Part shown: positions 1 through 46,375 of the stretch, piece after piece
Position numbering within the stretch: the first letter of the stretch is position 1
Layout of the letters: each line of letters opens with the position of its first letter
Made by a program: the position numbers and the translations under genes
From: Deltaproteobacteria bacterium
GTDB lineage: Bacteria > Myxococcota_A > UBA9160 > SMWR01
DNA: 46,375 nt
Direction: 5' to 3'
NCBI GenBank assembly: GCA_024638705.1
Contig: JAHEJV010000004.1
Span: forward strand, 1 to 46,375
Notes under the pieces: model-generated
What the model was told of the DNA's origin: nothing
The model's database searches: none
Seen by the model: only the letters and a program-made list of their open reading frames with translations

Positions 1-574
1 GCGGGTCCGAGTGGGGGAAGGCGAGGCTCAGCACGTCGGCTTCGGGGAGCGCCTGCGCCGTCAGCACTGCGCTGACGCGCTCGACTCCCTCGGCGTAGAT
101 CAGCGCCTCGTCGTCGGTCGCCGCGATCTCGCCGTCGGGCCCACGAAGATCTTCCAGCGCCTCTCCCAGGTCGGGATAGACGCCCGCGATGCCCACCTGG
201 CGGAGCGCCTGCGCGAGCACCGGTCGGCTGCGCGCGATCGCCAGCTCCGAGTTGATCACCGACTCCTTATCGCGTTGGACGAATGCCTGCTCGGAGCCGA
301 CTTCGGCCTGGTAGACGAGCTCGCGACCGAACTTGACCAGGAGCAGAGAGGAGGATTCATACAGCGGCGTCTGCATGAGGATTGCAGCGAGCAGCACGAA
401 GCCAGTGGCTCCCGCAGCGGCGAGGAAGCCGCGGCGCCGCCGCTCGATCAGCTCCCGGGCCTGCTCGTAGATCTCGCGCAGCTGTTCGATGCCCGGGCGC
501 GTCTCGGGAGTCTCCGGAGACTCGGGAGACTCGACGGGTCGGATGGGTCGCTGCTCTTTCTTGGACACTGCCAT
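1..574 (-). CDS. Polysaccharide co-polymerase / chain-length determinant (Wzz/Wzc/GumC family), 3' end runs off the window
   Basis: Not in the ORF track. Manual translation from ATG at 574 (RBS GAGGAGG just upstream): MAVSKKEQRP...RRRRGFLAAAGATGFVLLAAILMQTPLYESSSLLLVKFGRE...VINSELAIARSRPVL...VLSLAFPHSDP. TM followed by PxYxS and 'SELAI.RSR' is the typical Wzz/GumC N-terminus. Frame is open to the window edge. Confidence 0.85.
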   Translation of the reverse strand, partial: MAVSKKEQRPIRPVESPESPETPETRPGIEQLREIYEQARELIERRRRGFLAAAGATGFVLLAAILMQTPLYESSSLLLVKFGRELVYQAEVGSEQAFVQRDKESVINSELAIARSRPVLAQALRQVGIAGVYPDLGEALEDLRGPDGEIAATDDEALIYAEGVERVSAVLTAQALPEADVLSLAFPHSDP

Positions 575-637
575 GGGAACCTCCTCAGGACCGGGACGGG
601 CGACTCGGCAGTCGCGAATGCGTGGGATGCGTCGGAT

Positions 638-1432
638 TCACGACACGACCTCTCGAAGTCTCTTCTCGAGGGTGGCCGGGTCGAACGGAAGGACAGGACG
701 GAGCGCGCGTGTCCAGGCGGGAACCCCCGGGTCGCGACGCGCATGGTAGAGGCTCGTTTTGCGCACGTCGGGCAGCGGTCGTCCCACGAAGTCCGCCAGG
801 CGCTCGAGCGATTCGTCGCTCTCCATCAGTCGTTCATAGGAGAGCGCGAGGAAAGGCCGGTCGCAGGACTCGAGATGTCGCAGGAGCATCCAGTTGTAGG
901 TGGTCCAGGCGTGCGTCACGCGCACCGCGCGCAGCGGGTGCCGCGGCCCCGAGCGCGTGCGCTCGAGGATCTGTCCCAACCCCCGCGTGACGGCGATGAT
1001 GCGATGCTCGGGGAGCACGCGTCGCCACGCGGCGTACGTGAGGCAAGAGCGGGGATCCTTGAAACCCCAGTCTCCGCCCGACGCGTCGCACGACGCCACG
1101 ACGCGAGCGAGCGGCTCGGCGACGGCGGCGCGCGCCAGGCGCCGATCGAGGGCTCGGATTCGGACGTACGCCTGCGAGTCGCGGTTCTGGACGTGGCCGG
1201 CAGCGTCGACGCGCGGCTGGTGGGGGCGTCGCAGCAGGTAGCCGAGGGGCGGGAGCTGGAGTCGATGGAGCAGCGCGCGGTTCGCCTCCTGCGTCGCCCG
1301 GCGCTCGAAGACCTGGCCCTCGGCATAGCCCAGGCGCTCGTCGAACTCGCCCATCGAAATGCCGGCCTCGTGGAGTAGGCGGGCGATCAGCGTGGTCCCG
1401 GATTTGTGCATGCCGAGCACGACGTAGATCAC
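638..1432 (-). CDS. Sulfotransferase family protein
   Basis: N-terminal PAPS-binding loop VLGMHKSGTT, WGFKDPR motif and LSYERL. Start overlaps the upstream stop (GTGA). Confidence 0.85.
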   Translation of the reverse strand: MIYVVLGMHKSGTTLIARLLHEAGISMGEFDERLGYAEGQVFERRATQEANRALLHRLQLPPLGYLLRRPHQPRVDAAGHVQNRDSQAYVRIRALDRRLARAAVAEPLARVVASCDASGGDWGFKDPRSCLTYAAWRRVLPEHRIIAVTRGLGQILERTRSGPRHPLRAVRVTHAWTTYNWMLLRHLESCDRPFLALSYERLMESDESLERLADFVGRPLPDVRKTSLYHARRDPGVPAWTRALRPVLPFDPATLEKRLREVVS

Positions 1433-2601
1433 GCGCCACTCCTTCCGGCCGGCGACGCCGTCGTCTCGTGCGCTCGCCGGGAGCGCCCCGCGGCCAGCTC
1501 GTCGTAGAGGGATGCGAGCTGCTCGACCACGCCGTCGAGCGCATAACGTGCCGCGACGACCTGGCGGCCGCGCGCGCCCAGGCGTGCGCGTTCGGGATCC
1601 GCGAGCAGCGCATCGAGAGTGCTCGCGAGCGCGGCGTCGTCCCCCATCGGGGCGAGCCGGCCGGTCTCACCGTCGCGCACGACCTCTTCGTTCGCCCCGA
1701 CCCGGGTCGCGACCACCGGGAGACCGCAAGCCATCGCCTCGAGCAGCGCGTTCGAGAGCCCTTCGGTCCGGGAGGGCAGGACGAAGAGATCGGCGGCGCG
1801 CAGCACCGGCACGACGTCGGTGCGTTCGCCGAGGAACGCGACGCCTTCGCCCGCGGCGCGGCGGAGCGCCTGCTCATCCGGGCCGCCGCCCACGACGAGC
1901 AGGCGCGCCTCGGGGTGGTGGCGGCGCACGCTGCGCCAGGCCGCGAGGAGTCCATCGACGTTCTTCTCCGGCACGAGGCGTCCGCAGTAGACGGCAGTCG
2001 GTGCGTCACCGAGTCCGAGCGATTCGCGCTGCGCTCGGCGCGCCTCCGCGTCGCCGGGCGAGAAGCGCGCGAGGTCGACCCCGTTGGGGATCGCGACGCG
2101 CCGCTCGGGCGGGACGCCCGCCGCTGCGAGCGAGAGGTCGATCTCGCGGGAGATGGCGATGAAGCGGTCCACCTGGCGGACGAGTCTCGCGAGGCGCGGC
2201 TTCGCGAAGGGCTTGCGCTCGATGCGCGGGATCTCGCCGCCCTCGCCACCGCGCAGCACCTTCACGACGACGGGGGTTCCGGTCACCGCGCGCGTCAGGA
2301 GCGCAGCGGTGGACGGAGAAAAGAGGCTGTAGGCGTGGATCACGTCGGGACGCAAAGCGAGGAGCCGGGCGACACAGGAGGCGGTGAACGCGAGCGACGT
2401 GCGCACTCCGGTTCCCGGTGCCGCGAGACGCCACACCGGAACGCCGTCGATCTCCTCGCGAGCGGGGAGATCGCCTACGCGTCGGGTGAGCACGTGAACG
2501 TCCACGCCGCGAGCGCGCAGACGCGGCGCCACCTGCGCGAGTTGCTGCTGCGCGCCGCCGGTGATCGGCGCGTACTCGAGGATCACCATCGCGATTCGCA
2601 C
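1429..2601 (-). CDS. Glycosyltransferase family 4 (GT-B)
   Basis: GGAQ, IPNGVD, GRLVPEKN, EGLSNALLEAMACGLPVV. Start moved to GTG 2601 (RBS GAGGAGG upstream). Confidence 0.9.
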   Translation of the reverse strand: MRIAMVILEYAPITGGAQQQLAQVAPRLRARGVDVHVLTRRVGDLPAREEIDGVPVWRLAAPGTGVRTSLAFTASCVARLLALRPDVIHAYSLFSPSTAALLTRAVTGTPVVVKVLRGGEGGEIPRIERKPFAKPRLARLVRQVDRFIAISREIDLSLAAAGVPPERRVAIPNGVDLARFSPGDAEARRAQRESLGLGDAPTAVYCGRLVPEKNVDGLLAAWRSVRRHHPEARLLVVGGGPDEQALRRAAGEGVAFLGERTDVVPVLRAADLFVLPSRTEGLSNALLEAMACGLPVVATRVGANEEVVRDGETGRLAPMGDDAALASTLDALLADPERARLGARGRQVVAARYALDGVVEQLASLYDELAAGRSRRAHETTASPAGRSGA

Positions 2602-3749
2602 GAGTCCTCCTCGGTGGCTGCGCGAGCGGATGGCTGCGCGGCGCGATCGCGGTGACACAATCTCCGGTAGAGCGCGAGGAGACGCGCGGACCACGCGTCC
2701 GCGCCGAAGTGCTCGCGGACGCGCCGCCGTGCCGCCTTGCCGTGGCGCGCGCGCAGGGCGGGATCCCCGAGGACGCGATCCAGTGCCAGGGCGAGTTCCT
2801 CAGGACGGCCCGCTGGCACCAACGTCCCCGCGTCGGCGTCGAGGACGCGGGGCACGTCGCCCACCGACGTGGCGACGACGGGGAGTCCGGCGGCCATGGC
2901 CTCGAGGGTCGCGACGGGCAGGCCCTCCCATGCCGAGGCGCTCACGTAGAGGTCGCTCGCGCCGAGCAGCCGGGGGACGTCGCGGCGCAGTCCGAGGAGC
3001 GTGACGCGCTCGCCGAGCCCAAGGCGTGCGACCTCGGCCTCGATGGCTTCGCGCTCGCCTCCGCGTCCGACGATGCAGAGGCGCGCGCGACGGTTCCGAC
3101 AGACGCGTTCGAATGCGGCGAGCAGATCGCCGTAGGCTTTCTGGGGATGCAGCCTCCCGACGGCCATCGCCAGCACCTCGTCGGGTTCGACGCCGAGCTC
3201 CTTCCGCGCCGCGTCGCGCTCCGTCGCCGCGAGCGCGGGAATCTCCGCCACTGCGTTCGGAATGACCTCGACCGGCGTCGCGCCGAGGCGCGGTCGGTTC
3301 GCGGCCGCGGTCTCCCAGCCGACCGCCACCACCCGGTCGACGACCGACCGGAGCACCAGAGTCTCCAGCGCTCGCAGGACGCGCGGCAGTCGGATGCTGG
3401 GTCGGGTGTTGTGCAGCGTCGTCACTACAGGAATTCCGGCGGCGCGACCCACGAGCGCTCCGAGAATCGTGGAGCGCACCAGATGCGTGTGGATCACGTC
3501 GAAATCGCCGCTGCGGACGAAACGGGCCAGGCGGACGGCCCGCGTCGGCGAAGCGAAGCGCCGCGACGGCAGGCTCACGACGGTCGCGCCGAGCGCGCGG
3601 AGCTCGGCCTCGGCGCGGGCCTCGTTCTCGTGGAGCGTCAGCACCACCAGCTCGACGCCCGAGCCTCGAACGGCCGCCGCAAGCGAGCACTGGAGCTGCT
3701 CGGCTCCACCGCCCAGCCGCATCTCGTCGATCATCTGGAGTACGCGCAC
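2583..3749 (-). CDS. Glycosyltransferase family 4 (GT-B)
   Basis: GGGAE, IPNAV, GRLHPQK, EGLPVATLEAMAAGLPVV. Confidence 0.9.
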   Translation of the reverse strand: MRVLQMIDEMRLGGGAEQLQCSLAAAVRGSGVELVVLTLHENEARAEAELRALGATVVSLPSRRFASPTRAVRLARFVRSGDFDVIHTHLVRSTILGALVGRAAGIPVVTTLHNTRPSIRLPRVLRALETLVLRSVVDRVVAVGWETAAANRPRLGATPVEVIPNAVAEIPALAATERDAARKELGVEPDEVLAMAVGRLHPQKAYGDLLAAFERVCRNRRARLCIVGRGGEREAIEAEVARLGLGERVTLLGLRRDVPRLLGASDLYVSASAWEGLPVATLEAMAAGLPVVATSVGDVPRVLDADAGTLVPAGRPEELALALDRVLGDPALRARHGKAARRRVREHFGADAWSARLLALYRRLCHRDRAAQPSARAATEEDSCESRW

Positions 3750-4603
3750 GACGCTCCTTCCCGGTGTGCCTGCTCGAGGCGCGCGAGCATCTCCTCGCAG
3801 AGCTTGCGCACCTCGTGAGAGAGGTCGACGTTCCGGCCACGCCCCACGGAGGAATCGGACACGCGGGCGAGGATCCGGTTGCCCGGGTAGTCGCGGTTTG
3901 CGAAGCGATAGACGCCGCGCATCACGGCTTCGGGCGTGGCGACGAGCTCTTCATAGCGACAGGTGCGGAGGTCGTTGCGATCCCCGAGCCCCTGGTCGAA
4001 GTAGAGCGCATTGCGCGCCCACCAGAAGATCGCCGCGGCGTCGTAGGGGCTCATCGTTTCGCTGAAGAATCGCGAGGCGACGTGTGCCACCTCTTCCGAA
4101 ACCGCCTCGGAGCGCCAATCATTCTCACGGCGCTGAGCGATGCTGCGAAGGTTGCGGATCCCGTTGTCCCTGCCGAAGCGTGCGAGGTTCGACCGCGTGA
4201 CATCGGCGTAGTGGCGGAACATCCACAGCCCGCGGGCGGCCGGGAGGGCATCGAGCAGGGTGCCGGCGTGCTGACTCTCCACGAGCGGCTTCAGGACGAC
4301 GAGCGGGTGGCGGCTCCGTGCGATGCGTCGGGCCACGGTCTCGTAGTTCCCGAGCCGGAGATGGCTACGGCGATCGGAGGCCGATAGCGAGCTGTGCTCG
4401 GGATAGACCTTCGCGTCGGGGTCTTCGTCGAGGATCTCCGTCATCAAGGTCGTCCCCGACCGTTGGCAACCCAGCACGACGAGCACGGAATCGGGCCCGG
4501 GCAGGTCGCCAGCGAGCCAACGGCGCAGCTCGTGCTCGGCGTGGGCGACGTCGGTCCGGAGACGTCGGGCCACCATGCGGGTCCGTTCGAGCATCCCACC
4601 CAT
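3731..4603 (-). CDS. Sulfotransferase family protein
   Basis: VLGCQRSGTT (5'-PSB loop), MFRHYADVTRS (3'-PB-like R...S), CRYEELV. Start moved to ATG 4603, next to the upstream stop. Confidence 0.85.
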   Translation of the reverse strand: MGGMLERTRMVARRLRTDVAHAEHELRRWLAGDLPGPDSVLVVLGCQRSGTTLMTEILDEDPDAKVYPEHSSLSASDRRSHLRLGNYETVARRIARSRHPLVVLKPLVESQHAGTLLDALPAARGLWMFRHYADVTRSNLARFGRDNGIRNLRSIAQRRENDWRSEAVSEEVAHVASRFFSETMSPYDAAAIFWWARNALYFDQGLGDRNDLRTCRYEELVATPEAVMRGVYRFANRDYPGNRILARVSDSSVGRGRNVDLSHEVRKLCEEMLARLEQAHREGASCAYSR

Positions 4604-4604
4604 G

Positions 4605-5981
4605 TCAGGCTTCACTCCGGGCGAGGGCGGGCGTCTGGATCGCAGCCGGCGCGCGCTGCTCCACCGTGCCCCGGGCGGCGAACGCGATCCCCAGAAGCAG
4701 CCAGAAGTAGCGCGGATAGGTGAGATGCAGGAAGACCGATCCGGCGAGGTATCCGAAGAGGGCGATCGCGAACGCGGTCGCGGCCTGGGCCTCGGTCTCG
4801 CGCCCGGATGCGAGCAGGACGCTCCGCATGCGCAGCACACTGGTGAACGCGAAGAAGAGCAGGGAGCCGAAGGCCGCGATGCCGATCAGGCCCGTCTCGG
4901 CGGCGACCTCGAGGTAGAGACTGTGTGCCTGTCGCTCCTCGCGCCGGCCGTCGAGTGCGAGCTCGCGCGCATAGCGGTGGTAGTAGGTCTCGAAGTTTCC
5001 GTAGCCCACTCCCATCAGGGGATGGTCGGCGAACATCATGGCCGCAGAGGTCATCTCGCTGATGCGTCCCCGGAGCGCGGAGTCGGAAGGCGTCCCCCCT
5101 TGCATGGCCGACGTGAGTTCGCCGAGCGCCGCAACCCGCTGCCCGAACTGGGTGGGCGCGAGTGCGACGCCCCCGGCTACGAGGGCGACGGCGGCTGCGA
5201 CCGCGAAGCTGCGTCGCCGTTCGCGCGGGACCCAGACCGTCATCGGCAGTGCCGTCAGGGCGAGTGCGACCAATCCGCCGCGCGAGTAGGTGAAGCCGAT
5301 CGCGATCACCGAGAGTCCGGCCGCAACGCCCCCGACGACCCGCTCCAGCCGGTCGCGTCGGTGGAGCAGCCGGTGCACGCCGAGCGGCACGACGACGACC
5401 AGGATCAGCGCGAAGTAGTTCGCCGAGACCGGGCCTTCGCTGCGGGCGCCGGCGCTGTCGTCGTAGATGTTGCGCAGCTCGGTGCGGGCGAAGCCCGCGA
5501 AGGTGTCGTCGAAGCTCCCGGTGAGCTGTTGGTAGACCGTGAGCCCGGAAAGCACCAGACCCGCCAGCACGATCGCCGAGAGGGTCCTGTCGAAGTCCAC
5601 CGTGTCCCGGAGCGAGAGGACGAGCACGATCAGGATGAAGAAGCCGTCGAGCTGATTCTTCAAAGCCTCGTGGGTGCGCTCGACGTCGGGCGTAAAGAGC
5701 ATCGACCCGATACAGACCCCACCGTAGATCGACGCGAGCACCAGCGTGTGCCGCCATTCCCGGCCGACCTGCGCGCCCGTGACGAGCCAGCGGGCGATCG
5801 GCAGCATCACGAGTGCCGGGGCCGCGAGCATGAAGAGAGGCGGCACGCCGAATTCGGCGCGCAGCGCGTCGGACCAGCGAATGAAGATCAGGAAGGTGAA
5901 GAAGGGCGCCGCCCATTCGGGCCAGCGCGCCACCGCCGCCAATCCCGCGAGACCCACCGCGAACAGCAGCATGCCTTCCAT
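4605..5981 (-). CDS. Wzy polymerase / O-antigen ligase-like membrane protein
   Basis: Many TM segments, TYSRGG, HPLMGVGYGNF and AHSLYLEVAAETGLIG (Wzy_C signature). ATG 5981 overlaps the upstream TAA. Confidence 0.85.
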   Translation of the reverse strand: MEGMLLFAVGLAGLAAVARWPEWAAPFFTFLIFIRWSDALRAEFGVPPLFMLAAPALVMLPIARWLVTGAQVGREWRHTLVLASIYGGVCIGSMLFTPDVERTHEALKNQLDGFFILIVLVLSLRDTVDFDRTLSAIVLAGLVLSGLTVYQQLTGSFDDTFAGFARTELRNIYDDSAGARSEGPVSANYFALILVVVVPLGVHRLLHRRDRLERVVGGVAAGLSVIAIGFTYSRGGLVALALTALPMTVWVPRERRRSFAVAAAVALVAGGVALAPTQFGQRVAALGELTSAMQGGTPSDSALRGRISEMTSAAMMFADHPLMGVGYGNFETYYHRYARELALDGRREERQAHSLYLEVAAETGLIGIAAFGSLLFFAFTSVLRMRSVLLASGRETEAQAATAFAIALFGYLAGSVFLHLTYPRYFWLLLGIAFAARGTVEQRAPAAIQTPALARSEA

Positions 5982-7171
5982 TACGCCCCCCGCCGCGCGG
6001 ACGCCGCACCTTCGAGGGCCTCGTCGGGATTGCGCCGGGGCTCCCAGATCCGGGCCTGGCGTCCGCGGAAGAAGTGCACGAGGGCATGCAGGGCGGCCGC
6101 GTTTGCCACGTCGAAGAAGGCGGGCAGCGCGAAGAAACGCAGCCGCGCAAACGGAAGGCCGCGCCCGAGCCATCCCGCGAGCGCCAATCCGTGGAACGCG
6201 AGCTGGGCGAGCGTGGCGACGCGATAGACGGGATGCACGTTCCAGGCGAGCGCGGCACCGACGAACGCCCCGACGAGCGCGATGCCCACCAGGCGGCGCA
6301 GCACCTTGTGGGAGAACAACTGGAGGGCGTAGAAGCCCGTCCGACGCGGGTCGAGGAGCCGCCGTCGCTGCCACACGCTGGCGAAGCCGCGGCCGATCAC
6401 GCGCACTTTGCGACCGTATTCGTCGCCGAGTCCGTCGGCGGCGGCGCCCCGCCCGACGGCGGTCGGTTCGAACCAGAGCCGCTTTCCCGCCTCGATGACC
6501 CCGGTCGAGACGAAGAAGTCGTCGGTCACGCCATCGGGAACGGGAGTGAAGAGTTCGCGGCGAAGCGCGTAGAGCTGACCCGTGGCGGACGTGACGTTGC
6601 CGCTTCGGCTCTCGAGCTGCTTCCAGAGTCGGTCAAAAGACCAGTAGGCGCGCTCGCCGCCGACTTCGCCCTCGTCGGAATACCTGAAGTCGCCGGCCAC
6701 GCCGCCCACGGAAGCGTCTGCGAACGGAGCGACCAACCGTTCGAGCGCGTTTGCGTCCAGGGCCGTGTCGGCATCGCTGAACACGAGCACGTCGCCCGTC
6801 GCGGCGGCGACTCCCGCGTTGAGGGCGGCGTTCTTTCCCACCCGCGAAAGCTCGACGAGCGTGAGAGGAGTGGCGCCCGCGTGCGAGGCGACCCGCTCGC
6901 AGGTGCCGTCGTCGCAGCCGTCGGCGACGACGATCACCTCGAGTCGATCGCGCGGGTAGGAGAGGGCGTCGAGGTTGGCGAGCTTCCGGTCGATCACGGC
7001 GGACTCGTTGTGCACGGCGATCACCAGGCTCACGCTAGGCAATGCGCCGTCGGTGCGGGGCCGCGGCGCCGGCCGCAGGGCTCGCAGCGCCAGCAGTGCC
7101 GGAAAGCCCAGATAGGCCCATGCGACGAGCGCGACGGAACCCAAGAACAGGACGAGGCCCAGCGCGGTCAT
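5981..7171 (-). CDS. Membrane-bound glycosyltransferase family 2
   Basis: N-terminal TM, IAVHNE, DGCDD, GKNAALN, FSDAD (DxD), DDFF, C-terminal TMs. ATG 7171 in an ATGA overlap. Confidence 0.9.
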   Translation of the reverse strand: MTALGLVLFLGSVALVAWAYLGFPALLALRALRPAPRPRTDGALPSVSLVIAVHNESAVIDRKLANLDALSYPRDRLEVIVVADGCDDGTCERVASHAGATPLTLVELSRVGKNAALNAGVAAATGDVLVFSDADTALDANALERLVAPFADASVGGVAGDFRYSDEGEVGGERAYWSFDRLWKQLESRSGNVTSATGQLYALRRELFTPVPDGVTDDFFVSTGVIEAGKRLWFEPTAVGRGAAADGLGDEYGRKVRVIGRGFASVWQRRRLLDPRRTGFYALQLFSHKVLRRLVGIALVGAFVGAALAWNVHPVYRVATLAQLAFHGLALAGWLGRGLPFARLRFFALPAFFDVANAAALHALVHFFRGRQARIWEPRRNPDEALEGAASARRGA

Positions 7172-8430
7172 CCCGTCCCCGCTTTCGCGATGTCCTCGGG
7201 TGAGGGGTCGTCCGGCGCGGACGCGAAGAGCAGGGCGAGGCGTCCCGCATTGACGTCGACATCGAAGGCTTCCCGCACGCGTCGCCGACCCGCCGCGGCG
7301 AGTCTTCGCGCGCGGGCGGGGTCGTCTCGCAATTGCTCGAGGGCGTCGGCGAGGGCCTCCGGGTCGTCGGGCTCCACGAGCAGTCCGCTGCGCCCGTCTT
7401 CGACCAGCTCGGGGACGCCCGCCACCGTCGTCGATACTACGGGCCGCTCGAGCGCCATCGCGTCCATCAGCGCGACGGGAATTCCATCGGCGCGGCCGCT
7501 CGGCTCCACGCGACACGGGAGCGCGACGACATGCGCCTTGCCGATCACCTTTTCCACTTCGTTCCGGGGCTGCGCGCCCAGCATCTCCACGCGCCCGCGA
7601 AGACGCGGGTCGTCGCAGGTGCGCTCGAGAGCGGCCCGTTCGCGTCCCTCCCCGACGAGGACACAGCGGAACGCCACGCCGCGCTCGGCGAGAAGCGCGC
7701 ACGCGTCGAGTAGCACGCGGTGTCCCTTTTTCGGCTCGAGCCTTGCGATGCAGGCGATCGTGAAGATCTCGTCATCCCCCGGCGGCGGCAGCGGACGGAA
7801 CCGGTCGACCTCGACGCCGCAGCGGACCACGCGCACGCGGGCCGTGTCGGGGTCGCGGAGCTGGCTTTCGAGGAAGCGCGCGCCGAACGCCGAGATCGCG
7901 ACGACGAAGCGTGCGGCGCCCACCTTCTCCTCGAGCATCGGGCGTCGGACGTAGAGGTCGTCGGCGTGGGTGGTGAAGCTGTAGGAGAGCCCGGAGAGGC
8001 GGTGGATCACCCAGGCGGCGAGGGCGGAGTGGGTGGCCCAATGGGCGTGCAGGTGATCGATGCGCCGACGCTCGAGCTCGCGGGCGAGCGTCGCGGCCTG
8101 CGTCAACGCGAGGACGGCTGCCGCGAGGACGCGCGGAGACGAAGCGTGACTTGCGATCGTGCGCGCCCAGACCGCCGCCAGGCGCAGGGGCGACCGGAGC
8201 AGCCAGTGCCATTGCGCTCGGAAGACCGCCGGACTGAGCGCCCCGAAGCAGATCCTGCGTCGAATCAGGTGCTGCGCTTCGCGCGGGGCGTCGGACGCCG
8301 ACCCGGGGCGCAGGGAGCACACCACCGCGCGGGTGCCGCGCCGCTCGAGCGCGAGGATCTCGTCGGTCACGAACGTCTCGCTGAGCTTCGGGAAGCGGTT
8401 GAGGAGATAGGCGACACGCGGCGTCGTCAC
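7168..8430 (-). CDS. Glycosyltransferase family 4, WcaL-like
   Basis: AYLLNRFPKLSETF, HLHAHWA, YSFTTHADD, DGIPVALMDAMA. GTG 8430 in a GTGA overlap. Confidence 0.88.
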   Translation of the reverse strand: MTTPRVAYLLNRFPKLSETFVTDEILALERRGTRAVVCSLRPGSASDAPREAQHLIRRRICFGALSPAVFRAQWHWLLRSPLRLAAVWARTIASHASSPRVLAAAVLALTQAATLARELERRRIDHLHAHWATHSALAAWVIHRLSGLSYSFTTHADDLYVRRPMLEEKVGAARFVVAISAFGARFLESQLRDPDTARVRVVRCGVEVDRFRPLPPPGDDEIFTIACIARLEPKKGHRVLLDACALLAERGVAFRCVLVGEGRERAALERTCDDPRLRGRVEMLGAQPRNEVEKVIGKAHVVALPCRVEPSGRADGIPVALMDAMALERPVVSTTVAGVPELVEDGRSGLLVEPDDPEALADALEQLRDDPARARRLAAAGRRRVREAFDVDVNAGRLALLFASAPDDPSPEDIAKAGTG

Positions 8431-9953
8431 GGTGTGGCCTCCGCCGTTGCGCTGCGGCGGCGGAGTGCGCCGGCGAGCACACGCACCGCTGAGGCGCAGA
8501 ACTCGCGAGCGACCAGGCCCAGCGTGACGACGTAGACTGCGGCGCCGACGGTCGCGCCCAACGCGATCTGGCCCCACGCGGGTTGCTCCCTCATCGCGGG
8601 AAGCAGGACGATCAGCGCGAGGGCCATCGAGCCGGTCGCGATTGCGGGGGGTGCGAGTCCGGCGAGGCCGCGACGCAAGGGCAGCTCGAACACGCGTTGC
8701 GCGACGAGGAGGTTCGCGACGAGGGCGACGCCCGCGACGCCTGCCTGCGCCCAGCCGACGGCAGCCGGCGTGCCGACGACCGCCGCGCCGTACCACAGCG
8801 CGGGAAGCACCAGGGACGCACGCAGCAGCGAGAGCCGGGTCAGGACGTCCGGCCTTCCGAGCGCCTTGTAGAGGTCGCCCACGTTGAACGAGAGTGAAGC
8901 CAGCAGCGCGTAGAGGCAGATCGGCGGAATCACGGTCGCGACGTCGATCCATTTCTCCGAGAAGAAGCCCACCACGACCGGCTCGGCGAGGAGCGCGAGG
9001 CCCGCGGCCATCGGTGCAGTCAGCGCGAACACGTAGCTCGCGCTGGAGACGAAGGTGGCGTGCACGGCGTCCCGGTCGGACTGGAGCCGCGCGTAAACGG
9101 GGAGCAGCACCTGGCCGAGCATCGTCGCCAGGTTGCGGATCAGGAGGTCGGGGATCCGGAACGCCAGGGTGTACACGCCGAGCGTCGCGGCGCCGAGCAG
9201 CCGCCCCACGAGCACGGAGTCGGCGTTGCGGATCAGCGCGCCGAGGAGGTCGATCGCCACGACGTGACCGCCGAAGGGAAGCAATCGGCGCGCGGCGGCG
9301 CGATCGAAGTGGAAACGCGGGTGCCAGTCCAACACCCACCAGTAGACGGGCACCGCCAGCGCCGCTGCGCCGACCGTTCCGAGGATCAGGCTCCAGTAGC
9401 CGAAGCCAGCGAGCGCGAGGACGATCGCGATCAAGCCCTTCCCGGTCGCGTGCACCAGTTCGGGCACGAAGCGCCGCCGGAAATCGAGGCGACGTGCGAG
9501 CAGCGTCGCGTGGACGTTGCGCAAAGACTCGATCGGAAAAAGCAGCCCGAGCGCGCGCGTCACGTCGACGGCGCGCGGATCTGCGAAGGCCCAACCCGCC
9601 AGGGGCGCTGCGACCCACACGAGCGCGAAACCGGTCGCTCCGGCCAGCAGTCCGAGCCAGAAGCCCGTGTCGAGCATCTCCGGGTCGTCGCGGTGGTGGA
9701 TCAGCGCAGGGGCGAGCCCCAGGCCCGGGATGGCCGAGAACATCGCGATCACCGCGATGGCGTAGGCCGCGACGCCGAAATCCTCTCGCTCGAGGAGACG
9801 GGCCAGGACGACCGTGCTGGCGAAGAACAACAGACGTCCGGCGAGGCGCGATGCCGCCACCCAGGCGGTGCCTCGGACGGCCGAGCGGGCGAGCTGCTCG
9901 CGATCGCGCATGCGTCGGCGCTCGTCTTCGTCGTTCGCGTCGAGCGACGGCAC
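8427..9953 (-). CDS. wzx: Wzx polysaccharide flippase (WzxC-like)
   Basis: VLARLL..EDFG, LAGFGYWSL, LGVYTLAFR and multiple TM helices, within an EPS operon. Confidence 0.9.
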   Translation of the reverse strand: MPSLDANDEDERRRMRDREQLARSAVRGTAWVAASRLAGRLLFFASTVVLARLLEREDFGVAAYAIAVIAMFSAIPGLGLAPALIHHRDDPEMLDTGFWLGLLAGATGFALVWVAAPLAGWAFADPRAVDVTRALGLLFPIESLRNVHATLLARRLDFRRRFVPELVHATGKGLIAIVLALAGFGYWSLILGTVGAAALAVPVYWWVLDWHPRFHFDRAAARRLLPFGGHVVAIDLLGALIRNADSVLVGRLLGAATLGVYTLAFRIPDLLIRNLATMLGQVLLPVYARLQSDRDAVHATFVSSASYVFALTAPMAAGLALLAEPVVVGFFSEKWIDVATVIPPICLYALLASLSFNVGDLYKALGRPDVLTRLSLLRASLVLPALWYGAAVVGTPAAVGWAQAGVAGVALVANLLVAQRVFELPLRRGLAGLAPPAIATGSMALALIVLLPAMREQPAWGQIALGATVGAAVYVVTLGLVAREFCASAVRVLAGALRRRSATAEATP

Positions 9954-9954
9954 G

Positions 9955-11070
9955 TTAGTGGCCGCCCCTCATCGAGAGCACGATCGGCAGTGTCCGCAGC
10001 AGGATCCACAGGTCGTAGAAGAAACCCTGGCGGCGGACGTACTCGAGGTCGAGCCGCAGTCGCTCGTCGAACTCAGCGCTCGCGCGCGCTTCGATCTGCC
10101 AGAGCCCGGTGATGCCGGGCGGCACGTCGAGTCGGGCGGTGTGCCAGGCCTCGTAGTCGTCGGGCGAGAAGGACGTCGGTCGCGGCCCGACGAGACTCAT
10201 CTCACCGCGCAGGACGTTCCAGAGCTGGGGAAGCTCGTCGAGGCTGGTCTTCCGCAACAGCTTTCCGACCGCCGTGATCCGCGGGTCGTCGGGGACCTTG
10301 AAATCGGGCCACTGCAGCTCGTTGAGGTGCGCGAGTTCCTCCTTGAGTGCCTCGGCGTGAGGCACCATGGTCCGGAACTTGAGCATCTCGAAACGCCGCC
10401 CGCCCCGCCCGGTGCGCTCCTGTCGGAACAGCACGGGAGCGCTCGGGGCGGAGAGCCAGATGGCGACCGCGCACAGGAAGACGATCGGCGCCCAGAGCGG
10501 GGCCGCAGCGAGCACCGCCGTGACGTCGAAGCCGCGCTTGAGCCACGCCCCGAAGCGCGTGCGGCGCCTCGGGGCGAGGGGCCAGGTGCCCGCGGCCGGT
10601 CCGATCGAGGCGTCGGCCCGTCGCCCGTAGGTCGCCTCGAGATTGGACCCTGCGAGCTCGATGAGATCCGGGAGCGTGAGGGCCTCTTCGCGGAAGCTGG
10701 CCACTCCGAGAGCCAGTGCGCGCTCGTCCGCTCGCGAGAGGACGCGCTGTCCGAGCTCTTTGGCTCCCTCCTGGGTGGTGGACGGACAGAAGACCAGCCA
10801 GCTTCCGTGTTTTCCCCATCGGGTGAACACGTCGGTCTGCCGCAGCGCACCGGCAATGCACTGCTCCAAATGACCAAACTCACTCGCGTTCTTCGCATGT
10901 CCGGACCGTGCCGACAGCGCCAGGACGCTGAACGGCAGGGCGTGCCGACGGCTGAGGGAGAACAAGACTTCCGCGAGCGCCACGGGTCCGAAGCCCTCCT
11001 GGACGAGCGCCTCCTGCCCGAGATCCACTTTTTCGTTCGAACCAATCAATGTGAGCTCCTGCCGCTGCAT
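9955..11070 (-). CDS. Priming phosphoglycosyl transferase (Bac_transf) with N-terminal degenerate GGDEF-like domain
   Basis: C-terminal [50 protein letters not shown]-terminal ~140 aa follow the GGDEF pattern. Start set at ATG 11070 (GGGAAG upstream) because the TTG at 11100 lies in a sigma54-like promoter. Confidence 0.88.
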
Positions 11071-11094
11071 CTTCCCGCACAACATCATTTCCAC

Positions 11095-11111
11095 TAGCAA
11101 GAAACAGGCCC
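11095..11111 (-). promoter_or_regulatory. Putative sigma54 (-24/-12) promoter for the EPS operon
   Basis: Minus strand reads GGGCCTGTTTCTTGCTA, i.e. GG-N10-GC with TTGCT at -12, about 25 nt upstream of ATG 11070. Confidence 0.55.
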
Positions 11112-11296
11112 GCGAGCGCCTTCGAAACCCCTGTTTCGCCGGCCGGGCGAGGGCAGGGCGAGACTAGGGCTCACGAGCGACGGGGCACGACGCTTTGAGA
11201 GTGGCGCGCGACCTGGTTAGGTGACGCGCCCGAGGGAGAGAAACCGCCGGAAAGGGTCTACCGGTTGCCGGTTTCCGCCACCCGACGGGGATTTTC

Positions 11297-11318
11297 TCCG
11301 ACCCCTGGAGGGGTCGGA
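11297..11318. promoter_or_regulatory. Perfect 10-bp-arm inverted repeat in the divergent promoter region (candidate operator/enhancer site)
   Basis: TCCGACCCCT-GG-AGGGGTCGGA. Confidence 0.4.
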
Positions 11319-11388
11319 ATGGCACTCTCCCGCACGCCGATCGTCCGCGAAGAAGCGGGCGCGGCGCTTTCGCGCATGGGAGAACGAG

Positions 11389-11988
11389 ATGAAGAGCGGA
11401 TTCCTCCTCCACACCGTCGCATTGGGCGTCCTGCTCGGCGCTCTTTCGGGCTGCGCTACGCGCGGCCAGCCCGAGCCGGCCGGAAACGCGGCGACCTTCG
11501 AGGAGACGCCCTACGTGATCGGGGTTCCCGACCTCCTGAGGATCGCCGTGTGGAAGCATCCCGACCTCTCCACCGAGGTTCCGGTGCGCCGCGACGGCAA
11601 GATCTCGGTCCCGCTCCTCGACGACATCCAGGCGGCCGGACTCACCCCCGAAGAGCTCAAGGCGGTGATCACCGAGCGGCTGTCCAGCTCGATTCGGTCC
11701 CCGAACGTCACGGTGATCGTGGTGAGCCCGGAGAGCCAGATGGTCACAGTCGTCGGCGGCGTGGCGCAGTCGGGGCCGATCCCGCTGCGCGGACAGATGG
11801 GCGCCGTGGAGGCCGTCGCCGCGGCGGGCGGCTTCTCCGCGTGGGCGAACACGAGCGACATCCGCGTGATCCGTGTCGTCGAGGGGCGACGCGTTTCCTA
11901 CGCGGTCGACTACGGCGCCTACCTGAACGCGGAACCCGGCTCCGACATCGTGTTGCAGCCGGGCGACGTGGTGGTCGTCCCCGAATAG
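11389..11988 (+). CDS. Short OPX/Wza-family polysaccharide export lipoprotein (Poly_export plus one SLBB domain)
   Basis: Lipobox LSGC, YVIGVPDLL, VRRDGKISVPLL, AAGLT, and ends at LQPGDVVVVPE with no C-terminal OM helix. 199 aa from ATG 11389. Confidence 0.88.
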   Translation: MKSGFLLHTVALGVLLGALSGCATRGQPEPAGNAATFEETPYVIGVPDLLRIAVWKHPDLSTEVPVRRDGKISVPLLDDIQAAGLTPEELKAVITERLSSSIRSPNVTVIVVSPESQMVTVVGGVAQSGPIPLRGQMGAVEAVAAAGGFSAWANTSDIRVIRVVEGRRVSYAVDYGAYLNAEPGSDIVLQPGDVVVVPE

Positions 11989-11996
11989 CCCGCTGC

Positions 11997-13478
11997 ATGC
12001 GTCTCCGTCTCCTCTCGATCCCGCTGGGCGCACTCGTGCTCGCGACGACACCCGTGCACGCGGACCGTCTGATCCTTTCGATCGAGCAGGACGTGACGCA
12101 CCAGAGCAACCTCTTCAAGACGCCCGACGACGAGGAGTCGGACGCCTACTACCGCGTCCGTCCGGGCGTCGCGTTCCAGGGCGAGGAGAGCACGTTCCGC
12201 TACGACCTCGTCTACCGACCCTCGTTCGATTTCTACTTCGACAACAGCGACCTCGATGACGACAGCCACTACGGACGCGGAAAGCTGTCGTGGAAACCGA
12301 TGGCGAATGGCGAGCTGACCCTGGGCGGGGAGGTCTCTCACTACCGCACCGTTCGTTCCGACGACGTGGAGGGGGACGGCGTTCCCGACGCTCTCTCGGG
12401 GCGCGACGGTCGCGTGACGAAGGCGGTCGCCGATTTCGGTTACGAGCACTACGTACAGCGCGACTGGATCGCAGCGACCCACGCGGGCGTGCAGAGCTAC
12501 ACGTTCACGGACCGCGAGAGCGCGGACAGCCTCGGCTTCGACGGTGAGGCGAGTCTGATCCACGAACTCCGACCCAATCTCGCTCTCGGCGGTCTCCTGT
12601 TCGGAAGCCAACGCAGCTTCGACGAACAGCAGACCAGCGGGACGCCGCGTTCCCGAAACCTCGTGTTGAACGGCAGTCTGGTGTTGCGTGCGGAGCCGTT
12701 TCGATCCACGACGTTCGAGGTGCGAGGGGGGCCCGCGCTGATCGCGGTCTTCAACGACGGTCGCGACCGCGGTGCCACCGTCGATCGTTTTCGCGGCACC
12801 GACGCCGGGCCGAATACCACGGCGGCCGTCTTCGATCCGGCGCGTTGCGCGACGGTGAACGGGCAGTTTGCGCTCGCGAATTGTCCGGTCGAACCGGCTC
12901 CCGCCGCAGCCGGCCAGCTCGGCCAGCGGAGCTTCGTCGAATACGACCCGGGAACGCGTCCTCGCGCCGACGATGAGGTCGAGGTGACGGGCTTCGTCCA
13001 GGCGCTCCTGCGGCGCGAGGATCGCTGGGGGGAAGCGAGCGTCGAGTACTCCCGCTGGGAGGAAGCCTCGGCGGGGATCAGCGCCACCACGATCCGCGAT
13101 TCGGTGACGGGCACCGTGCAGTTCGAGCCCGGCGACTGGGTCATCCGCGCCCGGGCGAACTGGAACCAGCGCGAGGACGTGACACGGGTGGTGCGCAGCG
13201 TGGTCAGGGCGGGGCCGAGCCCGGTGCCCTCGGCCGGCCCCTTCTTCGTGGCCGAGGCCAACGGGCTGGTTCCGGACAGTACCACGGCGCGCATTACGCA
13301 GTACTGGGTCGACCTCCAGGTGACGCGCTACTTCCTCGAAGATCGTCTGGCGATCGAGGTCGGCGGCCGCTACGTGAAGCAGGACCGAAGCGGCTTCGGG
13401 GCCTCGGTCGATTTCGACAACACGATCGGCACGGTCGGCCTCCGTTACGAGTTCCGACCGGTTCACTACCTGCAGTAG
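11997..13478 (+). CDS. Outer-membrane beta-barrel, probable EPS translocon partner of the short OPX (EpsX/Wzp-like)
   Basis: Signal peptide ending VHA, 'SNLF' N-terminal motif, alternating amphipathic strands, terminal strand VGLRYEF. Starts 8 nt after the OPX stop. Confidence 0.7.
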   Translation: MRLRLLSIPLGALVLATTPVHADRLILSIEQDVTHQSNLFKTPDDEESDAYYRVRPGVAFQGEESTFRYDLVYRPSFDFYFDNSDLDDDSHYGRGKLSWKPMANGELTLGGEVSHYRTVRSDDVEGDGVPDALSGRDGRVTKAVADFGYEHYVQRDWIAATHAGVQSYTFTDRESADSLGFDGEASLIHELRPNLALGGLLFGSQRSFDEQQTSGTPRSRNLVLNGSLVLRAEPFRSTTFEVRGGPALIAVFNDGRDRGATVDRFRGTDAGPNTTAAVFDPARCATVNGQFALANCPVEPAPAAAGQLGQRSFVEYDPGTRPRADDEVEVTGFVQALLRREDRWGEASVEYSRWEEASAGISATTIRDSVTGTVQFEPGDWVIRARANWNQREDVTRVVRSVVRAGPSPVPSAGPFFVAEANGLVPDSTTARITQYWVDLQVTRYFLEDRLAIEVGGRYVKQDRSGFGASVDFDNTIGTVGLRYEFRPVHYLQ

Positions 13479-13644
13479 GAGCGCTCATGATAGGCGTCTC
13501 CGTGCGGGAGTTTGGGTGGACACATGCAGGCGGATTGCCGCTTCGCGGTGGCTTCGCGTTCGGCACGGCGCGAAGATATTCCCGCGTTCCGGGCGCCCGT
13601 ACGGAAGGGCGTCGGGGTAGAGTGGGCGCCCGCTCGAGTCGTCC

Positions 13645-15282
13645 ATGCTGAACCCGTCTCCCGATCCCACCGAAGCCTCCGATTCGCCCGCCAGCGCGGT
13701 GCGGCGTGTCGGGTGGAAGCGCCTGCTGCTCGGGCTGTTGCTCGCGCTCGCGTTGGGACCCGCGTGCAGCTACTCGGACAGCGGCAGTGGCGGCGACGCG
13801 GCACTGGCAGCGAATTGCGTCGCGGGCCAGTCCTGCACGGCCGCGGGCGTCGGTGTGTGCAGCCAAGGCCTGACGCGCTGCCCGGATGGAAGCGGCGGTG
13901 CCGTGCAGTGCGCTGCGATCTTCGGCCCGAGCTCGGAGGTCTGCGATGGCGCGGACAACGACTGCGACGGCCGTTCCGACGAGGACATCCCGGATCAGAG
14001 CAGCGGGAGTGACGTCGGCCAGTGTCAGCCGCAGATCCTGTCCTGCAGGATGGGCTCGTTCGTCGAGATCCAGGAGCGGATCGATCCGCAGCCCGAGATC
14101 TGTGGGGACCGCATCGATCAGGACTGCGACGGATCCGACTGCGCCTCGCCACCCGTCGTCACGCTCGTCTCGCCGGCCCCCGGGTCCCGGTTGAACGAGG
14201 GCGCGCAGATCGTGATCGCAGCCACAGCAAGCGACGCCGATGGGATCGACCGCGTAGAGTTCCGGGTCGACGGGGTGCTCGAGGGGACCGACCGCAACGC
14301 GCCCTACCAGATCTCCTACACGGTTCCCTTCGGCGTGAGCGCGATCGGGATCGAGGCGCGCGCCGTGGACCGCGCGGGGTTCGACGCGAGCACCGGCGAG
14401 CAGCGCTTTCCGGTGGATCCCGATCCGGGCACGACGGTCGTCGGACGCGTCGTCGATCCGAGCGGCGCCTCGTTCGCGGGCGCCGTCGTGCGCATCCGGG
14501 GAGTCACGGGCGTGTCGGATACCACCGGGGCGGATGGTCGCTTCTCGATGGCGTCGCCCACGTCCCAGGAGATCGTGGTCGAGGTGCGGCGCCCGGGTTC
14601 GTCGCGGGTGATCGGCACCTCGGATCCGACGCCGCCCGTGCCCGGCGGCGTCACCGACGTGGGTACGATCCTCGCCGCCCGTTTCGGTTTCGAGAACGAT
14701 CTCGGCCTCGACCTCGACCTCGAAGACGACGAGGCCGAGCGCGTCACATTCGGGTCGGGCTTCGTCTTCCCGTTCTACGGCTCTCGCTATGGCCAGGTGT
14801 TCGTGAGCTCGAACGGGCGCCTCACCTTCTCCTTCGCCGACGACGAGGAGGACGAATCGGTCTCGGCTTTCGACACCCAGCCGGGCATCGCGCCGCTCTT
14901 CGCCGACCTCGATCCGGAAGGCGGCAACGGCGGCGTGTTCGTGCTGCAGGAGGCCGATCGGCTCGTCGTCACCTTCCGCGAAGTGGTCGTGCGCCAGAAC
15001 CGGCGCGACACCTTCCAGGTGATCCTCTACGACACCGGGGTCATCCAGATCGGGTTCGCCGCGGACGACGCGCGCGACGGGATCGTCGGGATCACACCCG
15101 GGTCTTCTCCCGCGACGGTCGAAAGCGATTTCAGCGACGATCCGCCGTTCACCGGCGGATCGGGGAGCATGATCTACGAGCGCTTCCAGGGCGGCGGAGA
15201 TCGCTTCGACATCGATGGCCGCTTCCTGCTCTTCGAGCCGACCGGTGCGGCCTACCGCGTGCAGAACGTCGCCACCGACTAG
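13645..15282 (+). CDS. Cys-rich multidomain surface lipoprotein (MopE-like repeats, bacterial Ig-like, carboxypeptidase-regulatory-like and NIDO-like domains)
   Basis: Hydrophobic signal ending LGPAC; EVCDGADNDCDG and EICGDRIDQDCDG; ASDADGIDRVEFRVDG...APY; GRVVD..G...TGADGRF; FPFYG...VSSNG...IAPLFADLD. Confidence 0.75.
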   Translation: MLNPSPDPTEASDSPASAVRRVGWKRLLLGLLLALALGPACSYSDSGSGGDAALAANCVAGQSCTAAGVGVCSQGLTRCPDGSGGAVQCAAIFGPSSEVCDGADNDCDGRSDEDIPDQSSGSDVGQCQPQILSCRMGSFVEIQERIDPQPEICGDRIDQDCDGSDCASPPVVTLVSPAPGSRLNEGAQIVIAATASDADGIDRVEFRVDGVLEGTDRNAPYQISYTVPFGVSAIGIEARAVDRAGFDASTGEQRFPVDPDPGTTVVGRVVDPSGASFAGAVVRIRGVTGVSDTTGADGRFSMASPTSQEIVVEVRRPGSSRVIGTSDPTPPVPGGVTDVGTILAARFGFENDLGLDLDLEDDEAERVTFGSGFVFPFYGSRYGQVFVSSNGRLTFSFADDEEDESVSAFDTQPGIAPLFADLDPEGGNGGVFVLQEADRLVVTFREVVVRQNRRDTFQVILYDTGVIQIGFAADDARDGIVGITPGSSPATVESDFSDDPPFTGGSGSMIYERFQGGGDRFDIDGRFLLFEPTGAAYRVQNVATD

Positions 15283-15384
15283 AATCGGGGTCGCGTGCCA
15301 GGGAAGGGTGAGCGTGATCACGCCATCGAGGGGCTCGTCTGCCGTATACGGTGAGGGATGCACGGACGTGAAGAGGTGCGGACG

Positions 15385-16668
15385 ATGAGATGCGGCCGGT
15401 CGGGGCGATCGCGCCGTCGGACCGCCGCGCTCGGACTCCTCCTCGCCGGGGCGGCGGCGCAGCTGGCGGTGTCGAGCGCGCTCGCGGACAGCGGTCTCGT
15501 GGCGACCACTTCGCTCGCCGCGCTCCAGCAGGCTGCGGAGAACGGAAACGAGCCCGAGGCGGACTGGGTCGCGCGGCTGCTCGAGGACGCGCGGCGCAGC
15601 TGGCGCTGGGGGAGCGTGTCCGGCGCGTTCGTGACCTCGGGACCGACCTACAGCAAGAGCTGCCATCCCGCGAACGATCCGCTGCGGACGAAATACCTCA
15701 AGGAAGGCGCACCCGACGCATACGCCCAGGTTCTCGGTGCGCATCTCGCCTCCGAGGAGGCGCTGGCGGAGCGGGCGCGCTTGCGCGTCCTCGAACTCGT
15801 CGACACGCATTCCTTCGCCGGTCTCACGGGGGACTACGGCGGGGACAACCAGTGCATCCTCGAGCTGGCGATCTCGATCCCGGTCTGGATCGCGACCGCA
15901 AGGCTCCTCGAGTCGACGACCGTGTGGTCCGAGGCCGATCGCGACACGTTCCAGGCCTGGCTCGCCGCGCATGTGTATCCGAAGGTCGCGTGGGCGAGCC
16001 GGACGCGCGCCAACAACTGGGGGGCTGCAGGCTCGCTCGCCGCCTGGGCAATCGCCCGTTACACCGATGGCGCGATCGCCACGCTCGAGGAAGAGGCTCC
16101 CACGTCTCGCTCCCTGGCGCCGGGGGAGGCGATGGCCGAACACATGGCGCTCCAGCGCTCGCGCATGAACGGGGAGTTCGTCGGAGATGCGCGCTGTACA
16201 CGACACGGTGTTCAACCGTATGGCGGCCTCCCCGAAGAGCTCCGCCGCGGGGCGACCGGCTGCGACGGTCTCTTCCTCGAGTCCGACGACAGCTCTCTCA
16301 CCTATCAAGCGATGCACGTCGAGGTGCTCGTCCTGCATGCGGAGCTCGCGCGTTGGGATGGGGATCCCTCTCTCTACGAGGCGACCACCGCGCCTGGGAA
16401 GCCGGCCCTCCTCGAGGCGATCCGGTTCGTGATCGCGAACGCGGTCGCGGGTGGGAACTCGTGGCCGTGGCCGCAATCGCGTCTCGGAACCCTCATCGTC
16501 GCATCCACCTACTACGACGACGCCGAGCTCGCGGCCGAGGCGGCTCGTGACGGAACCTTCCGCGCCGGCCGCACGCTGCCCTACGCACGGATCACCCACG
16601 GCAGCACCACCGCGCGCCGCGCGGCGGATCTCGGAGTCCCGGGAAAACCGCGCGTGGTCGAACGCTGA
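15385..16668 (+). CDS. Secreted alginate-lyase-like (alpha/alpha toroid) polysaccharide lyase
   Basis: Signal peptide ending ALA, 'WSEADRDTFQAWL', RANNWG, GGLPEELRRG, LTYQ, 'LY....GKP.LL.AI.F'. These match the Alginate_lyase family layout. Confidence 0.65.
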   Translation: MRCGRSGRSRRRTAALGLLLAGAAAQLAVSSALADSGLVATTSLAALQQAAENGNEPEADWVARLLEDARRSWRWGSVSGAFVTSGPTYSKSCHPANDPLRTKYLKEGAPDAYAQVLGAHLASEEALAERARLRVLELVDTHSFAGLTGDYGGDNQCILELAISIPVWIATARLLESTTVWSEADRDTFQAWLAAHVYPKVAWASRTRANNWGAAGSLAAWAIARYTDGAIATLEEEAPTSRSLAPGEAMAEHMALQRSRMNGEFVGDARCTRHGVQPYGGLPEELRRGATGCDGLFLESDDSSLTYQAMHVEVLVLHAELARWDGDPSLYEATTAPGKPALLEAIRFVIANAVAGGNSWPWPQSRLGTLIVASTYYDDAELAAEAARDGTFRAGRTLPYARITHGSTTARRAADLGVPGKPRVVER

Positions 16669-16690
16669 TCGAGGCGTGCCGTGGCCGAGG

Positions 16691-17506
16691 TCAGGACTCG
16701 GTCGCCGGGAGCGCGGTCGTCTCGTGCCGCGAGAGTGCGCGCCCGGCGGCACTGCGGACGCTGGCGTCGGCGTCGGATGTCGCCTCGCGGAGCGCATCGC
16801 GCACCGCCTCGGGCGGGTGGCCGAGGGTCGCGATGGCGGTCGCGGCGGTGCGACGGCAGATCGGATCTTCGTGCTTGGTCAGTGCGCTCCCGAGCTGAGC
16901 CCAGACTTCGGGGGTGTCCTGTCGCAGCCCGGCGAGTCCGGTCAACGCGAGTCGCACGAGACCGACATCCGTGTCCCGGCACGCCTCGAGATGCACGAGC
17001 AGGGTTTCGGGGGTCCCGGGCGCGAGCTCGCGCAGCGCGGTGAGCGCGATGCGCCGCACCTCCGGTGGGCGGGACGGCGCGGCGAGACCGATGACGACCG
17101 GCGCCACCTCGCCGTGGATGCGCCCGAGCTCGACGAGCAGTCGCGCGGCGCGCCAGCGGGCGTCGCCCCGTGCGTGTTCCAGACCGGATACGACCGCGGG
17201 CAGGAGCTTCACCGGCGGCGGCTCGAGTCGCGCCCACGCCCAGGCGGCTTCGAGCCGATGGCGCGGATCGTCGCTGCGCAGCGCCGGGGAGAGGGCGGTG
17301 AGCACCGCGTCGTCGTCCTGCTGGCGGCCGATGCGTTCGAGCGCGTGCGTCGCGGCGCGCACCACCTCGATGTCGCGGTCCGCCAGCGCGCCGACGAGGG
17401 CGTCGACGAGCAGCACCGCCGACGGATCCTCGATCGCCGCCCGGCACGCCGCGCGTCGCTCGTCCGCGTCGCCGCTCGCGAGGGCGGCCACGATCGGGTG
17501 GGTCAC
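16691..17506 (-). CDS. HEAT-repeat protein
   Basis: Repeated L.D.D..VR.AA..AL helical units. GTG 17506 in a GTGA overlap with the MBL gene stop. Confidence 0.75.
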   Translation of the reverse strand: MTHPIVAALASGDADERRAACRAAIEDPSAVLLVDALVGALADRDIEVVRAATHALERIGRQQDDDAVLTALSPALRSDDPRHRLEAAWAWARLEPPPVKLLPAVVSGLEHARGDARWRAARLLVELGRIHGEVAPVVIGLAAPSRPPEVRRIALTALRELAPGTPETLLVHLEACRDTDVGLVRLALTGLAGLRQDTPEVWAQLGSALTKHEDPICRRTAATAIATLGHPPEAVRDALREATSDADASVRSAAGRALSRHETTALPATES

Positions 17507-18372
17507 ACCCGTTCCCAGCGCGCCTCGATCGGCACGTCGCCTTCGCGCCGCGCGCGGCCCTCGCGTTCGAGCTTTTGGAGGTGGGAGCAGACCGAGGAGC
17601 GCGCCGGCAGATGGAAGGCTTCGGGATAGGCGGCGTAGACCACCGCCACGATGTCCTGGATGCGGGCGTTTCCCGCGCTCATCGCTTCGAGGATCTGCTC
17701 CTCGCGCGCGTTGCGGTGGGCGATGTACTCCTGGAGCTTCGCGGTGCCGTCGGCGATCTTCGGCCCGTGTGCGGGATAGATCACGGTCGGCTCCTCGGCG
17801 AGCAGCCGTTCGAGCGAGTTCATGTAGTCGAGGAGGTCGCCGCCTTCGGCGGGGATCACCGTGGTGCCGACGCCGAGCACGTTGTCGCCGGAGAAGATGG
17901 ATCGCTCCTCCTCGAGGACATAACAGAGGTGGTCCTCCGCGTGGCCGGGGGTGTGCAGCGCGCGCAGCGTGGCGCCTTCGGTCTCGATCACGGCGCCGTC
18001 GGCGATCGGTGTGATCTCGACCGCGTGTCCGGCGTCGAAGCCCGAGTGGGGAAGCTTCGAGACGCGCAGGGCGCCGTGGGCGTCCTGGACGTCGCGCGCG
18101 CCGCCGATGTGATCGGGATGACCGTGGGTGAGGACGATCTCCTGGATGCGGCAGCCGGCGCGTTCGAGCGCCTGCTCGAGGACGGGGAGATAGGCGCCGA
18201 CGCCCTGGCCGGTGTCGAGCAGGATGCGCTCCTCGCCGGTACCGACGAGGTAGGTGTTCGTCCCGGGCCCGGTGAACATGTTCGGGTTCTGCCCGAGCGC
18301 GACGACGACGCGCTCCGACCACACGTCCACGTCGGGCATCTCGAGGCCCAGCATCACTTCGGGCTTGCTCAT
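17503..18372 (-). CDS. MBL-fold metallohydrolase, LACTB2-like
   Basis: GTNTYLVG, LLDTG, THGHPDHIGG, HTPGHAEDH, FSGD, PAHG, and a C-terminal winged-helix-like end (HLQKLEREG). Confidence 0.88.
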   Translation of the reverse strand: MSKPEVMLGLEMPDVDVWSERVVVALGQNPNMFTGPGTNTYLVGTGEERILLDTGQGVGAYLPVLEQALERAGCRIQEIVLTHGHPDHIGGARDVQDAHGALRVSKLPHSGFDAGHAVEITPIADGAVIETEGATLRALHTPGHAEDHLCYVLEEERSIFSGDNVLGVGTTVIPAEGGDLLDYMNSLERLLAEEPTVIYPAHGPKIADGTAKLQEYIAHRNAREEQILEAMSAGNARIQDIVAVVYAAYPEAFHLPARSSVCSHLQKLEREGRARREGDVPIEARWERV

Positions 18373-18376
18373 TCGA

Positions 18377-18446
18377 CTTCGCTCGCCTCCGGCTCGCCTA
18401 TCTGGCTTCGCTCGCCTCCGGCTCGCTGCGCGCCGGCTTCGCCGGC
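18377..18446. repeat. Intergenic REP-like element: 21-bp direct repeat x2 plus GC hairpin
   Basis: CTTCGCTCGCCTCCGGCTCGC at 18377-18397 and 18406-18426, then GCCGGC-TTC-GCCGGC at 18432-18446. Confidence 0.6.
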
Positions 18447-18490
18447 TTGCTCGTGCGATTCGCGTCGCGACCGCGCGTCCGTCCGTTCGT

Positions 18491-19855
18491 TCACGTCGCT
18501 CCCGCGACGGTCATCTTCGACACCCGGACACTCGGCGATCCGATCCGCGAGAGCCAGAGCAGGTCGCTGCCGACGGCGTCGATGTTCGCCAGCATGTCGC
18601 CGAAGTTCGCGGCGATCGTGACTTCCTCGACGGGGTGGGTGAGTGCCCCGTTCTCGATCCACAGGCCCGCGGCGCCGCGCGAATAGTCGCCCGTGGTCGG
18701 GTTGAAGCCCATCCCGATCAGCTCGGTGACGAGCAGGCCCTTCGGCGTGTCCGCGATGATCTCTTCGAGGGTCGCGTCGCCCGGCTCGAGGCCGAGGTTC
18801 GTCGCGCCGACGCCGGGCGCGCTGCCCGCCGAGCGCGACGCGTTGCCCGTCGAGGCCAGTCCGAGCTTGCGCGCCGAGTAGGTGTCGAGCAGGAACGACG
18901 CGAGCTTCCCGCGATCGAGGACGGTATTGCGTCGGCTCGGCAGGCCCTCGCCGTCGAAGGGGCGACTGCCGAGGCCGCTCGGGCGCAGGGCGTCGTCGAC
19001 GAGGGTGATGCGATCGCTCGCGACGCGCTCGCCCAGCTTCTCGGCGAGGAAGCTCGTCCCGCGATACACCGCATAGCCACTGACCAGGCCCGCGACCTGG
19101 CGCCACAGGCTCGCCGCCGTCAGCGGATCGAAGATCACCGGCACTTCGCAGGTGGCGATCTTGCGCGCGCCGAGGCGGCGCACGGCGCGCTCGGCGGCGC
19201 GTCGGCCGACGTCTTCGGGCGCTTCGAGATCGGCGAGGCGCCGCGCGGACGTCATCCAGTAGTCGCGCTGCATGCTGCCGTTCTCGCGCGCGAGCGGCTC
19301 GGCGAACAGGCCGTGCGAGCCCGATTCGTACTCGCCGAGGAATCCCTCCGTGTTGCCGTAGACGACGCGCGCGAAGCCCGAAGATGCCTGGGAGCCCTCG
19401 GAGTTGGTGATGCGCGGGTCGGTCTCGCGGGCGGCCTTCTCGGCGCGCTTCGCGGCCTCGATGCGCGCGTCGACTCCGCTCGCGCGATCGCCCGCGTCGA
19501 TGAGATCGAGCTCGGGGAGCGCGTCGGCCGGGGCGAACCCGCCTTCGGGGAGGCCTGCTGACGGGTCTTCCGCGGTCGCGCGCGAGAGCGCCACGGCGTC
19601 CTGCGCCATCGCGCGGATCGCGTCCTCGCCGAGGTCGCAGGTGGAGGTGATCGCCGAACGCATGCCCGCGCTGCCGCGGGTGAGCGCCCGGATCCCGAGC
19701 GTGCGTCCGCGCGCCTGCTTCACGAAGTCGATCTCTTCCCCGCGCACGCGCGTCTCGAGGGAATCCGATTCCACGACGACGACGTCGGCGGCGTCGGCGC
19801 CGGCCGCGGCCACGGCTTCGAGGGCGAGCGCAGCGTGTTCGCGAACCGTGCTCAT
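18491..19855 (-). CDS. pmbA: PmbA/TldE protein
   Basis: SRPFDGEG, TGDYSRGAAGLWIENG, EVTIAANF; no HExxxH; adjacent to tldD. Confidence 0.92.
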   Translation of the reverse strand: MSTVREHAALALEAVAAAGADAADVVVVESDSLETRVRGEEIDFVKQARGRTLGIRALTRGSAGMRSAITSTCDLGEDAIRAMAQDAVALSRATAEDPSAGLPEGGFAPADALPELDLIDAGDRASGVDARIEAAKRAEKAARETDPRITNSEGSQASSGFARVVYGNTEGFLGEYESGSHGLFAEPLARENGSMQRDYWMTSARRLADLEAPEDVGRRAAERAVRRLGARKIATCEVPVIFDPLTAASLWRQVAGLVSGYAVYRGTSFLAEKLGERVASDRITLVDDALRPSGLGSRPFDGEGLPSRRNTVLDRGKLASFLLDTYSARKLGLASTGNASRSAGSAPGVGATNLGLEPGDATLEEIIADTPKGLLVTELIGMGFNPTTGDYSRGAAGLWIENGALTHPVEEVTIAANFGDMLANIDAVGSDLLWLSRIGSPSVRVSKMTVAGAT

Positions 19856-21291
19856 CCCTCGGTGCCGCCGACGGTGAGGTCTTCGATGCGCAGCGTCGGG
19901 AGGCCGACGCCGACGGGCACCGACTGCCCGTCCTTGCCGCAGGTGCCGACGCCGGCATCGAGCTCGAGGTCGTTTCCGATCTTCGACACCCGGGTCAGGA
20001 CGTCCGGGCCGTTGCCGATCAGCGTGGCGCCCTTGAGCGGCGCGCCGACCCGTCCGTTCTCGATGCGATAGGCCTCGCTCGCCGAGAACACGAACTTCCC
20101 GCTGGTGATGTCGACCTGACCGCCGCCGAAGTTCACGGCGTAGATGCCGCGGTCGACCGAGCGCACGATGTCCTCCGGCTCCTCATCGCCGGCGAGCATG
20201 AAGGTGTTGGTCATGCGCGGCATCGGCAGGTGCGCATAGCTCTCGCGGCGTCCGTTGCCCGTCGGCGCGACGCCCATCAGGTGCGCGTTCTGGCGGTCCT
20301 GGAGGTAGCCGCAGAGGATGCCGTCCTCGATCAGGGTCGTGCGCTGGGTGGGCGTGCCCTCGTCGTCGACGTTGAGGGAGCCGCGTCGCGCCGGAATCGT
20401 GCCGTCGTCGACGACGGTGACGCCGGGCGCCGCGACCCGCTCCCCGACGCGGCCGGCGAAGGCCGACGTCCCCTTGCGGTTGAAGTCGCCCTCGAGCCCG
20501 TGGCCGATCGCCTCGTGGAGCAGGATGCCGGGCCAGCCCGGGCCGAGCACGACGGTCATGCTGCCGGCGGGGCAGGGCTCGGCTTCGAGATTGAGCAGCG
20601 CCATGCGCACGGCTTCGTCGACGAGGCCCTTCCAGCGGGTCGGGTCCTGCAACGCGTCGAAGCCGGTACGACCGCCGCAGCCCTGGTAGCCGACTTCGCG
20701 GCGACTGCCGTCCTTCGCGATCACCTGCACGTTGAGGCGGACGAGGGGGCGCACGTCCTCGGCGAAGGTGCCGTCGCTGCCGACGACGAGCACCTGTCGG
20801 TGCTGGGACACACAGCTCGCCATCACCTGGTCGACGCGCGGGTCGCGGGCGCGCGCGTAGGCGTCGATCTCCTCGACGAGGCGGATCTTCTCCGTGACCC
20901 CGACGTCGGTGGGCGGAATCGCGACCGGGTAGAGGTCGCGCCCGGCGACGCGCGCGTTGACCGCTCCGCGCCTCGCGTCCGACGTCTCGCTGGCGATGGC
21001 GCGGGCGGTCTGCGCCGCGACCTGGAGCGACTCGACACTGACCTCGTCGGTGTGGGCATAACCCTGGCGCTCGCCGACCTGGGCGCGCACCCCGACGCCC
21101 TGCTCGAGATGGCGGTCGCCGCTCTTCACGATGCCCTCTTCGAGGACGACCGAATCCTGGGTGGTGTACTCGAAGAAGAGGTCGGCGTACTCGACCCGCC
21201 GTTGGAGCGCGGTGTCGAGCGCTGCGCCGAGGCTCGTCTCGTCGACGCCGAAGCGATCCTGGAAGAACGCTCGCGGGGTCGGCAGCGTCAT
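19852..21291 (-). CDS. tldD: TldD metalloprotease
   Basis: GWPGILLHEAIGHGLEGDFNRK, PRMTNTFM, GTCGKDGQSVPVGVG. ATG 21291 in an ATGA overlap. Confidence 0.95.
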   Translation of the reverse strand: MTLPTPRAFFQDRFGVDETSLGAALDTALQRRVEYADLFFEYTTQDSVVLEEGIVKSGDRHLEQGVGVRAQVGERQGYAHTDEVSVESLQVAAQTARAIASETSDARRGAVNARVAGRDLYPVAIPPTDVGVTEKIRLVEEIDAYARARDPRVDQVMASCVSQHRQVLVVGSDGTFAEDVRPLVRLNVQVIAKDGSRREVGYQGCGGRTGFDALQDPTRWKGLVDEAVRMALLNLEAEPCPAGSMTVVLGPGWPGILLHEAIGHGLEGDFNRKGTSAFAGRVGERVAAPGVTVVDDGTIPARRGSLNVDDEGTPTQRTTLIEDGILCGYLQDRQNAHLMGVAPTGNGRRESYAHLPMPRMTNTFMLAGDEEPEDIVRSVDRGIYAVNFGGGQVDITSGKFVFSASEAYRIENGRVGAPLKGATLIGNGPDVLTRVSKIGNDLELDAGVGTCGKDGQSVPVGVGLPTLRIEDLTVGGTEG

Positions 21292-22001
21292 CGAAGTGGC
21301 TCCTTGGGGATTTCGCGCGCGAAGCGCGCCGGCAGATCGGCGAGGGTAGCAAGCGAGGTCGCGTCCACCGCCCGCATCCCGGCGGCGCGGGCGCCGGCGA
21401 GGTCGCGCTCGGCATCGTCGCCGACGAAGAGCGCGCGCCCCGGCGCGACGCCGAGACGGCGCAGGGCGGAAGCGAAGATCGCGGGGTCGGGTTTCGCGAC
21501 CCCCGCATCGACGGGAAGCCAGACGAGATCGATGGCCGGGCCGACGCCGAGACCGTCTAGGATGCCGGGCAGCCGTTGATCGAAGTTGGACACGACGGCG
21601 GTGGCGACGCCTTCGTCGTGCAACGCGAACAGGGCGTCGCGCGCTCCTTCGCGCAGACGCCACGCGTCGCCGCGGCCGTAGTGCGCGAAGAGCGCGTCGA
21701 AGCAGGCGTCGGCAAGGGCTTCGCCCGTCGCGGAATCCGCGGCGAGGAAGGTCTGGCGCACGATCGTCCGCCAGGCTTCGCGCTCCAGACGCGCGGCTTC
21801 GTCGCGGGACGCCGAGGGGAAGACGCGTTCGGGCGCGTTCGCGACGACGCGACCGAACGCGTCGCCGAGACGCCAGGCCGAGATCGCGCCGCCCGCGGCG
21901 TCGGCGAAGTGCGCATAGGTCTCGCCGACCGGTTCGCGCACCTCGATCAGCGTGCCGGTGGCATCGAAGAGCACCGCGCGGTCGGCCGCGGTGGCGTCCA
22001 T
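21288..22001 (-). CDS. HAD-superfamily hydrolase (subfamily IA, HDHD3/REG-2-like)
   Basis: FDATGTL, VVSNFD, KPDPAIF, VGDD...DLAGA. Confidence 0.88.
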   Translation of the reverse strand: MDATAADRAVLFDATGTLIEVREPVGETYAHFADAAGGAISAWRLGDAFGRVVANAPERVFPSASRDEAARLEREAWRTIVRQTFLAADSATGEALADACFDALFAHYGRGDAWRLREGARDALFALHDEGVATAVVSNFDQRLPGILDGLGVGPAIDLVWLPVDAGVAKPDPAIFASALRRLGVAPGRALFVGDDAERDLAGARAAGMRAVDATSLATLADLPARFAREIPKEPLR

Positions 22002-22943
22002 TCAGGCGCGACGCCGGGCCGATGCGATGAAGGTGTCGGGCAGATCGCGCGAACCGGAGCGGGCGGCCTGGGTCTCGTAGACGACGCCCTCGAGGTCGGC
22101 GGCTTCGAACCACGCCTCCACTTCGCTCGCGTCGAAGCCCAGCCAGGAGACGCCGAGCTCCTGGCGCATCCACTCGTGCTCGTGGCGCACGAAGTCCACG
22201 ACGACGACACTGCCGCCGGGCCGCACGATGCGCGCCATCTCGCGGATCGCCTCGGCCGGGGAGGGCAGGTAGTGGAGCACCATGTGGGTGAAGGCGGCGT
22301 CGACGCTCTGGTCGTCGAGGGGCAGGGCGTGCGCCTCGCCCGCGCGCAGATCGACTCCCTCGATGCCGGCCGCTTCGAGCTTGGCGCGCGCGGCTTCGAG
22401 CATGCGCGGGGAGTGATCGATCGCGACGACGTGCGCACCCAGGCGCGCGAGCTCCTGGGCGAGGATGCCGGTGCCGGTGCCGACGTCGGCGACTTCGAGG
22501 CCAGGGGGCAGCAGACGGGTGAGGGCGCGACTGCGCAGTGCGTCGTCGTTGAACACCTTGCGCAGGGCGTCCCATTCCGGGCCGACGGCGTCGAAGAAGC
22601 TGCGCGTGCGGTCAGCGCGCGCGGCCATCACCTGGGTGAGCGCCGCACGATCGCGCGCCCGCGTCGGGTCGGCTTCGAGGCTCTGTTTCACCAGCTCCCA
22701 GGTCTCGCGCCACGGACCCTCTTCGGGCACTTCGAAGCGGTAGAAGACGTAGGTGCCGTCGCGGCGGTCGCGCAGCAGACCCGCTTCCCGCAGGATCGCG
22801 AGGTGTCGCGAGACGCGTGACTGCGCCATTCCCAGCACGTCCATCAGCTCCTGCACGGCGAGCTCTTCCTGTTCGAGCAGGGCGAGCACGCGCACGCGCG
22901 TCGGGTCGGAGAGCGTCTTGAAGACCTTCTGGAGCGCTTCCAA
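22002..22943 (-). CDS. ArsR-family regulator fused to a SAM-dependent methyltransferase domain (SahR-like)
   Basis: FKTLSDPTRVR, QSRVSRHLAILREAG (ArsR HTH); DVGTGTG, MVLHY, RPGG (methyltransferase fold). Confidence 0.88.
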   Translation of the reverse strand: MEALQKVFKTLSDPTRVRVLALLEQEELAVQELMDVLGMAQSRVSRHLAILREAGLLRDRRDGTYVFYRFEVPEEGPWRETWELVKQSLEADPTRARDRAALTQVMAARADRTRSFFDAVGPEWDALRKVFNDDALRSRALTRLLPPGLEVADVGTGTGILAQELARLGAHVVAIDHSPRMLEAARAKLEAAGIEGVDLRAGEAHALPLDDQSVDAAFTHMVLHYLPSPAEAIREMARIVRPGGSVVVVDFVRHEHEWMRQELGVSWLGFDASEVEAWFEAADLEGVVYETQAARSGSRDLPDTFIASARRRA

Positions 22944-22955
22944 AGCGTCGAGACG

Positions 22956-23828
22956 CTATCTCACCACGGGCCGGGTGGGAGTGCCGGCCACCTCGATGCG
23001 GATCTGGCCGAAGTTCCCCACCTCGACGCCCTGGGCGTTGAGCGAACCCTGGATCGCGCCGCTCACCGTGAGCTCGAGCTGGAGCCGGAGCGGCGCCGTG
23101 GCGAAGTTCGGCGCGCGTCCGATCGTGCCTCGCGCGCGACCCGTCGCGAGCGGCGATTCGAGGGAGAAGCTGCGGATCCGCGCCCAGTCTTCGCCGCCGA
23201 GGTCGATCTCGCCGTCGATCTTCTGGAAGGGCATCGGCAGCGGCAGCTCGGGATGGGTGAGGATGCCGTCGCGCGCCTGGAAGGTGACGGTGCCCGAGGG
23301 TCCCTCCGGCAGGACCACGACGTCGATGTCGGCGTCGGTGCGTCCCTTCACGTGGAGCGGGGTGCCGAGCGCCTTCTGGGGAAGCACCTCGAGGTCGGCG
23401 TTGGTGAGGTCGCCGTCGTAGGCGGGAGTCTCACCCAGGGTGAGGACGCCCGAGGCGTCGCCGCGCGCGGAGAGGATGTCGAGTGCCAGCGCCGGATCGC
23501 CGCTGAACCAGGAGAGCGAGAGCGCCGGTCGGACGCCCGCTTCGGCGAGGTCGAAGCGCGTGCCGTCGGGCTGGATGATCTGGACGCCCTCGGCCTCGAT
23601 GCCGGGCGCCCAGCGCACGAAGCCGAGCGAGACGGGGCCGAGGATGATGCGCGTTCCGGTGTCCTGCTCGATCTGGGTCGCAATCCGCTGGGCGAGGCGG
23701 TCGTAGGGGAAGTCGAGCACCATGAAGAAGAGCGTCAGCGCGATGGCGGCCAGCGCGACGCCCGTGATGCGCAGGCCGCCGAGAGCGCCCTCGGCGCGCG
23801 AGGTGGCATCGGCTTCGACTCGCTCCAT
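22956..23828 (-). CDS. gspN: Type II secretion protein N
   Basis: TM followed by FPYDRL, ends GTPTRP; last gene of the gsp cluster. Confidence 0.8.
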   Translation of the reverse strand: MERVEADATSRAEGALGGLRITGVALAAIALTLFFMVLDFPYDRLAQRIATQIEQDTGTRIILGPVSLGFVRWAPGIEAEGVQIIQPDGTRFDLAEAGVRPALSLSWFSGDPALALDILSARGDASGVLTLGETPAYDGDLTNADLEVLPQKALGTPLHVKGRTDADIDVVVLPEGPSGTVTFQARDGILTHPELPLPMPFQKIDGEIDLGGEDWARIRSFSLESPLATGRARGTIGRAPNFATAPLRLQLELTVSGAIQGSLNAQGVEVGNFGQIRIEVAGTPTRPVVR

Positions 23829-23830
23829 CG

Positions 23831-24379
23831 CTAGATCGGCTCGAAGGACGAGACGGTGAACGTCACGTCGAGAAACTCGGGTTGGTCGGGGCGCGTGCGC
23901 ATGCGCAGGCTCTTCACGCTGAGTGCCTGGGGCGAGATGTCGATCTGGTGCAGGTATTTCACGGTCTGCGCGAGCGTCACGTTCTTGAGCCCGACCTCGA
24001 CCTTCGTCTCGCGATAGTTCGGATGCGAGGGCGACGCCTGCGGCTCCATCGACTCCACCAGGACTTGCGCCTGGCGCGCCAGCGTCTCCAGGGTGGTGCG
24101 CAGGTTGCCGCGCGAGCCGCGCTGGATGCGCTGCTCGACGTCGGCGAGGCGACCCTGGATCTCGTCGTACTCGCGGCGCATGCGCTGCATCGCGGCGAGC
24201 TGCTGGTCGGCGGAGGCGAGCCGCAGCTCCCCCGAGCCGGCGGCGTTGAGGATCGGGTTGACGATCAGAAGGTAGACGAGCGCGACCGCCGTCATTCCGC
24301 CCGCGACGGTGACGAGCCAGCGCTCGCGCGCTTCCAGCCCGTTGAACCCGTCGAGCAGGCGGTTCCAGAGCTCTTTCAC
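23831..24379 (-). CDS. gspM: Type II secretion protein M
   Basis: LEARER followed by TM, coiled coil and a ferredoxin-like end. GTG 24379 in a GTGA overlap. Confidence 0.85.
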   Translation of the reverse strand: MKELWNRLLDGFNGLEARERWLVTVAGGMTAVALVYLLIVNPILNAAGSGELRLASADQQLAAMQRMRREYDEIQGRLADVEQRIQRGSRGNLRTTLETLARQAQVLVESMEPQASPSHPNYRETKVEVGLKNVTLAQTVKYLHQIDISPQALSVKSLRMRTRPDQPEFLDVTFTVSSFEPI

Positions 24380-25929
24380 GAGTCGTTCTCCGGGTTGGCG
24401 AGACTGATCGTGACGTTGAACTTCTTGCCGCCGGTGCGGTTGTCGGTCTCGATCGCGCCGATGCGCGCCTGATCGAAGGGGGCGAACTTCGACAGCTCGG
24501 CGCCGAGCCGGTCGGACGACTCGAAGGTCCTCGCGTAGACGCGCAGCCGGACGGTCTGTTTGTCGATCGAGAGCTCCTCGAAGCCGACGTCGAGGTCCTT
24601 CGGGACGCGCTTCGAGATCTCGGTCAGGACGTCGAGTGCGGACATGTTTCCGCGGTAGACCCCGAGGAACTCGGCGCGCGCTTCGGCGTCCTGCACGGCG
24701 TCGCGCATGGCGGCGAGCGGGTCGTCGGGCACTTCCTGTCCGGGGAAGGCGCCCTGATAGAGGGCGGTGATCTGCTCTTCGACGCGGCTCGCCTCGCGCG
24801 ACTCGAGCACCGCGCCGGTCGAGAAGCTCACCAGCGCGAGTCCGGCGACGACGGCAGCGAGGATGCCGGTGGGCCCGAACTCGCGGCGTACGCGAGAGAG
24901 GTCGGCGCGGCGGGCGAAATCGTCCTGGCGCAGGTTGAGACGCGTCGTGCCGCGGCCTGAGCCGCGCATCGCCAGGGCGAGGGTCGGGGCGAGCTGACCG
25001 AGGCCGGCTTCGGCCAGGTCGAGCCCGGCTTCGTCGCGCGGCGTGCCGAGGCCTTTGCACGCCAGGCCCGTGCGTTCGCAGAGCCAGGTGTCGAGGTGCT
25101 CGAGCTCGGCGCCGCCTCCGATCAGGGTCACGTTGGCGATGCCGTCCGGGCAGAGCGGTTCGAGGGCCGTCGCGAAGCGGACGATCTCGGACGCGAGTCG
25201 GTCGACGACCTCCGCCGCGCGCGGGAAGGGTGCGCCGACACCCGGCTCGGCGACGCCGCGGGCGTGTTTGTCGGCCTCGGCGTCCTCGAGGGAGAGCGCG
25301 CGCTCGGCGGCGACGGCTTCGGTGAAAGCGCGTCCCGCGGTGCCGAGGGATCGCGCCGAGATCGCCTTCCCCTCGGCGAGGGCGCAGAGCGTCGTCTTCT
25401 CGTGGCCGATGTCGACGACCAGGCGGTTGCCGGGCCAGTCGAAGGCGTGGGAGAGATTTGCGAGCACGAGGCCTTCGCATTCGATCGTGCGCGCGTCGCA
25501 GTCGGCCTCGTGGAGCGTGCCGATCAGCTGGGAGACCTCGCTGCGCGGGGCGAGCGCGGCGATGACGTCGGCGCGTCCCGACTCGCGGTGGGCGAGCTCC
25601 CAGTCGAGGACCATCTCGTCGAGGTCGTAGGGCACCTGGTCTTCGATCTCGAAGGGAACCGCCTGGGCGAGCCGGCGTTTCTCGGTGAAGGGAAACGTCA
25701 GCCGCCGCACGGACACGCGATTGCCGCGCACCGCGGTGACGACGTGGTCGCGTTGGAAGGAGTGGATCCGCAGCATCCGCGAAACCTGGTCGGGCAGAGG
25801 CAGTCTGGCGTCGCGCGGCTCGGCGTGGACGCGCACGACCTTGAAGGTGCGCAGGCCCTGCTCGACCTCCACCGCCTTCAACGTGTGGCTGCCGAGGTCG
25901 AGCCCCAGGACGTTCTTCAGGATCGCCAC
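24376..25929 (-). CDS. gspL: Type II secretion protein L (PilM-like actin-fold domain plus PilN-like periplasmic part)
   Basis: LGLDLGS, VDIGHEKT, LIGGGA, LNLRQ followed by TM; located between gspK and gspM. Confidence 0.85.
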   Translation of the reverse strand: MAILKNVLGLDLGSHTLKAVEVEQGLRTFKVVRVHAEPRDARLPLPDQVSRMLRIHSFQRDHVVTAVRGNRVSVRRLTFPFTEKRRLAQAVPFEIEDQVPYDLDEMVLDWELAHRESGRADVIAALAPRSEVSQLIGTLHEADCDARTIECEGLVLANLSHAFDWPGNRLVVDIGHEKTTLCALAEGKAISARSLGTAGRAFTEAVAAERALSLEDAEADKHARGVAEPGVGAPFPRAAEVVDRLASEIVRFATALEPLCPDGIANVTLIGGGAELEHLDTWLCERTGLACKGLGTPRDEAGLDLAEAGLGQLAPTLALAMRGSGRGTTRLNLRQDDFARRADLSRVRREFGPTGILAAVVAGLALVSFSTGAVLESREASRVEEQITALYQGAFPGQEVPDDPLAAMRDAVQDAEARAEFLGVYRGNMSALDVLTEISKRVPKDLDVGFEELSIDKQTVRLRVYARTFESSDRLGAELSKFAPFDQARIGAIETDNRTGGKKFNVTISLANPENDS

Positions 25930-25939
25930 GAGGCCCCTC

Positions 25940-26989
25940 TCACAACGCGCGCCAGGATAGCAGCCGGGGGTCCGACCCATCCCCGCGGTCGACGACCGCC
26001 TCGATGCGCCGGGCCACGTCGCCGACCCGGCCCGTGGCCGTGATCACGAAGACGTCGCTCTTGTAGTCGGGCTCGGGAAAGATGGCGTTGGTCACGATCT
26101 CTCGTATCGGCGTGCAGCCCTCCGCACTTTGCTCTTCCGCGCAGACCAGGCCCCCGTCCTCGCGGGCGATCAGGAGCCGCCGCACGGTGTCCTCGTCCGC
26201 CAGCCGCAGCTCGACCTCGTCGTCGAAGAAGAGCAGCCCGAGGACCCAGGGCGGCGCGGTGTTGGGGTTGATGCCGCCGCCCCCGACGTAGGGGTAGACG
26301 GTGACGTAGGGCGCGAGCGCCGCCACGAGATGGCCGTCGAAGCCCTCCACGCGTCGCAGCTCGTCCACCGAGAGGACCGGGCGGTTGGCGGGCCGACCCG
26401 GAGGGTCGCGTCGCTGGTAGTCTTCGTCCTCGGGGCCGCCCTGTTGCTTCTCGCTGTCCTCGTCGACGTAGTCGATCAGGTTCGACGCGAGTTCGGTGGC
26501 GTCGTAGGTCTTCTCGCCGGGTGGCAGCGGGATCTCGGCCACGGCCTTCTCGATCAGGCGCTGGAGGAGGTCGGCGCCCTTCGGCTCGATCGCGCCGGTC
26601 TCGTCGAAGAACATCACGGCGTTGAGATTCAGCTTCGACGCGACGTCCTCGATCGACACCGCGAGGGACGAGCCGTCCGCGAAGACGATCGGCTGGCCGC
26701 TGACCTGCGCCCAGAGCTCTTCGCGGTGATCGAGCGCGAGCTGCGTCTGGCGCTCGCGGTACTCGTCTTCGAGCAGGAGTGCGGTCGCCAGGCGGACGCC
26801 GCCGCGTGCCAGGGCATCGGCCCGCGATCGCGAGTCGCGGTTCTGCACGATCATGTGATCGATCAGCGCGCGACTCTGGAAGGTGGCGATCGTGCTCGCC
26901 AGGAGCAGGGCGAAGAAGAGCACCACGACGAGGACGACCCCGCGCTCGCGGCGCCGAGCTTCCGACGAAGCCATCATCGAACGGCGCAT
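25940..26989 (-). CDS. gspK: Type II secretion minor pseudopilin K
   Basis: RGVVLVVVL (no E5), KLNLN, DYVDED, ELRRVEGF, INPNTAP. Confidence 0.9.
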   Translation of the reverse strand: MRRSMMASSEARRRERGVVLVVVLFFALLLASTIATFQSRALIDHMIVQNRDSRSRADALARGGVRLATALLLEDEYRERQTQLALDHREELWAQVSGQPIVFADGSSLAVSIEDVASKLNLNAVMFFDETGAIEPKGADLLQRLIEKAVAEIPLPPGEKTYDATELASNLIDYVDEDSEKQQGGPEDEDYQRRDPPGRPANRPVLSVDELRRVEGFDGHLVAALAPYVTVYPYVGGGGINPNTAPPWVLGLLFFDDEVELRLADEDTVRRLLIAREDGGLVCAEEQSAEGCTPIREIVTNAIFPEPDYKSDVFVITATGRVGDVARRIEAVVDRGDGSDPRLLSWRAL

Positions 26990-27945
26990 CACAGACACTC
27001 CGGATTCACGGCCGGGTGGCCGGCGAGGATGTCCGCGTAGGGGGCGAACAGCGCGTCGGGGTTCTGTGCGAGCGCCGACAGCGTGCTGATGTCGGTGGGC
27101 GAGAGGCCCGCCGCCGCGGCGTCCGCCGCGCTCACCTTCGAGAAATCGACGCAGTCGGCGAGGGTGAGGTCACCGAAGTCGCCCTCGTCGCCCTCGCCGT
27201 CGGCGAATCCGTCCTCGCCGTCGGGATCGAGCAGCGCCTCGAGATCGATCGGGCGCAGCGGCAAGGGCACGTGGCGTGCATAACGTCGCGGCAGTGGATC
27301 GAAGCCGTCGTCGTCCATCTCCTCGTTCGGGTCGCGCAACCCGACCTCGATCTCGACGGCGAGCGGAAGCTCTCCCGAGTCGGCGAGCTGGGACGAGTCC
27401 CACTCCTCCTGCCACTCGCCGGCTGCGTCGAGGAAGCGCAGGGTGAAGGAATCGATCTCCTCGGAGACGACGAAGGCGTTCGGGTCGTCCGGGAGGGGAA
27501 GACTGCGATCGAGGCCGTCGGGCAGCTCGGGACGCGACCAACGGCGGAGTGCGAACCCTTCGCCGTCCTCGGCGCGGTCGAGGGTGTAGGCGACGACGGC
27601 GAGATCGGACGCGGGGCCGTCGCTGCCGCGCGGGCGCTCGCGGCGTACGAACTTGAGCTGGTCGGCGCCGCCCTGGTTGAAGCGCGATTCGCCGACGAAG
27701 AGCCAGGGGTGCCCGAGCGGATCGGCTTCGGACGGCTTGCGCACGAGCAGGGTGTGCTCGAGATCGGCGGCGATGCGATCGAGCAGGGTCGCCGCGCGTC
27801 GCACCTCGCGCGTGGATTCGGTGGCGCGCGTCGCCTGGTTCGAGAGGTCGATGTAGAAGTTGGCCGCGGCGCCGAGCAGGAAGCCCGTGATCAGCATGAC
27901 GCCGAGTACCTCGATCAAGCTGAAGCCGCGCTGCAAGCGCCTCAT
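26989..27945 (-). CDS. gspJ: Type II secretion minor pseudopilin J
   Basis: Prepilin motif RGFSLIEVL, WQEEWDS, LPLAVEI. Confidence 0.85.
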   Translation of the reverse strand: MRRLQRGFSLIEVLGVMLITGFLLGAAANFYIDLSNQATRATESTREVRRAATLLDRIAADLEHTLLVRKPSEADPLGHPWLFVGESRFNQGGADQLKFVRRERPRGSDGPASDLAVVAYTLDRAEDGEGFALRRWSRPELPDGLDRSLPLPDDPNAFVVSEEIDSFTLRFLDAAGEWQEEWDSSQLADSGELPLAVEIEVGLRDPNEEMDDDGFDPLPRRYARHVPLPLRPIDLEALLDPDGEDGFADGEGDEGDFGDLTLADCVDFSKVSAADAAAAGLSPTDISTLSALAQNPDALFAPYADILAGHPAVNPECL

Positions 27946-28538
27946 CGGCTGCCCTCGGTCTGGCGAAGGAGCTGCTCGAGCTCGAAGGCCTGCTCTTCGG
28001 CCGACGCCTCCTCGCCCTCTTCGCCTTCTTCGCCGCCCTCGGGCTCGGCTTCGGTGGGGAAGAGCTCGGCGAGCTCGCTGGTGTCGAGCGCGAAGGTCGT
28101 GCGCTCGACGCGCGCGGGCTCGCCCGCTTCGTCCCATCCGACGACGACGCTGATCCGCTGCACGCGACTCTGTCCGCGGTCGTCGACGAGCATCGTCTCG
28201 AGGGGCTCCGTGTCGTCGCGCCGGATCTCGTCGCGCAGCGCGCCCGGCAGCATCGCCATCACGTCTTCGGGCTGCACCTCGATCGCGATGATGTAGGGGG
28301 CCGACTCCTTCTCGGTGACGCCGTTCTCGAGCGGCTCGATCTGGATCAGGCTCTCGAGCAGCGCGAGCTCGCGGTCGGCGATCAGCGCGGCTTCGGCCTT
28401 CCTGCGGTCGAGCCCCTCGGAGCGGAGTCCGACGAGGGCGACGCGCGCGAGCATCGTGAAGACGAGGCCGAAGATCAGCACCGCCGCGAGCACTTCGATC
28501 AGCGTGAAGCCCCGTCGGTTGTGCCGACTAACTGCCAT
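27942..28538 (-). CDS. gspI: Type II secretion minor pseudopilin I
   Basis: Prepilin motif RGFTLIEVL; position between gspH and gspJ. Confidence 0.8.
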   Translation of the reverse strand: MAVSRHNRRGFTLIEVLAAVLIFGLVFTMLARVALVGLRSEGLDRRKAEAALIADRELALLESLIQIEPLENGVTEKESAPYIIAIEVQPEDVMAMLPGALRDEIRRDDTEPLETMLVDDRGQSRVQRISVVVGWDEAGEPARVERTTFALDTSELAELFPTEAEPEGGEEGEEGEEASAEEQAFELEQLLRQTEGSR

Positions 28539-29094
28539 CGCGGACGCGGACGCGCTCGTCCAGCGGATGGACGTCGAGCGCAATGCGATTTCCCGCCGGA
28601 TCCTCGAGGTAGATCTCGGTGTAGTTCGCGCTGCCGTCGCGCTCGAAGTCGACGCTCGCCTCGCCGCGCGAGATCCAGCCGCCGGGTGTTTCGAGGCCCT
28701 CGAAGAAGAACGGGTGCTTGACGATCTGAAGCTTTCCGAAGTTGCCCGGGATCGGCCGGTAGGCGATCTCGGCGGCGCGCGGCGCTTCGAGCGAGAGCGG
28801 CGAGTTGCCGCGCAGGTCGGGATCGGCGAGACCGGGGTCGACGGCGTCGGGATCGGATTGCAGCCACTCAAGCCGGAACTCGGCCTCGTCGAGCTCCATC
28901 CACATGCGGTGCGGGATTCCGGTGACGATCGCGCGTTGACGCGCGAGCTCGAGCTGACCGGCGATCTGCTCGGCCTCCGCGCGCAGGGCGCGCACCTGGA
29001 CGCCGGCGAGGTTCGGGATCACGAAGGACGCGACCAGGGCGAGAATCGCCGCGACGGCGAGGATCTCGATGAGGGTGAAGCCCTGCTTCCGCAT
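28528..29094 (-). CDS. gspH: Type II secretion minor pseudopilin H
   Basis: QGFTLIEIL, LELARQRAI; follows gspG. Confidence 0.82.
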   Translation of the reverse strand: MRKQGFTLIEILAVAAILALVASFVIPNLAGVQVRALRAEAEQIAGQLELARQRAIVTGIPHRMWMELDEAEFRLEWLQSDPDAVDPGLADPDLRGNSPLSLEAPRAAEIAYRPIPGNFGKLQIVKHPFFFEGLETPGGWISRGEASVDFERDGSANYTEIYLEDPAGNRIALDVHPLDERVRVRDGS

Positions 29095-29118
29095 CCGGAT
29101 GGCGCGCCGCGCGGCGAG

Positions 29119-29589
29119 CTAGCTGTCCAGGGCGTCGTCTTCCGCCCAGTTTCCGAAGTCGGCGTCGACGCCTTCGCCGCCCGGCGACCCGTCGGCGCCG
29201 AAGGACCACAGGTCGTATGCGCCGCGGTTGTGTTGTCCGGGCGACTCGTACTGATAGGGGTTGCCCCAGGGATCTTCCGGGATATGGCGCTCGCGCAGGT
29301 AGCTCTGCTGGCTGCGCGCCTCGGGCGGGGGCGAGATCAGCGCGCGCAGGCCCTGCTCGGTGGTGGGGAAGCGCGAGTTGTCCATGCGGTAGGTCTCGAG
29401 CGCACCGTCGAGCATCTTGATCTGGGTCTTCGCGGTGCTGACGCGCGCCTGCTCGATGCGCGGGATGATCGCGACACCGACGAGCGTGCTGAGCAGGCCG
29501 ATGATCAGCACGACCGCCATGATCTCGATGAGCGTGAACCCGTCTTCGCGGACGAGGAGCCGAGAGGCCTTCTGATTCTTCTCTCGCAT
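29119..29589 (-). CDS. gspG: Type II secretion major pseudopilin G
   Basis: GFTLIEIMAVV, FPTTEQGLRAL, DPWGNPYQY, SFGADG..GGEG. Confidence 0.95.
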   Translation of the reverse strand: MREKNQKASRLLVREDGFTLIEIMAVVLIIGLLSTLVGVAIIPRIEQARVSTAKTQIKMLDGALETYRMDNSRFPTTEQGLRALISPPPEARSQQSYLRERHIPEDPWGNPYQYESPGQHNRGAYDLWSFGADGSPGGEGVDADFGNWAEDDALDS

Positions 29590-29606
29590 CTTCTTCTCCT
29601 TCGGAA

Positions 29607-30842
29607 CTAGCCGAGCGAGGTCGTGACCTGCAGCAGGGGCACGAGCGTCGCCAGGATGATGACCAGGACGATCCCGACCATCACGAGGATCAGGACCGGT
29701 TCGAGCAGGGCGGTGAAGCGGCTGACCGTCGTCTCGACCTGCTCTTCGTAGGTGTCGGACACCTTCGTGAGCATCGATTCGAGCTCGCCACTCTGTTCGC
29801 CGACCTCGATCATGTGGGTGACCATCGGGGGAAACTCCCCGCTCGCCTTGAGCGGGGCTGCCACGCTCGCACCTTCGGTGATGCTGGTGCGGGCCGCCGC
29901 GATGGCTTCGGCGATCACCGTGTTGCCGGCAACCTGCCCGGCCGTTTCGAGCGCCCGGGTAATCGGCAGACCTCCCGAGAGTAGCGTGGAGAGAGTGCGC
30001 GCGAAGCGCGAGATCGCGATCGTGCGGACGAGCCGTCCGACCAGAGGAAGCCGCAGACGCACGCGGTCGTAGGTGGCGCGGCCGCGCTCGGTGCGGATCA
30101 CCATCCGGAACGCGGTGACGAAGGCGACGCCCACGAGGATGACCGCCCACCAGAAGTCGCGCATGAAGTTGGAGAGCGAGATGATCCAGCGCGTGTAGAA
30201 GGGCAGCTCCTGGTTGAGACTCGCGAGCAGCTCGGTGATCTGCGGCAGCACGACGGTGACCAGGGCGCCGACCACGACGCAAGCGAACAGGAACATCACC
30301 GTCGGGTAGATGAGGATCGAGCTGACCTTGTTGCGCAGCCGGACCTGGCTCTCGAGGTAGTCGGCGAGCCGGTCGAGGACGGTTTCGAGCGCGCCGCCGG
30401 CCTCGCCCGCGCGGACCATGCCGACATAGAGGTCGGGAAAGATCCCGCCGCCGGCGGCCATCGCGTCGGCGAGCGCCGAGCCTTCGTTCACGCGGTCGCG
30501 CACCTGGCCGAGCACGTTCTTGAGGCGCGCGTTCTCCACCTGATCGGTGAGGGCGCGTAGGGCGGACACGAGGGGGATGCCTGCGCCGACGAGCGTCGCG
30601 AGCTGTCGCGTCATCAGCGCGAGATCGAGCGGCGAGACGCGTTGGAATGTCGGAAGGGACACCGAGAAGCGGCTCGCTCCCGGCGCCGCGGCAACGGCGT
30701 CGCGCCGGCCCTCCTCGAGCTCGGTGAGGAACACGCCGTCGCGACGCAGGCGTGCGCGCGCTGCGCGGGAGCTCTCGGCGTCGAGATGGCCGCGGGTCTT
30801 CTTCCCCGCTTTCGTGACGCCCTTGTACGCGTAGACCGGCAC
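29607..30842 (-). CDS. gspF: Type II secretion inner-membrane platform protein F
   Basis: TRQLATLVGAGIPL, AGEAGGAL, VGEQSGEL, LLEP. Confidence 0.95.
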   Translation of the reverse strand: MPVYAYKGVTKAGKKTRGHLDAESSRAARARLRRDGVFLTELEEGRRDAVAAAPGASRFSVSLPTFQRVSPLDLALMTRQLATLVGAGIPLVSALRALTDQVENARLKNVLGQVRDRVNEGSALADAMAAGGGIFPDLYVGMVRAGEAGGALETVLDRLADYLESQVRLRNKVSSILIYPTVMFLFACVVVGALVTVVLPQITELLASLNQELPFYTRWIISLSNFMRDFWWAVILVGVAFVTAFRMVIRTERGRATYDRVRLRLPLVGRLVRTIAISRFARTLSTLLSGGLPITRALETAGQVAGNTVIAEAIAAARTSITEGASVAAPLKASGEFPPMVTHMIEVGEQSGELESMLTKVSDTYEEQVETTVSRFTALLEPVLILVMVGIVLVIILATLVPLLQVTTSLG

Positions 30843-30851
30843 CCGAATCCC

Positions 30852-32615
30852 TTAGATCTGGGCGACCGCGCCCTGTTCTTCGGTGGCGCGCAGCACCTCG
30901 GCGACTGATGTCTTCCCGGCGAGCACCTTGCGCGCTCCGTCGGAGCGCAGCGGGTGCATGCCTGCGCGGATGGCCGCGCTCTTGATCGTCTTCGAGTCGA
31001 TGTTCTGGCTGACCAGCGAGCGCACGTCGTCGTCGATCTGCATCAGCTCGAAGATGCCGAGCCGACCGCGATAGCCGGCGTAGTTGCAGCCCGCGCAACC
31101 CTCGGGCCGGTAGAGGCGCACCGGGCGACCCGGTGCACGGATGCCGAGCTCGGCGAGCTCTTCGTCGGTGGCCTCGTACGGCGTCTTGCAATCGGGGCAG
31201 AGCACGCGCACGAGGCGCTGAGCGAGCACCGCGACCAACGACGAGCCGACCAGGAAGGGCTCGACGCCCATGTCGACCAGACGCGTGATCGCGCTCGGCG
31301 CGTCGTTGGTGTGGAGCGTCGAGAACACGAGGTGGCCGGTGAGCGATGCCTGAATCGCGATCTCGGCGGTCTCGAGGTCGCGGATCTCGCCCACGAGGAT
31401 CACGTTCGGGTCCTGGCGCAGGATCGACCGCAGCCCGCTCGCGAAGGTGAGGCCTACTTTCGAATTGACCTCGATCTGGCCGATGCCGGCGAGCTGGATC
31501 TCGACCGGGTCCTCGATCGTGATGATGTTCTTGTCCGTGGCATTGATGCGAGACAGCGCGCCGTAGAGCGTCGTCGTCTTGCCGGAGCCGGTCGGTCCGG
31601 TGACGAGCACGATGCCGTTGGGCCGCGTGATCAGCTTCTGCATCGTTGCGAGCTGCTGTTCGTCGAAGCCGAGCGTGGTGAGGTCGAGGAGTTCCTGCGT
31701 GCGCGGCAGCAGGCGCATCACGACGCGCTCGCCGTAGGCGACGGGCAGGGTGGACAGACGCACGTCGTAGTCGCGGCCGGCGATCTTCAGGCGGATGCGA
31801 CCATCCTGGGGCAGCCGCTTCTCGGCGATGTTCAGGTGCCCCATGATCTTGATGCGTGAGACGATGCTCGCCTGGAGGGCCTTCGGCAGCGGCTTGATCG
31901 GCTCGTAGAGCACGTTGTCGATGCGGAAGCGCACGCGCAGCTCGTTCTCGAACGGCTCGAGGTGGAGGTCGCTGGCGCGCTCCTTCACCGCGTTGTGCAG
32001 GAGCGAGTTGACGAGCTTGATGATCGGGGCGTCGTCCTCGCCCGACTCGAGCAGGTCCTGCGGCTCGGAGCTGATCTCGCTCGCGAGCATCGAGAGGTCT
32101 TCGGCGGCGTCCTCGGCGAGGGCGTCGGTGGAGCCCGGGCCGCGGTCGTAGGCCTCGTTGATCGCGCCGAGGATCGTGCGCTGGGTGGCGAGCTCGATCA
32201 CGATGTCCGCGCCGTCGAAGAGCAGGCGCAGGTCGTCGAGCGGGCCCGTGTCGAGCGGATCGGTGACGGCGACGCGGATGGCGCCGCCGGCTTCCCGTGA
32301 CAGCGGCAGGACGCCGTGGTCCTTTGCGAAGGCGATCGGCAGCTGTTCGATCAGGCTCTCATCGACGTCGCCGTGGTGGATCTGGGCGCGGACGGGGAGG
32401 CCGAGCTGCTCGGAGAGCGCGCCGAGCAGCTGGTCGGCGGAAACGAAGCCGCGCGAGACGAGAGCGTCGGACAGGCGTCCGCCGGACTCGCGGTGGGCCT
32501 CGTGGGCGATCTCGAGCTGCTCCTCGGTGAGCGACGTGGTCCGCAGCAGGATCTCGCCGAGGTCCCGCGGTGCGGGCGGCCGATGGGCTGCGACCGGATC
32601 GACGTGTGTGCTCAT
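30852..32615 (-). CDS. gspE: Type II secretion ATPase E with N-terminal MshEN-like domain
   Basis: Walker A GPTGSGKTT, LRQDPNVILVGEIRD, TGHLVFSTLHTND, CxxC...CxxC. ATG 32615 with a G-rich RBS. Confidence 0.95.
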   Translation of the reverse strand: MSTHVDPVAAHRPPAPRDLGEILLRTTSLTEEQLEIAHEAHRESGGRLSDALVSRGFVSADQLLGALSEQLGLPVRAQIHHGDVDESLIEQLPIAFAKDHGVLPLSREAGGAIRVAVTDPLDTGPLDDLRLLFDGADIVIELATQRTILGAINEAYDRGPGSTDALAEDAAEDLSMLASEISSEPQDLLESGEDDAPIIKLVNSLLHNAVKERASDLHLEPFENELRVRFRIDNVLYEPIKPLPKALQASIVSRIKIMGHLNIAEKRLPQDGRIRLKIAGRDYDVRLSTLPVAYGERVVMRLLPRTQELLDLTTLGFDEQQLATMQKLITRPNGIVLVTGPTGSGKTTTLYGALSRINATDKNIITIEDPVEIQLAGIGQIEVNSKVGLTFASGLRSILRQDPNVILVGEIRDLETAEIAIQASLTGHLVFSTLHTNDAPSAITRLVDMGVEPFLVGSSLVAVLAQRLVRVLCPDCKTPYEATDEELAELGIRAPGRPVRLYRPEGCAGCNYAGYRGRLGIFELMQIDDDVRSLVSQNIDSKTIKSAAIRAGMHPLRSDGARKVLAGKTSVAEVLRATEEQGAVAQI

Positions 32616-32643
32616 GTGTTCCCCCCGTTTCCCGACGCCGCGA

Positions 32644-35139
32644 TCACTCGCTTTCCTCACCTTCGAGGACCAGGATCGACGGCGCCAGGCCGTGCGAACG
32701 CTGCACCGCCTCGCCGACGGCGTTCGCGTGGTCGAGGGTTTCGTAGGGCCCGAGATGGATCTCGTAGATCACGCTGTCGCCGACCCGGGCGGAGACGAGC
32801 GTGCCGTCGTGGCCGGAGTCGATCAGGTCGGTCAGCAGGCTCGCGGCCGCGTCGGGGTCGCCGAGGATCGCGGCCTGGAGGACGTAGCGATCGGCGGCGG
32901 CCCTGGCGCCGGCCTCGGCGGCGCGCTGGGCTTCGGTGATCGCGCGGATCTCGCTCATCCGCTCGTTCGGATAGCGCGCACGATGGGCGGCGACACGCTC
33001 GCGGATCGGCTTGCCGTGGTGTTCTGGCGTGTAGGGCAGGCCCTGTTCCTCGGCGAGGGCGAGACGCTGGGCCTCGACCTCGAGATCGCGCTCGGAGAGC
33101 TCGAGCGCGCGACCCGAACGCTCGCGGAACTCCTCGCGGCGGCGGATCGTATCGCCCTCGAGGTCGATCGGCGTGCGCACGATGCGCGGCGTCAGGAACA
33201 CCAGCAGGTTGGTCTTGCGCGTGCTCGTCGACGTCGACTTGAAGAGCCAGCCGAAGAACGGGATGTCGCCGAGCCACGGGACCTTCGTCTCGCTATCGGT
33301 TACCTGGTCCGATAGCAGGCCGCCGATGACGACCGTCTCGCCGTCCTGCACGACGACCGTGTTCTCGACGCGGCGGTTCGAGAGCGCGACGCCGACGTCC
33401 TCCTGGTTGCCGACGCCTTCCTGGAGGCTGCTGTTGATCGCGGTGATCTCCTGGAAGATCTCGAGGCGCAGGCTGTTGCCCTCGGTGATCTGCGGGGTCA
33501 CGCGCAACGTCACGCCGATGTCCTGGCGTTCGACGTTCACCGACGACGAGAGCCCGGTCTCCTGGCCCGCCGCCGATTCGACACGGCTGCTGATGATCGG
33601 GATGTTGTCGCCGACGCGGATCTCGGCCTCTTCGTTGTCGCTGGTGAGGATGTGCGGCGCCGACACGATGTTGATGTCGCCGTTGCTCGCCGACAGGTCG
33701 ATGATCGAGTTGATGATCGAGCCGCTGCCGACGCGGTTGCCCGATGCGTCGAGGTCGCGCGTGTCGCGGAACACCTGACCGAGGAGCGGCACCGACGCGC
33801 TCGTCAGGGGCACACCCGTCGCCGCCGTGGCCGCCGAGGTGGCGGACGCGACGAGCAGGTTCGTGTCGCCGTTGATCGCGCCGAGCAGGCCCGTGATCCC
33901 GATGTTCTCGGCGTCGTTGACCGTGAGCTCCATGATCAGCGCTTCGACGGACACCTGCGGGCGCTCGACGTCGAGCTTCTCGATCACCTGCGCGAGGGTG
34001 TTGAAGCCCTCCTGGCTCGCCTGGATGATCAGCGAGTTCGTCGCCGGGTCGGCGCTGACGCTGATGCCGCCCGCCAGTCCGGTGACGGCGCTGCGGATCG
34101 CCGGCGTCGCCTGGGCGGCCGCGGCGCCGCCTGCCGCCGTGGTCACCGACGAGCTCCGCCCGCCTCCGATCAGGCCCGACAGCGTGTCGGCGAGCTCTTC
34201 GGCATTCGCGTTGTTCAGGTAGTAGACGTGGATGCGGCCGCCGCCCTGGACGGGGATGTCGAGCTTCGCGACGAGCCGGCGCACTTCTCCGAGCTGGGCG
34301 CGCGGAGCGAGCACCAGCAACGAGTTGGTGCGCTCGTCGGTGAGGATGCGGACGGGCGGCTTGTTCGCAGCCGCCGGGGTTTCCGTGTTGGCCCCGGAGC
34401 GCCGCCGCGTCGAGCGCCGCGTCGTGCGCGTCGTCTCGGTCACCTGTGCGCCGTAGATCTCCGACACCTGCTCCGCGAGCGTAGTGGCGTCGGCGTACTC
34501 GATGTTGATGACGGCGAGCTCTTCCTTGTAGGTCTCGACGTCGATCGACTCGAGGATCGCGATCAACCGACGGATGTTCGAGGCGGACTCGGTGAGGATG
34601 ACCGTGTTGGTCGGGGCGTAGGCCGCCATCGCCGCGTCCTTCGAAACCAGCGGCTTGAGCGTGTTGACGATCGAGTCGGCGTCGATGTAGTTGAGCGGAA
34701 TCAGGCGGGTGACGAAGCGGTCGCGATTCGGCGGACGGCGTGAGCTGATCACCGTCTCGATGCTCGACTCCTTCGCCTCGCGCACCGGCACCACCTTGAT
34801 GGCGCCGCCCGGAGTCGTGACCGTCGTGAAGCCCTTCACCTGGAGCACCGACTCGAACACGGCGTAGGCCTGTTCGATCGGGATCGGTTCGGGGGAGACG
34901 ATCGTCACGCGGCCTCGCACGCGGTCGTCGTAGATGAAGTTCCGGTTCGTGGCGCGCGCGATCGTCTCGATCACCTGGGCGAGCTCGGCGTCCTGGAAAT
35001 CGAGCGTGACCATCGTCGTTTCGTCGTAGTCCGCCTGCTGTGCGGCGGCGGGGACGGCGAGTCCGACAGCGAACGCGAGGACCGCGGCGAACGCGAGTGT
35101 GCGCGGCGCCCGGAGGTGCGAGATGGAAGTGGTGATCAC
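32644..35139 (-). CDS. gspD: Type II secretion secretin D with C-terminal SPOR-like domain
   Basis: N0-N3 domains (DERTNSL, DPATNSL), secretin core, KVPWLGDIPFFGWLF, LLVFLTPRIV, then an extra ~180 aa. Confidence 0.93.
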   Translation of the reverse strand: MITTSISHLRAPRTLAFAAVLAFAVGLAVPAAAQQADYDETTMVTLDFQDAELAQVIETIARATNRNFIYDDRVRGRVTIVSPEPIPIEQAYAVFESVLQVKGFTTVTTPGGAIKVVPVREAKESSIETVISSRRPPNRDRFVTRLIPLNYIDADSIVNTLKPLVSKDAAMAAYAPTNTVILTESASNIRRLIAILESIDVETYKEELAVINIEYADATTLAEQVSEIYGAQVTETTRTTRRSTRRRSGANTETPAAANKPPVRILTDERTNSLLVLAPRAQLGEVRRLVAKLDIPVQGGGRIHVYYLNNANAEELADTLSGLIGGGRSSSVTTAAGGAAAAQATPAIRSAVTGLAGGISVSADPATNSLIIQASQEGFNTLAQVIEKLDVERPQVSVEALIMELTVNDAENIGITGLLGAINGDTNLLVASATSAATAATGVPLTSASVPLLGQVFRDTRDLDASGNRVGSGSIINSIIDLSASNGDINIVSAPHILTSDNEEAEIRVGDNIPIISSRVESAAGQETGLSSSVNVERQDIGVTLRVTPQITEGNSLRLEIFQEITAINSSLQEGVGNQEDVGVALSNRRVENTVVVQDGETVVIGGLLSDQVTDSETKVPWLGDIPFFGWLFKSTSTSTRKTNLLVFLTPRIVRTPIDLEGDTIRRREEFRERSGRALELSERDLEVEAQRLALAEEQGLPYTPEHHGKPIRERVAAHRARYPNERMSEIRAITEAQRAAEAGARAAADRYVLQAAILGDPDAAASLLTDLIDSGHDGTLVSARVGDSVIYEIHLGPYETLDHANAVGEAVQRSHGLAPSILVLEGEESE

Positions 35140-35157
35140 GTTCGGGTCAGTCCCTCG

Positions 35158-36054
35158 TCAGTCCCTCGGTACGAAGGTGCGTTGGGTTTGCGCGCCACTG
35201 GCGTCCAGGATCGTGAGGTCGAACTGATCGGCTTCGGCGAACTCCTGGAAGATCTTCACGCTCTGGTCGGGCGAGTCGATCGAGATCCCGTTGAACTCGG
35301 TGATCACGTCGCCGTCGTTCAGCCCGATTTCCTCGAAGAGGCTGCCGGACTTGATGGAGTTCACCTGCAAGCCGACCATTTCGCCGCCTTCGAACTTCGG
35401 CAGCACGCGCGCCTGCGACAGCAGGTTGCTCGGATTGCGCAGCGTGTCCTCGAGATCGCGCCGCGACACGTCGAAGGCGCCGCTCTCGTTGCGCGACACG
35501 CGGGGGGTCCGATCGCGCGACGCGCGCTGCCTCGGAGTCCGCGCCTTGCGGCGGACCGAGGGCTTGCTCGACGAGCCTTCCTCGTCGAGGGTCAGTTCGC
35601 GCGGCGCGCCGTTCTCGGTGAGCACGACGCGGCGTCGCTCGATGCGCGTGACGAGCGCCTTCCCCTTGATCTGGTCGCCGACCGCGACGACGAGCGTCTC
35701 GTTCTTCTCGCGATCCTGGAGCGTCGCGCGGGAGCGGTCGGGATCGGACGCGGCGAAGGTGCCGAGCAGCTTCACCGGGAGCTTCGACTTCTCGAGGTCT
35801 TCCTCTTCCTGCGTGGCTTCGGCGACGGCCGTCGCGCTTCTCGTGCTCGAGTTGAAGAGGTTGCGCTGGAGGATGACCTGGCGCTCGGACCAGGTGCGCT
35901 GCCGCGTCGGCGGGGCCGTCGTCACGACGGCGGTCGCCGCCGGCGACGGAGCCAACACCGTTGCGGCGATCACCTCGTTGACCGTGTCGGCCGCGAGGAA
36001 ACAGCCCAGCGCGAACAAGAGCACGTTCGCGGTCCAGGTCATCACAGAACCCAT
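35158..36054 (-). CDS. gspC: Type II secretion protein C with PDZ domain
   Basis: TM, RNLF, KLLGT, IERRRVVL, PDZ motif IGLNDGDVITEFNG. Confidence 0.9.
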   Translation of the reverse strand: MGSVMTWTANVLLFALGCFLAADTVNEVIAATVLAPSPAATAVVTTAPPTRQRTWSERQVILQRNLFNSSTRSATAVAEATQEEEDLEKSKLPVKLLGTFAASDPDRSRATLQDREKNETLVVAVGDQIKGKALVTRIERRRVVLTENGAPRELTLDEEGSSSKPSVRRKARTPRQRASRDRTPRVSRNESGAFDVSRRDLEDTLRNPSNLLSQARVLPKFEGGEMVGLQVNSIKSGSLFEEIGLNDGDVITEFNGISIDSPDQSVKIFQEFAEADQFDLTILDASGAQTQRTFVPRD

Positions 36055-36378
36055 ACTCGTGGCTCGTTCGCTCCCGTGCAGGAACAGCCAAGGCGATGCT
36101 GCCGCGCACCAGGGCCGGCCAGGATTCGGCCAGTATACCCAGGCGTTCCTGCGTTGCTCAAGAGATTCCCCGTGAATACAAGGAGTTAGGACACCGATCC
36201 CCGTATCGGCTGCACGCTCCCGCGCCCTTACTGACCCAGATCACCGAATCGGCGTTCCGCGATCCACGACATTTCCCCTGGGAAATCGGCGCAGGCGGTT
36301 GACAGGGAGGGCCTCCGGCCGAGGTTTGGCCCCATCGCGTCGCCAGCGACGGAGCGTGGCGACCCAGGAGAGGATTTC

Positions 36379-38289
<1,911 letters not shown>

Positions 38290-38311
38290 GGCGCAGGACG
38301 GCGGGGGGACG

Positions 38312-38719
38312 GTGAGCGTCCGGAGCCCGAAACGGGGCGACCCGAGCCCGAGCGGACGGCACTTCGGCGAGTTCTCCGAGCGACTCCTCGGCGACCACTG
38401 GCAGCCGGACGTCGACGTCTTCGAGACCGCGGAGGCGTTCGTCGTCCGCGCCGAGCTGGCAGGCGTCCGTCGCGGTGAGCTGCGCGTCACGGTCGACGGC
38501 GACCGGCTGCGGATCCGCGGCATGCGCGACGGCGAGGGCCAGCGCGCGGTCCGCCTCCACCAGATGGAGATCGCGACGGGTCCTTTCGAGCGCAGTCTGC
38601 GCATCCCCGAGGACGTCGACCGCGACCGCGTCACCGCGCATCTCGAGGACGGCCTCCTCACCGTCACGCTCGCAAAACGCTCGACGGGACACCGCAGCGT
38701 CCCCGTCGAGCGGCAGTAA
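38312..38719 (+). CDS. Hsp20/alpha-crystallin small heat-shock protein
   Basis: PDVDVFET, AELAGV, GPFERSL, A.LEDGLLTVTL. Confidence 0.88.
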   Translation: MSVRSPKRGDPSPSGRHFGEFSERLLGDHWQPDVDVFETAEAFVVRAELAGVRRGELRVTVDGDRLRIRGMRDGEGQRAVRLHQMEIATGPFERSLRIPEDVDRDRVTAHLEDGLLTVTLAKRSTGHRSVPVERQ

Positions 38720-38731
38720 GGAAAGAGCGCC

Positions 38732-41152
38732 TTGAGCGACGAAGAACGAGACCAGACCCGCGAGACCAGCGGGGGCGGCGGCACCGAGATCGCGGTGGAG
38801 AGCGGTGGCGGAGAAGAGAGCTCCGTCGTCGAGCTCCCCGGCGTGCTGCCGATCCTCCCGCTCAAGAACACGGTGCTCTTCCCGCATCTGCTGTCGCCGC
38901 TGCTCGTGAACACCGACCGCTCGCGGAAGTTGATCGACGAGGTGTTGCGCAGCCCCGACCGCCTGCTCTTGAGCGTGGCCGTGCGCGGTCCCGTCGAAGC
39001 GAGCCCCGGGCCCGACGACGTCTACCGGGTCGGCACGGTGATGCGCATCGCGAAGATGCTGAAGTTCCCGGACGACTCGTATCGCCTGCTGGTGCAGGGC
39101 GTCGCCCGCGCGCGGGTGGAGACCGTCGTCGGCGAGGATCCGTTCATGACCGGGCGCGTGTCGCGTCTCGACGACGCGGGCGATCTCGACTCCGTCGAGC
39201 TGACCGCGATGGCGCGCAATCTCGCCCAGGAGTTCATCGCCCTCGTCGGCGCGAGCCCGCGTCTCTCCGACGAGCTCCAGGTGCTCGCCCAGGGCGTCGA
39301 CGATCCCTCGAAGCTCGCCGACCTCGTCGCATCGCATCTCGACGTCGACGTGTCCGGGAAGCAGGAGCTGCTCGAGGAGGTCGACGTGCGTCAGCGCCTC
39401 GAGCGGGTGCTCGCCGAGGTGTCGCGCGAGAAGGACGCCCACAAGGTCGAGAGCGAGATCCGCGAGAAGGTGCAGACCGACATCGGCCGCACCCAGCGCG
39501 ACTACATGCTGCGCCAGCAGCTCGAAGCGATCCGTCAGGAGCTCGGCGAGCGCGAGGACTCGGAGACGGAGATCGAGCGCCTGCGGGAGAAGATCGAGTC
39601 GGCCGGCATGCCGGAAGAGGCGCACGATCAGGCGAAGCGCGAGCTCGACCGGCTTGCCCAGATGCCCGCCGCGGCCGCCGAGCATGGAGTGATCCGCACC
39701 TACATCGAGTGGATGGTCGACCTTCCGTGGCAGAAGTCGAGCGAGGACCGCCTCGATCCCGAGGAGGCGCGACGCATCCTCGACGAGGACCACTACGGCC
39801 TCGAGAAGGTGAAGGACCGCATCGTCGAGTACATCGCCGTGCTCTCGCTGAAGCGCGATCTGCGCGGCCCGATCCTGTGTTTCGTCGGGCCTCCCGGCAC
39901 GGGGAAGACGTCGCTCGGCCGCTCGATCGCGCGCGCCCTGGGGCGCGAATTCGAGCGCGTCTCGCTAGGCGGCGTGCGCGACGAGGCGGAGATCCGCGGA
40001 CATCGCCGCACCTACGTCGGCGCGCTCCCGGGACGCATCATCCAGAATCTCCGCCGCGCCGGGACGCGCAACCCGGTGTTCGTACTCGACGAGGTCGACA
40101 AGGTCGGCACCGACTACCGCGGCGACCCGTCGTCGGCGCTGCTCGAAGTGCTCGACCCGGAACAGAACGGCACGTTCAGCGATCACTATCTCGAAGTGCC
40201 CTTCGATCTCTCGAACATCCTGTTCATCGCCACCGCGAACCTGATGGATCCGGTGCCGCCGGCGCTGCGCGACCGCATGGAGGTGATCGAGCTGCCCGGC
40301 TACACCGCCGAGGAGAAGCTCGAGATCGCCAAGCGCTTCCTGGTGCCGCGGCAGCTCGCGGCGAACGGCGTCGCCGACGCTGGCGTCGATCTCCCCGACG
40401 ACACGCTGCGTCGGGTCATCGCGAGCTACACGCGCGAGGCGGGCGTCCGGAACCTCGAGCGCGAGATCGGCGCGATCGCACGCAAGCTGGCCCGCCGCAT
40501 CGCCGAGGGCGAAGACGGGAAATCGCTACGCGTGGCGCCCGACGACCTCGCCGAGCTGCTCGGGCCGGTGAAGTACGAGCCCGAGGTGGCCGAGCGCGCT
40601 GGAATCCCCGGCGTGGCGGTGGGCCTCGCCTGGACCCCGGCCGGCGGCGACATCCTCTTCGTCGAGTCCACGCGGATGCCGGGGAAGGGCGAGCTGAAGC
40701 TCACCGGCTCGCTCGGCGACGTGATGCGCGAATCGGCGGAAGCGGCTCGCTCCTGGCTGCGCGGGCGCGCCGAGGACTACGGCCTCGACCCCGACGCGTT
40801 CCGGAACTCCGACATCCATCTACACGTTCCCGCCGGCGCCGTCCCGAAGGACGGCCCCTCGGCGGGGATCGCGATGGTGACGTCGCTCGCTTCGCTGATG
40901 ACCGGGCGGTCCGGCCATCCCGACGTCGCGATGACCGGGGAGATCACGTTGCGCGGACGCGTGCTACCGGTCGGGGGCATCAAGGAAAAGGTGTTGGCCG
41001 CGAAGCGCGCGGGAGTCGCCCGCGTGGTGCTGCCCGAGCGCAATCGCAAGGATGTCGAAGAAGTCGAGGTGGAGCTCCTCGAGGGGCTCGACCTGCAATA
41101 CGTGGGAACCATCGATGAAGCTCTGGAGCACACCCTGCAGCCTGCCCATTGA
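38732..41152 (+). CDS. lon: ATP-dependent Lon protease
   Basis: LON N-domain, [21 protein letters not shown] (catalytic Ser), GGIKEK (catalytic Lys). Confidence 0.97.
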
Positions 41153-42020
41153 GCGGGCGCTGATCGGACTCGCCATCGCCGCGTTCGCCACGGGCTGCGT
41201 CACGCGCGGCAAGCACGTCGAAGTGGTGGACGAGCGCGATCGCCTGCAGCAGAAGGTCGCCGACCTCGAGCGCACGAACGAAGCGCTCGGGGGCGAGCGG
41301 CTCAAGCTGCTCGACGAGATGGAGGATCTCCGCGTCGCGCGCGAGGAGCTGAACGCCGAGGTCGACGAACTGACGTCGCTGCGCGACCAGCTCGCCGAGA
41401 ACCTCGCCAAGCGCGAGGCCGAGGTGGAAGAGCTCGCGAAGAAATCGACGACCTACGAGGAGCTCGTGAAGGACCTCGAGTCGGAGGTCTCCGCGGGGCA
41501 GATCCAGATCACCCAGCTCCGCGACGGCCTGCGGCTCAACCTCGCCCAGGACATCCTGTTCCGCTCGGGCTCGTCGACGCTCGAGCCCTACGGCGTCAAG
41601 GTGCTGATGAAGGTGTCGAGCCAGCTCGCGCGCCATCCGCAGCAGGTCGAGGTGCAGGGCCACTCCGACGACGTGCCGCTGTCGAACTCGCTCGCGGCGC
41701 GCTGGGGCACGAACTGGGAGCTCGCGGCGGCGCGCGCTTCGCAGGTGGTGCGTCTGTTCGAGGCGGAAGGGGTCGATCCGACGCGACTGCGGGCCGTGTC
41801 CTACGGGAGCCACAACCCGGTCGCGTCCAACGACACGGCCGAGGGACGCGCGCAGAACCGACGCATCGAGATCCGCCTGATCCCGATCGACGCGCCGCAG
41901 CCGGGCGGCGATCCGGTGGAAGAGCCGGAAGGAGCGCCTGCGGCGGCGGACACTGGAGCGCCTTCGGCGGCAGGCCCCGGAGCGTCCGCGGCGGAGGCGA
42001 CGCCCGAAACCGCGTCGTGA
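41115..42020 (+). CDS. OmpA/MotB-family peptidoglycan-binding lipoprotein with coiled coil
   Basis: Lipobox ATGC, long coiled coil, [21 protein letters not shown]. Start codon uncertain. Confidence 0.85.
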
Positions 42021-43336
42021 TCCGGGACGCGCGCGACGCGCTCGTCGCCGTCCACCGCGCCGCCCTCGCCGCCGTCGATCCCGCTCGCGCCGTCGACACC
42101 GCGCTGTGTCGATCCGGCGACGGCGTCACGATTGCGGGACGTCCCGTCCCGACCGACACGCCGATCTTCGTCCTGGCCGTGGGGAAGGCCGCCGGGGCGA
42201 TGGCCGAGGCGGCCGAGGCGACCCTTGGCGCCGCCTGTACCGGCGGGATCGCGCTGGTGCCCGACGGCGGCGAGCGTCCGCTCGCGCGCTGCACGGTGCG
42301 CGTCGCAAGCCATCCGCTTCCCGATGCGCGCGGCGAGGAAGCGACCCGGGAGATCCTCACCTGGCTCGGGGGGGTCCCGCGCGACGCCACGCTGCTCGTG
42401 CTGCTCTCGGGTGGCGGATCCAGTCTCCTGTGCGCGCCCGCCGAGGGGATCGCGCTGTCCGACGTGGCGGCGACGGTCGACTTGCTGATGCGCGCCGGTG
42501 CGTCGATCGACGAGCTGAACGCGGTCCGCAAGCATCTGTCCGCCGCGACCGGCGGTCGGCTCGCCGTCGCGACGGCGGCGCAGCGCGTGGAGGTGTTGGC
42601 GATCTCCGACGTCGTTTCCGATCGCCTCGACGTGATCGCGTCGGGTCCGTTCGCGCCCGACCCGACGCGCTACGCCGACGCGCGCGCGGTCCTGGATCGC
42701 TGCGACCCCGACCGCCGGGCGCCCGAGGTCATCCGCGCGCACCTCGCCGCGGGCGTTCGCGGCGAGCGTGGCGAAACCCCGGATGCGGCAGCCCCGGCCT
42801 TCGCGCGTGTGCGACACACGATCGTGGCGAGCAACGACGAGGCGGTGCGGGCGGCTTGTGTCGCCGCCGAGGCGCGCGGCTGGCGTAGCGTCGCGCTGCC
42901 GCGTCGGCTCACGGGCGAAGCGCGCGACCTCGCGGAGCCGCTCGTCGCGCGTGCGGATGCCGAGGTCGGCGCCGCGCCGGTCTGCCTCGTCGCCGGAGGC
43001 GAGACCGTCGTTACCGTGCGCGGGAGAGGGAAGGGCGGGCGCAGCCAGGAGCTCGCCCTCGCGGCGGCGCTCGCGATCGAGGGGCGCACCGACGTGGCGA
43101 TCCTCGCCGCGGGCACGGACGGAGCCGACGGTCCGACGGACGCCGCAGGGGCCTACGCCGACGGCGGGACCGTCGCGCGCGGGCGCGCGGCCGGCGTGGA
43201 CGCGCGCCGCGCGCTCGCCGAGAACGATTCGCACGGTTTCTTCGCCGCCGAGGGCGGGCTCCTGCGCACGGGGCCGACCGGAACGAACGTCGCCGACCTC
43301 GCATTCGTGCTCCGCGACGCGGCCCGCTACAACTGA
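42017..43336 (+). CDS. Glycerate 2-kinase (GLYCTK/TtuD, MOFRL family)
   Basis: GKAA, LSGGGSSL, ISDV, IASGP, GGET, GKGGRSQE, GTDG.DG, TGTNV.D. Confidence 0.92.
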   Translation: MIRDARDALVAVHRAALAAVDPARAVDTALCRSGDGVTIAGRPVPTDTPIFVLAVGKAAGAMAEAAEATLGAACTGGIALVPDGGERPLARCTVRVASHPLPDARGEEATREILTWLGGVPRDATLLVLLSGGGSSLLCAPAEGIALSDVAATVDLLMRAGASIDELNAVRKHLSAATGGRLAVATAAQRVEVLAISDVVSDRLDVIASGPFAPDPTRYADARAVLDRCDPDRRAPEVIRAHLAAGVRGERGETPDAAAPAFARVRHTIVASNDEAVRAACVAAEARGWRSVALPRRLTGEARDLAEPLVARADAEVGAAPVCLVAGGETVVTVRGRGKGGRSQELALAAALAIEGRTDVAILAAGTDGADGPTDAAGAYADGGTVARGRAAGVDARRALAENDSHGFFAAEGGLLRTGPTGTNVADLAFVLRDAARYN

Positions 43337-43339
43337 CCC

Positions 43340-44734
43340 GTGGGCGGGGAGAGACGCAGACGCAGGAGCATCCGGGCGGCGGGCACTTCGTGGCTCGCGC
43401 TCGTCGTGCGCGGCGCGGTGCTGTTCGGGCTGATCGTCCGCGCCGCGGGGCTCTACGCACGGATGCGTCTCGCGTCGCGAGGCACCTGGCCGATCCGGGA
43501 CGCGGACCGCGAGCGCAAGCTCGTGCGCTTCGCATCGCGGTTCGTCGACGTCGCGACGCGCTACCGCGCCGGGCTGATCAAGCTCGGGCAGGTCGCCAGC
43601 CTGCGCGTCGAGGTGTTGCCCGAGGCGTTGACCCGCGAGCTCGCGCGCCTCCAGGACCGCGTCGCGCCGCATCCCTTCGAGGAGATCTCCGCGCGGATCG
43701 AGAGCGAGTGGGGCGAGCCGTGGAGCGCGCGTCTGGCCGACCTCTGGCCCGAACCGATCGCCGCCGCCAGCCTGGGTCAGGTGCACGAGGCGCGCGCGCT
43801 CGATGGTCGTCGCCTCGCGGTGAAGGTCCTCTATCCCGGAATCGAGCGGTCCGTCGCCGTCGACCTCATGATGGCCCGTCTCGCGCTCTGGCTCTTCGAC
43901 TTCGTCACGGTCGGCGATCTCGGCGAGGTCTATCGCCAGCTGCGCGATTCGATCCGCGGCGAGATGGACTACGAGCGGGAGGGAAGGGCGGCGGAGGAGG
44001 TGGCGAAGAATCTCGCCGCCGAGCCCGCGCTCTGGGAGCAGCTGCGCGTTCCCGCGATCGACTGGAAGCTCACGACGCGCCGCGTGCTCGCGATGGAGTT
44101 CATCGAGGGTGTGAAGATCAACGACATCGAGGGCGCGGCTTCACGCGGTGTGTCGCGCGACGAGCTGGTCGCGCGCGCGGGCCGCGCCTTCCTGCACATG
44201 ATGTTTCGCGACGGGTTCTTCCACTGCGATCCGCACCCGGGAAACCTGATCGTCGACGGCGAGGGCCGCATCGCGATCATCGATTTCGGCATGAACGAGC
44301 GCCTCGCGCCCAGCGTGCTGGCGGCGGTGCGTGACCACCTGCGCGCGTCGGTGCTGCGCGATCCCGACTTGTTCGCATCGTCGCTGGTCGACGCGGGTGC
44401 GATCGAGGCGCGCGTCGCGCCGGTCGCGCGGGAGATCGCCGAGATCGCCTTCGATCCCGAGCTCTACAACCTCACGCCGAGCGAGCTGGCGAATCTCGAC
44501 TTTGCGGCGCATTTCCAACGCATGCGCTCCCATCTCGACCGCCTCGAGAACTTCCGCCTCCCGCCGGGCATCGTGATGTGGTCGCGCGCGCTGTCGATCC
44601 TCTACGCGCTGATCGTCGAGCTGGCGCCGGGCATCCGACCGCTCGACGTGTTCGGCCCCTACGTGATGGAGTTCCTGCAAGGGCCGCCCCCGGAAGCGCC
44701 GACGCCGCGTGCGGCAGCGGGCGCGCGGGCGTAA
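43340..44734 (+). CDS. ABC1/UbiB/AarF atypical kinase
   Basis: IKLGQ, LQD, AAASLGQV, AVKV, HCDPHPGN, IDFG. Confidence 0.92.
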   Translation: MGGERRRRRSIRAAGTSWLALVVRGAVLFGLIVRAAGLYARMRLASRGTWPIRDADRERKLVRFASRFVDVATRYRAGLIKLGQVASLRVEVLPEALTRELARLQDRVAPHPFEEISARIESEWGEPWSARLADLWPEPIAAASLGQVHEARALDGRRLAVKVLYPGIERSVAVDLMMARLALWLFDFVTVGDLGEVYRQLRDSIRGEMDYEREGRAAEEVAKNLAAEPALWEQLRVPAIDWKLTTRRVLAMEFIEGVKINDIEGAASRGVSRDELVARAGRAFLHMMFRDGFFHCDPHPGNLIVDGEGRIAIIDFGMNERLAPSVLAAVRDHLRASVLRDPDLFASSLVDAGAIEARVAPVAREIAEIAFDPELYNLTPSELANLDFAAHFQRMRSHLDRLENFRLPPGIVMWSRALSILYALIVELAPGIRPLDVFGPYVMEFLQGPPPEAPTPRAAAGARA

Positions 44735-44745
44735 GATCGCGCGCC

Positions 44746-45222
44746 ATGACGGTGTCGCCCGAACTCTACAAGCAGGCGCTCGCGCGTTGGGCGACCGGAG
44801 TCACGATCGTCACGGCGCGCAGCGGAGATCGCGTTCACGGCATGACGGTCTCCGCTTTCACCGAGGTGTCCCTCGATCCGCCCCTCGTGCTCGTGTGCGC
44901 CGACCGCAGCTCGAACACGTTGCCGCTCGTTCGCGAGGGGGGTGTGTTCGCGGTGAACGTCCTGGCGCGCGATCAGGAGGCACTCTCGAACCGCTTTGCC
45001 TCGAAGAAGGAAGAGTGGACCCGCTTCGAGGGGCTCGAAACCGACACGGGCACGACCGGCGCGCCCCTGCTGCGCGGCGCGGTCGCCAACCTCGATTGCC
45101 GCGTGGCGGACATGCATGAGCACGGCGACCACGTCGTGCTCGTCGGCGCCGTCGAAGAGGTCCGCACCGCCGACCACGACCCGCTGCTCTACTTCCGCGG
45201 CGCCTACGGGGGCATCGCCTAG
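44746..45222 (+). CDS. Flavin reductase-like protein
   Basis: TGVTIVT, VSLDPPLV, GDH, PLLYFRG. Confidence 0.92.
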   Translation: MTVSPELYKQALARWATGVTIVTARSGDRVHGMTVSAFTEVSLDPPLVLVCADRSSNTLPLVREGGVFAVNVLARDQEALSNRFASKKEEWTRFEGLETDTGTTGAPLLRGAVANLDCRVADMHEHGDHVVLVGAVEEVRTADHDPLLYFRGAYGGIA

Positions 45223-45282
45223 CAGGCCGTCGCCCTTTTCGGCGCGCGCCGTGCTGTGCGTGGTGTGTGATAGCTTGGCGGC

Positions 45283-45930
45283 GTGGAGCCGCTCCGCTTC
45301 GTCGCGTACTCCGATTATCTCTGCCCGTGGTGCTACAACGCGTCACGCCGGCTGCATCGTCTCGAGTCGGAAGAGCCGGACGTGGTGATCACCTGGAAGA
45401 GCTATCTGCTCCGGCCGCGACCCACGGCGAACCGCGACCTCGAGAAGTTCCGGCGTTACACCGAGTCGTGGAAGCGTCCTGCGGCCGATCCGGACGCCGG
45501 GAACTTTCGCGTCTGGTCGACCGACGTCGGTCCGCCCACACACAGCGTTCCAGCGCATCTCGTCGCGAAGGCGGCTGCGGCGCTCGGCGCCGATGCCTTC
45601 CGCGCGGTGCACGACCGCCTCCTGGTCGCGTACTTCGAGGAGAACCGCGACATCTCCGACCCCGCGGCCCTGCGCGCCCTCTGGATCGAGGCGGGTCTGC
45701 CCGAGGCCGGGTTCGCGCGGCACGAGGATCCGGCCCTGCTCGACGCCGTGCTCGCCGACCACGCCGAGGCGATCGAGATGGGCGCGAACGGCGTGCCCGC
45801 GCTTCGCCAGGAGGGCCGCGACGCCGCCGTCACCGGGGCGCTGCCCTACGAGGCGTATCTGCGCTGGGTGCAGAAGATCCGCTCCCGCGCGGCCGAGGCG
45901 GGCGTTTCCACCCCCGGCGGAAAAGTGTGA
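45283..45930 (+). CDS. DsbA/FrnE-family thioredoxin-fold oxidoreductase
   Basis: SDYLCPWCY, GVPA, GA.PY. Confidence 0.88.
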   Translation: MEPLRFVAYSDYLCPWCYNASRRLHRLESEEPDVVITWKSYLLRPRPTANRDLEKFRRYTESWKRPAADPDAGNFRVWSTDVGPPTHSVPAHLVAKAAAALGADAFRAVHDRLLVAYFEENRDISDPAALRALWIEAGLPEAGFARHEDPALLDAVLADHAEAIEMGANGVPALRQEGRDAAVTGALPYEAYLRWVQKIRSRAAEAGVSTPGGKV

Positions 45931-45988
45931 ATTTCCGGTAAAGCCCGGGTCGCCGCCGTCCGATTCGCCTCAACAGGAGGGCGGTGGA

Positions 45989-46375
45989 ATGACTCGGATG
46001 TTCTGCTCGGTTTGTGGGATCACGGGCTTCGCCGAGACGCGCTGGCCGGGATCGGACGCGGCGGAGTCGCTCGGTTGGTGGCTCGGCGGACTTCCCGGAT
46101 TCCTGATCTGTGCATGGCGCCACGTGCTGCGTACCAAACACTGTGCGCTGTGCGGAAGCGCTGCGCTCGCGCGCGAAACGCGCGCGTCGGCAGCGCGTCA
46201 GCCGAGCGCGCCGCCGCATCTCGAGCGCGCGACCGGCGACGACGGGATGTGGCCCTCGCACTGGCGCGATCCCCGCGCGCGGCTGCGGCGCGGCGCCGGC
46301 TGCGTCGCGGCGTGGGGGCTGCTCGTGATCGGCTTGCCCGCAGTCGCCGCATGCGCCGCCGTGGCGTGGATCGCG
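45989..46375 (+). CDS. Membrane protein with LITAF-like split zinc ribbon, 3' end runs off the window
   Basis: Not in the ORF track. AGGAGG at 45975-45980, then ATG 45989: MTRMFCSVCG...SLGWWLGGLPGFLICAWRHVLRTKHCALCGS...WGLLVIGLPAVAACAAVAWIA, open to the window end. Confidence 0.65.
   Translation, partial: MTRMFCSVCGITGFAETRWPGSDAAESLGWWLGGLPGFLICAWRHVLRTKHCALCGSAALARETRASAARQPSAPPHLERATGDDGMWPSHWRDPRARLRRGAGCVAAWGLLVIGLPAVAACAAVAWIA

Follow-up and report, generated by a model that had tools for sequence, protein, structure and literature searches.

The question raised by this locus is whether the T2SS secretin GspD is held in the cell wall by its own C terminus. SPOR domains normally grip the wall where the cell divides. 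A sequence-only reading of the window (the whole stretch of 46,375 nucleotides analysed here) recognized such a domain at the end of GspD, and proposed that it gives the secretion channel a self-contained mechanism of septal or polar targeting and anchoring. The domain is real; the proposed role is doubtful for this lineage.

GspD and its SPOR domain

GspD is encoded by a single open frame and scores 548.9 bits against TIGR02517 (cut-off 351.35). Its N0 domain (residues 46-116) is followed by three Secretin_N repeats in Pfam, and its best Foldseek matches are GspD/PulD. The N terminus reads as Sec signal-like. The translation contains no Cys, so the protein is not a liposecretin of the HxcQ type, which has an N-terminal lipobox cysteine. 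The gene is flanked by gspC, E, F, G, H, I, J, K, L, M and N, which form a gspC-N cluster (Table 1). A polysaccharide gene cluster is also present in the window. A chance or misjoined ORF is ruled out by the single open frame and by conservation in 90 loci.

The SPOR (PF05036) match spans residues 749-822 (window positions 32674-32895). It scores 23.1 bits in whole GspD and 26.7 bits for the domain alone, above the cut-off of 21, and scores among relatives reach 57 bits. A SPOR HMM built solely from non-class domains gives 27.9 bits, compared with 7.2 bits for the best of 1000 shuffles (847 of which gave a score). The AlphaFold model of the tail, based on 90 sequences, has a pLDDT of 93.3 and contains four helices followed by the RNP-like beta-alpha-beta-beta-alpha-beta order of a SPOR fold. 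Its pTM is only 0.62, so the domain may be mobile on its helical arm. The best Foldseek matches are SPOR domains (1x60; 6i05, rmsd 1.5 A), and VIA-align places the tail on the RlpA SPOR (6i0n) with Z 11.2 and rmsd 1.6 A over 75 residues. The HMMER and AlphaFold checks that the sequence-only reading had suggested both support the SPOR fold and its fusion to the secretin.

Table 1. Features of the gspD region, in window coordinates
Feature	Position	Strand	Basis
gspD, T2SS secretin, 831 aa	32644..35139	minus	TIGR02517; Pfam N0, 3x Secretin_N, Secretin, SPOR
Secretin beta-barrel domain, residues 484-655	33175..33690	minus	PF00263, E 4e-51
Helix 657-679, homologue of first S-domain helix in GspD/PulD/ExeD	33103..33171	minus	Structure alignments
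Remaining helical arm, residues 680-750	32890..33102	minus	Model and conservation
SPOR-fold domain, residues 749-825, acidic, glycan pocket degraded at sequence positions	32665..32895	minus	Pfam, AlphaFold, Foldseek, alignment
Q755, RlpA Q270 site, Gln kept	32875..32877	minus	Alignment; Gln in 41/90 class domains
Class-specific surface D774...G779-T780, helix 1 / strand 2 turn	32800..32820	minus	Conservation
E793, RlpA R309 site	32761..32763	minus	Alignment; Glu 65/90, basic 2/90
H795, RlpA R311 site	32755..32757	minus	Alignment; basic in 37/90
gspC (HR and PDZ)	35158..36054	minus	PF11356, PF17820
gspE ATPase	30852..32660 (ORF limits; true start probably slightly downstream)	minus	PF00437, PF05157
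gspF	29607..30842	minus	PF00482
Pseudopilins gspG, H, I, J, K	25940..29595	minus	PF08334, PF07963, PF21687
gspL (PilM-like cytoplasmic part), gspM, gspN	22956..25980	minus	PF11104, PF05134, PF04612; TIGR04411 above cut-off

Helical arm, pilotins and wall-associated genes

The linker between LTPRIV and the SPOR domain is 96 residues long (655-750), close to the 95 first estimated. The SPOR domain had been thought to stand where the pilotin-binding S-domain normally ends the protein. Alignments to solved secretins (6i1y, 5wq8, 6i1x, 5wq7 and 6hcg) reach into helix 657-679, which aligns with their first S-domain helix. Therefore, the SPOR domain is appended behind an S-domain-like segment, and its role as a replacement for the S-domain is rejected. 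R668 in this helix is found in 90/90 class tails. The model places the remaining arm helices at 683-699, 711-722 and 726-748, and the Y723-P724 pair between the last two is conserved (each in 89/90). The distance from barrel to SPOR in class GspDs is 85-108 aa, with a median of 104.

As first read, the gspC-N cluster contains no pilotin and no gspAB gene. Neither PulS/OutS (PF09691) nor AspS (PF16549) pilotins were found in the genome, which is 90% complete; a pilotin of some other type may still be encoded. Pilotin-dependent secretins carry an Ala-Phe motif in helix 12 (PMC6532946), and this motif is absent from GspD residues 655-750. Elsewhere, the genome encodes an ExeA/GspA with AAA_22 and PG_binding_1 domains (G000:C439) and a pair of exeA-like and gspB-like genes (G000:C306), the latter with a T2SSB score of 17.3 bits, below the 28.4 cut-off. 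Full-length ExeA matches occur in at least 30 of 81 class genomes, among the matches listed. A GspB-like match is found in 25 of 41, and in 23 of these 25 it adjoins an exeA-like gene; pairs of this kind recur in the class. Since these genes are present, the system does not appear to be self-contained as had been proposed; their link to the T2SS of this GspD is inferred from domain content. Two Amidase_3 genes and a canonical DedD-like SPOR are encoded as well, which makes it likely that the cell produces denuded glycan.

Distribution and the glycan pocket

A taxon count of the secretin and SPOR architecture, also suggested at the outset, finds SPOR-tailed GspD in 200 of 225 genomes of the class and in none of the 323 genomes sampled elsewhere in the phylum. 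Three long-frame matches outside the class were inspected as possible hidden fusions and all are DedD-like proteins. The tail is retained in 116 of 118 good class genomes from 13 families. Across 15 genomes the class GspD domain has a mean identity of 43%, compared with 52% for DedD-like SPORs; across 82 rows the SPOR domain has 40%, compared with 17-22% for variable parts of the linker. By these identities the class SPOR domain is under constraint. Mean-field covariation (175 sequences, Neff 136) gives a few plausible pairs within the SPOR domain. Between SPOR and the rest of the protein no pair is clearly above noise and the top pair involves a hub position, I568; weak pairs join residues 741-743 to the SPOR domain. 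A lead in the ESM Atlas at 0.85 (SPOR 96%, Secretin 44%) lies under the Atlas's reliable range.

The residues expected to hold denuded glycan are largely replaced. R302, R309 and R311 of RlpA align to G787, E793 and H795 of GspD, and losing the three together in RlpA is "very detrimental" for denuded glycan (PMC6895207). Two control sets were compared with the 90 class domains: 30 DedD-like SPORs, and 87 domains of other SPOR-tailed secretins, mostly Binatia-type. Gln at the Q270 site is kept in 41/90 class domains and 30/30 DedD-like controls; the other class residues at this site include L, R and V. The combination of this Gln with R/K at the R309 site occurs in 0/90 domains of the class, in 30/30 of the DedD-like set and in 86/87 other secretin domains, and basic residues at both the R309 and R311 sites in 0/90, 30/30 and 82/87. 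Both control sets lean to the canonical motif, since resemblance to canonical SPORs was how they were chosen, and the 90 class tails are mutually related and not independent. Basic residues outnumber acidic ones on the sheet face in 7/90, 27/30 and 86/87, respectively, as counted at 17 sequence positions on or beside the face rather than on an electrostatic surface. The net charge is -6.7 for the class, +1.8 for DedD-like controls and +3.6 for other SPOR-tailed secretins. The contrast between class and DedD-like pockets holds inside genomes in 15/15 pairs, the DedD-like partner keeping its pocket each time; therefore, proteome-wide acidity is rejected as its cause. At the level of sequence positions the denuded-glycan pocket of the class domain is degraded, and the GspD tail has no basic patch at the RlpA sites.

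The RlpA F274 site is Leu in this GspD and aromatic in 70/90 class domains, and the L307 site is hydrophobic in 79/90. Class domains have a one-residue insertion relative to control SPORs where helix 1 turns into strand 2, with D774 in 78/90 and G779 in 84/90. The motif L-x-D-x-G-Y-D-G is not wholly class-specific: its G-Y-D part is generic to SPORs, the Asp of G-Y-D occurring in 75/87 domains of other SPOR-tailed secretins.

The pocket differs between orders of the class. In the larger order E793 is found in 65/77. In the smaller order Gln is found in 12/13, neither Arg site is basic, and the R309 site is aromatic or aliphatic with no Glu. Three further proteins (P0329, P0338 and P0339) keep the Q, F, R and R residues and carry the SPOR domain on a tether; P0329 clusters with class GspDs in the secretin tree (SH-aLRT 97%). 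A single clade of all SPOR-tailed secretins, and with it one origin, is rejected (p-AU 0.0014). A SPOR-only tree (56 rows, 77 columns) separates four groups and does not show the source of the class domain, so the case for a canonical ancestor comes from the tree of the secretins and from homology of the linkers. Two separate SPOR fusions onto sister secretins could also account for these proteins.

Possible roles and comparison with known systems

Our preferred, still tentative, explanation is that the SPOR domain of class GspD is a repurposed protein-contact module that forms a putative collar round the pore. With Gly, Glu and His in place of the Arg pocket, septal targeting has probably been lost. 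Judging from solved secretins, the S-like helices would lie across neighbouring subunits. The last arm helix would hold the SPOR domain outside the barrel, near the site of the pilotin belt. About 15 copies would ring the periplasmic face of the barrel if this GspD is a 15-mer like those that have been solved. The conserved, non-canonical surface formed by D774, G779-T780 and E793 may contact the helical arm of GspD itself or some other protein of the envelope, and so aid assembly or stability without a recognizable pilotin, while the ExeA/GspB-like proteins may handle passage through the wall. GspDs of the phylum that lack SPOR (0/30 with SPOR) also have the S-like helical segment; a collar is therefore no general requirement.

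Somewhat less securely, the class-wide family may have given up binding denuded peptidoglycan and turned into a pilotin-like belt that is covalently part of the secretin, with canonical tethered, neutralised and charge-reversed forms as living intermediates that record the switch. The likely history under the preferred reading begins with the fusion of an ordinary glycan-binding SPOR through a loose tether, as still seen in P0329, P0338 and P0339. A short helix would then have supplanted the tether with loss of both arginines, as in the smaller order, before Glu793 and Asp774 were fixed in the larger one. In the literature searched, no paper was found on a SPOR domain repurposed as a secretin belt.

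It is rather unlikely, but not far behind, that the domain still binds denuded peptidoglycan, with 15 weak sites anchoring the secretin or biasing it to septa or new poles. RlpA-glycan contacts are mostly main-chain and basic-patch residues vary among SPORs (PMC6895207), so the fold alone, 1.6 A from RlpA, may bind weakly. The kept Q755, the class aromatics at the F274 site and the basic R311 site of 37/90, the probable production of denuded glycan in a cell with Amidase_3 and DedD-like genes, and the recurrence of secretin-SPOR fusions (LspD; Binatia type) all agree with this. However, none of the three Arg sites is basic in GspD, the central one being Glu. Very little binding is left in the RlpA triple mutant (PMC6895207), no class domain keeps both R309 and R311, a net charge near -7 would face a polyanionic ligand, and anchoring could come from the ExeA/GspB-like genes.

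A changed specificity is improbable. The sheet face would bind a neutral or positive glycan, such as de-N-acetylated wall strands or an exopolysaccharide on its way through the secretin, and E793 would recognize an amine. The reversed charge fixed at the central site in the larger order, the kept aromatic and hydrophobic neighbours of E793, the tie of Myxococcus GspD to slime secretion (PMC12475490) and the polysaccharide genes in the window would suit this; the smaller order, with aromatic or aliphatic residues and no Glu at that site, and the RlpA SPOR, which does not tolerate N-deacetylated glycan (PMC6895207), speak against it. More improbable still is a vestige, a former wall anchor surviving merely as a folded cap. 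Pocket residues do vary freely, as at Q755, and related GspDs function without SPOR, but the near-universal retention in good genomes, the conserved D774 and G779 surface and the held barrel-to-SPOR spacing argue against a relic.

The preferred collar has a structural precedent in the Deinococcus GspP belt, a ring outside a secretin barrel (PMC10828601). Unlike pilotin belts, it would be covalent and not lipid-anchored. The secretins of PulD-PulS, GspD-AspS and the pilotin-independent ExeD share the first S-domain helix with GspD (657-679), and the wall engagement first assigned to the SPOR domain is a task solved by GspA/GspB (ExeAB), PilQ AMIN and TsaP. The SPORs of RlpA, FtsN, DedD, DamX and CwlC share the fold and the Gln kept here; the GspD tail differs in lacking the basic patch, in its charge of about -7 and in its one-residue turn insertion. 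According to bioRxiv 10.1101/2022.07.01.498525, every SPOR domain characterised binds denuded glycans, and roles beyond septal targeting are stated as unknown. The class family is a natural test of SPOR roles, with a canonical control in the same genome and three secretin-fused states whose main difference lies in the pocket. It also bears on the assembly of Myxococcota secretins without a known pilotin, and GspD is essential in Myxococcus xanthus (PMC12475490). For annotation, secretin and SPOR proteins should not all be taken as wall anchors.

The architecture has a published precedent that the sequence-only reading missed. As described in PMC6617341, PMC9239104 and bioRxiv 10.1101/525063, Legionella pneumophila LspD is a T2SS secretin with an N-terminal SPOR domain and no known pilotin. 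Compared by that description, both proteins join SPOR to a T2SS secretin, but here the domain is C-terminal, follows an S-like arm and has a degraded pocket, and the ExeA/GspB-like genes of this genome are lacking in Legionella. SPOR on a secretin is therefore already known and the lost pocket is new; should the domain prove to be no more than a wall binder, it would mirror LspD and be of limited interest. Binatia-type GspD, on which no paper was found, has the same order of N0-N3, secretin and tail in database sequences, ending in a canonical basic C-terminal SPOR. It belongs to a different secretin clade and has an intact pocket. Its tether is disordered and rich in Pro/Ala/Glu, in contrast to the held spacing of the class, and SPOR is often missing in close relatives (33/119 proteins). 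Judged by these sequences, the wall-targeting mechanism fits Binatia-type GspD better than class GspD.

The SPOR tail of GspD and its range

The T2SS secretin gene gspD lies within a gspC-D-E-F-G-H-I-J-K-L-M-N cluster that, as the sequence-only reading held, has no pilotin or gspAB gene. Its product scores 548.9 bits against TIGR02517 (cut-off 351.35). The C-terminal SPOR domain on GspD is real and lineage-defining. The Pfam SPOR profile gives 23.1 bits in the whole protein and 26.7 for the domain alone (cut-off 21), and an HMM built from SPORs outside the class of the source genome gives 27.9 bits, with a top score of 7.2 among 1000 shuffles. The fold proposed earlier is also found in an AlphaFold model of residues 649-831 (90 sequences, pLDDT 93.3, pTM 0.62), which places it after helices at 657-679, 683-698/699, 711-722 and 726-748. 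Foldseek matches the modelled domain to the SPORs 1x60 and 6i05, and it superposes on the RlpA structure 6i0n with a Z of 11.2 and 1.6 A across 75 residues. Small folds without a SPOR label first appear at Z <=7.5; 6ozd, labelled as an exported protein, has Z 10.3.

The SPOR domain had been thought to stand where the S-domain normally ends the protein. The S-domain is not replaced, since its first helix is present before the SPOR: sequence and profile alignments to the solved GspD, EpsD, ExeD and PulD continue beyond the barrel into this helix. The Ala-Phe pilotin signature, as given in the text of PMC6532946, was not found in GspD residues 655-750; the same text has the pilotin-independent ExeD likewise retaining its S-domain. 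SPOR was found in 0/30 out-of-class secretin loci (the 30 best-scoring, from 50 genomes). By eye, the helical segment of 29 of these is similar and leads into a low-complexity tail; the other stops after 57 aa. Because the S-domain helix is kept and SPOR-less relatives share a similar segment, the SPOR was added onto an ordinary Myxococcota-type tail.

The tail is matched in 200 of 225 class genomes, including 116 of 118 good ones, and in all 13 families; we take the class to be GTDB UBA9160. In a phylum sample of 401 genomes, 73 of the 78 class members have the whole tail; in another it is truncated by a contig end, and the other four give weak matches only. The whole tail was not found in the 323 out-of-class genomes, where, among the matches listed, the best E was 1.4e-11 and the alignments fell on the SPOR portion or within short frames. 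Three long-frame out-of-class matches were inspected as possible fusions and all three are DedD-like proteins, the canonical SPOR type. Relatives carry the source labels 'Myxococcota bacterium' or 'Myxococcales bacterium'. Two genomes of the smaller order (G014 and G015; loci L134, L135 and L136) each match the full tail twice; the two copies in G014 and one of those in G015 proved on checking to be complete GspD-SPOR genes.

Features in the window and at other loci of the source genome (G000)
Feature	Location	Strand	Remarks
gspD, T2SS secretin	window 32644-35139	-	single open frame, 831 aa
SPOR domain (Pfam)	window 32674-32895	-	GspD residues 749-822; profile match above cut-off
GspL	window 24376-25980	-	PilM/FtsA-like cytoplasmic part joined to PilN/GspL-like periplasmic part
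TldD/PmbA pair	window 18491-21288	-	immediately downstream of gspN, after HAD hydrolase and ArsR-methyltransferase gene
Polysaccharide cluster	window 638-13478		glycosyltransferases, flippase, O-antigen-ligase-like gene, 2 sulfotransferases, priming sugar transferase, outer-membrane-like ORF
Wza-like ORF (by eye)	window 11221-11988		in the polysaccharide cluster
Probable lipoprotein	window 13645-15282	+	by eye, Cys-rich repeats and stretches resembling Ig and nidogen domains; might be T2SS cargo
Secreted-looking protein	window 15358-16668		adjoins the putative lipoprotein; no family assigned
Pfam NAD-GH match	window 36241-38913	-	E 8e-174; antisense to dnaK; most likely a shadow-frame artefact
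dnaK	window 36379-38289	+	
ExeA/GspA-type gene	L129:198-1883 (G000:C439)	+	AAA_22 plus PG_binding_1
Third GspD-like secretin	L005:2-1195 (G000:C244)	+	highly divergent, long branch, best identity 30%; 22-aa tail without SPOR; truncated by contig start
PilQ	L004:1-1995	+	partial sequence; AMIN match weak, at 17.2 bits against a cut-off of 20.5

The glycan pocket

The glycan pocket of the GspD SPOR is degraded, as judged from aligned residues. In RlpA, the reference glycan-binding SPOR, Q270 and an arginine patch (R302/R309/R311) bind the lactyl carboxylate that amidases free (main text of PMC6895207). Alignment to 6i05 places Q755, G787, E793 and H795 of GspD at Q270, R302, R309 and R311; the mapping follows the RlpA main text, and the patch residues tabulated for other SPORs could refine it. 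The class was represented by 90 tails, one per genome, drawn from 200 matches (the 30 best and 60 chosen to span families). The R309 site is Glu in 65 of them and basic in 2, the R311 site is basic in 37, and the Gln is retained in 41; Gln and R309 occur together in 0/90. The larger order has Glu at the R309 site in 65/77, and the smaller order (13 rows) has Gln in 12 and a basic residue at neither Arg site (R309, R311).

The DedD-like controls are the class SPORs with the 30 highest Pfam scores, and so lean to the canonical motif; all 30 have the Gln, the R/K and the R. Net charge is -6.7 for the class secretin SPORs and +1.8 for these controls, and basic residues outnumber acidic ones over 17 positions on or beside the sheet face in 7/90 class domains versus 27/30 controls. 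The pocket contrast is present in 15 of 15 genomes with both domains, where cross-genome identity is 43% for the secretin SPOR and 52% for the DedD-like control.

Other SPOR-tailed secretins

Besides the class fusion, there is a second SPOR-secretin fusion and an INTERMEDIATE. Among the best 150 of 7916 SPOR profile matches (149 new ids classified) are proteins of the class, whole or fragmentary, along with proteins bearing several SPORs and P0143, which is the end of a secretin and has two canonical SPORs. Its 118 longer relatives (P0215-P0332) are GspDs, several named Candidatus Binatia. A C-terminal SPOR occurs in 86/119 proteins of this Binatia-type set (P0329 included) and is patchy among close relatives. 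Gln plus R309 is kept in 86/87 SPOR domains of the set, which was retrieved with a canonical query, and the net charge is +3.6. These GspDs carry the canonical basic SPOR on a long disordered tether.

A quick IQ-TREE secretin tree (77 rows, LG+G4, PilQ outgroup) joins the class GspDs with P0329 (support 97) and next with SPOR-less GspDs of the phylum (92), separate from the Binatia type. A single clade of all 33 SPOR-bearing rows versus 37 others, the latter selected after the tree was seen and with 7 rows left free, is rejected (p-AU 0.0014). Fusion of a SPOR to a secretin is in itself a modest finding, and one that recurs. In P0329, P0338 ('Deltaproteobacteria bacterium') and P0339, homologous first arm helices are followed by a disordered tether that bears a SPOR of the canonical basic kind; these proteins possibly represent the ancestral state. 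Since they combine a class-type arm with a canonical SPOR, the residues suggest that the pocket may have changed in a series from canonical to neutralised to charge-reversed; the SPOR-only tree does not confirm descent along it.

Wall contact and possible function

The source genome (90% complete) gave no match to the PulS/OutS or AspS pilotins. Anchoring of the channel had been proposed as self-contained, which is not supported, as ExeA/GspA-type and GspB-like genes exist elsewhere in the genome. The gene on C439 has the ExeA/GspA layout, and C306 (locus L130) has an exeA-like gene without the PG domain followed by a membrane-anchored Pro/Ala-rich GspB-like protein (weak T2SSB match, 17.3 bits, below the cut-off of 28.4). 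Of 81 class genomes, 79 have an ExeA-like match, and going by the matches listed it is full-length in at least 30; GspB-like matches occur in 25/41 genomes, and 23 of the 25 adjoin an exeA-like gene by coordinate comparison. Judging from their domain content, these proteins may serve this T2SS. The source genome has five ExeA-like ATPase matches in all. It also encodes two Amidase_3 proteins and a SPOR protein of canonical type.

The likeliest reading, still tentative and at just under even confidence, is that a once wall-binding SPOR has become a protein-contact collar at a fixed distance. With a barrel-to-SPOR spacing of 85-108 aa, the domain would be held at that set distance, presumably outside the barrel, and may contact a protein there, helping secretin assembly or stability, with both partner and stoichiometry presumed. 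Wall engagement would be left to the ExeA/GspB-like proteins.

Several points count against a degraded pocket. The RlpA-glycan contacts are largely main-chain and other SPORs form the basic patch from different residues (both from the main text of PMC6895207); the aromatic at the F274 site is kept in 70/90 class domains and the hydrophobic residue at the L307 site in 79/90; and a 15-mer, if that is the stoichiometry, would add avidity. As rivals to the collar, residual multivalent wall binding seems rather unlikely, changed glycan specificity is improbable, and a vestige is more doubtful still.

A secretin carrying a SPOR is published for Legionella pneumophila: LspD, with the domain at its N terminus (PMC6617341, PMC9239104). 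No description of a C-terminal SPOR-secretin fusion was found in the literature on secretin/SPOR, LspD, T2SS, UBA9160 and non-canonical SPORs (mostly open papers, main texts). What surprises in the finding, and lends itself to testing, is the degraded pocket. For the wall-anchor mechanism of the sequence-only reading, the Binatia-type GspD is a candidate that fits better than the GspD of the class.
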